This document shows positions 1 through 64,000 of a stretch of 64,000 nt of DNA, piece by piece. Position 1 is the first letter of the stretch. Each line of letters opens with the position of its first letter. Source of the stretch: Microbotryum violaceum (Eukaryota); contig CDLV01000019.1 in assembly GCA_001244265.2 (NCBI GenBank), positions 310,001-374,000 of the forward strand, given 5' to 3'. Under the pieces are notes generated by a model. That model saw nothing but the letters and a program-made list of their open reading frames with translations. It had not been told where the DNA came from and ran no database searches. Made by a program: the position numbers and the translations under genes.

Positions 1-284
1 GGGACTGACCTCGGCGGAGAAGAAGTGCTTTGGGCGATGGACCAACAACGGATGGCCTTGCAACAGCTTGGACGCGGCCTTGAATTCTGCTGTGCCCGTC
101 TCGTACACTGGAAATAGGAACCAATCGGCTCAGAAAATGGAGCTCATCTGCGCCGATGCACAAGTGACTGACCTGCTTGGACGACGAGGGTCTTTTCGGT
201 GATGGACAGGCCTTGCAGCGCTTGCTCTTGCTTGGGCGTGAGGGGTAGAGGAGGCAAAGGTGGCGCCTTGGCTTTGGGTGGCAT
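1..284 (-). CDS. 5' part of a probable BRD8-like bromodomain protein (runs off the window edge)
   Basis: Manual splicing: ATG at 284, exon MPPKAKAPPLPPLPLTPKQEQALQGLSITEKTLVVQA, GT..AG intron, exon (V)YETGTAEFKAASKLLQGHPLLVHRPKHFFSAE, then donor GTCAGT. The QAVYE.G...SKLL..HPL..RPK.FFS pattern resembles the N-terminus of basidiomycete BRD8-like proteins. The bromodomain itself is outside the window. Confidence 0.55.
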
Positions 285-499
285 CGTGGCAAGGGACACC
301 GGACTGGATGGACGCTGACACTGATATCGAGAACGGGAGAGACGAGCAGGTGAAGAGCAAAAGGTAGCAGAAGCGCGAAGGAGCGCCGAGACGGCAACGC
401 GCCTCCAGTCGGTGAACCGGCCCTGGCTTGGCTTGCTGACTGCTTGCTGTCACCTTCTCTCACCAGCTCGCACAAGCAGCCAAAGTGGAACAAAGCAAA

Positions 500-985
500 A
501 TGATCGGGACCAGGACCGTTGCCTCACGCACCCGCTTCACGCAGCTCAGTCGCACCCCGCTCGGAGTCAGTGCACGCAACCACTCGAACTCGTCTTCGCA
601 CTCGTCGTCATCCTCGAAGACGTCAGCGGGCAAGTCCAAGACCGCCGAGCACGAGACGGCTTCATCGCACCCAGCACCCACTACTACTTCCTCGACCAAG
701 TCTTCCGTCATTCAATCTGATTCTTCCTCTACATCACCAGGCTACTCGGCGACGATTCTCTCCTCGCAGACGACCCCGAACTCCGCCACCTCAAACTCTG
801 CCTCGGCTATTACTGCTGCTCCCCGTCGACCTCCGACGATCGCGGAGAAGGAAGTCGAAGCGCTACGTCGACTGGAAGAACGGTTCGGTGGCGCGCACGA
901 GGCCCAACTGGGTGAACTGGATGAACATGGTCGACCGAGGGGAATGGCCAAGTATGTCAGTGGTAACCTTTTCAGGTTGATCTGA
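500..985 (+). CDS. small hypothetical protein with Arg/Ser/Thr-rich, acid-poor N-terminus (possible mitochondrial presequence)
   Basis: Intronless ORF, ATG 500 to TGA 985. Ser/Thr-rich middle and an ordered-looking C-terminus EVEALRRLEERFGGAHEAQLGELDEHGRPRGMAKYVSGNLFRLI. Confidence 0.6.
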   Translation: MIGTRTVASRTRFTQLSRTPLGVSARNHSNSSSHSSSSSKTSAGKSKTAEHETASSHPAPTTTSSTKSSVIQSDSSSTSPGYSATILSSQTTPNSATSNSASAITAAPRRPPTIAEKEVEALRRLEERFGGAHEAQLGELDEHGRPRGMAKYVSGNLFRLI

Positions 986-1273
986 AACGCAAAAAGTGGG
1001 GGCTATTGCAGTGAGCTTGGGCTTGTAAAGGGGCTCGGCCGGGGTTCTGCATGCATCCTTTGTACAGTCGTGGATTCATGTTAATCAAGGTTCGGTATGC
1101 GTCGGGCACTAGGTCTGGCGCGACCGAGCCACCAAATGTGAACTGCCTGGCTCAGCCCGTCTACTGCGGGCCGTCTCAGGCCGTCTCGGTGTTCAGGCGC
1201 TCGGGCTCTCTGCCCGAACGGCGCCACCACGGCTCTCCATCCTACTTAAACCTCAACCACTCCCGCGATTGCC

Positions 1274-3345
1274 ATGGTGAGACCCACCACGGCTTGGGCT
1301 TCCAAGCTCGATCTTCAACCTGGGATTGGTCTAGGACCTTTCCACATCGGTGAGCACGTTTAAGCCCTTCCAGTGATGACCGAGCGGTGACGTTCACGTT
1401 CACGTACGCGTCACTTCACGACGTCACGTGTTGTGGGGGCGGGCCGCCCCACACGCAGACGGGCTCGACCGCGATCACGGCGACAAGATAAGGTCTGGGC
1501 GGTCTAGTACCCACTGCAGAGTTGTAGAGACTGATTCAATCTTATCGGTCTCGATCATCGCCCCACTCGAACCCAGGCACGACCTTGTTCGACGTCATCA
1601 ACTTGCTGCGGAGCCATCGCTCGACCTACCCGACCGTGCACCTCGCCTGGGATGACAAGGTTAGCCATCACTAGGACTAGAGAGGCATAAACTCGGACGC
1701 AGAACTGACACCACATCTTACTCGGACCAGGCTCCTTCAACCAGCTCAATCCACATTCAGCTACTCAAGCCCAGCCCACTTGCGCTCCGCTTCGACGCGA
1801 TGACCCAACGGCTCTTACGCATCCAACTCGAAGGGCAAGCCACGCCAAGCTTGATCTATCGAGGCAAACCCTTCACCCATCCTTCGGAAGATTCCGAACA
1901 CCAAGATGCCAAGACCTTGATTCGGAGGTTGTTGGGCCCGACATATTCTTCCCCTTCGACCGAGACTTCGAGCTCGGGGCCCAACAGGCATTCGAGTGCC
2001 GCCTCCAATTCGACGGCCAAGAAGACGATGATGACTTATCCGGGAGTGTCCTTTGAGCTGGAAGAAAGCAACAAGCGAGGCAAGTCCATTGCAGTTTGAC
2101 CCTGCTGCCTCCTTGGGTTTCTGACGTTCACAAATGCCTCCGTTCGACAGGCTCAACCGTGTCGAGAGCCATGGTCACACCACTCCTCAGACCAGGGTCC
2201 AACATTCCCATCGACACGGCGTGGCTGCACCCTAGCTTGCCCGACGATCATCCCAAGAAACAAGGACATCTAGACCAAGTTGAGATCATGGTGCGTCGTC
2301 CCGTGCTCACCTTCCCTTCCCTGCACACTCTCACTCTGGACCCCGTTCTGCAAATTCAGCTCGATGCGCAGAACTGTCCAACATCCGTCAAGCTCGTTTT
2401 CTATCCGCACGAGTCACCATCAACATCACATGATGCCGTCGAGTTCAAGATTGGCCAGTCGACGAGTGAGGACATCATGTGTGATCTCGGGAGTGCGGTC
2501 AGGTCGTTTTGGAAGGAGGATGTGAGTGAATCCGTCGATCCTCAAGCGCTGTTCGCCCGGCATGAACTCACTTATCTAGCATCGATGTACGCTTCGCTCC
2601 ACAGGATCGCATGTCAATTCATTCTTCGCCCGATGCAACAGCTTTAGCAGCGCTAGATCGTATGTCCCAGGTACCCAAGCTTGTTTAGCCTGGGAGCACT
2701 TTCTGACCGAGCTGTGGATATGTCCTGCGCACTCAGCGAACCCTTACTTCCTTTCCTACCCATCCCTCGGTATCACATTCCTCGTCCATGGCTCGAAGCA
2801 CCACCTTCTCAAAGTCATACTGCACTCGAACCTACCCGGCGAAGTCAACTTTGGCCGAACGCATCGATGTCGCTGGGCCTTGGTCGACAGCTCGGGTGCT
2901 CGCATCGGGTGTGAACAACCCTTCACCAAAGTCAAGACCAGGCTTGTAGGAGGGAGCCCTAGACCTGGGTCTCCGAAGGGCGAGTCGAAGGGTGAGAAAG
3001 ATGATTTGATGGCCGAGAAGGGCTTGAAGGGGTTCTCGATGGAGAAACCGATGATTTTGGATCGGACCGCTGATGGTGGGGAAGGGTCCGAGGTCAAGGG
3101 CAAGACGACCGGTGAGTTGGATCATTATCACGGATCGCTCTACCTGAAACCGAAACCGATCTTCAAATGGATGGTGTTGGCGAGACTATTGCTGACGTGA
3201 ACAGTGACCTCCGTCCGCTGACTCTGACCATCTCGCTCGTGCAATGGGTCGTTGTTTCACCGTTTCACCAGAGATCCATGGATTTCCGGGCGTCGCGTTC
3301 GAGGTGACGAATTCCGGTGACGTCGAGACCGTTTGGCTATTTTAA
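1274..3345 (+). CDS. UPF0183/PHAF1 (C16orf70)-family protein, multi-exon
   Basis: N-terminal LDLQPGIGLGPFHIG; internal LRFDAMTQRLLRI, LLGPTY, YPGVSF, IGQSTSEDIMCDLG; C-terminal GFPGVAFEVTNSGDVETVWLF*. Several GT..AG introns. Confidence 0.75.
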
Positions 3346-4224
3346 TTCTTCGGTCTCAAGTGCTCGAGCAAACCAGTGCGAGGAACGCCACGACATGAAG
3401 GTCTGGCAACTCCAAGGCCGAGAAACAAGCTCTTGAAACCGAGATAGTGGTGGTTCGAGTCTTACTGATCATCAGCCGGGGCCCCTCGCCACGTTTTAGC
3501 GCGTCGGTCCCTGAATTCCTGATCGCTCGTCCGCGGATTCAGGCGGACGTCACGACAACTCGGCGATTTACGGCGTTCACCTGGACGCTCAAACGAATTG
3601 ATACCATATGCACTAGCTTTTGTTTCGTTGTGTAACACGAAAACGTCCGTATCCATACCGCGATCACCGCAGCGAGCCGGAGTCTGGGGATCCGAAACCG
3701 AATTGACCGGCGGCAAAATGCGCCGGTGGGGCTCCTCCCCCTTGGCGGAAGTTCGACGATCGCTTCTCGGTTGAACAAACCAACCACGAGAAGTCAATTT
3801 GTCAAACAGAAAAGGTCCAACCCAACAAAAAATGTGGGGCCCGCGAATGATTCGCTGGGATTTCTGAAAGAAGCGTGAGCTGGAGGAATCGCGGGGTTGT
3901 TCCCGATCCTTCTCTTTCGAAATCCACCGAAGTTGCCCAGATCCTGGCGAGTGCTGGCACGACTCCTTCTTGCTCTGCCTACACACCTACACCGCTGATT
4001 TGGGTGCACTACTGCCCGAGTTTGATCTCGTTGACCGCAAGGACCCAATCTCAATACGCCGCCTGTACGTGCGACTGCCTCAAAATCCCACTATTCGAAT
4101 TGCTCCGAGCCCCTAGTTTTCGATCACTTGCACGCGGTCGACTCCTCGTCAGCCGGCAAGCAGCGCCGACCAAACCGACCACTCATTTTCCTCCGACTCA
4201 ATCTTTTTCTCTTCAAGTCCCAAG

Positions 4225-5781
4225 ATGTCGCACACCAGTCCCAATGACGCTTTCCTACAGCTCTTTGGTACGCCCTACGACCGCGTGCAAGTGACAATCC
4301 GCGCCGCCTCGACCCTTCCTCGCGAACGCGGCAGCGTCTCCGGTCTCGCGTCGGCGAGATTGGCTCTGGCGCGCCGCTCTCCCGACCCGAGGCTGGGAGT
4401 GACCAAATTGTCCTCCTCGTCGTCGTCGCTACAGGCCTCGATCGCTCGGTGGGAAGAATCCGTCCATGCGATCCATAACGACGAACTTGACTTTCATCAT
4501 AATCACGATCACCATCAACCAAATACTGCGAATATGATGGCGGAGGTCGCTTCCTCGTCGTCGTGCTGCTCTGGGACGGCAGTGTCGGAACACAGACCGG
4601 CCGACGAGGCCTGTGCGTTTCGAGCGAGGAGCGCTTCGCTCGATTTCTGGGGGATGGATCTCAGTGCTCCGATGTCGCTTCATGACGAAGGTCAAGTGTA
4701 CAAAGCCTCGAGTGTCGAGCCGGTTGAACGACACGAACTAGCTTCATCAGTCATCAGAACCACCGCCCCCAAAAGGAAACGACCGTCCGTGACGACTTCG
4801 GGGGAGCCTTCGAATTCGACCTCGGATTCGACAGCGCCGAAGCGAGCGTGGCGTCAACCCGCTCGAAGCTGTCTACCCTGTCGACAAAAAAAGAGTCGGT
4901 GCGATCGTAGGGAACAATGCAACAGCTGTACTACTCGTGGGATGCAGTGCGTTTGGACGGGAGTTGCGTGAGTTTGCCGGGAACCTCTGTCGTAGTCGAG
5001 GAACGAAAAGCGGATAACTGATGCTTCTCAGTCTGTCACACATAGCCGACCGTTGACGGACGAAGAGCTGTTGACCGAGGCGGAAGGTGCGGTCGTGCCA
5101 GCACCGACAGCGGCTTCGACGCTGACATCCTCGTCAGCCGTGGCCAAGTCTGTAGGAGTCGCGAAGAAAGCGGCGCACGTTGCGGCCGTCGCTCCATCTC
5201 GACTTCCCTCTGCGCCTCCTGTCGTGGCTTCCGCCGCCGCGGCGCATGTTCCCGCATCTATGGCGTCGACGACAGTGCCGACGATGATCGCCTCTTCCCC
5301 TGAGAAATTCGAAGTTACGCGACTTCGATCGATCATCAAGTCCCTTGCTCAACAGCTCCAGCTTGATCCGACGACCTTACTCGACTCTGCCTTCGTGCCT
5401 GTGCCCTTGACAGCTACCGCCGTCCCACCACCATCGACGAGGGAGGCAACGACCTCCACCACCTACAAAAAGCGACAACGCTCCAATCTTGGTCCGCTCA
5501 CCCTCCCTTCACCACCTGCACTCTCATACGGCTCATCATCCGATTCAAGTTCTTCCTCTTCCTCCATTCTAGGCCAGATTTCTCCGGAACTCCCCTTCGT
5601 CTCCCCCACCTTACTCCCCGCTCATCGAACTGAACCCTCGTCGACAAAACATGCCCGGAGATCAAGTTACGGTTTTGAGCATCCGATGGAGGTGTTCGCG
5701 GGTCAGAACGAAGAACCTTCAGACGCTTGGCTGAATCCGAGTAGTTGGTTGACGGCGATCCCCAAGACGTTGATGCACTGA
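4225..5781 (+). CDS. Zn(II)2Cys6 transcription factor
   Basis: SCLPCRQKKSRCDRREQCNSCTTRGMQC (C-x2-C-x6-C-x5-C-x2-C-x6-C). Intron 4968-5045 (GTGAGT..CATAG) joins it in frame to ORF 5053-5781. Confidence 0.8.
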
Positions 5782-5968
5782 ACATGCTTAGGTCGTGATC
5801 CGCAGCATTTCTACACTGCTAGCTAGCGCTCTACCTACTCGCGTCTCAGCTCGCCATTTCTTAGTCTCATTCTTTGTGCGCTCATACTGTCTGCTTTAGT
5901 GTTGAAACCTTGATTTACGACATTTCACTGTTCTACGGTTTGGTAGCGGCCTCCTAATACAAACGCTT

Positions 5969-7556
5969 CTAATGCGAATAATCATACCTGCAGTCCGATG
6001 AAAAATTCTATCCATCAGTTTCCGGGTGCGACTCAAATCCGAACCTACTCGCGAGACTCACTTTCTGTAAAAAGCTTCACTCTCCGTCACTTCTTTAGCT
6101 CCGCGTTTCCTCATCCCATCCCTCGCGATCTCGCCACTTTCGCGCTTCTGACGATCCTGTTGCAACCACGCCAAAGCCAATTCCAACATCTTGGACCCAT
6201 TCCTCCCCGGATCTTCCATCCGTTCTCTCACGCCCTTCGGAACTCCAGCTACGGTCGCTCCTTCCTCGGAAGGGAATTGAATTGGCCATGCGAGAGGTGA
6301 AGGAGGGACGGTCGATCCGAGTTGGATGTGGCAGAGATGCGTGGGGAAGGCGTCGAGTCCGTCGAAGATGTGCGTCGCGTAGAGGATCGAGGCGTTGCGT
6401 TGTTGCGTTTCTTCGATCAAGAATGACAAAAGGCGAGAACGAACAAGCACATCGAGATCGACGGTAACCTGGAACAGAGAATGGGAGTAATCAGGGTTCA
6501 GTAAAGGATCTGATGAAGAGGAGAATCGAGTGAAGACGCACTTCGTCGAGCAAGAGGAGATCCCACGGAGCCATCAATCCAGCAACGATTTGAACTCGCC
6601 TCCGTTCGCCATCCGAGACTTCATGCATTCGCCATGCCAAGTCAACATCCCTGCAAGAGGCACAGAGTTTGTATGAGCGATCCCATCCAGAGATATACAG
6701 CCAACTCAAACTGGACCTACATGATGTCCAAGAGGTGATCTCTTCGCTCGGCATTTCGGTACCCTCCGACCGAGTCGCTAAAGAGTTTTCAAGTCAAGCA
6801 CAGGATGTGGGGGCTCAGCCTCATATGCTGAGCAATACAGCAGAATTCCGTTGATGCATAGATTCGACGCACAGAAAGTGAGAAACCTTGAGGTCGGACC
6901 GGACTACAGGGTTTGCGGCCCATTCGGTTCCTGTTGAAGCAGTGCAGTGAGGAGAGCAGGATGAAATTCGGTCAGCTGAGCCGCAGGGTAGCATCGGCCC
7001 TCATTTCAAGCTGACCGAGGTATGTGACACCTTTAGGGGTCGAGAAGAAGACGTCTTGGCCGAGGACTTTGGCACCAGATCGGGTCAAACGCTTTCCGGC
7101 CAAGATTTGCAGGAGCGTCGATTTACCTGCCAGCCCAGATGTAGTCAAATGAATATGGTGAGCAAGTGTATGGCAAAGACTCTTGTTTATGGCATTGGGG
7201 GGATGGCGCAAGGGAGGATGCAAAGCTCTTCAGGGGATTGTCACGTGCGCGCATTGGAGTCGGAGATCAACCCCCCTCGCGACGTCATCAAGGATCCGTC
7301 GGCGCCCTCGACGATCGTCAAAGGCAGCGCCGACGAGGTGCAGCACCCATTCCAGCCGCTGCCTGGGAAGCTCACCAGCACCGTTGGCGCCCACGAGGAT
7401 GCACCTCGCTCCTTTGGGGAGGTTCAAGTTGACATGCTCGAGCACGGGTTCAAGTTCGGGTGCGTCAACGGGGCGATACGCGAAGCGCAGGTCCTCGACG
7501 TGGATCGCGAGTTCGGAAGACGAAGCGGCGTTGGAGTCGCCGTTGGTGGTGGTCAT
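5969..7556 (-). CDS. CAF16: soluble ABC ATPase, CAF16-like (CCR4-associated factor 16)
   Basis: Walker A GANGAG|KSTLL split by an intron, degenerate signature [10 protein letters not shown], Walker B LLLLDEV, ATHIFDG H-loop. Last exon gives KYDYSH* (stop at 5969). Confidence 0.85.
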
Positions 7557-7927
7557 GATCGTTGACAAGCACTCGACTGGCGTAGAATTCGTTCCGGATT
7601 GAAGTAGGATCGACTTTTCCGGACGGTGAGGTCTGCGCTGACAGCGAGTCGAGAAAGGTGAGCAACTCTGGGAGAGCTGCGAAATAGGATCGGTTGACGG
7701 CTTACGGGGCCAGTCGTCGGTGATCGGTTAGGATCGGATGCGCCCGCCCGCCCGGCCCGGCGCATGTGGAGGGAAAGAGGTCCGAGCGCACCGGACCGCG
7801 CGTGCCAGACCAAAACCCGTAAAACCCGACACGTCTCCTCGCGAGGGCGTCGGTCAACCCTCACGGTCTACGCCCCACACCTGGGCACGGCGGAGGAGCG
7901 CAACCGGAAATTGCTATTGCCTGGAAC

Positions 7928-10900
7928 ATGGCCACCTCATCTGCTGCTTCGAACATGGCTTCCACGTCGACACTGAGCCCACCTCTCGCGTCGACTTCGA
8001 CTTCGACCTCGAACCAGACCCAGACCCAGACCCAGACCCAGACCCAGACCCAGGCGCTCAAACCACCGCTCAGCACTCCGGCTCGACCGGATCCAGTCCA
8101 GGGTCAGTCCCAGTCGTCGCGTACAGACCACAGAACAGGACTGATTCAGCTTCGATTTTCATGTCTCAGAATACGCCACATTTCTGCACCCCAACTTTGA
8201 CCCGAACCAGTTCGCGCATTCGATCGTCAACGACCAACCTTACGTTCCTCCGCCGCTCGACGGCGCGTCCGAGGCCGACACCCTCGATGATGGTGCCCAT
8301 GCCGCGTCATCCTTGTTTATGAAGGCGCTTGAAAGGGATGGGTCCGCGTTGAAGCGTGCAGGTGGGGTCGCTGGGGGTGGCGTAGGCGGGGCGTTGGCCC
8401 ATCTGAGCTTTGGCGTCGAGGAGCTCAATCGCCAGCTCAAGGCCGAGGTGAATACCACAGCGCAGCAAGCTTGGGGAAGAATGAGGTCCATCGTTGATCC
8501 CGTGTTATCTCATGTCCACAGATTACAAAACACCACTCGAGCCTTCTGCTCCAAGCCGCGTCGCTCGGCGGTCTCGAAGGGGATCTGAAAGAGGTCCGAC
8601 ACGGCCTCAAAGAGGTCGAAGCAGGCGTTACGAGGTCAGTTACCCCACATCCTACTCTGAAACAAGCGAAACAGCGACGAGACTGACGTTGGAACGGTGC
8701 TCTTGGTAACCCTAGACTGCGGCGAAAAATCGCCACCCCCCACTCGTCCCTCTCGGCCTCGCTTCAGCTTCTCACTCGACTCCGACGAACCTCGTCGCTC
8801 GCTCGAAGGAGTCATCGCTTCATTGTTCTCGCCAAGCGGTTGGAAGCTCAAATGAACGAGATCGATGGGGTCGTCGTTGAGGATGCCGACAAGGTCCTGT
8901 CCAAGTCATCGACCAATGGTGGTACCCACTCGGGCACCGGTGGGGAAAGGACAGAGCGTGTGATGGCCGAAGCGGCATTAACACTCGCAGAGATTGGTGA
9001 GTGACTGCGCATCGAGCTTGTCTCAGCTAGCTTCGCAGCAACTCAAGGTCTGCGTTTCGTCTCGAGTTTGTTTCCGGACAGAGCTGCTTCTCAACGAAGG
9101 ATCTGAAAGCGACTCGGAGCTCATCTCGATCCACTCTGTGCCGCTCATCGCGGCCCAAGTACCTGCCGTTTCATCGTCCCGAGAGCGAGTGGTTTTGTCG
9201 ATGGAGTCGACAGTCCAGCGCGGTCTATCGGCTCTCGACCATCCCTTGCTCGCCTCGAGCCTTCAAACGGCTCACAATCTCAGCGTACTGCCACAACTCG
9301 TCGATGCTTTGCTCGCCAGCTTGAACGATGTCGTGTCCAGGGAGGTCAGAAGGGCGTTCGACATGGCCAGTTTGGCAAAAGAAGTCAATGCCAAAGGTGC
9401 GGGCGATACAGTGCGCTGTCTGTGCCGGAACTTATGCTAAATCAGAGGTTTGAACCTGGCATGTCACCAGATCCCTCCCAATCCTCAGGTCCGACCTCGT
9501 TCGTGTACAAATCGCGGGCCCGAACGGAACCGACCACGGTGACGCTGCCATTGTGGCAGTCCACACTATGGGCACGGATGGAGACGCTTGTTTCCGAGAT
9601 GGGCGCGATCTGCATCAAGGTGTACACGCTCGAGAAAGTGCTCAAGCTCAAGCGAGACCAGATGACGCAGACTTCGTTCTTGGACGAGGCAATGACGGTG
9701 AGCAATGCCTCGACTCTGCTGCCTATGACCTTTCGCCGCCCAAAGGCAAATGACTCAACAGCGATTGCTCAATGTAGGCCCTCGATGATCGGCCTTCGGC
9801 CATGTTTTGGACAACGTTCGCATCAACTCTGGAGCAGCACACCAAAGAGACGGCACGGTCGTCGGCTTTCGTGCAGACCACACTCGCATCGAGCTACCCA
9901 AGGCTGCTCCGACTGCTGCACGAATTCTTCACCAAGATCGTCGTGCACACCGACACCGTCTATTCGCCAACTCAGCAGAGTTCTGAAGCCGTTCAAATCC
10001 TCCGAGCCATTCAGCCGTTCGAGACGCTATACTTGACTCGTTCGTCCAATCGGCTTTTGGATAGTGTGGGATCCGCTTTTTCACTGTCGTCGGCGTCCTC
10101 AAACGCGTCGAGGACGATTCCGACCGCCAACGAAGGGCTGGGCACCGCACGAGCGATCGTCAACGAACTCGATGCCGCACGCTTCGATCCTTTGCTGGTG
10201 AAGAACGTTGCCAAGGGTGCAGCCAGAGCCGTCGACACATTCGTGGGGACAGCCGAAAGTCTCGTGAGTCGGATTGATTTCCCTACGAGCTTCAGCCCTT
10301 TACTCAGGGTCACAACTATGACATACCCACAGATTTCTCGAGATCATTCCTCCACGACTCTTCTCGGACCTCTGGCCACGCCTTCTCAGCACTCGAACGC
10401 CGAGTTGGCCTCATCGCTCTATCATCTTTGGTCGCCTCTTCACCGCGCGCTGCTGGGCGAACAATACGGGATCGAGCCCGTCCAGGTTGCACTGAGACCG
10501 TCGATTGACCGGATACGACATGTATACCTCAACATCTCCAAGCCACTGATCATGGCCATTCGCCGCGAGTTCTCCACCATCCTCGCTCGTATGCATCGCA
10601 CCGACTATTCCAAGTCCAACGAAGAAGGCACTGCGCCCAACTCACAGAGCGCTTACATGACCGACCTCACCGACAAGCTTTCGCTTGTCAGGGATGAAAT
10701 CTTGGGCACATATAGGGTCGGAGACTTGGCCAAGGAATGGTTGGTTTCGAAGAACCCTGACGACTCAATTATGCATGCTAACGACGGTTCATGACTGGCA
10801 CGCTTGTTCGATTATAGGGCTCTGGATCTCTCGCGTTTCATCGTGCAAACCTTCCTCTTACACGCATCGCTCATCACTCCGCTGGGCGAGTCGGGCAAGC

Positions 10901-11373
10901 TCAAGCTCATTGCTGACACGGCACTTCTCGAGTTCAGCGTCTCGGCCTACTTGTCGTCCCATGCCCTCGCCCTTATCGCAATGGGTGATCAGTTCAAAGC
11001 GTTGCGCGCTTGGCGACCGTTGTTGTTCCTGCCTGACAAGGATCTTGTCGAAAGGGCGACAATAGGGGACGTACCAACGTTAATCCTCCTACACCATGCC
11101 TTGGGTCGGGCCGCTTCGGCCTGTCGCGAGGGTCGGATCCAAGTCAAGTTACCACATCAAGTCCAAGGCTGGACCCAAGGCGACTACGTAAGGTGGCTGA
11201 ACGAGCACGGCGAGACCGATCGACTCGCCATGGTGAGCATGACTGTCGACGCGTGGAATAAGGAAAGGGAGGTCTTGGCGAGGGATGAGGAGGATGAGAC
11301 GATTGGTCAGGAAGGGCAGGCCGTCATCGCTATTGTTTCGGAGATCTTGGCGCGAACGAGCTCGACTGCTTGA
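7928..11373 (+). CDS. COG5: conserved oligomeric Golgi complex subunit 5 (COG5)
   Basis: EYATFLHPNFDPNQFAH, LAHLSFGVEELNRQLK, LASSLQTAHNL, KVYTLEKVLKLKRD, YPRLLRLLHEFF, NELDAARFDPLL, PLGESGKLKL, LRAWRPLLFL. Multi-exon. Confidence 0.85.
8015..8053 (+). repeat. (CAGACC)6 coding microsatellite (Gln-Thr repeat in the COG5 N-terminus)
   Basis: Six tandem CAGACC plus CAG, read directly. Confidence 0.95.
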
Positions 11374-11746
11374 TCGCTTGAACATATTGCAATACCCTCC
11401 CGATTGTTAGGAACGCGCAGCTCATACCTATCGGTCGATGTCTGAAAACATCAATATATCTCCTGTTGCGTTCTCAACCCCCCATGATCTGCGCCAACTG
11501 TGTAGTCCTAAATGTTGACTCCGTGGACTCTCGTCTCCTGGCTGAGTTCGGACTCTGACGTCGCACTCGGATAGGAGTGCCGGCCTGTGTGCAAAGGCAC
11601 CTTGGTATCTGGGGATGAAATGTATCCTGCCATCAGGTAGGCTATCACTTGGGCTAAAGGTCTGCACTTTCAGATCCACATAGGGTCCGCCTAAAACTCA
11701 GAACCGAAAGTGCGGATCCGTGCCTATTCGGCAGCGATTTCATCTG

Positions 11747-12106
11747 CTTCAAATCAGCAAAATGGGCACGCGCGCTTAAGCTCGAGAACGTCTTGTTAAG
11801 CGTCCTTAAGCGCGCTTGAGCGCCTCTAAGCGGTGCGCGCCTTATATAACCCGGCGTTATCTACGGATCGCATAATGGTGCTTAGTGGCCGCTTAAGAAC
11901 ACGCGCGTTATGCGGTACTCGCGCCCTGTAAGCGCGCGCGTATGCATTAAGCCTGGCGGGGTCGCATTAAGCGGGGCGGGGCCGCATTAAGCGGGAGTAA
12001 GCCGTTAAAGCCGCTGCGAAAGCTCGCATTAGCGGGACGACGCCGTTAAACCCCCTGCGAATCCTTAAGCGAGGGTCTCGCGCGTGCCCGGTTTGCTGAT
12101 TTGAAG
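11747..12106. mobile_element. MITE-like non-coding element with 28-bp terminal inverted repeats
   Basis: Left arm CTTCAAATCAGCAAAATGGGCACGCGCG (11747-11774) matches the reverse complement of 12079-12106 (CTTCAAATCAGCAAACCGGGCACGCGCG) at 26/28. Interior has many TTAAGC motifs and no ORF. No clear TSD. Confidence 0.65.
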
Positions 12107-13757
12107 TTCGGTGCCGCCAACCGACTTCAGTGATTGAACTTGAAGTTCACCCGGGCCCGGGCCCACTCTCTTTCGGTGAGCTGGTCAGGTCGAAAACTGA
12201 ATTCCACCAGATTTTGATCCTAGGTGACGGTCACCGCAGTGTCACCAATTCCTAGTCCATGCCTCAGCCTGGCCTTGCATGACCGCCCATAATCTTTTGT
12301 TTATAAGCCCTCAATCTGCTGACTCAGAGAGCTCTGAGCCCTGGCCTTCCTCCAGAATTAAGAGTCCGCCAAAAGAAAAGCTGGAGTAGACCTCAACAAG
12401 GGCGACTTTAGTAGGTAAGGGACAGATTTGGTCAGTGATCGGATGTTCTGATGTTGGTGCTCAGCTTGGTTGGTGTCAGCGGAAGCTGACTCGGAGCTGT
12501 GCCGAAGTACACGGTACACCATCAGGCTGATGCGAAAGCCGGATCCAACCCGACCCATGATCGACATCCGAGAGTAGTGATTGAGCAACAACTCCTTGAA
12601 ACCATCGCTGCCGGTCGGCGGAGTCCTCTCAGTAGTATTTAATTGACCGCTGATCGGTTCGAGTCGCCCTGCCAGTCGCCACCCGCCACTATAAGAGTGT
12701 CACACATGGCAAACACAAACCGGTGAGATTCCGCTGATTGTCGTATGGGGCAGGAAAACAACCACCTATCTAGGTACCTACGGGTAGGTAGGCGAACTAC
12801 ATCTTGAGAATCAAGCAACCCAGTCGCCATTACTTCTCTGAATGTTTTAAGTAATCCGCGGGAAGTCATCCGGCGACTGCGCACGCGCGCCCGTCACAAG
12901 TCACTGGACGAAAAAGAATCGATAGGCTGCGGCGGAAACCTTTTCTATTTATTTGATAGACTTCATCAACAGCATAATTACATTAATACCTAGAAATCTT
13001 CGGAAAAGTCGGTGACGCGCGATTACGCCTTTAAAGTGCCACAAGTGTCGAAATTAGTATTAGAGGTCTGTAAACCCAAATTCAATTATGGTATCCGAGC
13101 CAATCATGAAGACTCTAGTGGTAGGTATCCATGGTACCTAGGTGAACTCTTACGTACGCTATTGTGTTGACTTGTGAAGACCGCATCAGGGTGTACAGAG
13201 CTGAGGATATAGGAGCCCGAGGGTATTCCACAGAGGTGTCTGTCGGAGAAGTCTTTTACGCGATTCGGAGCCGGGGTTTTCCGTGCGAAGTCCGCCCAGC
13301 CGACCGCTGAGCAAGTGCTCGAAAACTGTGCCTTTCAGCACTGAGAAAAAGGTCATTTCGGGAAGTAAATTCTGATATGTAGCATCGTCAAGTGACAACA
13401 AAAAAAGTGCAGATGTCAGTTTCCACCTGGATTAAGTAGATACCTGTAGCGCTAAAGCAGGCTGGCAGTCCAAGTTATTCATCTGTTTGCAATCGAGAGA
13501 CGCGGTCGGCGAGGTCTCAGATGGTGCCCCTCCCTTGTAACGACGCAGGCGTCGGGCCTTTTTTTTGAGCGCCTCTATACCAACAGGGCCGAACGGGGCG
13601 TGGTCATTGGTCTTCACTGCTCCGAGCCCGGCTCATTGTACCACCCTTCGAGGCTTTCTACTAGATCATCCACCAACCTATCCACCCCTCGACATTCACA
13701 TACACCCGTAGCAGCTCAAAGCGACCCCTCCGCACTTGACTCGAGGCTCCTCTCCTC

Positions 13758-16700
13758 ATGGGAGACCGCAGACCATACTTGGTCAACGATCCGGGATCGG
13801 CGGTGTCGGTCTGGCGGGAGACGATCACGGCCCGATCAGATCACTCTGAGTTGCGCGACTCATCGGACGCCGGTTTGATGACGGACGCAAACCGTACACC
13901 GTCATCTACGGTAGCTCCTCCAGCGATGTTTGAGCAATCTCAGGGCATGTTCATGCCCAGCGGAGAGGGTGCTGTGTCGACTCGACTCCCCGATCTCACT
14001 GTGGGCCTCGTCGACGCGCCAGCGTCGACATCCCCTGGGGCCAACCGGAGGCAGTCGGTCGCTTCGACGGGGACACACTCGACTCGACCTTCTTACGCTG
14101 AATCATTGAATCGGTTCAACAGTGGTCGTGATCAGGTGAGCGCTGATCACTTATGGTAGTCCACGGTTAACTGCAAGCGTGGTGAGGGCCGCACACCCAC
14201 TCCCGCCCGCCCGCGTCGCGACCTCGGGGTCCGGTGTATCATCAGACTGTGCCTACCGCAATGGTCGTCTTCTGCTACGCTTGGTAACATGCGGGCTCCA
14301 CGGCTTGAAGGATTTGTCAACATCCTGGATGACGGGAGTCGGCGCGTCAATCGTTGACAATCCAAGAAACTGATCTGTCTCCGTTACGGCCAACCTTCAG
14401 GCTCAACACGCCTACCCATCGCAACGCGGCGGCCAGGCGTTTCAAAACTTTCCACCCCATTATCCCGGTCCGGAAGTCTACTCCACAGATGCCCGGTCGA
14501 ACCAAAATGAACATGGACTCGCCCGGCACCCTCATGCTCAGCATATCAACGGCAAAGGAGGGGCTGCGCGCAGCAGCAATCAGGCTCACGCAACGCCGAA
14601 CTCGGCGGCTTTGGCACCCGCGTCGTGGTCGTCCCTTCCGCCTGGAAATCTTTTTGCACCCTCTACGACGCTATCGAATGGCCTTTCCAACAACGCATGG
14701 GAGTTCGTCACACCGGCCTCGTACCATTCCGACCCGAGCCATCAAACTCACCTCCCGCCTCCACGCCCAGGGGCCTACTATCCGTCGGTGCCCCAACATA
14801 ACATGCGACCCATCTTCAGCAATAATTTTAGCTATGTTCAACCGCTTGAGAATATTACAGTGCACTACCGACCGGCCACTGGTACTGAACAGTACCAAAG
14901 CGGTCAACTGCATCGGCAGAGCTTCCCAGGGGATACCAATTCCGGAGTCTTCTACCCTTCCAACCTGGGGGATACCACCTTCGGCCACATGACCAACACC
15001 GCGGCACCACGACAAGAGCGCCTGCAGTATGAGCAACACCCTCCGCTCATGAGCTACCTGCACGGAATGGCGGTTCGAACATCTTTGACCACGGCTGTGC
15101 CTACCGACGATCACGTTCGCGGCTCAAATGACCGAGTGACATACCTGGACCAGCGTACTATGCAACTCGACCGGTTCGGCGCAAGCTCCCGGGGACCTCA
15201 GTACGACGCGGTCAACCACCTCTCGGCGTCCAATATTTCGAACCTTGCAGAACGCGAGCGGCGTCTTCTCAAGCGCAAGGAGATGCACGCCCTGGAGCCG
15301 ACTTCGATGGTGAGCCGGATCCTCTTTTCACCGACCCAATCCATGGGTTGCTGACCCAGGACTATTTACGGCGTGTCAGTCGAACATGGAGCCCCCTACG
15401 ACTGGTCTGTCCGGTCTGACTGGGACCTTGGTGGCTCCCTCGTTCTCTCAAGAAATGCACGTGTCCCGAGACCCAGTCCATGCCGCAGCACCAGATGGCT
15501 CAGATTTGGCGGACGTGCTCGCCAAAGCGATGCGGATGCGTGCGAGATTGCGTGCTGCTCCACCGGTCCTCCCGTATAACCCCGCCCGGGAGCCTTCAGC
15601 TTCTGCAAAGCCGATCGTGCAGCGTGATGGAGTCAAGTACGCACTCATGATGAGTCCGGCTACCAATGGCGACGGCACGAGCAGGCTCTCGAAGGCGCGG
15701 CAGGCCGAAGTACCGGCAACGTGTCAGACTTGCGACAAACCGATGGCGAACTTGATGCTGCGCGGGAAGGATGTCGAATTTGCGCCTCAGGTCGAGTTCA
15801 AATGTCTTCCCTGCCTTTCGAGCAAAGTGGACGAGCCCCTTGCGGAAACGTTCATTTCGGTCAATAGCCAGAGTACGACACCCAGCGGAACACCACCGGT
15901 GCAAACAGCCGTTGGGAAATCCACGCCGGTGGAAGCAAGGGTCACATATGCCGATACGATGAGCGCCGAGATCGATCGCATGGAAGGACGCGAGGTCGCT
16001 GCCGTAGCGATCGAGCCGCCTGTCGAGGTGGGCCGAAACCTTCCGCCCCACATCAAGAAGCAAGCGTTCACGTGCGACATCTGTGATCGAATCATCGGGG
16101 CGGGACAGATCACATCAGCGACGACGCAGACTCTGCCAAGCTTTACGGTGGAAGTTCTTTGTCTCAACTGCATCGCCAAATACAAGCCTTGCTCTGATTG
16201 CGGCGGCGGCGGTGGGCGCTTGACACCCGGACGATGGAGGTGCAAGGAGTTGTTCCCCGCGGGCCGTCGCACGTGCCAGCTGTCGCATGCACGCAACCCA
16301 CCCCTGTCGGACATGGAGTTTGAAACCCTTTCGATCGTGGACATTCATCCGGACAAGTTGGATCAGCTCGAGGCGCGCTGTCGTCTGGTGTACTTTGATA
16401 CGAGGTTACGTTCGACCGCTCGACCGGAAGTACTGGAAACGGGAGATAGCTTAGCGTAAGTTGACAGTCACCTACAGGCCGCTTGACCCGCGCCAATGCT
16501 GAATTGGCTATTTGCATCTGTGTTGCTCACCAGGCTTACGTTCCGGGAGGCCGAGAACCAATGCATCGACCAATGGAACCTGCTGTCTTCGCTGCTACGC
16601 GAGGACATTGAGGAGTCAAGACTTATCCGCCGCTATATCGCCTTGCATTCGGCCACATCCCATCGACGCCGGGCCAAGTCCAAGGTCAAGACGCGGGAGG

Positions 16701-17353
16701 ATGGCACGGACGTCAGTCCTTCGTCTGCATCGCAGCCCGACGAGGAGGATTCATCAGCCCGGGAGAAGGAGGTGACGGGGTTCACGCTCATCGAGCACGA
16801 CCTCGTAAAGGGCGTTCTCTTCTACGCGGTCATCATGCCCTGGGCGGTGTCTGGTGAGGCCTTCGAGGCGACGTCAATCCTGGTCGGCAACTCGACGCGC
16901 AAAATCCAAGGGGATCTCGAATACCTCAACGCTCTGCGACGACGACATGGTCTTGCCGAGTACCCCAAATTGTCGGCCATGTGGAGTTTGACGCCTTTCC
17001 AGAAGGTCTCGCGGATGAGTCAATCCGTCACGCGGCGCCACTTTATGTTCTTCCACGACTACATGGAGGCCCATCCCGAGACGGACAAGACTGCTTTCCC
17101 ACCGTACCGAAAGACTCATATTCCGAATCAATGTGAGAAACGGCCTCTCATTTTGCCCAATGCGTTGCCTGCTCAGGGCTCGTTTCGGATCTCATATTGA
17201 CCTTCCCCCCGTCTTCTATCACCAGTTCTCAAAGCGTTCAACATCTTCGTCCGTCCCATCACATACGGCGACGAGCCTGTCGACATGAGCGCCAAAGAGG
17301 TCGACCACCAGAACCGACCCCGCATGCCAAAGCGAATCCGTCTCAACACTTAG
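13758..17353 (+). CDS. uncharacterised multi-exon protein with disordered N-terminus, several CxxC zinc-binding pairs and a globular C-terminal domain
   Basis: ORFs 14611, 15386 and 16496 and a final exon are joined by GT..AG introns (for example 15310-15379). The exon path from 13758 to 14611 was not fully resolved. Motifs CQTC, CLPC, CDIC, CLNC and CSDCGGGGGRLTPGRWRCKELFPAGRRTCQLSH. Last exon ends PKRIRLNT* at 17353. Confidence 0.7.
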
Positions 17354-17523
17354 ATTTCGAGACTGCAGCCCAAAGGTTTCATGCACCCGACATGTCATTT
17401 CGCTCCCACCAGATTGCTTCTCCTGTTGTTGTATACTTTGATTTGTTCAACCATAATGTTCAAAAAGGGGTTTGTTCATGATTGGCGAGCTATGACATGG
17501 CTCGAGGACTTTTGGGCCTGGGC

Positions 17524-18546
17524 TCAGCGCGAGCGGGCTGTACCGTCGCCGGCTCGCCTCAAGGAGTGATACTGAATTCGAGGAGGCGAAAGTCCGAACG
17601 CTTGAAGGGTGTCAAGGTAGAAGGAATGAGCCGATGCCGCAAAATCGGCGCTGAGATCGTCAAGATTTGACCCTGGCCGAGCGAGCTGGCTTCCATGGTC
17701 GTTGAACGTGCTATCGTCTGAGTTTTCCTCGCCACCCACCCGTTGCTTCTTTTCGACAGGAGGGAGGGAGGTGACTCGAGTGGTGTCTGGCTCAGACGAA
17801 AACTCTAGTATTTCCGTCGAAACCGAGGTGCCTTGCGACCTGTGAGTAGCAACTGCACTCTCTTGCATCGAAACATCCGAACCACCGACGACACTTCGCA
17901 TTCGCGACTGGCGACTTCCACTTGGGTTGGAAGGAGTCTCGACCTCATCAACCGACGATGTGCGACGCGATGAGGGGTCGGAGGTGTCGAGATCCGAATT
18001 CTCCCTCACCGTTGTCGTCGTTGGGGATGAGGACACGCCAGACTTCTCTTCACTTGGCTCAGAGTCGGCCATCGATTCTACCTGAGCCCAATCGAGCTGC
18101 GCCAGCAAGGCCTGTCGTAAAGCGCCGAGGTCGGCTGTGGCGGAAACTTGCAGGTGAAGTGACGACCATCTTGGGGGAGAAGCGGAGGGGGAAAATGCTT
18201 TATGGAGCCTCTTATTGGTGGAGCTGGAGGTGCGCATGTGCTCCTGTTTGCTCGGTCCCACCTCAGCCTGCCGCGCGAACGCGAAGTCAAATTGAGGCAT
18301 CATGGCGTTCGTCCGGGAACCGTTCACCTGTTCACCTATCCATCGCGAATTGATTCGTGACGAACTCGACATGCGATGAGTACCATATGGTGTGGTCGAA
18401 GTTTTATCTCTCTTCAGTCGACGGGCTTGCAAAGATGGTGTTCCCGTGGCATCGATTTGCCTGAGTGATGTCGTGAGGAAGGAGACCGTCGATCGTCGTA
18501 CGTCAGCGATGCCACTGCTTGAGCCAGCAATGAGTTCGGCTGACAA
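17524..18546 (-). CDS. hypothetical low-complexity Ser-rich protein
   Basis: 340-aa ORF with no recognisable domain; start uncertain. Confidence 0.4.
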   Translation of the reverse strand: MSAELIAGSSSGIADVRRSTVSFLTTSLRQIDATGTPSLQARRLKRDKTSTTPYGTHRMSSSSRINSRWIGEQVNGSRTNAMMPQFDFAFARQAEVGPSKQEHMRTSSSTNKRLHKAFSPSASPPRWSSLHLQVSATADLGALRQALLAQLDWAQVESMADSEPSEEKSGVSSSPTTTTVRENSDLDTSDPSSRRTSSVDEVETPSNPSGSRQSRMRSVVGGSDVSMQESAVATHRSQGTSVSTEILEFSSEPDTTRVTSLPPVEKKQRVGGEENSDDSTFNDHGSQLARPGSNLDDLSADFAASAHSFYLDTLQAFGLSPPRIQYHSLRRAGDGTARSR

Positions 18547-19186
18547 ACCTTTTGCTGGTATGCAGCACGTTACGATTCCTCCCTCCTCCAGTGTAATTGA
18601 CCGGCATTGACGAAGCTGGGGGCGAGTCGATGCAGCTGCTGGCGTGTGGGGGGGATGTCAGACGTCAGTCGGCGCAGTCCGCTCCCCGGAGTCGAGCTCC
18701 TCGTCTCCTTTCCGACTCATCGGCTTCCTTTCCGCCGCCCATGCGGGGGGATCGAGCGATGATGCCTAGACGCTGAGGCTGTATGATTATCTAGCTTTCA
18801 CTCGACCTAAAGAACTTACACCGAAAATTATTGTTTTGACTTAGCTTGCGCAGCCAGCAGGCTAGTTGAATAAAGACGTAGTCGAGCGTCGTGCCTGTAA
18901 ATCACGTCTAGAATGAAATAAATAGAAAATCCTTCCAATTTCGACTTAGCATACCGCCACGTCCTCCTGCAATCAATAATTGTAATTTAATGCAGCGGTA
19001 TCAACCAGTGCGGCAGGCTAGCGCATTCGCTGTGGCCTGACAAATCAGCGCAGATTGGTGCGACCGACGTCTGATGCTCAGTCAATCTCCTTGCCTCATT
19101 CCATCTCGATCGACTTACTCTCCCACTTCGTTGAGACTGTAGTCCTTCACTTTGACAGCTCCGTCTCCGTCTCCGTCTCATACTCA

Positions 19187-19250
19187 CCTCAACTCACCTC
19201 AACCCACCTCAACCCACCTCAACCCACCTCAACCCACCTCAACCCACCTC
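19187..19250 (+). repeat. 10-bp tandem repeat (CCTCAACCCA)n just upstream of the G6PD start
   Basis: About six near-perfect copies read directly. Confidence 0.9.
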
Positions 19251-19265
19251 ACCCCAAGCAACAGC

Positions 19266-21897
19266 ATGTCCAAGAAGACCACGGGTGACATCCCCTCGGC
19301 GGGCCGCTCGGGCGAGCACAGTCTCGAGACTAACACGGTCATCGTCGTACTCGGTGCCAGTGGTGATCTTGCCAAGAAGAAGGTGCGTTCCAAGCCATGC
19401 ATGGATGAACTGAACTTGGAAGCCAAATATGGGGAGTGATCTCCCGTATCCGCGGTGTGACCGTCGTTGCTCATTCCCGCGCCCCGGATGATGACGATGA
19501 CGGTCACGGCGCGGGCGGGGTGTGCAGCCCACACCGAGGGACGCCGCTCGGTCAGAGAGGCAGTCGAGCAACTCCCCCCACCTTGCGCCTGATGCATGCA
19601 AAAAATGTATTCCTCGAAGAGTATAGCTAATCTCGCATGGTACTATCTCATAGACCTTCCCCGCCCTTTTCGGTCTGTACAACAACGGCTTCTTGCCCAA
19701 GGGCATCCGCATCGTCGGCTATGCCCGCACAAAGATGGACGAGGAGGTCAGTATTCAAATCCCGCCAGTCCTTCACATTGCTCCTATGGCTCGAGACAGC
19801 CTCTTGTTTCTCCCGTTGCGACGCATGCCGCGCTTCAGCTTGGATGCGGCCAACGCCGAATGGCCGCGGAGTCTACGGCGCCTGCCTCCCGCCATTCGTT
19901 GATTAGCCGCCGCGGTCACTTGCTCGGGTCGCGTGCCAAAGGATGGTCGGACATCGCTTGCTGTCGACAATATGCCTCCCTTTAAATGAGATCGCCCGGA
20001 GGACCTGTCATCAGCCACTCGGTGATATGCCGCCGCACGCGGCGAACGGCGCTTCGGACCGCGCCAGTCCGGGCATACCGGCAACCCACCCGAGCTGGGA
20101 CTTGTCTTTGCCAACAGCTGCCAGGCATCGCAGTACGATAGGACTGAGCTGACACATGGAACTGCCCCTCCATTCACAGGAGTACCACAAGCGAGTTGTT
20201 CAGTACATCAAGACCCCAATTCCGGCCATGAAGAAGAAGCTCGAGGAATTCGTAGGCCTCTGCACCTACGTGTCGGGCCAGTACGATGACGATGAGAGTT
20301 TCCAAGGCCTCGAGAAGGAGCTCAAACGCATCGAAAGCGAATACGAGGACAAGGGTTCCAAGAACCGCGTCTTCTACATGGCCCTGCCCCCGAGTGTATT
20401 TACGACCGTCGCACAGCACCTCAAGACCAACAATTACTCGGAGGGTGGCATCAACCGAATCATCGTCGAGAAGCCGTTCGGCAAGGACTTGGAGAGCTCG
20501 CGTGAAATGCAGGAGGCGCTTAAGAAACAGTGGAAGGAAGACGAGGTGAGTCAAATGGATGCTAGAAGTATACGTGGACCGCACCGTTGTCTGACGACGA
20601 TGGCAACCTGGCACCCCGTGGCATTTCGTGACAGATCTACCGAATCGACCACTACCTTGGAAAGGAGATGGTCAAAAACTTACTTGTTCTTCGATTCGCC
20701 AACGTCATGCTTGATGCTTCTTTCAACAAGTCGCTCATCTCGAACGTGCAAATCACGTTCAAGGAACCTTTCGGTACCGAGGGTCGCGGCGGTTACTTTG
20801 ACGAGTTCGGAATCATCCGTGATGTTATGCAGAACCGTGAGCATTCAGTGATCTCTGCATTAATTTTTCTAGAAAGGCCTTGCAGCTCATACAGTCGTCG
20901 TATTCTCCCTCCCAGACTTGTTCCAAGTTCTCAGTATCCTTACCATGGAGCGACCTGTGTCATTCTCGTCCGAGGACATCCGAGATGAGAAGGTGCGTTC
21001 TGGTGGTCGATGTGGCTATATTTCTGAACGGGGTTCTAAGCGAGCATCTACGGCTTCGTGTTGCAGGTCAAGGTGCTTCGCTATATCCCTCCTCTTTCCG
21101 TCGAGGAGTGCTTGCTCGGGCAATACACTGGCGCCGAGACCAAGGACGGAAAGAAGCCCGGCTACCTTGAGGATGAGACCGTACCAAAGGGATCCATTTG
21201 CCCTACTTTTGCTGCTATTGTCGCCCACGTCAACAACCCGCGCTGGGAAGGGGTCCCCTTCATCCTCAAGGCCGGTAAAGGTGAGTGCGACGAGTAGGAC
21301 AGGTTCTTCGTTACATTGCTTATATTCCTCGACTTGCCTGCTCGCACTCCAGCTCTCAACGAACAAAAAACCGAGATTCGAATTCAGTACAAGGACGTGA
21401 CCGACGGTATTTTCGCCGAGATTACGCGCAATGAGCTTGTGATCCGAGTGCAGCCCAACGAGGCGCTGTACCTCAAACTCAACGCCAAGGCCCCAGGGTT
21501 GGCGATGCGCACGGTGCCGACCGAGATGGACTTGACGTACAAGCGCCGCTTCTCGGACCTCAAGATCCCAGAGGCGTACGAGGCGCTGATCCTCGATGCG
21601 TTCAAGGGCGACTCGGCCAACTTTGTGCGCGACGACGAGCTCGATATCGCGTGGAAGGTATTCACGCCGTTGTTGCACCACATTGACGAGAAGAAGCCCC
21701 AGCCCGAGCCGTACGAGTACGGATCGCGTGGGCCGGCATCGTTGGAGGACTTTGTCAACAAGCACGGTGGCTACACCCGCAGTGAGAAGCCTTACACGTG
21801 AGTTTTGCAACGCTTGTTCTCCCCAGTCACGGTGTGTTCAGCCCACTCATGGAGACTCCTTGACGAATGCAGGTGGCCCTCAACGTCGGTCCTGTAA
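19266..21897 (+). CDS. ZWF1: glucose-6-phosphate 1-dehydrogenase
   Basis: [82 protein letters not shown]. Multiple introns. Confidence 0.97.
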
Positions 21898-22327
21898 GGG
21901 TGCGAGGAACGCTACTATATCGGGTCCCTGTGGTTTTGCTCGGCAAATTGTGCCAATATATAGTCGAAGGACGATTATTCTGGGCTCCGTTTATTTGGTT
22001 TGCTCGTCGCCCTCTCGAGCTTGATACTTCAATGATCGTATAAATTGCAGTGCGAAACAATGTCCAAATTGTACCCCATTCGGTGCACCAGTGACCGACG
22101 GGGGCGCCTCTCTGACTTGGGCGAGGCAATTTTGTCCAGTTTTTGTCCAGGCGCGCGCGCGTGGGAGGTGGCTTCGCAAACGCCCTGCGCCGCGGGCTCA
22201 GCCCCCGATCTCCATCCACGACACTCCCAAGCCAACTACGCTAGTTCGCTGAATCGACTTTTTGGTCACCTTCTGACTTCATCTTTGCCCACCTCCTTCT
22301 CCCTCCAATCCCACCCGCCCTCTCAAG

Positions 22328-23249
22328 ATGAGTTACGTCGCCAAAAAGGAAGAGTTCGACTCGTCCGCGCCCGCGGTCAAGAGCCACAAGATCCGCATCA
22401 CCCTCACCAGCAGGAACGTCAAGAACCTCGAGAAGGGTGAGTGCTCTTTGCTGGGTATGAAAGGCTGGGGGTATCGGGTGAAGAGTGTCGGAGTGGTTTT
22501 GGTTTGGCTGGGGCGGTGTTGGGTGTATGGTACGCGGCGGGCCGGCGGTGCGATCAAAAATCGATGGCTGCTCCTGGCGCCTACATGAGCGTACATCGCG
22601 GATGTCCGGGCATCTGCACGGCACGCGTGAATGCTTTCGTATGCTTTCGAATGCAGTACGCGTCCTTGCGGCGTGTCTGTGCCCCGTGGATCTCGATCGA
22701 GTCAAATGGGCCCACCCAGCGCCTACCCGCGCCCCAACAGCACGCACCCGCATTTTTGAGCCAGGCCCCCCCCCCCCGACCAGCAACTCACCTCGTCCGC
22801 TCACTCGCTGATCTCCCCTTGTTCTCTCTCTTTCTAGTCTGCTCGGACTTGGTCAACCGCTCCAAGGACAAGCAATTGCGCGTCAAGGGCCCCGTCCGTC
22901 TCCCCACCAAAATCCTTCACATCACCACCCGCAAGTCGGTAAGTGATTAGTGGCCCATTTGGAGACCGGCTTGGCATGTTGCCAATCGCTGATGTACAAT
23001 CCCTCTTTATATTGCATCACAGCCTTGTGGTGAAGGATCCAAGACCTGGGACCACCTCGAGATGAAGATCTACAAGCGCCTCATCGACCTCGAGTCCCCT
23101 GCCGAGGTCGTCAAGCAGATCGTACGTTCTTCTCGGCTTCCACGGCTGCCCTTGCATCTCAGCAGCTGACCGCTACCTCCATCACTGTGATTCAGACTTC
23201 GATGTCGATCGACTCTGGCGTCGAGGTCGAGGTCACCATTGCCGCTTAA
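22328..23249 (+). CDS. RPS20: 40S ribosomal protein uS10 (S20)
   Basis: [19 protein letters not shown]...[25 protein letters not shown]...KRLIDL...VEVEVTIAA*. Three introns. Confidence 0.97.
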
Positions 23250-23533
23250 TTGCTTCGATGGTTGATGCATACAAGGACAAGGCTCGTTCCGTCCGGTTGG
23301 AACTTCTACCCGTGTTCTGCGGGGACGAGGTCTCCACGGCGAATCGAACTTTTTCTCTGCCTTTTTTTGAAGTTGTTTGTAGACGCTTCGGTTCCTTTCA
23401 TGTTACAAATTGCAAGGCATCATGCTCTTCACTTCTGCTACCACGGGATGCCCAGATACCTTGCTCAAGCGAGAAGAAGTAACCTACAGTCAATCAAAGT
23501 CCCTCGGGTTACAATTTGCTACTTGTCCCATCA

Positions 23534-25325
23534 CTACGGACTGGAGAACCAGTTCGGATCCCAGTCCCTCGTGACAGGAATATCTTGCGCGCGACAAAAC
23601 TTCCTTGCCCACGCTATCCGTTTCCCCTCCTCGACGATATCCGTCCTTTTCAATCCACCGTTACGGATGAAACCCGCAATGTTGGTCTGCTCTCGCAGTT
23701 GTTCAAGGAGGTAGATGGTCGATAAGAGCGCTTCGTCTTGGCCGCAGGGGTGAGTGGAAGCGATCTCGGTCGCTGAGGCTCGAGGGAGATCGACGGAAGG
23801 GGTTCGAAATCCTCGGGGTAAGGAAGCCCAGCGAGGAGGACTCGAAGGTGGGAGACTCGAGGGATCGAGCAGGAAGGGTTCGATGGGGAGATGATTGTAG
23901 GGTTGAGTCGCCTGTTGAAATCGAAATTGAAAAGTAAGAGTTCAAGCGTTATAACTCCACCCATTGTCCCGTGGAGAGACTTACAGCTTTGCCCTCTTCG
24001 TCATCCAATAACACCGTTCTTCTCGGTCCAAGCTCACCCCCCAGCACGCGCCAAAGCGGATCCAAATCCTTGGACGTCTCGACGTCGAGATCGAACTCTT
24101 TCGGCGTCAACCCCATCTTTTCCCTCGACCAAACCAACGCCAGCGCATCCCCCTCTTCCGCTTCCCACGATTGACCACCTTGAACCGAGTTCGCCCGCTC
24201 GTGGTCGACGAGTCCGACGGCCGCGAGCAGGGCCAGGACGTTCTTGGCCCTTGCCGACGAGTAGACCGCCAGGATCCATCTCGGTGACCCATCGGTGGTT
24301 TGACTGGTGAGGTAGTTGAGGAACGTGGCGAGGTAAGGTCGGGCGATCGGAGATCGTGAACCAGACGCATCTCGCTTCTTGCGAAACAACAACGTGTTGT
24401 TGAGGTCGAGGACGAGGCAAGGCGGTGAGGTCGGTTCGGGGAGGACGGACGAAGGCTCTTGAGCAATCGCGAGGTAGGCCTCGGTCGGTTCGGGGGGTGG
24501 CGCATCGCGCGCCCGCTTAAGTCGACGTTGTGGTCGGACGTATAGGCCACTACCACTGGTAAGTGCAGGCGGGGATCTGGCCCTCGGGCGAGCATGCGGT
24601 CGTTCATTACCCTGCCCGCGACCTTGCGCCGGAGCCGGGTGGGTCGGAGCATTCTGATAGTTTGGGGGCTGGGACAGAGGGTATGGCTGATTGGCTTGCG
24701 GGTACTGCTGTTGGTAGTCTTGATGATTCTGGGCATAGGGGAAAGGCGAGTACGGTGCTCCCCAGCGCTGGTGTTGATCCCACATGGGGGGTGTCGGCTC
24801 GAAGAAACCTCTTTGGAGCTGGGGCAGGAAGGCTGGGTTGTAGTGAACCCCATTGAATGATACAGTGCCATTGATCAAGGGTTGATGCGGAGAATAACCT
24901 CTGCGTGGATTGGAGTCAAAGCTGGGGTAGTTCAGTTCGGTGTAGCCCGTGCACTCTTTAACCCACACGCGCGGTCTCGGCAGAACTAACTCGGTCTGGC
25001 CGCCGATCGAAGCTGAATTGAACACCGGCGGTGCGTAAGGTGACTGACTAAACTGAGGCGGTGGGGATGCCATTGGGGCATAGGGCGGTATCGGCATTCC
25101 ATTCGGGTAGAATCGTGTGTGGGGCACGAACGGCATGTATTGCTGCTGTATCGGCTGCTGCTGCTGATGCTGGTGTGACACCTGCCATCTGCCGGCATCC
25201 CGTTCTGGAACCAACCTCCCACTCGGAGCAGCTCCTACAGCCCCCGGTCGTTGGTCCATGCGCTTCGCCTCTTGTTTCTGCTTTCGTATTAGCCTGGGTG
25301 ATCCTTTCTTCTTCTTGCCGGCCAT
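23534..25325 (-). CDS. NIF/FCP1-like HAD-superfamily domain protein with Q/P/Y-rich N-terminus
   Basis: LVLDLNNTLL, RPYLATFLNYL, VYSSA, VWSREKMGL, KDLDPLW, TVLLDD. An intron near 23911-23986 leads to exon ATQPYNHLPI...WFSSP*. Confidence 0.75.
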
Positions 25326-25873
25326 CGTATCGATGAGGCTGGCACACCACACGCGTCGCATTCAAGTGCTCAGTGCTCGCCGAGGTTGTCAGGCGCTCGG
25401 ACCACCCTGCAACGAAATGGGATGGTCCGCTGGCGGGAGCTGCAGTCGCCGAGCGAAGATGTCAGTCAAGAGCGTTACCATCCCTGGGACCCAGCTGAAC
25501 CCTTACCGAGGCAAGTTCGTACTTTCAGTGTAGGGCGAGTCGGTCTCCGGGTCGCTATCGGGAGGTAGCGACACAAGTGGAAGAGATGAGCTGGCCAACC
25601 TCCGCACGCCCCTCAGAGCGACGGCCCACCAAGCACCAAGGCCTACCAAGGCCCACCAAAGCCCACCAGGCACCCAGGGCCGACCGCGGACGCCCATCCG
25701 GCGCGCCGCTCCCCTGACGGGAGCTCGACGTCCAGCAGCCAGCAGAGCTAGCAGAGCAAAGGACTGAGTTTTCAAGCTCGCTCTCCTTCAAAGGTTGAAG
25801 TCACGGCATGGTCCATATTATATCCGAGGTGGTACTGATGGTAAAGCTATGGGATACTGATGGGGAACTTCTA

Positions 25874-27329
25874 CTATTGAGGCGGGGACAGGGTGAATTC
25901 ACGGAAAAACGGTCTCTAGACCAGCTAGAGAAGATATGACACGAGCAAGGGAACAGTATGGCGCCTCAAGCTCAAATAATTTGGGAATAGCACCGAACCT
26001 TCTTCGCAGGCTGGGCTGGGATTTGAATTTGGGCTGGGCGATGCTTGCGAACGCGAGCGGCGCCGACGACCGAAGCCGTTTCGTCTTGGAACGTCATGGA
26101 TGAAATGTGCGGTGCTCGACCGAAGATGATCGCATATGGTAGTACGGGTGACTCGGGTGGTGAGAGCGGTACGCACTCGTTAGGCACCGTCAGGGACTTC
26201 TCGAGGCTCTCCGGTGGCGGCATCGGAAGCAGGACCGAGGGGAACGGCACAGCCGCACAGGGGCTCTGGAGTGCGGGGGCGGCGGAGGTGGGTTTGACCT
26301 TGCGTCTCCTCGGGGCTCGGGTCTTCGAACGTCGCGAGGAACCTTCGAACGTATCCGTCCATTGGAGTCTTCGGTCGTCGAGAACTTCTTCGGCCATGGA
26401 TGTTCCCGGCCGGCTCAAGGTGAACGACCCGTTCGGAGCCCGGTGGCGGCTCGCGACGAACGGCTTCAGGACCAATCGAGAAGTAGATGTCGCCGGTGGA
26501 AGATATGGACTGGAGGGGGATGACGGCAGCCAACGCGTCGAGCATGCGAAGGCCGTATTGTCGTCCGTCTCGAAGACACAAGGCTTGGCTGACGATTGGT
26601 TCAATGGGTTGCTGAGGCCGCGATAGGGGAAGAAGGGTGACGTTCGCGACCGCTTCTGCGATATTGTGGCATGTGTGGGCGCAGGTGCCGCAAAGGTGGG
26701 TTTGATCTATTACCGCAGTGGTGAACAAAACTATCAGCATTCACTCTCAAGAGCAGGCGAACATACCGAAGATCAAGCAGCAACGTGATCTGAGGACTTA
26801 CCCACTCCTCCAGTTCCATCGGCGGCTCGGCGACGCAATTTAGACCCCTCGACGGGCCACTGGCAGCGGCATGGGCGACGACGCTCGAGTAGGAATAGAG
26901 CAAGTCCATGTTGTAGCACAGGATATAATTGTAATCAAACATGCCTTGCTCGATCATGGGTGACGGAGGAATACTGCCGCACATGGGCGATGACATGATG
27001 CCCGACGCGTTGGCCTCGGAGTCGATGGCGGCTGTCGGAGACTCCAGCACTTGGAAGTCGGCTGTCGGAGCCGTCACAAAGTGGTCGTAGTCGCTGGACA
27101 TGTATTGACTGTAATTTTCGTGACCAGGCGTTTCGAAGGTTTTGCAGCTTGGCGTTTGTGGAGTGAGCGGCCAATCGGTGGAGGGTGTGATGGGAGCTTC
27201 GCACTGAGTCGGCGACGAGGCGAATGTGTAAGTGCCGAGCGACTCAGCAAGGTGGACAGAGTCGTAAAAGTCGATGTCGGGTGAGCCAGAGCCTTCAAGC
27301 GATGGGATACTGATGTTCATACTGTTCAC
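25874..27329 (-). CDS. hypothetical Pro/Ser-rich protein (about 3 exons)
   Basis: ORF 26601-27329 splices at GTAAGT..AATAG into the frame of ORF 25972-26604. Probable last exon RPFFREFTLSPPQ*. No known domain recognised. Confidence 0.5.
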
Positions 27330-28631
27330 TTGGATGAAAAAGAGAAAAGAGCGAAAAATGGAGTCTTGCAGGGTGATGGCGCCGAAGTCGCATCGGCGGC
27401 GACCCCGATCGCAAATGAGAGCGGAGCCCGGAGCAAATCTCGATCAGGGCGGCCGAGGCGTCGTAGGTCTCACCAGCGCCTTCGCCGCGAGACTTATTTC
27501 AAATAGCTCGCTTCGCGCTGTGGTTCGCGCTCGACGCTCGAAGTGTGTCGGTACCTGGCCGTAGGCACCGGTTCCCCGACCCCGACCGGCACCGTCATGC
27601 TGTTCCCTGCCAGATGCTCGGACCCTCCTGTTCGAAAACGCTGCTTGTAGTCCACGACCCTTAAAACTTAAAGAATAAAAAACGTCGTCGAGACAAAGAA
27701 TCTTCTAGAACAAAAGACAAACCACGTGGCGTGACGTCATCAGCAGCTCTCGGTCCAACGCGTCCCAGCTAGCTAGCGCTGTTTCAGACCGTTTCGCCTA
27801 CGTTCGCCGAGGTTCCATTGAATAGCACGTGACTCTCTGTGTCCCGAAGCAGACTGTTTTGCGTGTCTACCACGTCGACGTCAAAGAACGTCAGAGAACG
27901 GGAGACAAATCACGTGGCGACAGACCGTTCCGTCCACGTTCGCCGAGGTTCCATTTCCCATCAAAGCAGCCTGGCACATGACCTTCTGCTTCGGGCTTCA
28001 CTCCACGGCGTTCCGCGGCCTTCCACGACATTCTATGAGTCCGGTTCAAACTGAGGCGCAGGCTTCCCCATCTTTCTCCCTCCTGCTCTTCACACCTCGC
28101 CCATCGCACCTCATCCCATCGCCACCTCGAGCTCGCGACATCCGAAGCGGTCGTCGTGGAAGCTCTGCAACGAATACGGGATCAAGAAATGCTTGCCGCA
28201 TGCAACATAGCTACGCATTCGAGTAAGTAGCTTCATGAACTATGTTCTTGGTGTGAGATTGTTCAGAAGCTAATGGAAAACTACCAAGCAGCAGTTCCCT
28301 TCAACACGTCTTCTTTGAATGTCAACCTCGAGTCGTTTTTCTTCACCATCGGCTGGTGACATTGCATGCGTGAGTTATCCCTTGACATGGCTGTGCAGTT
28401 TTAGATATGACGGACAAACTGATACGAAAAGCAGACATTGGACGTCAGTGACACAACGGAAGGATTGACTTCGTTCGGTTGAGAATCCGGGTCGTTAGTT
28501 AGGACACAAAATGTGAGTCTTCACTGCCATAGCTACAGATGAACAACAGCAAGAATACTAATAGTTGTAACGAATCACTCAAGAAAACGGGCTCTGGTCG
28601 TGTGAATTGCGGCTCACCATCCGTGGCAGAT

Positions 28632-29480
28632 CCTCAACGTCTTGGTTCGGTGGGGTGACCATCGCGTTGGCAGGTATGTGCCAATCTTTCAAAAGCAAAG
28701 CGCAGGGCAGCATGACTAACTGACCGGTTGGACCGTAACATCACAGGGATCCGAAGCAATGCCTTCCCGTCACCCTCAACGGCTCGGTTCGGTGGAGTGA
28801 CCGTCGTGTTGGCAGGTATGTGCCATCTTTCCAAAGCAAAGCGCAGGGCAGCATGATTAACTGACCGGTTGGACTGTAACATCACAGGGGATTCGAAGCA
28901 ATGCCTTCCCGTTATTCCCAAGTCATCGCCTACACAAATCGTCGACGCTTGCATCATGAATGTTGACTTCTGCGGGGATCTCTCTAAGTAGTAGTCCTTG
29001 CCTGACCTTTAGACCCTATACTAACAACGGCACGGTGCGGGCGCAGATCAACAATGCGTCTTCTGGTTTCTGGCCGCTGCAGACCGCATGACCGAAACGG
29101 AACAGGCAAAGGCACAGCGCTTTGCAGATTTCTTCGGAGTTGGGGACGGCTTGGCAAGCAAAACAGAAGACTTCATCGCGCTCCCACGTGAACTTCTCCT
29201 GCCAGCGACCACGAGGAACAGATCCGGGTTGATCAGACACGTTTATCCCGTCCCGCGCTCGAACTGGACAATATGTCGATAGGCGAAAAAGTCGAATACT
29301 TCCGAGAGCGACCAAAACTGGCGCCCAAAAATTCGCAGGTGGACCACATCAACGACATGGTGCTCGACCTGCTGCCGGGTGACGCTCAAACGTTCTACAG
29401 CGCAGATTCGGTCGAAAAAGAAGACGAGTCACACTGTTCTCGGTCGAGTATCTTCAGAGTCTCAACATCACCGGGATGGC
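28632..29480 (+). mobile_element. Helitron RepHel fragment (PIF1-like helicase), degenerate
   Basis: RFGGVTVVLAG|intron|(G)DSKQCLPVIPKSSPTQIVDACI, then [68 protein letters not shown]. These match Helitron/PIF1 motifs. Frameshifted. Confidence 0.85.
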
Positions 29481-29705
29481 GTAGCTCCACACTCGACGCG
29501 GGTCTCGACGACGGTCTTAGCCGATCAGCGGGCTCCCAGTGATGAAACAAGAGGCGCTGATGCAGCCCCGTCGATGTTTCCAGCTGGTCGAAAGGATATT
29601 CCAACATGTACGGCTCGGTTCGATTGGCAGCTCGCAAGTCAAGCTTGCGACACCCGTGAAAAGGTCTACGCACTCGACACGGGTCTCGACGACGGTCTGA
29701 GCCCA

Positions 29706-30590
29706 TCATCGGGCTCCCGGAGAACGAAAAAGTAGTTCAATGATGAAATGAAGGCTCTGTACATTTGATTGTCTGCTTTGAGCCCGGAGTTCCCAGATAG
29801 GAGAGATCGGTGATAGCAGCCTCATGATGCAGGCCACGAGATCAGTCTTGTCGGCATGAGACGCTCGTGACGCGCTCTGGTGAGACAGAGTCACTTCAAG
29901 GGCGTAATCAAAGATCTTCTCGACAGACCGGTTCGCGTTCAAGGCCGAGAATTTCAGCGATGTGGCGGTGGCGACGGGGTAGAGTTCGGCGAAGTAGATG
30001 GCCTGGACCCAACGATCCATGCGGTTTCCGGGTACAGCACCCATGGCTTTTAGGAGGCTGCCCAGAGCCTTGGCACGCTGTTGTTTTTGTTGCTGTTGGT
30101 CAGGTGACTGAGTTACCATCTGACTCGCAGTGGCGGCATAGTTGGGTGCGACGGTGGCAGGGCCCGTGACTTGCGTCTTCTTCGAGCTTATCGGAATTTG
30201 GTTGCAGGGCGAAAGGCACGAGATTGCTCTCGAGCCTCACTGGTTCCGAGTCCAAACTGAAAGGATCAAACGGTGTAATTTGCAGGCAAAGAAAGACTAC
30301 GAAAAGGACTAAGGTCAAGAGACGCGGCGGCGCCGCGCGCAAGGGCAAGCGTGAGGCCGCAGAGGTCAGCTCGAGGTTGTCGTGAGGCGTAAGCGGAGTG
30401 GCGCCTTACACAGGGTGGCTGGACGCTGGTGGTGGACACCGGTGGGGGCGGTGCCGGCGGTGGAGACCCAGGGTCTCCTGTAGACATCTTGTTGGTGTAT
30501 CACTTGTTAACTTGAGTATCAAAGACTGCGTTAGAGCGATTTCGAAGTGAAGTGAAGTGAAGTTTTTTTTTTGTTTAACTGGGCTCATAA
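29706..30590 (-). mobile_element. probable Ty1/copia 5' internal fragment (PBS-like motif plus degenerate gag)
   Basis: Minus-strand TTATGAGCCC (30581-30590) resembles the fungal copia PBS motif GGTTATGAGCCC. It lies about 95 nt upstream of ATG 30487, followed by broken Pro-rich and helical ORFs. Confidence 0.5.
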
Positions 30591-31130
30591 ATTACGATCC
30601 TTCGGGTTGGCTAGAATTGCTACAAAAAGAGCTAAAAGAGGTAATAAAGCAACGACGACAAGCAGCTGGGTGAAAATCAAACCCCTGCGCGCAAAGAGCG
30701 CTGCGCAGATCAAAGCCCGCCAAGCACCTAACGCGGACTCCAACGGGCGGTGAATACTGCTGCCGCTTCACGTCCCAAGCGCGGGAGCAAAGATACTCAA
30801 AACCAGGCAAGAGCGCCTAGAGAAAGAAGGAAGAGAATATACAGAAAGTCACAAACAGGAACACCAAGAAAGGAAAATACTAAAACAAGGGGAAAGGAGG
30901 GGGAGGAGGGGGGACACACCCGAGGGACCAAGAAAGGGGTCGAAGCTAGGAATAGAGGTCCCCAAAGACTAACAGGCCGCAGCCAAGCCCCAGCTACTTG
31001 TCACCCCGACAACGCCCGATGGCCCTCCTTGGCTGAGTCTCGAGTGCTGGCTGTTGAGCCGTTGGAAGTCGGGCAAAAAAATGATCCAATAAAACGAACA
31101 AGCCTTCTTCCCAATCCACGCCGACCTGCT

Positions 31131-31135
<5 letters not shown>

Positions 31136-31173
<38 letters not shown>
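31136..31173. repeat. poly(T)38 tract
   Basis: 38 consecutive T, counted directly. Confidence 0.95.
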
Positions 31174-31428
31174 CTTCTTACTCGTGCCCCTGTTCCCCTG
31201 GGAGCGAGGTCTCAGGGTATCCCGCCGCGGAGGTCCGCTGAGGCGGCGACATCATGAAGCAACGAACATGGTTCACCACAGGTTCCTCTCGCGCGGCAGC
31301 AGAGGTGCATGGATGACAATTTGACATTCCATTACTACCGAATAATATAAAACGTGACGCTCTCAGGTGTCAAATATCCGTAAGTTTTCCCACGAGAACC
31401 AACCGGGCAAGCTTTCGCTCCTACATCT

Positions 31429-33835
31429 TCACATGATGAAGGCCCAGACCTTCATAATGAAGTTCTTGGGCTTCTTCTCCACCTCCTCCTCCTCCTCGGG
31501 TCGCGATCCCGAGATCAAGTCGGACTCGCCGTAAGGGACGAGGGGACCACCCTTGGTGAAGCGGTAGCCGAAGTAGAGAACGGGGAAGAACAGGATGGGG
31601 AAGTACGAGGTGATGAAGGTCGCTTTGTCAAAGTGGCCGTCGACGTGCACGAAGACCTCCCATCCGTTGAAGAAGAGGACAATCAACGAGAAGATGAGAG
31701 CGTAGTAGGCCAAGAAGGGTTGCAGGGGTGCCTTGTAAACCAGGGTGTCGCGCGACAGGCCCTGCGCCTTCATCGCCTTGCTGAAACGGATGCTGTTCGG
31801 GTGAAGAGCGCGCGAATCAATGACTCGTGTTCCTTCGGTGTCACTTGGACGCATCAGCTCAGATCAACTTACTAAGTGAAGCAGATTCCGGTCCAGGTCG
31901 ACAATCCGCACACCGAAGTCATGTTCGCGAACCATCCGAAAACCTCTCCCGCGGACGAGGAGCCCACCGACATGAACGCAAGGAACGAGAACAAGATACC
32001 GACGATGACGCAGATGTAAGGAAGACCCCATCGGTTGGTTTTGCGAAGGAACTTGGGCGCATTGCCGTTTAAGGCAAGTCCGTAGAGTGCGCGCGAACTG
32101 ACGTACAAGTCCGACGATGCGGCCGACCACGCGGAGGTCAACAAGCAGGCGTTGATGATCGAAGGAAGGGCGGGGATACCAGCGTTGTTGATGGCGATAA
32201 CGAACGGCGACCGGGCGGCGGTACCCACTTTGAGGTTCAGGCGAGGGTCCTGGGTGATGAGAACACGGCATAACAGAGTCAGATTCAGAACGCGTTCAGT
32301 GGTGGCAGGACGTTCCGCCTGTCGTAAGAGACTCACGTCGGAAGCGACCAAAAGACCGATGACGAAGACACCGAGAATGTAGAAGAGTAAGATTCGGACG
32401 TAGATGCGGCGGATGGCCTTGGGAAGCGTTTTCTTGGGGTTCTTGGCCTCACCAGCGGTGATGGCGACGATCTCCGTACCGATGTAGGAGAAGGCGGCTT
32501 GGATGAGGACAGCCCAGAAACCGAGGAAACGACCTTTGGCGCCTTCGAGACCGAGATACTGGACGAACACTCCAGGGTTGCGCCAGTACCTGAAACCGAT
32601 AGGGTCACCAGTTACTCCGCCAGCGTCCAAGATGATGCCCAAGATGATCAAGCCGACGATGGTCAAAACCTTGATGATGGCGAACCAGAACTCGCACTCT
32701 CCGTACATCTTGGTACCACCAACGTTAATAGCAGCAGCCTGATTATGCGGAAACAAACATCAAGAAACCGGAAGTCAGGACAGCCGAGCAAAAAGGACAG
32801 GGCGCTCGTTCCGCACGATGGCGCTGCGAACTTACGACAACGAGGCAGACGGCAATCCAGACACCGGGGTTGACCTTGTTGTTCCAGTAACCAATAAGAA
32901 CCGCAGCAGCATTGAGCTCGGCAGGCAGAACGATAGTCCAGTTGTACCAGTAATTCCAGCCCATGGCGAAAGAGAATGCGGGGTTGACGAAGCGTTGAGC
33001 GAGCGAGATGTGGCCACCAGGGATGGGGAGCGCGGCAATCATTTCACCGAGCGAGACCATGACACCGAAGGTGATGGATCCCATGGCGGCAAAACCCATC
33101 AGCAGACCCAAAGGCCCACCGTGTCGGAGAGCGTTGGCCGTTCCCATGAAGAGACCGGTTCCGACGACACCACCTGGCACGGCGGGACGACACAACGCAC
33201 GGTCAGGACAGACTCTTCTTGCAGATTCAACGCTTGCTCTTCGCGTGCACGTAGGCACGTAGCGAGCATGTTCCGTCACTCACTAATCGAAATCATCTGG
33301 ATGTGTCTCGACTTGAGTCTGATTGGGTGGCGAGCACGATAAATGGACAGGAGACGCGAGTAGCGGATGAGGGGTAAAATCAAGTCAGCGTATGCCTTCG
33401 AAGATCGACTTTGGCAGAAGACTACGCCGCTGTACCACGGCTACCCGTGTTACTCGTGCAAAGGCGAATGCAAATAGTAGCACGGTAAATCCGCGTCACA
33501 TGGGCGGGAGTAACCTCCGCGACGTGCAAACCACCGCGGGCAAGAGTTCACGCGATCTGCCCGTTAAGGCCGTATCGTTCGCCCCCGATTCTCCAACGAG
33601 CATGGTATAGCAGAGCACGCTATGGGCATGATGCCGCGAAGATGGCGACAAAACCCGCCTCGAACTGTAGTGTGCTAAGAAAGGTGGGTATGGTGACTCA
33701 CTGTCGTTGCAGGGGCGCATTGTCTCCAGTCATTTGGTCCAGGGGCTGGCCGCCCGGGGGGTAGGCGGTGGCGGTGGGTCCATCGATCGACTCGCCCTTC
33801 TCGTAGTCGGTGTGATCCTTGAATTGGTTTGACAT
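31429..33835 (-). CDS. amino-acid permease (APC superfamily, yeast amino acid transporter family; DIP5/GAP1-like)
   Basis: LQRQ|LKSRHIQMISI|GGVVGTGLF, GGPLGLL, FAMGWNYWYNW, YGECEFWFAIIKV, AAFSYIGTE, AGEAKNP, SPFVIAI, SSRALYGLA. Confidence 0.93.
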
Positions 33836-34979
33836 GCTACATAAGGTCAAGTTCAATCGAGACGGAACGAGATCAGTTCCGTCAAGTGGGCGACGGGGCG
33901 GAGCAGCCATAGAAACAAGGGAGAGTCAAGGGGATCAGTTCAGTGCTCGTTGTCTCACACAGAAGGGAGCTGAAGGGAAGGATTCCCTGGTCGGAAAAGC
34001 CAACCAAGATCACTCATGCTCAGGCGCGCGCCAGATGTACCACTTACCTGACGGAGGCCGGATGTCGATGCGGAGGATGATATGCAAAGGAAGGAGCCAA
34101 AAGGCAAGAGAGAATCCACCACGAAGCGGGGTGAGATACGACCGCGAAAAAAGGAGAGACCTGGCCGCTCTCGCGTTTTTCCTATTCTATAGATCGCGAG
34201 AGTTGTCTGGAAACGCGGGGACTATCGCGACGAGTCCCGCACTGCGAGAGCCAATGGCATCGGAGCTTTGGAATTCGGCCATTTGGACCCTGGGTCGTTA
34301 ACTAATTCAACTTGAATGTCATTGGCCCAGCGATCGCAGCGCCCAGCAGAAACCGAGGGAAGGTGTTGTTTGAATTGAGAGGCCACTACAGCCAGTGATC
34401 GACGCGAGGTTCTCCGAGCGATTGCGCAATGTGATTGATCGACTCCTTCGTAGAGCGCGCGCACGGTTTACAGCAGGACTTGACCTATTTTAGTCAGACC
34501 GAGGGGCTAGGAGCCGAACAGCACCGCTCCGGGGTCGACCAATTGGAGCGGCGCGCCTAATCACCCACAGGGGCGCGGAATCTAGATCTGTAAGGGTTTG
34601 ATCCCTCAAATGTCGCGAGAATTGCTATTAACGCACCGCGGGGCGGCGACCAGTCCCTGAACCTCCCTCCACTGCACTGTGCCCTGTATAAAGTCACAGT
34701 CACACTCACACACCCATGGCCCGAGGATAGGCAGTACCTCCTACTTAGCCGAAAGTGAATAACCGCCACAAGACAAGGCTAGAGGCTCTAACGACAAATC
34801 CACATTTCGTTCAAGAGCCAGCCGCGCGGCCGGAGCAGACTTCACGATCCTTGTCGGCGGCCTCTCCTCCGAAGTTATTGACGCCGTCGCCTGCGCGTGA
34901 GGCGGACTCATGTTCGGCTGACGAGCCCTGCATGTACGCAGTCGAACCTCTACACGAGCTAGTATCTTAACTGCCTGGC

Positions 34980-35730
34980 TGGAATCAGATTCCAACTTTA
35001 TGCCCTGCTCCCATCACTGAGGCGGATCGGGCCTTACGGCCTGCTCTTATTCCCGAGCCTGGTGTGCCTTTACTGCCAGCGCTGCCTCAAGTTTCAACTT
35101 CCTCGTTTTCAACGCGGACCATGGTGAGGTCGCTCCTATTCCTGTACCAGCTGGCGGCCCGTTGGCCGAAGGGGTTGAAGACGAAAGAGGAGCCTATCGA
35201 TCATCGACGCGAGGAGGCTGTTGAGGCTGTTAACAGTTACGAAGACGACGACCCTGCGGAGCGTGATCCGCCTCTACCTCCTGACGATGGTCACGAGTAC
35301 CGGCCTTATCGTGTCGGTCGCACCCCGGGCCTGCTCAAGAACATTAACGAGGGCAACACTCTACCGGTTCGCACGCGTGCTCAGCGTCGCGTCGCCGCCC
35401 TCAGTATTGTGTCCACAACCAGAGCTCATCGCTTTGGTTTCCACTCGTCATCCACCGCTTCCCAAGACCTTCAAGGATGCGATGGCTTCGCCCGAGGCCG
35501 AGTCCTGGTACGCTGCGTCGATCAAGGAACTTAACTCCATGGGCTTGCACAAGGTGTTCAAGCTTTCGAGTCCACCTACTGGGGCTCGTGCCCTGGGCTA
35601 TCGTTGGGTGTTTACTCGAAAGGAAGTCGCCGAGGGCAACATCATCAACTACAAGGCTCAGCTAGTCGTCCAACGCTTTGCTCCACGAGTGGGGTTGACT
35701 ACAACAAGACGCTTGCTCTTGTCTCGAATC
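34980..35730 (+). mobile_element. Ty1/copia pol fragment (reverse transcriptase N-terminal part)
   Basis: PKTFKDAMASPEAESWYAASIKELNSM...GYRWVFTRK...YKAQLVVQRF, then frameshifted GVDYNKTLALV. Truncated near 35730. Confidence 0.88.
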
Positions 35731-36128
35731 CTGAGGGGCACGAAGTTTAGGCGCCCGTGCCACTGCATTGCCGGAGGACCTGTCCCTCCAAGCGCGAGTC
35801 TCGACGGTGCAGACAAGCGCACACAGATCACCTTCAAGGAGGATGGTGCGTGCAAATCGCCCGGGGTGCCCATGGACAGTCACGGGGAGTGGCGTCGGAG
35901 ATCCTTCGGCGCACTTGCGACCGGTAAAAAAACCCTTTCGGACATCCGCATGAAATCGACTAGTTCTCCCAAGCGATTCGCCCCCTGTGCATTTTCCCAA
36001 TGACTGCACACACGCTTGTCGGCCCATCCATCAGATCCTGGAGCCTACAAAAGCAAAAATGTAAAGTAGTACTTACACCTTGGGGACGATTAACTGGTGG
36101 TGGGTGAAGACCACCTGCGGCTTCGTCG

Positions 36129-37930
36129 TTAGGTTTGGCATGTTGACTTCGATCGCTGGCCGGGCCGGGTGAGGATGAGAAAGGGGAGGAAGTCAGGTTT
36201 CTGCAATGGCTTCAGATACAAGAGGTACCACGGCTTACATTGACCGCTCCCCAAGTTCCACGCCGTTGCCGCATGTTCAGAAAACAAGCATCGCAACTCG
36301 GACTCCATGCCCTGAGTCGCAAGCGCCTCGGACGTCACGAGCTCGAGGCCGATCTCACGGATCAAATGCTGCGGCTGCTGTCTTTCCGGAGGCAAGTGCT
36401 CGCGACTGAATCCACAAACGTGGCTCAACCACTCCAACATTCGTTTCACCTTCCCTTGCCTCACAATCATCGGTCGACAGCTGTCTAGTTGGGTCAAATT
36501 AGCTTCAGCGCCGCAAAACAATACGCGCACACTGTCGGCTAATTGCTCGACTGACATCGGAAGAATGTCCGTGAACGCAGCAGTATTCTGACTGAAAATT
36601 AAGGTATTTCCCCGAGTATACTTTTGCTGCGCGTTCGGGTCGCCAAACTTTGTAATCTTGTAGACAATTTTCTAGGCGCGGGCCCGGGCAGTGACCACTG
36701 CAACAGTTCAAGCTGACTTCCACCTGAGAAACAACCCTTGACATCCGGAGGCAGATGATCGATGGCCCGGTAAAGACGATTACTCAATGAACGAGCGGGC
36801 TTAGTAGGCGCAGCTTTACAGGTGAAGAGACTTTGATAACAGCCGGGCAAAGCGAACACTGGACGGAAGACTCGTCCGTGGCGAAGTAGATGGGCTGGCC
36901 CTCTAGGTCGTTTCGCCGATGTAGACCACGCGGATCAATGATTGAAGCACGCCATTCCTCGAAATCATACGTTGTAGGCCGCAAGTCAGAGCGCAAATGA
37001 ACATCTGTGAGCGCCTCCAGGATGCCGCGATCTCTGCACTTGAGAACGCTCTCCGCGACCCAGTGTGCCTCGTGCCCGAAGACCCTCTCAGAGCAAATCA
37101 AGCAGCAGAAAACTCGAAAATTGGCATCTGTGAAGTACTGATTCCATTCGGCACGGATCTCAGCTTGGAGCCGGGCGGACGCAGGAGTGTAGGGCGAGGA
37201 CCGCTCAGCCTGCGAAGCTTGCGTGGTTCGGCGAAGCCGTGTGTCGTCAGCGCGGCTGTCATTGTTGGTCGCCGCTCGTCGTCTGTTCTGAGTCGCATTC
37301 TCTGTCAATGACCTTTCCTCTCGTTCCAAAATCTTCTTGCTCAGTTCTGCTTGACATGACTCTAATGTTTTGTGCCAGTAGACCGTGTGACGGGGTACGC
37401 AATGCCGTCTGGGGACCAGAATGTCAATGGCTGTGCTTCGCTTGAAGATGTAGCCGCTCTCACATGCTGGACAAGTCTCAGTGCATGAAGACAATAGAAT
37501 ACGCAAAAACAGTTCTCTAGCCCTTGATTACCGAAAAGAGTAGCCTTGCAAGTTGTGAGTCTGACAAATAATCTGCAGTTGTTCCAAACGAAGTTTGACG
37601 TTGGACAAGGCGAGCTGTCGCAATGAGCACCTGATCACTAGATCGTCGTCAAGCGAATGTGAGGCAACAAATCTGTTCGGTCCATGATAAGTGTACTGTA
37701 CTTGCTCGCCATGTTGGCAAGAGCGACTGCCTCTTGTCAAGCCAAGCTCCGAGATGCTGTCTAACTTAATGACTCGGCGTCGGGAGGCACAACTATGACA
37801 CGTGAACTGGGAGAGATCGACATCGCCGCAGGGTGGGTGGACATAAATGCCACTTGATACCAATGACTAGTGTGTCGGACCGACTGAGCACCGTTCGTGA
37901 CTGATGAACTACTCCACGGTGGAGGAGGGC
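36129..37930 (-). mobile_element. Helitron-like element N-terminal ORF fragments (DUF6570-like), frameshifted
   Basis: CLICSE zinc motif, SLSNRLYRAIDHLPPDVK, and SVEQLADSVRVLFCG..RPMIVRQGKVKRMLEWL. These resemble the region preceding the Rep domain in Helitron/Helentron-like proteins. Confidence 0.65.
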
Positions 37931-38086
37931 TGTACCATGAGCTACTGAGATGTTGATGTTCGCACACAGCTATCAGACGGGCCGAAACGCACGCCTAGTA
38001 CAGGACTTTGCAGTCCGTGTCATTCGCCGCCGATCCGCGCCGGTCTGTGCAGGTCTGTGCCGGCTTTTGCCGGTTGGCTGTAATGT

Positions 38087-38490
38087 TGAGACCGTCGTCA
38101 ATTTCCCAAACTCGCCGCGCCTCGCCAGCCGCCGCTCAGCGCTCAGCTCAGCGCTCAGCTCAGCGCTCAGCGCTGAGATCGTCGTCAATTACCCCATGTC
38201 GCGGCACCCCCCCAAGCCGCCCCCCGGCGCTGAGATCGTCGTCAATTTCCCAAAGTCGCGGCGCCCCCCTCCAGGCACCCCCCAGGCCGCCCCCCAGCGC
38301 TGTCAATTTCCCAAAGACGCGGCGTCCCCCTCCAGGCACCCCCCCGGGCGTTGAGATCGTCGTCAATTTTCCAAACTCGCGGCGCCCCCACCCAGGCCGC
38401 CCCCCGGCGTTGAGATCGTCGTCAATTTCCCAAAGTCGCGGCACCCCCCCAAGCCGCCCCCCGGCGCTGAGATCGTCGTCAATTTCCCAA
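38087..38490 (+). repeat. minisatellite: seven copies (one partial) of core TGAGATCGTCGTCAATTTCCCAAA separated by related C-rich linkers
   Basis: Cores start near 38087, 38174, 38231, 38301 (partial), 38352, 38411 and 38468. An eighth, diverged copy lies near 39382. Confidence 0.9.
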
Positions 38491-38520
38491 GCCCGCGCCG
38501 CCGAATTTTTCTGGAACAAA

Positions 38521-38553
38521 CCTTCAGCTCTAAAGAGCTTCAGGGATTACTAG
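38521..38553 (+). mobile_element. Helitron-type 3' terminus (hairpin plus CTAG, followed by T)
   Basis: AGCTCT-AA-AGAGCT hairpin (38526-38539), then 10 nt, then CTAG (38550-38553) and T. A second copy of this end near 39382-39463 lacks the CTAG. Confidence 0.6.
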
Positions 38554-38685
38554 TTCCCAACTGATTAACTACTTCCCGAGGAAGCTTGTACCATGAGCTG
38601 AGAGATGTTGATGATCGTACCGGTTATCGGACGAAGCCGAAGTCGGGCATGCGACGTTCCGCGGCGTTCCACACCGGTCCACGCC

Positions 38686-39274
38686 TAAGCTCGACGCCCC
38701 TTCCAAAGGGAGGGGCTTGTGAGTTATCGGCGCGTTTGGCCCAGTTGCCCTCCGAAATTTTGGCCCTGAAAAGTGCCCCATTGCTGTAGCATGGCATATA
38801 TTGGTGCTATCTGAAAACTGGAGGGATACGTCTTTACTTCATCTCTATTGATGAGGCTTCACCGAAGCTTGAAGTCTAGGAACGCTTGATCATCTCGCTA
38901 CAGCAGCTTGAATCAAGTGATTCCGAACGAGACGCAGGTCGGCGGACGGACCAGTCGTAGTCCAGTCCGAGGCTCGCCGATGATGAGAGCGCCAACTACA
39001 CGATGCGCTCGGACCATCTGAGGCCCGATCAACCGAAATCGCAGACTTCGGATCGCTGTAGCTCCACCCACAGCTTATGAAAGCTCTCGCCACTTGGGGT
39101 ATGTCATTTTTAGAGCATAAAGAAAAATAGGGTCCCTCACTTTTGCATGAATGTAAGTATTTGCCTAGTTACAGAAAACCACCCCAAAATGGCCCTGAAA
39201 TTTCGGAGGGCATCTGGGCCAAGCGCGCCGATAACTCGTAAGCCCCTCCCAGAGGGAGGGCTTAGTTGAGCTTA
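38686..39274. repeat. inverted repeat pair with internal GC hairpins
   Basis: The reverse complement of 38708-38760 matches 39198-39250 at 49/53. The outer ends share GAGCTTA. Confidence 0.8.
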
Positions 39275-42200
39275 GTCCCACGCCGGTCTCTGCGTCGGCT
39301 TGTGCTGGCCGGCTGCCGGGTGCTGGCCTTCCGCGGGAGCCTGTGCTGGAGCCGCGCCCCGCCAACGAGAATTACTAATGTTGAGATTGTCATCAATTTC
39401 CCAAGCCCGCGCCGCCGAATTTCTCTGGAACAAACCTTCAGCTCTAAAGAGCTTCAGGGATAATCCACTGTTGACGTGTTCTCGCTAAGTCCTCTAAAAG
39501 GTCTAAAGGAAAGAGAGACTGTCCAAAGGTACTGCGACAAAATTATTCAAACGAAAGGAGAGCAAGTTGTCTCAGATCGATGTGGCCAGGCCCGTGGGAG
39601 GGGCGCACCCACCACAAGAACCCGCTCGGGTCAAGGCCTGTGCCTGTGGACTCGAACTCGTTGGGCGACAAGTCGCAATCGGATGAGCTGTGGTAGGGAG
39701 CTAGCCAACCAACCTCCTCCCGGACTCCGGTGCTTGTGCTTGGTGACATAAAATACCTTCAAAGCAGCTGAAGGCTTGCCCGCGGCGTGGGATCGTCGTC
39801 GAGTGCTGAGCCTGTGGCAGGGGCCAGGCCGGCCAGGGGCTGCTGAGCAGGACTGCCACTGGGTGTGCATAAAAATAAAAATAGCTCTTAGGTATGGAGG
39901 CAGCTGGTAGAAATTGGGGGGGGGGCTACCCTTACACATAACTTATCTTCCTGCGATCGCACAAATATTGTGTCGAGCGCTGGACGTGCCAGTGGTCGCG
40001 CACTTTCTGGAACGTAATTAGACTTGACAGACGCATCCTAATGTTAAGATAAGCCCTTGGCAGGGACCGCGAATGTACCTGTGAGCTGACCTCGCGCCAG
40101 TCAGACTGCAGTGCTTCGTTCGTCCTTCGATGTGTAGATGCGTCTCACAGTCGGAGCTCGCTGGATTTTCAACGAACCTGCTGCCAGCCTGCCGCTTCGA
40201 TACTCTAGATGATACCTCCTAATGGGCCACTACAGAAACGATCAATTTGCTAACTACCTTCCCCTGCACCTAGTAGTATGTGGCGCCCAAACGGCCTCGC
40301 ACGAACGAACGAACCGTTGCTAGGCAGAAACTGTTATTGAACGGTTCCCTCTTTTTGTGTAGTTCAGAGTGTCATTTACTCAAGTCGACTCCTCCATAGT
40401 GCGCGCTGTTTGTGGCGTTTGTTTTAGGATGGAAGAGTTGAGTTGCAGTGATAAGAGAAAAACCCGCACTCCGTAACAAACGGAGGGTTTTAAACAGGAG
40501 TTATGAACAAGTAGGGTGGGAGGGAGGAGCTCAAAACACAAAATGGTCGATCGGCTTTGCTCAAAGAGCGCAGGTCCGATTAGTAACTAAACACTGCAAC
40601 TGACTTGGGGGATAGGGCATACCTTTGCTCGAAAAGCGCAGGGCGATGGCAGGGGAGGAAGGCGACGCGGTAGGTAGACGCGGCCAAACGAGGTCTGTAT
40701 ACCTCAAGTAGTCTCTCCTTTCTCTCTTCTTGCAGACAACGTCAAAGTTCCCAATACCTCTTCGGTCGAACAGCGATTACCAGAACGATCAGCCCAGTAG
40801 TCGCGACCTTTTCTGTAAGGCCAACACAATCTGCATCACTAACGATCTACAGTACTGATTGTCCTTGAAGTTTTCTTTACTCGGCAAAGTGCGGCATCGA
40901 GACCTATCCTCGACCGAGGGAGTCAACACAAATTCGCACCAACCGGCCGCACGCGGGCGCGCGGGCTGCGCGGCTGCGACCGCCGACGAACGGACGTCGA
41001 CTGCACAGAACAGCGAGGCGCTTGGTCGCTCGTCGAGCGTCTCGTGTTGGCCAAGTAATACGACGAACAGTCTCCGACTGAACGACGTTTGTGCCGATCT
41101 CTATTGATCAATATGAATAATATATAATAAATGGCTTTGGTTTGGGCTTGGGGGCGAGTTCCCTCACGACACCGCCCCGCGAAGAAACCGGCGGGGCAGA
41201 GTAAGCAAGGGGAGGCAAACCGGGGAGGCAGGCGGGAAAGCAAAAATTTATGAAGTTTCGAGCGACCAACAGGCGATGTTGCGAGCGAGAATAGTTGGTT
41301 CTAGCAAGAGGGAGTGATTCACACCGCACTCGCCTTTCGACTCGCTCGGCGGCGCGCCCGTTGGCCGCCTTTGGCAACCGGCCATTTATCTCTGCGGTAG
41401 ATGCTGACGCAAGGAGGAACTGGAAGAATTGGCCTTTTGCCTATCGTCCCCGGATTCTCCCCCGGACTGCCTGTCGACCCGCCGGTCCGTAGGATGGCGG
41501 AAATCAAAAAGCGGGGCCTACCCAGGTACCCAGGTCTGTGGAGAAGGGAACGAAATAATAAGTCGGAGGTAGGCACTTTGGAACGACCTAGACGGTCTGC
41601 GGGCAATCGGATTGAAGTGTCGGGAGTCTGGACGTCTACAGCCTATCAGTCCCGAAGCTGCGTTCTGCATACACTGCAGATACTCACCTACGTAGTACAT
41701 GAACGCTCCGTTCGGCGGCTTTGCCAGAAATTCCGTTCATACGTCCTCATACCTGTGAGATGTCGAGACGTTGTTTCGCATCAAACGTAGCATCCGGCGC
41801 CGGCTTGAAGCGAGATGATCTTCTCACCAGCGGCGAGCGGAGTTTTAGCCCACTCACTTCTTAGAACTCTTCCCTTGCATCGCGTGTGAATCGCTACTTT
41901 TCTCGCTGCTCTTTCTGCGGGTGAGAGCTCATAGTCCGCCGGCTCAACAGAGCTTAACCCGATGGAGTGACATATCGAAGTACACTGCGGTGCTAGTAGT
42001 ACTCTCTTCGCTGAACGTGATTTCAGACGATCGGTCCCATCTTCACCTCAGCTCACTCACGATAGATGCCAGTATTGAGAGGTGACCACTGAGTACTGAG
42101 TGCTGAAGAAGCCCGAAAGTTGTTCGGCTGATCCCGCTCGTGCACCGCTGGACCATGTACTAGGGGCGAGCGCACGCCTGCCGCCGGAGCCTGGCGGCAG

Positions 42201-42295
42201 CTGGTGGCCGAGAATGGCAGGGAAGGCTTGAGCTCGAGCGGTTCCGAGTCGGCCAGTACAGAAAGGTTCAACTGTGTTGCAGGCGGTGGAAACAA

Positions 42296-42955
42296 TTGTT
42301 GACGAACGAGAAACGGCAGCGGCAGAAGCAAGGGAGAACATGGCAGTTGCAAAGCTCCGATAAGCCGAACAGGGCAACAAGGTGCGGAAGCTTGCGGACC
42401 CGGAGTGCCATTTGTCGTCGGGGACAAGGGCTTGCAGTGCAGCGGTCGACTCTCTGGATAGACGCCTGCGGTACACGGCGGATGGGGAAGCACGGTCAAC
42501 CAAGTTCTTCCCACGGTTTGACGGGCCTTATGAAGTTCTCGCAGCACGGCCGGAAACGTCAAACTACAAGCTCAAGCTAACCCCAGGCGACAAGCCGACA
42601 ATGTTTTTCATGTGTCCCTGCGGCGTTGGGTAGCAAACGATGGAGAGGCCTTCTCGGGACGCCATGCAGCCGAACCAGCAGCAGTCATAGTGCAGGGAAA
42701 CGAGGAATGGGAAGTGGGACGGCGACGCATTGTGGACGAAAAGGGGAAAGGCGGAAAAGGAGGAGACTTTTGGTGAAATGCCAGAAGGGATGGGCGGACA
42801 GCGACAACACTTGGGAGCCTCCATCGCATCTGGAGGAAACGGCAGAGATTGGTGGGAAAAGGAGACTCGGGAAGGGGGACAAGGAGAGGATGGGGAGGGT
42901 GTAAGGACGGGAGAGGGTTTGAAATAGGTGGGGGAGAGTGTAAGGATGTGTAAGG
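42296..42955 (+). mobile_element. Ty3/gypsy chromovirus remnant: integrase C-terminus, chromodomain, PPT and LTR start
   Basis: [13 protein letters not shown]...NYKLKL...FHVS; chromodomain pieces EEWEV...[21 protein letters not shown]; purine tracts followed by TGTAAGG. Frameshifted. Confidence 0.85.
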
Positions 42956-42993
42956 CAGGTTGAAGGCGCGGGAGGGCGCGCGCGCGCGCGCGG

Positions 42994-45900
42994 GCGAGGA
43001 GCCCCGAAAGCCCAGCCTGAGGCGCGTAGGTAAGATCCGCGAAAATCCGGGATTTTGGACCTTATTTGTCCACCAATTTTTGGATTTTTCGGCCAAAAAG
43101 GTGCCCCGAATGTCCAGTCCATCTACGCGCCTCAGAAATAGCTCTAAAATTGCTTCAAATACTCTAAAACATCTCCAAAAATCGCGAAAACGCCGTCCGG
43201 ACGTTTTTCGCCCGAGCCGAACCAGCGGAGCCCGCCCGAGCCCGCGCGCGTGTCAGCCGGTTCGGTTCTGCTTCGCCGAGGGCTCCTCACCTGCACTTGC
43301 TGCCTTCCTTTTTGACCCTACATCTTTCACGCCCTTCATTTGATTACTCAAGGACACAGAAGGGTCCCGTAATCCGTTGCAGCGTCGAAGAAAACAAAAT
43401 CTTGCCTCAGCCTGCTGGCTCAAGTCGAAGACACGCTCCCCGAGGTATGCAACTGAATCCAGTGGTGCGAGAGTGAGCGCGGGCATCGAGGATGATTCCA
43501 AGGATTGAATGATTTGTCGAGCATTGAGTCCAAAGAACCGAGTCGTGCCGTCAATCATATGCGTTGAATAACGGCCCTTGCTGACAACTCGCAATTCTTG
43601 GAGGACGACATTCGATAGTAATGCTAGGGAGTTGGTTTCCACTCTGTCACAATGATTTGACGTAGCCTTGGCATACATGTAACGTACTACCAGAGGCAAG
43701 ATCGATGTCAGTCACTCTGCAAAGCAGTAAGCTAGCTACAGTGAGATGCACAAACCAAGTCCAATGGACAATTGTTCTTCTCCTATGTTGCTGGCGTCAC
43801 AACTGACAGGTATGATGCCTCGTTTCAATCTGAAACAGACAAGAGAGCCGATTTTCAAAGGCATGGCTGACGTGACGTTTCCGTCAATCGACCCAAACGT
43901 TGGGATCTTGGCGAATACCGTATATTGCCTTGCTCGCAATTGCATCCGTACCTGGGCAAGAATGAACATTATTGATGGGCACTCTCCGGGCCATATGTGC
44001 AGAGCACACAATTGAAGCTCACTTCTTTACGTCCGTCTTCGATGTATCCTATGTTGTCCGTCTCGTTTGCGGTCGAAAAGCGACTGAAGGTCCCTTGTCC
44101 GGTCCAGCGAATGGACCTCGCGACTCCTGACACGGCTTCGAGACGGGCTGCACCCATTGATTGCACTAAGCCTCGGAGGACACTGGAGTGCACTTCCTCG
44201 TGCTCGGACAATTTTGCTTTTGATGTGGGATCGGAATCTTGGGCAGTCGAGGTGGTGGCGCCGTGTCTTCCCTTGAGTAGGACAGCTCTGAGGTGGGCAC
44301 ATTGATGGGCCCGACGGTGCGGGATTAAGCTTTTCAGATCAAGCGCAAGCTGACGAGAGTCGTGACGCAGAATGGATGGGAGCCGAATAATTTGAGCCTG
44401 TGAAAGAATGCTGGTTCCGTTTAGTGTTGCTACACGAGAACAACTGCTGCTTAAATGAACCTACATGACCCGGCAAGCTTTCATTTGCTGTCACAATGGC
44501 GTCGAGCAGGAAGTGTTCCTCTGCTTGAGCATCGGCCTCGTCATAGGCCTGCTGAACGGCAAGCCTAACATTGGACGAGATGAGTTATCAGGTCAGGGGA
44601 GACTGGTACAGGTCTCAAGGCACTCAACTTACAGTGCAGCATCATTGTCAAGGCCAAGAGCAGCTAAAGAGCGAACAGCGTTTTCAACTGACTTCCGCTC
44701 TTTCGGGTCCAGCACGACGAGACCTTGGCACGTTTTGGTGCGGATCCCATCGAGGGTCCGCTCTAGGTCAGCGAGGTACGAAAGCGGGTCAGCGTCCTCG
44801 GGCTCGAAACGCCAAGGTTCACTAGCTGGAAGGGGCGACATCAATCAGCTTTGCTCAAAACGAAGCCACAAGCTTGGGCGACACCCACCATTGACCGGTA
44901 TATCTTCCTCTAGCTGGTTGGACTTCTGATATTGTATGGTATCCCACATTCGAAGACCAAGAAGAAGCTCTTTTGCAAGTCCTGCAGCAACCAAGCTTGT
45001 GGACCGAATCTCTTCATCGCTTGGATAAGTCCGCATTGCGACGAGGTCGAGATCGTCGAGCCTGTCATACATGTGATGGTAGCCTTGACGCGAGTCTGCG
45101 GTCTCTGTCTTGAGCTTTCGCATCAGTCCTAGAAGCGCAGTAACTTTGCTTGCCGACTAAAAACCCGAAATATAAGCTTTACAAGCAGTAGCTCACGGGA
45201 ACCCATGAAAGGAGGATTATTTACCTGCAGGAATTCTAAAGCATCAAATTCTTGCACGACTTTGCGCAAACCGCCAAAAAAAATGCTCGACCATCTCCGT
45301 ACCATGTCGCCATGGTATGAACGCTTCTTCCGGCCAAAAGTCGCGGTAGTTCCGAATAAGGGCGATGTTTGCATCGACGACCTTTCGCATACCATCCAGG
45401 GTCTCCTTGGCAATAAAGGACTGCACGTTGTACCCGGGACGATTGCGGACGAAGGTCAACCAGCCCTCAAATGTATAACGAACCGTCAATAGCATCTTGA
45501 TACGTTCAATCGGCTGCAAGGACCTGTTTTGTATCGCGTCGTGAAACTCGCCGCAGAGAAAGAGGAAGACTATGACATCGGCATCGAATTTGCCGTCCTC
45601 GTAAAGTCGGCAAGCAAGCGCTAGAGTAGCTTCGGAGAACGCTCGATGCGTCGCATTGTCATCTTGACGATCACGTCCAGTCACATCACGTAGATACAAG
45701 GTCCTCGCCGACTCTTCGACGTTGAGCAGCGTCAACAGGTCACGATATCCGATACATCCGGTGCCGCCGTATATTGCCCTGGCGCCTGAATCGCACGCGC
45801 TGCGGAGATTTTTGCTCAGGTGCTTTTCGTCCCGATTGAAGCACGTAGGCGTGTTGCCCACTTGAACGGATGCCAGTCGAATGGCTGGGAAGACTTTGTC

Positions 45901-48900
45901 GGGACCTGGAGATGGAATGACATGTGCGAGCTCTCGCCGACGGTTCCCCTCTCCGGTATACCCCTCATCGCCGCCAAGTCGCTCTGTCATGACGCGCTGC
46001 AAGACGCCTTCGCTTGCCGCCGGATCCGCCGAGATGGAGGCAAGAAGATGACCTAGCCCAGCGTTGACAAGGAATTGAATAACTGATTCCAATTCATCCG
46101 CAGCCTCGGATGAGCTCGTCGAGTCGCCAATCACGAATGCGGCAAGGTATTGGGCTGGGCAAGAGACATCGTTTGGTGCAAGCATGTACACTCGAACCTA
46201 TTCACAGAAGCGCCAGCAAATGAGCAACCAATTAAAGCGACGCGCAGACATAGTCACCGACCTTGGTGCCAGCGATCGGAGGGTTCGGTCCCCGAAAGAT
46301 ACCCTCGAGCTCCCGTGTGGTTTCATACACGATTGGCGGGTCAACCATGCCAATGAGCTCGTGACGAAAGATTTTCTGGCCGCGCAGGCGATCTTCCGCC
46401 TTCTTGTCCTTCGAATAAATCCGTGTTGTCCTGATTACTTGTCGCAGTTTCGTGTCGTCGACATGCAGGTTGAAGGTCTTTCCATCCGAAAGGATCTTTT
46501 GGATAATGCGCTGCATGTGGGGCTCATCCAAGCCGAACCTGGGCTTTTCGAATGTTGCTCGATGTTGCCTGAGAGGTTTAGAATCGCCAGTAGCCTGAAG
46601 GAATGACGGATAGCTCAGGTCTGAAACTTGCTGAAGTGTGCGCATCGAGACTCCGCCGACAATTTTTTGCACCACGCGCAACGCCGTGGGAGATGCCAGA
46701 GCCAGCGCGTGTTCAAAGTCGAGCAAAGCTTCGTCTCGCACATAGCCTCTCATGTCCTTGCCTTGTGCGTCCCGCCTATGCTTGATCACGGCGACTTTTG
46801 CCATACCTTTCAGAATGTTGGCTCCAGCCAGCTCGCCGGAAACTAAACCTTGAGCGAAACGAAGATAGACCTTGCCATCTTTGGTCCCTAAAAGTTCCTC
46901 CAGACCTTGGTGTTCCTTGAAAACCTTTGACATCAAAGCCTCGACGGAAGCCAATCGTTTATTCGTGAACTTGATTGTGGGTCCGACAGCCCGAGGACGA
47001 TGTAACGCCTGTGAGAAGGCTTTCGTGTGAAGCAGTGCCTTGCATTTGGCGCAAGACTCCAATTTCGTTCCACATTGCGACTCCATTCCGATCCTGGTAC
47101 AGTTGACACTGTTCACTCGGGGTGCTGAATGATCGTTCACCCACGTCCACTCGTTCGCTTCCAGATTGTTGATCTCACGGCGTTCAGAACGAGTCAATAC
47201 ACGTTTGCCAATTCTTGGGAACCTTCTCTTGATGAGCTTTAGCCGAGATGGTGCGCCTCCGCCTCGAGCAGAGCTCTTTGAGAGGTACATCTCTACACGC
47301 TTGCCTGTTAAGCCGGGACATGCGGGAGGATCGGTAAGGCTTTTGCCTTGCGACTGGACAGCCGTTTCGGCGGGCGATCGAACAGCAAAGTAGTGGTCGA
47401 TCTTGCGCATGTTCGTGCACGGAGGCTTTTTGTTGAGATGCTTCATGAAGCGAGTGACGCCGTGCCGTGTCTTCATCTTTTGATACGTACGACAGCGACC
47501 GCACTGCACCATCCTGGGATTCTCGATCTTCACGTCCGATCCTGGGCAGAGCTGCTTGACCTTCGCCCTAAACTCAGCAAATGCTGCGGGGCGAGCCTTC
47601 GAGTATTCGACGTCTTTAAGATGCTCCTTGGCTAGTCTGACTCGTCGTGCTGTGATTGATTCCCCCGACTTCGGAGTTTCGTCGTCCGTGGTGCAATCAT
47701 CGTCCGTGGTGCAATCGTCGTCCGTCTCGGAATCTGAGCAGAAGCATATCCCGGACCATGTCTGCTCGTCATTATCGATCTCGGCCATCTCCTCGACGTC
47801 CAACTCGTTCCTGTCTATGCCGGCAATGGGCGCGGGAAAGTCATGAGTGAGATGTTGAGATTTGGTTGCGAATGTTGCTAGTCGGTGAAACTGGCGAATG
47901 CGAACGATATGAGCGCGACCGGCCGAAAAAGGTGGAACCAAAAGAAGCTCGGTTTCGACGACATTGATAGCCGCTGGTCCGCACGAGGAGCCGTCAGCCT
48001 GTTGAGCCATGCGGCCTTGCTTCGGTTCAGTGTTGAGAATATGCAGCTCGAGGTAGTCAAACAAGGCCAGTGCCGAGTTGCGAGTAATCTCGTCGATCCG
48101 AATATGCGAGAGCGAGTTGAAGAGCGTCCATGTCCTTTGCCCAACATCAACACGTGCCATTGCCCAATGATCGCGAAAGCAGAGCGGGAGAAACCAGACC
48201 GATTGAGGGCGAGCTCTAACGAAAGATCGAAGGTCGGCGAGAGTTCGATATGGGACAAGAGGAGATGCGAAGATGTACTTGTCCAAGACTTCACGTTGAG
48301 GGGAGTCAGATTGATGTTTTCTTGAAGCGACCAAAATCGCCATGAGATCGGATGGGAATGCCCCGTATACTTTGTCGGGTGCTGTTGACGCTTGTACACG
48401 CGATGAAGCTAGTACGCTTGTGATGGCAACGTCCATCGCGGTTTCTCCAAGCCACGTTGTCCCTAGAAAAAGCACGAAAAATAATCCCAATCAATCACGT
48501 GATCGAACAAATGAACAAATTGGCTGCTTACCGACGAAATCGAGCAGCGTGCGCAAGGACGCGCTACACCCGAGGATCATTGAGGGGGTATATTGGTCCT
48601 CAACGAGCAGTGACGGCAGCACCTCCAGAGCCTTAACGATGAGAGGCTGATTTTCGATATCGACACCCAGATAACTTTTCATCCACTCTTAGCTATTGAT
48701 AACGACCGAACGCATGCGCTCGGCGTAATCTATATGCCACCAGATCCTTTCGACACCGAAAGGCAGCCGGTGCCCGGTGATAGCGATAGACCGGTAACCT
48801 TGTTTACGTGCCGCAGTGATTGCTTCACGATCCTTGAACTTGTCCCTCCAAGCGCGGAGCGGCCTAGGAAGAGTATCAAACTCGAGAGGCTCGTCTGTCG

Positions 48901-49481
48901 ACCACGAAAGCTGTATATGCGTGTCTGGGTTGTCGAAGCGGAAGGTGAGAAGCTCAGACACCCTGACGTCCAAAAGGGGTGCCATCCGCTCAAAATCATC
49001 GTCAAGGAGCTCGATATCCGGATCGTCCAGATACATTTCGTCAAGGCTGACTGAAGCGAGAACGTAGGATAATGACGATGTTGGCACAGACGACGCAACG
49101 CGGGAAGGCAAGAGACGCGCGCAAGGCTCAGACTTTTCGTTCATCCAGCCAAGTGGCTATAATTGCAAAATCGTTTAACCAGCCAAGAGGCTATAATTGC
49201 CAATTAGAGCCCTTGCTGTTACTTCGGTACAGCCCAGAGTGTTTCCCACGCGCTCCGCACGTTCTTGAGGGTCGGCAAACTTTGGCGTACCAAGCCGAAT
49301 GTGGCTGAAATGGGTCCCCGATTTGTCCACAGGCACCTACGGGCCTAGACCCCACCCGCACCGGCGCGCCCTGATTTGTCCACCCCCGACTACGCGCCTT
49401 CGCAATTTTGGCCCATCTGAGGCCCAAAAGTTGTCCAGTCGGGCACTACGCGCCTCAGGCTGGGCTTTCGAGGGTCCTCGC
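42994..49481 (-). mobile_element. DNA transposon of about 6.5 kb with (sub)terminal inverted repeats, encoding a P-element-like transposase
   Basis: Perfect 25-bp inverted repeat 43005-43029 / 49446-49470, extendable to 34/36 bp, bracketing one multi-exon minus-strand gene. Exact outer ends and TSD not resolved. Confidence 0.8.
43253..49144 (-). pseudogene. Ulp1/C48-like protease plus Cys/His region plus P-element/THAP9-like DDE transposase; one in-frame stop and one frameshift
   Basis: Protease: WL..., HWAMARVD, FNSL, QQADGSSCG. Transposase: LHVDDTKL, ISADPA, DEKHLSKNLRS, DRQDDNATHRAFS, TEMVEHFF(GGLRK). Lesions: TAA at 48689-48691 and an A8 run at 45276-45283. Confidence 0.75.
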
Positions 49482-49773
49482 GGGCGCCTAACCCTTATAA
49501 TTAGGAGAAGAGGACGCGCCCTTGGGCCAAGTTAGTCTCTCCTTAGCGACTAACGTGAAGTGTCCAGGTGAGGTCAGGTGGATCAGGAAGCATTGCCATA
49601 GCAACGACTAACGTAGAGTGTCCAGTGTCAATCCTACATACTTTGGTCCTGTTCTTATTCGGCTCGAGCGGTTCCACTGCGCCCAGCGACCTGCCCCTGC
49701 GACAGTCTCCTGCACCTATCCAGCGACCTGTGCGCCTACGACTGCGGACCTCACACCTACCACGGAATTCACC

Positions 49774-52371
49774 ATGAGCAAGCGTAAAGGTAAAGGACGA
49801 GAGGCCGATCCGCCGTTGGCGTCCGCGGCATCGCTATGCCGGACCGGCGGTGGCATCGACGCCACGGTGGGCGTAGACGCCGCGCCATCAGCGACTCTGA
49901 TCCCCAAGTCCCACCACAACAACGTACGACACGGACGCGGACCTCTGATCCGCGACTCGGATGATGACATGGCCATCGATGATGAGCAGGACAGTACACG
50001 TCGTCGCGGCGCTGACTACGACCACGACATCGAGCCCGACCTCAACGAGGGAACTCGCTTGTTGGTGGACCGTGCACGTGACGAGGCGGAACGGGGCGCC
50101 CTGCATCAAGACTCTGGCCTCGATTCCGATCGACGACGGCTCAAGCCCTCGCCAGGGCCAGTCGTTCGATCTTCCAGCAACAAACTCAAAAGGCGTAGAG
50201 GAGATTCAGCAGCCCCATCGCAGCCGCAGCCGGAGTCACTGCACCGTTACCGCAGTCGCCGGGCCTTCGGAGCGCGCGAAATTGGGTGCTATCTGCTCGG
50301 GATCCTCGCCTTCACCAGCTTGCTTACGCTCGCTGTCGCCCATCTATGGATTGGTCACCTTGTCTCGGAGCAGTCTAAGAAGGGCGATCTGAAGCAGATG
50401 ATGCAGCGTGGGCTTATCGTCCAAGGGCCTACCGCTGTGCGTATGACCGATGGCGATCCCAGTGACGGCTCAGCGTTTGTACTCGAATTGGATCTGCTCG
50501 CCGGCGTCGACGTACGGAGAATGATCGGCTGGGACGATAAGCAACACAACAAGAACTGGGTCCGGCGATTGGAGGATCGTATGGCCTCCTGGCTGACGAG
50601 ACGACTCGACACGGTCAACGTCGATGTGGGTCGAATCGCAATCCGAGAATCTTACACGACTGAGCACCATCGAGGTGCCGCGCAGGCAAGACAGGGCTCG
50701 GCTTTGGTTGTCCTTGATCACCTCGCGCCCCTTTTCGTTCCGTTGACCTATTCCCGAGATTTGAGTGAACCTAGGCTGGGTGCACTCGCTCTGCAGCTCC
50801 CTGTCACCTTGCCGAACCCCGACGACCTGAAGGAGGTAGCGCACAAGATTTGGGATCACCGCAAGTATGATTTGGAGGTTCAAGTCGACAATATAGCCGT
50901 CATCTTTGACGGCACCCGTGGAAGCGGCATCTTCGGAAAAATTCTGCGTCGCCTCAGTGGCAAAATGAACATCGCAACCGTTTCGCGACAAGTTGCGGGC
51001 ACTGGTAAGTGCGCACTCTCCGTAGCTGCCAAAGCTAGGCGACGGCCGAGCTGAGGCTGATGCTTCCGGTGTGACTCCTTAGTACCCGTTCTCCCTGCCG
51101 CTTCAGACCCTGCATCACTCATCGAGGTGCTCTTTTACGATATTGCCGAGCAACCTGGTCCGGACCCCAACACGACCGTAATGGGCCTCACCGGCAGAGC
51201 ACGGCTGACGAACCCAGTGGCGAACGCGACAGAGCGAGGGGAAATTCCAGCTTTCGCGTGGGGCATGCCCTTCCGTCTCCCCATGGATGTCCTGCTGCCG
51301 ACTCCTCCGGCAACGGTTCCTCCGCTGGCCCCCGGAGCCAAGTACGCGGAACGGGACGAAGGCATCTTGCTCGCCAAGGTTGAGGTCGCACCTTTCCATT
51401 TCGCGGCAGGGCAAGAAACGTCCATTGTTTCTTTATCTGGTCATCTCATCCGAGCCGACAGTCGTATCGAACGATCAGATAAGGACAAGGAACTCTCGGG
51501 CGCTCTCAGTCGGTTCTTGGCGCGCTACCTGGATGGCAAGAAGAATCAAATTCTGGTTCGTTACGATGTGAAGGCAAACGACGGTAACTCGCCCGACGGC
51601 AAGCTGGCGCCTTTTCCACCCAGGATTGTCGCTGGCTTGGTCGAGGATGTGACAGTGCCGTTAATCTTCCCAGGCTCGCAAGAAAAAATGCAGCTGTTCA
51701 AGAACCTCAAGATCGAAGACATGAAGATCAAGCTTTCTGGCATGTATCGTCCCCTCGCCCACGCCCTGAGCCTGTGGGGAAAAGGCGAAGGCGACGAACC
51801 CGAGGGCGATTTGCTTTGTTCCGGCAGGGTGGTGGGCGAGATCGACTTACCGCCGCAGTTCAAGAAGGTCGAGATGTTCCTCGACGTCAATGGTATCTGG
51901 CCGGACGTGTACGTGTATGATGGAGACCTGCCCCAACCGGTTAGGCTCAGGCGACGCGATCAGGTCATCTTTGGCGCGCACGATCTTGTGGGGCAAGAGG
52001 TCGCAGTCAAAGCTTCTCGATACCCTCCGAAGCCGACGCCTGCAAACGCCTTTGCACGTCTCCATCCTTCCTCACTGATCGTCGCCTCGACGATCCACGT
52101 ACCTGCGAACCGAACGCACAATGCGACAACGCTGATCTCGGCCAATTTCACTGATGCACCCTTGTTCCTTCTTCCTGGCCGAGGCGACGTTTTCCGACGG
52201 TTCGTCGGCAAGATCATTTTTGGTGGTCCTGGCGCCAAGGCGAGAGCGGGAGTGAGAGGCGTCAGCGCTGCAACGCTTGGTGTGGGTGGGCTAGGATCGA
52301 TTGCTGTGGAAGGATTGCCGGTCGAGGGGGAGTTCTGGGTCGGCAGCGGGGGAGCCGGATTGGCCGAGTGA
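49774..52371 (+). CDS. single-pass membrane protein, Tag1 (YLR173W)-like
   Basis: Disordered N-terminus, TM segment YLLGILAFTSLLTLAVAHLWIG, beta-rich remainder (LDVNGIWPDVYVYDG, APLFLLPGRGDVFRRFVGKIIFG). Intron near 51005-51082. Family call tentative. Confidence 0.6.
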
Positions 52372-53603
52372 GCCCGTAATCGGCTTTGTACTATTAGAGG
52401 ACATGCAAAACTCTGCGTGTCGTAGGTTTTCGATTATTTCGGTAGACATGTGTGTATAGAAGTACCCCTTGTGACATTTTTGTTCGGCATTCCAGTACGG
52501 TTAATCCTCGGGCTCTGTTCTAGCCAAACAGTGAGAAAACAAAGAAGAGGACACCAGACGGAGCCGCTGTGCAACGCGGTCTGATGCGTACACATGAGAA
52601 AAAGAGAGAGAAAAAGCAAACACAGCGAACCCCCACACAGCCCCACTTCATCTCCATCATCCCCATCCCTACGGTCCCGCCGCGTTGCCTGGTTTCGGCC
52701 GAGCCAGAAATTCGAAGCTCAGCTCATAAGAACGTCATTCACTGTCCGTATTGTGAGCACCTGGTAGGTGTTATCAGGTAAGTACACCGCCTGACGCCCT
52801 GCCTGCAGTGCCTAGTCCTCATGCAGTGGCGGAGCTTTGATCACACGCGCGCTAGAATAGCAACGTCCTAACGCCGCGGAGAAACGATCCAGACTCCAAA
52901 CCCCGCTACGGGGATCGAGGCCCGGTCGACACCGCAATCAAGCTCGTGGCAAATGTTCCGACGTCCGACAGTTGGAACGCGATGGCTCAGAGTTTTATTA
53001 GGACCTGGACATATCTCGGCTTCGCACAGAACGGCATCCGAAAATGCTTGGGTCTGGTGCCTTGGGTCGGTAGTAGGGATGGTAGTTAGATTCTGGACCA
53101 CTTCCCTGCAGTGCAGGGAACGCCCGCCACGGCCTCTTGGCGGCCGGGGTCCGTTCAAAACGCCGATTTATGCTTGAGAGCGGCCTGAAGCCAGCGCGCC
53201 GGCGCCGTTGCGGCGTCGCGCGCAAATTCCGATGTTGCGGTCTAGTCTTTCGCTCCTTCACACGAGGCTCTAGCACACGAGGCTCTCGCAATTCAACACA
53301 TCGGTTACCAGCCCGCTTGCCCAGGATCCCAATCTACCACTCCGCTTGCCAGTGCGGCTTACTCCTACCTGGTCCTACCTTCTCCTCCCTCTTCATTCCG
53401 GTATATTTTTAGTTGTTATCATCGTGAGTGCTCAGCTTCGACCGGGCGACGATGCTAGTCAGGTTCACAGTGGGCGTCTGCAACTCCTCGCGCTAACTCT
53501 GACGGTTCTCATTCAGTCGACGGGGCGCGACACCGAACCCAGTCTCCCACAACAGACCCCGCCTCGATTCTACACACAACAAAACACTTGCCCTTCGCAC
53601 AAC

Positions 53604-54653
53604 ATGTTCATCAGTACTCTTCCCATCGCGGCATCGATCTCACGCTCGCCCTTGGACCCCTTACTCCGACGAGAAAGCTTTGCGAGCTCGCACGCACGGG
53701 AAGGCCCCTCAACGGCAGCTCGGCCCGAAGTTGTGCCGGGGTCGGCCTCGTACCCAGGCGCCCATACCAACTCCACCCCGGAAATTCATCAAATTTACCG
53801 TCGCCAGTCCACTTTGAACTCGTTCCCCACGTTGCCTTCGAGATTCGAATCGGACCTACCTTCGCGTCGAACGCAGTCCATGTCCGGCCCGCTCCGTCCG
53901 GGTTCTTCGATGACGACGCCCGCGACCTCCGCGCAGGTCTATGCTCGATTGTACGAGACGTTGGTGGAAAGGTGTTCCGAACGTGCAAGGTCGATTGCTG
54001 CTAGCTCTTCTCGTGACCAGGCCGACCAAAGGCTACCCAGCGTCGAGAGTGAGAATTCGCAAACGAGGAAACGCCGCCAAATGGAGGAGGATACCGTCGA
54101 CAGTGACTCGACAGCGGAGGCGAACTCTTCAGCAAAGAAGACACGACTCGAGGAAGAGCGATTCGAGGAAGAGGAAGAAAACCTGGATGCGATCAAGGAG
54201 GAAGAAGAGGAGATAGTCATGCGCGGGGCCGCGGGCCAACCGAAGGCAGAAGTTCAAGAGCGACCCTGCTCGGCACCACCATTGTTGCCCTCCCCCATGA
54301 CGAGGTCAAAGACGAAGCTCGCCAACCCTGCTGCATCGGACGACGCGTTAAGAAGGTCCATATCACCTCTGGGTAAATCCCACAAGCTTTCACCCCGTCG
54401 AGCTGCGTCACCACACGTTCTCTGCCGTCGCATCATCGCTTCTCATCGTGGCTCCGCAACGGGAGTCAAGTCCACGCGGCACCAGCCCGTGTTCGAAGGT
54501 CCTCGCCACTGCACTAGCACAAGACCGTGTCGCTCCGAGGCTCTCTTGGGTGTTCTCAAAAGCTTCGAACTTGTCTTGCAGACTCGGGCCCAAGGATGGA
54601 GGTTGCTAGCTGTAGAAGGGGAAAAAATTGAGCTGCGCCGAGGCGGACCGTGA
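53604..54653 (+). CDS. hypothetical low-complexity protein with acidic/basic tract
   Basis: Long uninterrupted ORF with first ATG at 53604; no domain recognised. Confidence 0.55.
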   Translation: MFISTLPIAASISRSPLDPLLRRESFASSHAREGPSTAARPEVVPGSASYPGAHTNSTPEIHQIYRRQSTLNSFPTLPSRFESDLPSRRTQSMSGPLRPGSSMTTPATSAQVYARLYETLVERCSERARSIAASSSRDQADQRLPSVESENSQTRKRRQMEEDTVDSDSTAEANSSAKKTRLEEERFEEEEENLDAIKEEEEEIVMRGAAGQPKAEVQERPCSAPPLLPSPMTRSKTKLANPAASDDALRRSISPLGKSHKLSPRRAASPHVLCRRIIASHRGSATGVKSTRHQPVFEGPRHCTSTRPCRSEALLGVLKSFELVLQTRAQGWRLLAVEGEKIELRRGGP

Positions 54654-54915
54654 TTTTAGTCGCCGAAGCAACGTGTATCTGCTGTAATACATCTGTGGAT
54701 ACCCTTTCCACACTCTTTCTTAGCGCAACAACACTTATGGGGCACATTCGTCAAGGGTGACGGAGCCCTCGAGCTGGAGTTGATGTTGTTATTAAGATGA
54801 TACGGCACATGAACGGAACAATCAAGCTACGAAAGACCCCCAAGACACAAGAATCACTTAATAATATACGAGTATACAACAGTTAAAGCCACCACACCCG
54901 ACACGAGCCTATTCA

Positions 54916-57493
54916 TCATTGAGCCTCCTTGATCTCGGCGTCGTTCGCTGATCGCACGGGAGAGGTCTTCTTCCCAGCCTCCATCGATTCCTCTTCGTCG
55001 CCTTCCTCGTCCGCTTCGTCGACGGGCGCGTCGGGATCAGCAGGGAGGAGCGCGTTGAGGATGGATGCAATAATACCAGCGATCAAGAAGGGAGTCGACA
55101 AGATCTGCAAGAGGAAGGAAGCACCGAGTCAGTATAGTCGAAGTGGAGAGCGTCTGAGTGAAAGGACAACTCATAATGATCAAGGAGTTCTCGAAACCCT
55201 TCAAGCTTGGCTTGGTGGTGGTGGACGTGAAGATGTACGAGCTCCAATCCGGGACCAAAAGGATACCAAGACCGAGCGACAAGGCGGAGGCGAGGATCAT
55301 GCGAGCTCGGCGCGTAAAGGACATGTAGGACAAGACCCTGAAACCCGAGACGGCGACCGAAGCAAAGAGGAAGGTCGTCACTCCTCCGAGTACGGGCGCT
55401 GGAATGGCGAGGAAGATGCCACTGATCTTGGCAAGGATGCCGATGACAATCAGTGTTGCGGCGCAGAAGTAGCCCGCTGTTCGGTTCGCGCAGCGTGTGA
55501 TAGAAATGACACCGTTGTTTTGGGCAAAGATGGAAACGGGCGCGTTCATCATCAAGCCCGAGAGGAGACCGTTGAAGCCATCGCCGAGGATACCGCCTTG
55601 GACACGACTATCAACAAAGGTCCCGTCACCGGTTGACGAGATGCCTCCGAGGAGGCAGTGATGTCGCCTGTCGCTTCCATTGCCAAAGAGATGTAGACGG
55701 CCATGAGAGGCAGGATGGACGGTCCATGCACCTTAAGGGGGAAGGTTCTGGGGGCGCAGAAGCGGGAAATATTTGTCAGATTGCGCTAATACGCTAGACA
55801 GCCCGAGATCCAGCCCCAAAAAACTCACTCATTCCACAAGAACGTGGCAACGGGGGCTTGAGTGATAGAACTGCCGTCGATGTAGCCAAGGGGTCCGGCA
55901 ACAATGCAGCCGACGACCAAGCCGAGGATGATACTTCCGCTTCGCATCGCAGGCGAGCCGAAGAACTCGAGGAAGATGATAGTCAGGAAAGAGAAAAGGC
56001 CGAGACCCAAAAAGCGAGGATTTCCCCATTGATAGGCGCGCGGGGCAGTGATGTTGGGGCAAAGAGCGAAGAACCCGGTCTCCGGTCGAGTGTGGCAGTT
56101 ACCACTTCCACCTCCCCAGTTCAAAAAGCCAGAATCACTTTAAAACATGGTCCCATAAAAAGATCAGTTACGTCTCCCACCTTTCTCCGCGATAGGAGCA
56201 GGACGTGGACTGACCCGATAAGGCTGGCGCCGATGAGCAGTATGACGGTGCCGGTGACGACAGGGGGGAAGATCCGTTTCAAGATTTTGGGCGGCACAAA
56301 GGCCATGCTCATCTCCAAAATAGAGGTCAGACACGATGTGCCGAGGCTAGCGAAGCAAATTTCAAATCATAAGTTCGCTGAATCTCGGTACCGACGCCGT
56401 GAGACGGCACTTACAGGTAGCCGTACGCCTGAGGGCAGTAACCTCGGACGGTGACACCATTTGCAACCGTCGATGGGCAGGTGCCATCAGCGTAGAGGGT
56501 GTTGAAGATGGCCGATGCGGTCGAGAGCGTGGCGAACGAGGTACCAACGACGGTTATCAATCCTGTGCCGAGCCAGTACTTGCGCTTGGTGAAGGGGATG
56601 GCGAAACGAGACATTTGGAGCGCCGACAAGAAACCCGAGGCGATAAGCGAGACGGCGACGGCCTGGTTCTGCTGCGCGGGATTGAACCCGAGCTGGTTGG
56701 CGAAGATGATGGGTGGTGTGACAAGACCAGCGAGCATGGCGAGCGCATGCTGGAATCCGCAGATGAGTGCCAGAAGGATTGGCATTTCCTGATAGAGTGA
56801 ACAGAAGTTGGCAAAATCAGGGGTCAGCCAAAGATCCATCCTGGTGCAACAAAGGCTGCTCGTGGCATGTACCTGGTCAAGAGCGTAAAAGGGCACGGCG
56901 CTACACGACCAACGGAAGTGGAAAGCGACGCTTAGTGCCTTGTACTATTATGCAACGCAGCAATCTATCGAGTGCCGAGAGGAGCAGACCTACCGGGCCC
57001 GACGCTTCCTGCCTCGACCGGCGGAGAATGGCAGCGTTGGGACGCACAGGAAACCGCTGTGATGAAAGCAGGTTCGAGGTTTCTGTCAACTGGACGAGCG
57101 TGGTATGCATTGGGTAGGCTCCTTTTCCGAGAAATGGAAAGATACAACTCACAAATCTGCGAGTCACACCCGACATCGGAGAAACGTGGCGTGAAATTGG
57201 AGCACCTTATCAGCCCTTGCTCGAAAGCGCTAGTCGCGTGCCGGAGCCGGAGCCGGTGTGGCCAAGAAAGACGAGCGACACTGCGTAGACAGGGAGTGGT
57301 AGGTAGACTGACCATAGTCGCCCATCCATCCTTCCTTGGTCGTGAGCTTCTTCTTGATCTGTTGTAGCGAAGGCAGGTGCGCCGCTCCGTCACCTTCGTG
57401 GGCATCAAAGTGGTGTTCGTCCTCGGCCGCGGAGGGTAGCACCCTCGCCGTCGACGGCATCTCCTTGGCTGAAGGCTGCGAACTCAGAGACAT
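54916..57493 (-). CDS. NCS2/NAT-family purine (xanthine/uric acid) permease, UapA/UapC-like
   Basis: GFQHALAMLAGLVTPP, VVGTSFA, FPPVVTG, NAT signature FAQNNGVISITRCANR, IPAPVLGGVTTFLF. Confidence 0.93.
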
Positions 57494-58544
57494 GTGGTTG
57501 CGCTCGACAGGCGGTCAGGTGCTGGGGTGGGGGAGAGAGGGGAGGAGAGGGGAAGACACTGAATGCGGGTAAGGGTCAAAGAAAGCTCAGACAGTGAGGA
57601 GGAAGCAAGATTAGCCCAGATAATAGATAGATGCTCATCGGACTGCGGGCTCCACAATCGGAGCGCGGGAACTCGGCGAGATAAGCGGCCTCCCTTGGGG
57701 CTCTGAGACGCGCTCCGGCTTGACCTCGGAGTCCGGACCCAATAGGGTGCAAAGTCTACAAGGTCGTGGTGACGTGGTTGCGTCCCGTACTGTCTGCTCA
57801 GTTGGCCCCAAATTACCTATTCGGCCCCAACGTCTGAGAGGATAAGCTATTTTTTGCGTCCCAGACTTCTCCAACTTGAAGCAATCCGTAAATGTACCCT
57901 TCCTGATCTCAAGTGTCTTCAATGCGTTGCTGAGGTACCCATAGAATTCTGTGACTGTAGGGATACTTCATGGGCTTCCTTTGCAGTCGGCCTCGTAAGT
58001 ACTCGGTAATACATTCTTACCCGGCGAGCCGCAACGGCCGGGGTGCCGATGTTAGACCTTGGCCGATGGATGGACAGCGTCTCCGCGATGGCCGCACCCC
58101 CGTCATCCCCGGAGGAGTGACAGGCAAAAGCCGCTGATAGACCGTAGGGACCGGGGACCTACATCTCCGCATATTCCATATCAGCTCCGTATCAGATCTC
58201 GCGTATCTAACGCTTTCGAAAGCTCCCAGGGCTGGAGGCCCTGTTCTCGATCTCTTGGCGATCTAACCCCTGTCAGAGGCTTCAGGGATGGTTTCGGTCT
58301 CGGATCCGACCCGTTACGCTCCGGCTGACGAGTCTCATAGGTAGGGGCCCCAGTCTACGGCAAAGCTCGTGAGGTCAAATCTGGTGGGTTGAGAGATCTC
58401 TTCCATAGTCAATAATGACCGTGGCCGACACCTTCTATCAGACGCCCGGCAAAAAAAGTAAGCCCATCTCCCAGGCTCATAGAAAGGCACGTGATCAAAC
58501 AATCTCAATTACACTGCAAATTCAGGGCTAAGTTTCGAAAAACA

Positions 58545-60360
58545 TTACTTCTTCGCCTCCTCGACCTTCTTGGTGAGTTCGGGGACGGCTTCGAAGAGAT
58601 CGGCAACGAGCCCGTGGTCGGCGACTTGGAAAATGGGAGCATCCGGGTCCTGACAAAGGCGCGGAAAATAGCAGGATATGTCAGTCACGACACACTTCAA
58701 TATAGTAGAAGATCTTACCATACCTTGTTGATGGCGACAATTGTCTTCGAGTCCTTCATTCCTGCCAAATGCTGCAGAGCACCACTAATCCCGACGGCAA
58801 CGTAAAGGCTAGGAGCGACGACTTTCCCCGTCTGCCCGACCTGCTGCGAGTTGTCGGCGTAGCCCGAGTCGACGGCGGCTCGAGAAGCTCCGACGGCGGC
58901 TCCGAGCGCATCGGCGAGAGGGAAGATGATCGAGTCGAAGCTTTCCTTCGACTTCACCCCTCGACCACCGGAGACGACGGCTTGTGCCGAGCCGAGATCG
59001 GGACGCTCCGACTTTGTTAACTCTTCCGAGACCCATGCGGCTTGTTCTGCAAACCATCGTGAATAAACAGAGTAAGCTCCTGTGAGCCTCGATGCACTCT
59101 TTCAGGAACTCGCGACTTGCCTTTTCCAACCTCCTCGGCAGCTTTGGCATCGACTTCGGTCGCACCCTCGCCACTGACTGCGGCATCCCAAGAGGCCGAT
59201 CGGACGGTGAAGATCTTGATGCTGTCCGAAGATTTGACGGTTGCGATGGCGTTACCGGCATAGATTGGTCGTACAAAGGTGTCGGGCGACTCGATCGCCA
59301 TGACATCCGAGATCTGCGCCCATGTAGGGTAGTCTCAAGCTTCGGTCAGATCTTTCGACTATCTCCGAAAGAAGGACGCGAGGCGCAGACCCCTCCGACT
59401 CACCTGCTGGACGCCCAAAATACCCGCTACTCGAGGGAAGATGTTCTTACCCTGTGCCGAATGAGCGGCGGTGAGATGGGTATAGTTGCCCGACTTGACG
59501 AGCGCGGCGAGGACGGGCGCCAACGGTTCGGCGAGAGCGTGGGCCAAAGCAGGCGATGTTCGGTGCAAGAGGGCATCGAGCCCAAGCCTGGTGTTATAGA
59601 GAGATGTAGATAGAATATCGGTGAGACTGTCGTTCGGCGTGCTGAAATGGCCACTGCACTGTGAAGTACCACACCCAGTCCGATCTCCGAGGGGCGAGGC
59701 CAGGATGCGCCGGGGTTTGTCTACTTCGTTCCCGTGATGGGAACTGGTAGTGTTTTCCAGCCTCTTCCGAACCCACGCATATCCTATGCCACGTGGCCCT
59801 GCTGTAACAGGGTGTGCTGTGCACCGAGCTGCTTCCGGTCCGGACCGACGGCTGCTGGAAGCACTCCCACGACAGCTCATGACAGACGATGGAGTCCTCA
59901 TGGGATTGCACCGGCCCAAGAGCGTAAGATCCCCACGCGGTGATACAACGACAATCACTTGGTGACGTGCACTCGCAGCGGCACTACGACCGTTGATTTG
60001 GTTGCCGACCGCCCAGCGTCGTTGTCGCCGTCTCGCGCGTCCGAGTCGTCATCGAGTAGTGGACTGCCCGCGCTGCGTCGAGTAGCGAGCGAGCATGCTC
60101 TCTCGAAGAGAGCGAATGTCGAATCTTGGAACTTACTTTTGAGCACCCTCCACGACGGCCTTGGTCGAGGCCTCCTCACCCACGACGAGACCCGTGACGG
60201 TGCCGCCAAGCTTCCTCGCGGCGGTGATGGCGTTCAGAGAAGCCGGAACGATCTTGTCGTCCTTGTGCTCGATCAGCACCAACGCCGAGGGGGATGGCGG
60301 CGTGGCGTACGAGCGACGCGCCAAGGTGAAAACTCTAGAAGCGGAGGCGAAGCGCTGCAT
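58545..60360 (-). CDS. ETFA: electron transfer flavoprotein subunit alpha, mitochondrial
   Basis: Presequence [94 protein letters not shown]. Confidence 0.96.
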
Positions 60361-60867
60361 GTTGTGAGTGGAGGTAGGGGTGACGGTGGGTGGAAGAGTA
60401 AGCAAGAAAGCCGAGTCGCAGCGGACGGATGTGTCGGCTGCCAAGTTTCCCGCTGATTCGATCGTGATGCATGAGCAGCATTGGCAGTACTCTGGCAACC
60501 ACTTTGAAACGATTTTAGTCTGAATGGGCTGGTCACCAGTCCTATCGAGTCCCCTCTCATGGTGCCTACAGCTACTGCTAGCAGTCTGCCGTTATGAAAA
60601 GCTGATCTGTGCGGGTCGGCGACCGACTCCTACACACCAAAAAACACCGCGAAACCATTCGGTGGAACCCACAACCGCTTTCCCACGAACTCCATCTTCA
60701 AATGGACGGCTTAGCAGATCCCAGCTTTCTGCGTTCAGCTCGCCAAGCGCCCCTTTCCGGGGACGCCAGGATTCGCCGAACGGCAGCTGCTGGCGCTATT
60801 ACCCCACAGCACGCCCCCGGATGCCGGGTGCTCGTGAAGGCCGGCCCCAGTTCACTGATCGCCGTCA

Positions 60868-60910
60868 GGCAGAGCCGAGGCAGAGCCGAGGCAGAGCCGA
60901 GGCAGAGCCG
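60868..60910. repeat. 11-bp tandem repeat (GGCAGAGCCGA) x about 4 in the divergent ETFA/hydrolase intergenic region
   Basis: Read directly. Confidence 0.9.
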
Positions 60911-61073
60911 CGCCGGGGCTGCTGGAGCGCGCCAGTCGGTTGACAGTCGATGCTCAGCTGAGGTGGCTCCAAGTTCCAAACAGTTGCGCCAATACTCCTC
61001 ACCCTTCCTTCCTCTCCACCCTTCTTTTGCTCAACTAGCCAACCGTCACACCCAAATCTTACTCGCTCAGGTC

Positions 61074-61621
61074 ATGTCGTCCAACTCGTCCACCGCCTCG
61101 ATTGAGGGCCCGCAGGGTCTGTCGTTCTTCACCAAGACCTGGACTCCTCCGCAGGGAACGGCCACCGTCGCCACTGTCTGCTTCGTTCACGGGTTGAGTT
61201 CCTTGGCCTCTTCAGCACGGTACTTCGAACATCAGCACTGAATGCGACGTGTCCATCTCCCACGCCAGCTTCGTCGAGCATTTGCGCCGCTACGATCACG
61301 TGTTTGATCGGTTCGCTCAGCAAGGCCTTGCCGTCTTTGCCTACGATCAGCGTGGTCAGTCTTTGTTCATGGGAAAAGAGTGGAATGAGTCGTCATCGTT
61401 ACTGACGTTGAACTATCTATCCCCATCCTGCGTTTCCGCCTCGTGTCGTTCCATCTCGTCTCTCCTCGTGCTCCAATTGCCTCATCCGCTTGGGCTCTCG
61501 GTGCTCGGCTTCCTTGACCATGGACGGTTCTGGTGTCCGGCCCGGCTCGCTCCATCTCCTATTCTCTCTCGACACATTGCGGACCATCTTCACCACGTAT
61601 TGCTTTCATCTGATCATCTCG

Positions 61622-61678
<57 letters not shown>

Positions 61679-62983
61679 CGTTCATCTTTGTTTGCATATC
61701 ACGAACTTCGTCTGCACATCGCCACGTCACCGTTATGACTGGACCTCAACGCCTTGCCCCTGATGTCGAACGACCGTTGGCCCCGCGATTATAGGCTTCG
61801 GACAAACGGCCGTGGATCTCGGTGGCAACAATCAAGGCGTCACCTCGTGGCCGCAGCAACTCGCCGACCTCACCTTCTTTGTCGACCATGCTTCCAAGCT
61901 CAACCCCGATAAGCCACTCTTCTTGTATGGTCACTCCATGGGTATGTTCACGCTCAAATCCACCCCAAATTCGCGGAGATCGTTCCGCCGGGCTAACCAT
62001 TACCGAGTGACTTGCTCCGACCAGGCGGCGGAATAGCACTGGCTTTCCCGACGCGTGTCCCTCCCTCAGTCGGACTCGAAAAGATCAAAGGTGTGATCGC
62101 TGGTTCACCCTTGATCGAGCAATCTCCTGGCGTCAGGGCCTCGGCGATCGTCGTCACGCTCGGTGGTCTGGTCGGCAAAGTGAGCGGATCGCTCACGATG
62201 CCCGTTCAAGTCAAGCCGGAGGTGGGTCTATGCTCCATGCAGCGCCGAGGCGATGTTTCCTGCTGTACTGACGGAATGTAGCCCTTTAAAAGGATGTGTC
62301 AAGGGATCCCGAGGTGGCCAAGTTGTATGCTGCTGATCCTCTCTGCAAGCAACAAGGATCGTTCAGGGGACTGTCGGATATGCTCAAAGGGGTTCGTCGC
62401 AACTTCGCCTTGACGAGTGCGTACTTGCTTATCTGACGATGAGAACTTCAATACCATCTTTGATATGGACAGGGTGTAACGTTGTTGAACAAGGATTACA
62501 AGAACTGGCCCAAGGACTTGCCTCTCTTGGTCATCCACGGTGAAGATGACAAGGTTGATCCCCCAATAATCGTAATTCTTGACTAATCAGCCGAGCTGAC
62601 CCTGCACGGGTGAATGACTCTCTACAGGTCACTTGGTGCGAATCGAGCAAGAAGTTTGTCGAAAAGGTCCAGAAAGCAAGCGGAAACGCCGAGTACAAGG
62701 GGTACCCAGGATTCTACGTAAGCCTCAGCCTCGATCGGCATGCGGTGAAGTCGAACAAATCTGACCCCCCCCCCCCCCCCCCGCGCGTCTCCCGATTCAC
62801 GTATCGGGCTACTTCACACTGACGTAGCACGAGTTGCACAACGAGGTTAGTCTCTCATTTCAGCGACCTCCCAGGATGCTCGAACACTGATTCGGTCGCA
62901 TGTCTTCTTGTGTTTCACAGCCCGGAGAAGACAAGTGGATCGTCGTGAAGGACGTGACCGATTGGATCAAGGCCAAGCTCTAG
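61074..62983 (+). CDS. alpha/beta hydrolase, monoglyceride lipase/lysophospholipase-like (Hydrolase_4, YJU3-like)
   Basis: FVHG|FVEH, YDQRG|FG, nucleophile GHSMG|G, IHGEDD|VT, and an 18-nt exon HELHNE (62828-62845) carrying the catalytic His. Confidence 0.9.
61624..61678 (+). repeat. (GTGTTC)9 intronic microsatellite
   Basis: Read directly, inside an intron of the hydrolase gene. Confidence 0.92.
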
Positions 62984-64000
62984 ATTCGAGGCACCACACT
63001 CAGAGCTTGCTTTCCTCGAGAGAGGTGTTCGTCTCAGTCTTTGAACGTATAATCCAACGCATGCTTATGTCCTGTGCTGCCTAGTCTACGACGCGAGTTG
63101 AAAGAGAGAGGGGAGGGGGCTGTATTTTGCATTATGTGTCTTTTTTATGCCACGAATCGTTTGTGCTTTACCAGAGTCCACGCTCGTATGAGAGGAAGAG
63201 ACGTATTTGCGATACCGCGGCATTTCGGAGAATTACTAAATCGGATGGACTGCAGCGGCACCTTGCGACCTGTTGTTGCCTTAACCCCGGACACCCCTGT
63301 CTCGAACTCGGACATGGCCGCTGTCTATCTCAGCCAACTTCCCAGTCACACGGTCTTGACGACCTCTTAATACAAGTCCAAAAGTGTTCATATGCTTTGT
63401 TTGTGTTCGAGTGGGAAAGGATTGTTTTTTCTAAGTCGTTTGCCCACAGCTTTACAGCCAGCCATCGACACCGACAAGATTTGCGCGTCCGCTCTCATCT
63501 CGCACGACACCGTTCTCGGAATTCTCCTCGCTGCGACCTGGCTAACGGTAAGCTTCCAAGAAACGATTTTGGCCGCTGGCCCTCGGTTGATTCTATTACG
63601 CGGGAAGCAACGGTCACGGTCAGAGGGTTTGTACGATATCTTTCATCCCATCTAAAGCGGCTGTTTAGGACTGGTCCTGACTTGAACAAGAGGTGATCAC
63701 AGTTCGATATTGGTTTATTTTCCTAGGACTACGGGGGTCCAGGTGGCCTATTCCCTCTCTATCAGGTTCTTCCCTTGATTCCCGGAGAGTAAGTTAGCTT
63801 CTCTGCTATAGTTTCCACATGTCAACAGTCGTCTCTACAATCCTCACCTCATACTAAAAGCATTCATTGCGGTACTTCCCTTTTCGCGTCACATTGCAAG
63901 ATCCCCCACCTTCCTAGCTCAAGAAGACGTCATCAACACCTTACGACTCCTCGTACCCTCGCCTGTCCCACTACACGTCGTTGCTTGCGCCGAAGGTGAG

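What the first reader, a model, noticed from the sequence alone, without database searches (positions are those of the whole stretch)
42994..49481. Near-intact fungal DNA transposon whose transposase carries P-element/THAP9-type motifs
Seen: inverted repeats bracket one intron-split gene of about 5.9 kb. Its core has, in order, LHVDDTKL (about 46445-46468), ISADPA (about 46018-46035), DEKHLSKNLRS (about 45800-45831), DRQDDNATHRAFS (about 45633-45672) and TEMVEHFFG (about 45272-45298). Established, from memory of the Drosophila P transposase: FDEM (D1), SDLG (D2), the D-x2-H motif DTPHLIKLVRN, KQKVKLATQLFS in the GTP-binding insertion, and QDIVEHFFS (E). Order and pattern match. P-superfamily elements are regarded as rare in fungi, and I do not recall a named basidiomycete family with this architecture. 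Inference: a little-described P-like lineage lacking an obvious THAP domain, with its own long C-terminal extension.
Basis: partly seen in the sequence, partly recalled or inferred. Interest (0 to 1): 0.85.

Follow-up and report, generated by a model that had tools for sequence, protein, structure and literature searches.

The report
P-element-like transposon with Ulp1 protease domain
This is a 6.5-kb jumping gene in an anther-smut fungus whose enzyme folds like the fruit-fly P element transposase but carries a SUMO-protease-like domain instead of the usual animal DNA-binding domain, and it belongs to a large, unnamed family in mushroom-forming and related fungi.

Summary
The element spans 42997-49478 (6,482 bp). 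It has 33-bp terminal inverted repeats (31/33 identical) and an 8-bp target-site duplication, CGCGGGCG. Contigs of other copies in public runs diverge from the window exactly at these ends. One minus-strand gene (10 exons, 9 introns of 63-71 nt) gives a conceptual 1,762-aa protein. This copy has two lesions: an in-frame TAA and one extra T in a T8 run.

An AlphaFold model of the 94%-identical Microbotryum protein matches Drosophila P element transposase far above all else. VIA gives Z 28.4 with 394/442 residues aligned; the next best is Transib at 12.8, and Hermes scores 10.1. Foldseek gives E 3e-12 against 1.8e-3 for the next hit. The D, D, D(2)H and E positions are nearly invariant across 120 relatives.

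There is no THAP domain. The family is multi-copy with internal-deletion derivatives, and at least 464 sequence clusters match it; every relative that carries an organism name is a basidiomycete.

HMMER does not link it to P transposase, apart from weak HTH hits. P elements are already recorded in rust fungi (Repbase), so this is a new variant, not a new kind.

The parts
42997..49478 (-). Whole transposon copy (6,482 bp); the gene reads on the minus strand, so 49478 is the 5' end of the element
   Evidence: contigs of other copies become unlike the window 'before' 42997 (3 contigs in X14) and 'behind' 49478 (4 contigs in X14, 1 in X20). Depth inside the element is 150-2000, against about 18-27 in the flanks (X1, X12). 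One search gives the TIR and TSD.
42989..42996 (.). Left copy of the 8-bp target-site duplication CGCGGGCG
   Evidence: identical to 49479-49486 and directly abutting the element ends defined.
49479..49486 (.). Right copy of the 8-bp target-site duplication CGCGGGCG
42997..43029 (+). Terminal inverted repeat at the 3' end of the element (33 bp)
   Evidence: 31/33 identical to the reverse complement of 49446-49478.
49446..49478 (-). Terminal inverted repeat at the 5' end of the element (33 bp)
43123..43132 (+). Subterminal copy of the 10-mer CTACGCGCCT, candidate transposase-binding motif. Other copies lie at 43020-43029(-), 49337-49346(+, 1 mismatch), 49390-49399(+) and 49446-49455(+)
   Evidence: all 4 exact matches in the 64-kb window, and 5 of 7 matches allowing 1 mismatch, lie in the two element ends. 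One search shows the surrounding repeats 49316-49346 / 49369-49399 and 42997-43015 / 43099-43117. The binding role is inferred.
48532..49144 (-). Exon 1 (start codon assignment approximate); N-terminal region shared with family members
   Evidence: aligns to P0003 residues 14 onward.
48689..48691 (-). Lesion 1: in-frame TAA (codon 152) inside sequence that aligns without a gap to the paralogue P0003
46632..48462 (-). Exon 2: Ulp1-like domain, Cys-rich region and most of the HTH region
   Evidence: The preceding intron is 48531-48463 (GT..AG, 69 nt).
47876..48462 (-). Ulp1/C48 peptidase-like domain. His (HWAMARVD, 48169-48146) and Cys (DGSSCGP, 47995-47975) are present; the Asp position reads Asn (FNSLS, 48121-48107)
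   Evidence: PF02902 E 0.0025, below the cut-off, on this copy; family profile against yeast Ulp1 1euv_A, E 8.4e-18. PF02902 at E<=1 in 30 of 37 long relatives. One search gives the coordinates.
47030..47506 (-). Cys-rich region between the protease and HTH (QCGRCRTY..H..C; ACPGLT; WVNDH; CAKCKALL); presumed zinc-binding DNA-binding module that stands where THAP would be
   Evidence: C358, C391, C464, C480 and C483 are nearly invariant; only a weak zf-BED hit in one relative (P0017, E 0.033).
46486..46813 (-). Helix-turn-helix region preceding the catalytic domain (interrupted by GC-AG intron 46631-46569)
   Evidence: model residues 41 onward align to P transposase chain residues 138 onward. 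PF12017 hits in 5 of 37 relatives; one, P0044, scores 25.9 bits, above the 23-bit cut-off.
46262..46568 (-). Exon 3: carries beta1 with LHVDDTKL (first catalytic Asp, conceptual residue D852)
   Evidence: D conserved in 76/77.
45225..46197 (-). Exon 4: rest of the RNase H fold. Contains the second Asp (SAD, D975, 46032-46018), D(2)H (DEKH, 45831 onward), the helical insertion domain, and Glu on alpha4 (TEMVEHFF, E1221, 45300-45276)
   Evidence: D 115/116, D 117/119, H 119/119, E 109/114.
45276..45283 (-). Lesion 2: T8 homopolymer (A8 on the plus strand) giving a +1 frameshift right after EHFF
   Evidence: table 4: one base fewer here in contigs of all four runs (X1 138.4/138.4, X12 147/147, X14 15.4/19.9, X20 15.2/15.2). 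The frameshift is therefore private to this copy or an assembly error.
43253..45156 (-). Exons 5-10 (45156-44889, 44825-44633, 44564-44465, 44397-44023, 43951-43756, 43686-43253 including the stop): end of the catalytic domain (GYHHMY motif) and a roughly 500-aa C-terminal extension
   Evidence: this part of the model is low confidence, mostly long helices.
44725..48441 (.). Segment missing from an internal-deletion (non-autonomous) derivative present in all four sequencing runs
   Evidence: table 5: joint 44724->48442, skipping 3,717 bp, in X1 (2 contigs), X12 (1), X14 (1) and X20 (2).

Best explanation
The feature is one copy of an autonomous class II (cut-and-paste) DNA transposon of the P superfamily, in a Microbotryum-type basidiomycete genome.

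Its single gene encodes a conceptual 1,762-aa multidomain transposase with these parts, in order:
- an N-terminal Ulp1/C48-like cysteine-protease domain
- a Cys-rich, presumably zinc-binding region
- a helix-turn-helix domain
- an RNase H-like DDE catalytic domain (D852, D975, E1221 in conceptual numbering), split after beta5 by an all-helical insertion domain that begins at a D(2)H motif
- a roughly 500-aa C-terminal extension

Inferred mechanism, by analogy with the P element: the transposase binds the 33-bp TIRs and the repeated subterminal CTACGCGCCT motifs. It pairs the ends, excises the element with its DDE site, and integrates it with an 8-bp staggered cut that produces the CGCGGGCG duplication. 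The insertion domain probably plays the role of the P element's GTP-binding domain; whether it binds GTP is unknown. The Ulp1-like domain is likely an accessory that acts on SUMO or ubiquitin-like conjugates during transposition; this is speculative.

This particular copy is probably dead, with one nonsense codon and possibly one frameshift. The family is multi-copy, and it has deletion derivatives that would depend on intact copies.

Shown: the ends, TIR, TSD, multi-copy status, deletion derivatives, gene structure, fold match and residue conservation. Inferred: catalysis, binding sites, the GTP role and the protease role.
For: Structure. The AlphaFold model of P0002 (94% identical to the window's exon 4; pLDDT 76.9, mostly 84-98 per 10-residue block over residues 40-540) was compared with solved structures.
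- Foldseek: P element transposase 6p5a_A at E 3e-12, prob 1.00, TM by target 0.67. Next best are Hermes at 1.8e-3 and RAG1 at 2.3e-3.
- VIA-align: Z 28.4, rmsd 3.7 A, 394 of 442 residues, model 41-538 against chain 138-565. Next best are Transib 12.8, RAG1 11.3, Tn5 11.1 and Hermes 10.1.
- The aligned chain range includes the insertion domain 339-528 and D230, D303 and E531 (numbers from PMC8230255).
- The model puts D138 on a strand (133-141), D261 right after a strand (255-260), D326-x2-H329 right after a strand (319-325), and E507 on a helix (504-516).

Conservation among relatives with a residue at the column in alignment A2: D138 76/77, D261 115/116, D326 117/119, H329 119/119, E504 112/116, E507 109/114.

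Independent language-model and structure look-up. After the query's own Basidiomycota cluster at rank 1, which has no common Pfam family, all other listed named clusters carry PF21787, PF21788, PF21789 or PF12017. Scores run 0.95-0.85. TM by query is 0.72-0.80 to THAP9/P clusters.

Pfam. PF12017 (P-element HTH) was hit in 5 of 37 long relatives, one above the curated cut-off.

Mobile-element features.
- 33-bp TIR and 8-bp TSD.
- Ends fixed independently by contigs of other copies.
- Element depth is about 10-100 times flank depth, and 815 contigs were laid in X1.
- A 3,717-bp internal-deletion form occurs in all 4 runs.
- Paralogous gene models on several contigs of M. silenes-dioicae and in M. 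lychnidis-dioicae.
- An 8-bp TSD is called characteristic of fungal P elements in PMC3164196.
Against: - HMMER finds no sequence-level link to P transposase. Family profiles A1 and A3 do not hit the 6P5A chain even at E<=10.
- The Pfam catalytic models do not reach significance: PF21787 appears in 1 of 37 relatives at E 0.14, and PF21788 and PF21789 in none. The window's own ORFs hit no transposase family at E<=10.
- The assignment therefore rests on a predicted structure of a close paralogue, not of the window copy, and on language-model features.
- Identity to 6P5A is only 13-15%.
- No residue-level superposition was available, so the clustering of the three acidic residues and the GTP pocket were not checked.
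- There is no THAP domain.
- The termini (AGGAG...) do not match the CANRG ends that I recall for P elements; that motif is recalled, not checked.
- An 8-bp TSD is also typical of hAT elements.
- The copy carries a Pro at the nearly invariant Gly next to the second Asp (ISADPA against ISADGA in P0001 and P0002; G in 113/116).
Confidence: 0.85

Rival explanations
1. It is a separate, so far unnamed DDE superfamily that shares an ancestor with P elements but should not be filed within the P superfamily. It would be a sister group, defined by the Ulp1 fusion, the Cys-rich DNA-binding region and its own signature string.
For: There is no HMMER-detectable similarity of the catalytic core to the P transposase chain or to Pfam TNP-like models. 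Identity to 6P5A is 13-15%. The N-terminal architecture differs and THAP is absent. Spacing is D(122)D(245)E here, against D230/D303/E531 in DmTNP.
Against: The fold match covers HTH, RNase H and insertion domain together at Z 28.4, about 16 Z units above any other transposase. The D(2)H motif, the [D/E]-x-x-E-H-F arrangement (E504/E507; D528/E531 in DmTNP) and the 8-bp TSD are shared. PF12017 hits occur in 5/37 relatives. Atlas neighbours are all P/THAP9 clusters. Superfamily limits are partly a matter of convention.
Confidence: 0.09
2. It belongs to another known insertion-domain DDE superfamily (hAT, Transib/RAG-like, MULE, Kolobok, CACTA/Plavaka, KDZ/Zisupton), and the resemblance to P is only the general one among such transposases.
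For: [C/D](2)H motifs and helical insertion domains are shared by several superfamilies. An 8-bp TSD also fits hAT. Several superfamilies have no solved structure, so a fold search cannot show them.
Against: Hermes scores Z 10.1, Transib 12.8 and RAG1 11.3, against 28.4 for P. Foldseek E-values differ by nine orders of magnitude. No Pfam hit to hAT, MULE, CACTA or KDZ families appeared at E<=1 in 37 relatives, or at E<=10 in the window ORFs. In the Atlas look-up, the listed named clusters after the query's own are all of the P/THAP9 set.
Confidence: 0.04
3. It is a domesticated, single-copy host gene derived from a transposase, not a mobile element.
For: Catalytic residues are strongly conserved across distant fungi. 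Gene models are annotated as ordinary hypothetical proteins.
Against: The element has TIRs and a TSD. Depth is multi-copy and hundreds of variant contigs were laid. Internal-deletion derivatives occur in four runs. Many paralogues exist per genome. This copy has a nonsense codon and a frameshift.
Confidence: 0.02

Closest known systems
Drosophila melanogaster P element transposase (PDB 6P5A/6PE2)
   Same: - HTH, a split RNase H DDE domain and an all-helical insertion domain in the same order. Fold match Z 28.4 with 394/442 residues aligned.
- A D(2)H motif directly after beta5.
- An acidic residue three positions before the catalytic Glu (E504/E507 here; D528/E531 there).
- TIR of 33 bp (31 bp there) and an 8-bp TSD.
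   Different: - Only 13-15% identity, with no HMMER-level similarity.
- No THAP domain or leucine zipper was detected. Instead there is an N-terminal Ulp1-like domain and a Cys-rich region.
- The protein is 1,762 aa, roughly twice as long or more (the solved chain is numbered only to residue 565).
- The beta1-to-beta4 spacing is longer (122 against 72 residues).
- GTP dependence is unknown.
- The element is 6.5 kb with 9 short introns.
Human THAP9 / zebrafish Pdre2 (P-derived transposases)
   Same: Same superfamily signature (DDE plus [C/D](2)H plus insertion domain). Atlas structure TM by query is 0.72 to the chordate 'THAP domain containing 9' cluster.
   Different: THAP9 carries THAP and the Pfam TNP-like domains at significance, and is a single-copy domesticated gene. 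The fungal protein is encoded by a multi-copy element and lacks THAP.
Repbase fungal P elements: P-1_PSt (Puccinia striiformis), P-1_MLP and P-2_MLP (Melampsora larici-populina), and P from Allomyces
   Same: These are P-superfamily elements in Pucciniomycotina, the subphylum of Microbotryum, with 8-bp TSDs and autonomous plus non-autonomous forms (PMC3164196, passage read; PMC5751038 Table 1).
   Different: Their sequences and domain content could not be inspected, because there is no Repbase access. It is unknown whether they carry Ulp1 or belong to the same clade. No rust protein appeared among the named relatives seen here.
Other transposons that carry Ulp1/C48 domains (plant and animal MULEs, Ginger1, oomycete CryptonF/CryptonS)
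   Same: A Ulp1-type cysteine-protease domain is encoded by the element, in some cases fused to the transposase (PMC2836005; PMC3212892).
   Different: Those elements use Mutator, Ginger (integrase-like) or tyrosine-recombinase enzymes. In Ginger1 the Ulp1 domain is C-terminal, whereas here it is N-terminal to a P-like core. The passages read in these two papers list no P-superfamily case.

Membership tests
P superfamily (P element / THAP9 transposases) | RNase H-like catalytic domain with Asp on beta1, Asp at or after beta4, and Glu on alpha4 | tested here: met
   Model secondary structure: D138 lies in strand 133-141, D261 follows strand 255-260, and E507 lies in helix 504-516. Conservation is 76/77, 115/116 and 109/114. 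Clustering of the three residues in 3D was not checked, because coordinates are not exposed.
P superfamily (P element / THAP9 transposases) | Helical insertion domain between beta5 and alpha4 resembling the P element GTP-binding domain | tested here: met
   VIA gives Z 28.4 with 394/442 residues aligned over chain 138-565, which contains the insertion domain 339-528. The model is helical over residues 327-501. This shows fold similarity only.
P superfamily (P element / THAP9 transposases) | [C/D](2)H motif directly after beta5 | tested here: met
   DEKH sits at 45831-45820 in the window. D326 is conserved in 117/119 and H329 in 119/119, after strand 319-325. The motif definition comes from PMC8230255. 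The motif is not exclusive to P.
P superfamily (P element / THAP9 transposases) | 8-bp target-site duplication and terminal inverted repeats | tested here: met
   CGCGGGCG lies on both sides and the TIR is 33 bp (31/33). The ends were fixed by other copies' contigs. Only this one insertion was examined for the TSD.
P superfamily (P element / THAP9 transposases) | Sequence-level match to the curated catalytic models (PF21787, PF21788, PF21789) or to the P transposase sequence | tested here: not met
   None of 37 relatives reaches the cut-off; there is one PF21787 hit at E 0.14. The window ORFs give no hit at E<=10. Profiles A1 and A3 against PDB sequences give no 6P5A hit at E<=10.
P superfamily (P element / THAP9 transposases) | P-type helix-turn-helix domain (PF12017) before the catalytic domain | tested here: inconclusive
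   5 of 37 relatives hit PF12017 (E 1.4e-5 to 0.1); only P0044 exceeds the cut-off. The window copy gives no hit. The structural alignment starts at chain residue 138, in the HTH region.
P superfamily (P element / THAP9 transposases) | N-terminal THAP zinc-finger DNA-binding domain | tested here: not met
   There is no THAP hit at E<=1 in 37 relatives, nor at E<=0.1 in the window ORFs. The review PMC7776569 states that THAP domains are restricted to animals, so this feature cannot define fungal members.
P superfamily (P element / THAP9 transposases) | GTP as a required cofactor | not testable with these tools
   This needs biochemistry. The only indirect hint is an acidic residue (E504, 112/116) at the position three residues before the catalytic Glu, where DmTNP has the GTP-contacting D528.
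hAT superfamily | hAT dimerisation domain (PF05699) or related Pfam families, and a Hermes-like fold | tested here: not met
   No hAT-family Pfam hit appeared. Hermes scores Z 8.5-10.1 and rmsd 6.5-8.0 A, against Z 28.4 for P. The 8-bp TSD alone is compatible.
KDZ / Plavaka-CACTA / MULE | Match to their Pfam transposase models | tested here: not met
   No such family was listed at E<=1 in 37 relatives, or at E<=10 in the window core ORFs. No solved structures of these groups were available for a fold test.
Ulp1/C48 peptidase (domain) | Catalytic His, Asp and Cys in the conserved order | tested here: inconclusive
   The family profile against yeast Ulp1 gives E 8.4e-18. The window has His (HW) and Cys (SSCG). 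It has Asn where the profile and Ulp1 have the Asp of 'DSLS' (FNSLS, 48121-48107); P0001 and P0003 also have Asn there. Activity is unknown.

The most novel reading that the evidence does not exclude
This copy may represent a large, still unnamed clade of P-superfamily transposons that is widespread in Basidiomycota. The named relatives seen here are Microbotryomycetes, Tremellomycetes and many Agaricomycetes. There are at least 464 clusters at 50% identity.

In this clade the animal THAP module is replaced by a Cys-rich region, and a Ulp1-type SUMO/ubiquitin-like protease is fused to the N-terminus of the transposase. Because its catalytic core escapes the Pfam TNP-like models, domain-based surveys have scored P elements as 'single occurrences' in fungi.

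In Microbotryum the family looks recently active: near-identical copies, deletion derivatives, and consensus copies without the frameshift. It could provide the first non-animal system for asking whether GTP-dependent transposition is ancestral to the superfamily.
Probability: 0.45. Interest if true: 0.65.

Novelty: new variant of a known kind. Interest (0 to 1): 0.5.

Why it matters
P elements are a classic model of transposition, with an unusual GTP-dependent mechanism known only from animals. In fungi they are regarded as almost absent: 11 domain-bearing copies in the genomes surveyed by Muszewska et al. 2017.

If this family is a true P lineage, three things follow:
1. P-type transposases are common in basidiomycetes but invisible to current domain models. 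This affects TE annotation, where many copies are filed as hypothetical or 'ubiquitin-like protease' genes.
2. The superfamily tolerates wholesale replacement of its DNA-binding module and fusion to a SUMO-type protease. That adds a fourth transposase class to the recurrent Ulp1-transposon association.
3. A fungal, intron-poor, apparently young element becomes available to test whether GTP use and the long staggered cleavage are ancestral features.

Tried and rejected
- Whole-genome copy analysis: no genome is held for this window.
- Pfam on the window ORFs: no transposase family, only a sub-threshold C48 hit.
- Family profiles against PDB sequences: only Ulp1/SENP proteases, no transposase.
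- Profile search of the protein collection with A3: only 12 hits, 10 of them Microbotryum and 2 unnamed, because candidates were capped at 8,000. It gave no bridge to canonical P proteins.
- A profile-profile (hhalign) test against P/THAP9 was not possible, because no P/THAP9 sequence could be obtained from any tool.
The fold of the presumed DNA-binding region is therefore undetermined.
- Expression: no RNA holder was listed. Run X20 is only guessed to be RNA, and no joint matching any of the nine introns was listed for it. Nothing can be said about transcription.
- Literature. Searches for Ulp1 together with P element or transposase in fungi and for P/THAP9 in basidiomycetes found no description of this architecture. 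Search listings and abstracts were read, plus passages of PMC2836005 and PMC3212892.
- The Microbotryum TE papers (PMC4469406, PMC10502011; passages only) speak of 'TIR elements' without superfamilies. Their supplements, which may classify this family, were closed.
- Yuan & Wessler 2011 and Ghanim et al. 2019 are not held.
- RIP-like decay: TCG density is 24.4/kb in the element and 26.0/kb in the first 40 kb of the window. There is no marked depletion, and this was not pursued.
- Rejected readings: hAT, KDZ/Plavaka and a domesticated gene (see the rival explanations).

Full report
**What is in the sequence**

A 25-mer from it occurs exactly twice in the 64-kb window, against none expected in 100 shuffles. 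All five peptide motifs lie on the minus strand at the stated places.

**Host and relatives**

The closest proteins are Microbotryum gene models: M. silenes-dioicae P0001 (1,375 aa, 95% over exon 4) and M. lychnidis-dioicae MVLG_06469 (P0002, 862 aa, 94%). An exhaustive phmmer search with the 317-aa exon-4 ORF found 464 cluster representatives at E<=1e-3, of which 296 reach 1e-10.

All relatives that carry an organism name are basidiomycetes:
- Microbotryum species
- Phenoliferia
- Naganishia
- Mycena
- Thelephora
- Amanita
- Marasmius
- Trametes/Pycnoporus
- Agrocybe
- Ceratobasidium
- Cylindrobasidium
- Hohenbuehelia
- Arthromyces

All are annotated as hypothetical or 'ubiquitin-like protease' proteins, except one UniRef name, 'THAP9-like helix-turn-helix domain-containing protein' (P0044).

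**Element ends, TSD and copy number**

No genome is held for the window. I therefore laid Logan contigs of four public runs, from four coded organisms, on 41500-51000.

- Flank depth is about 18-27 in X1 and X12, while element bins reach 150-2000. In X1, 815 contigs were laid; 225 of them are at least 99% alike. Depth is not a copy number, but the element is clearly repeated.
- Contigs of other copies stop resembling the window 'before' 42997 (3 contigs in X14) and 'behind' 49478 (4 contigs in X14, 1 in X20). Their loose ends are dissimilar to one another, meaning they come from different flanks.
- With these ends, the TIR is 33 bp (31/33 identical), and the element is flanked by the identical 8-mer CGCGGGCG.
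- The element inserted at the edge of a (GC)n tract. This is why the repeat finder extended the arms by 9 nt.
- A joint 44724->48442, skipping 3,717 bp including the whole catalytic core, is present in all four runs. Smaller variants also occur: 44710->48457 in X1, and 43184->49412 with 10 other letters in X12. These are the internal-deletion, non-autonomous derivatives expected of a class II element.
- The 10-mer CTACGCGCCT has all four of its exact window matches in the element ends, and 5 of 7 matches with one mismatch. It lies within larger subterminal repeats. These are candidate transposase-binding sites; that role is inferred.

**Gene model**

Guided by P0001, P0002 and P0003 and by splice signals, the gene has ten exons between 49144 and 43253. 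The nine introns are 63-71 nt long: eight GT-AG and one GC-AG (46631-46569).

Read through, the gene gives 1,762 codons. Only two lesions are present:
- A TAA at codon 152 (48691-48689). It lies in sequence that aligns without a gap to the paralogue P0003, so it is a nonsense mutation and not an intron.
- One extra T in a T8 run (45276-45283), directly after EHFF. In all four runs a contig has one base fewer at 45276 (table 4). The frameshift is therefore private to this copy, or is a homopolymer error of the assembly.

The copy also has Pro where 113 of 116 relatives have Gly, next to the second catalytic Asp.

**What the protein is**

Pfam does not recognise the core. An AlphaFold model of P0002, built with an 80-sequence alignment, has mean pLDDT 76.9, and most 10-residue blocks between residues 40 and 540 score 84-98.

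| Search | P element transposase (6p5a_A) | Next best |
|---|---|---|
| Foldseek against PDB | E 3e-12, prob 1.00, TM by target 0.67 | Hermes 1.8e-3; RAG1 2.3e-3 |
| VIA-align | Z 28.4, rmsd 3.7 A, 394 of 442 residues, model 41-538 on chain 138-565 | Transib 12.8; RAG1 11.3; Tn5 11.1; Hermes 10.1 |

The aligned stretch comprises the HTH, both halves of the RNase H fold and the insertion domain. The domain limits and the residues D230, D303, D339, D528 and E531 come from PMC7776569 and PMC8230255 (passages read).

In the model:
- D138 is on a strand.
- D261 follows a strand.
- D326-x2-H329 follows the next strand and opens a helical region.
- E507 is on the helix after it.

These positions are nearly invariant among up to 119 relatives: D138 76/77, D261 115/116, D326 117/119, H329 119/119, E507 109/114. 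E504, three residues before the Glu, is conserved in 112/116; DmTNP has the GTP-contacting D528 at the corresponding spacing.

An independent look-up in the ESM Atlas agrees. After the query's own Basidiomycota cluster, all listed named clusters carry PF21787, PF21788, PF21789 or PF12017, with scores 0.95-0.85. TM by query is 0.72-0.80 to THAP9/P clusters.

At sequence level the support is thin:
- PF12017 (P-element HTH) is hit in 5 of 37 long relatives, once above the cut-off.
- PF21787 is hit once, at E 0.14.
- Family profiles do not hit the 6P5A chain even at E<=10.

**Other domains**

- The N-terminal third contains a Ulp1/C48-like domain. The family profile matches yeast Ulp1 at E 8.4e-18, and PF02902 is hit at E<=1 in 30 of 37 long relatives. 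On the window copy the hit is sub-threshold (E 0.0025). His and Cys are present, but the Asp position is Asn in the Microbotryum copies.
- Between the protease and the HTH lies a region with nearly invariant cysteines. It has no significant family match, and its fold could not be predicted.
- No THAP domain was found. This agrees with the statement that THAP is restricted to animals (PMC7776569).
- After the catalytic domain there is a conserved GYxHTY motif and a roughly 500-aa extension, poorly modelled and mostly helical.

**Comparison with what is known**

P-superfamily elements have been reported from Allomyces and from rust fungi. Cantu et al. [quoted passage not shown] Muszewska et al. 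2017 list 17 fungal P entries in RepBase, from Pucciniales and Allomyces only. They found just 11 domain-bearing copies ('single occurrences') using PF12017 and PF12596 (PMC5751038, Table 1 passage).

Ulp1 domains are known in MULEs, Ginger1 and Cryptons. My searches found no paper that links Ulp1 to a P-type transposase. Repbase itself and the papers' supplements could not be consulted, so the rust elements may or may not share this architecture.

**Verdict**

The element is best filed as a P-superfamily transposon of a divergent, THAP-less, Ulp1-fused basidiomycete lineage (confidence 0.85). The main alternative is that specialists would rank it as a sister superfamily. It is a new variant of a known kind. 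It is moderately interesting for TE classification, and as a possible fungal model for P-type, perhaps GTP-dependent, transposition.

Noticed in passing
window 42364-42633 (+): A fragment resembling the C-terminal SH3/chromodomain part of a Tf2-1/Ty3-type integrase (PF24626, E 1.8e-4, below the cut-off) lies just left of the element. The transposon sits next to a retrotransposon remnant.
   Followed up: partly
window 42966-42996: A GC-rich (GC)n-like tract forms the insertion site. The 8-bp duplication CGCGGGCG is its last part, which made the apparent inverted repeat 9 nt longer than the true TIR.
   Followed up: yes
window 49479-49650: The first ~150 bp to the right of the element are also at high depth in the sequencing runs, with loose ends at 49616 and 49652. 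Another repeated sequence therefore abuts the element. Single-copy contigs start at 49623.
   Followed up: no
window 49137-49203: Two tandem copies of a 33-nt unit (88% alike) containing GGCTATAATTGC lie directly upstream of, and overlapping, the presumed start codon (49144, minus strand). They may be a promoter or regulatory repeat of the element.
   Followed up: no
window 35179-36003 (+): ORF with a weak Copia-type reverse transcriptase match (PF07727, E 1.9e-5, below the cut-off): another TE remnant in the window.
   Followed up: no
window 49612-54653 (+): Three long ORFs (480, 436 and 459 aa) directly right of the element have no Pfam match at E<=0.001. The first starts in the repeated stretch next to the element.
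   Followed up: no
window 4117-32759: Ordinary host genes surround the region: a Zn(2)Cys(6) factor, COG5, glucose-6-phosphate dehydrogenase and an amino-acid permease. An ETF subunit lies at 59359-60048. The element is therefore in gene-containing DNA, not a pure repeat block.
   Followed up: partly
P0001 (M. silenes-dioicae) compared with window 46459-46457: The annotated M. silenes-dioicae copy has Glu in place of the first catalytic Asp (LHVEDTKL). Its gene model also splices out the conserved CPGLT segment, so that copy or its annotation is imperfect too.
   Followed up: no
window 47680-47720 (minus strand, exon 2): The window copy has a tandem duplication of six codons (DDDCTT DDDCTT) relative to P0001, in the acidic linker after the Ulp1-like domain.
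   Followed up: no
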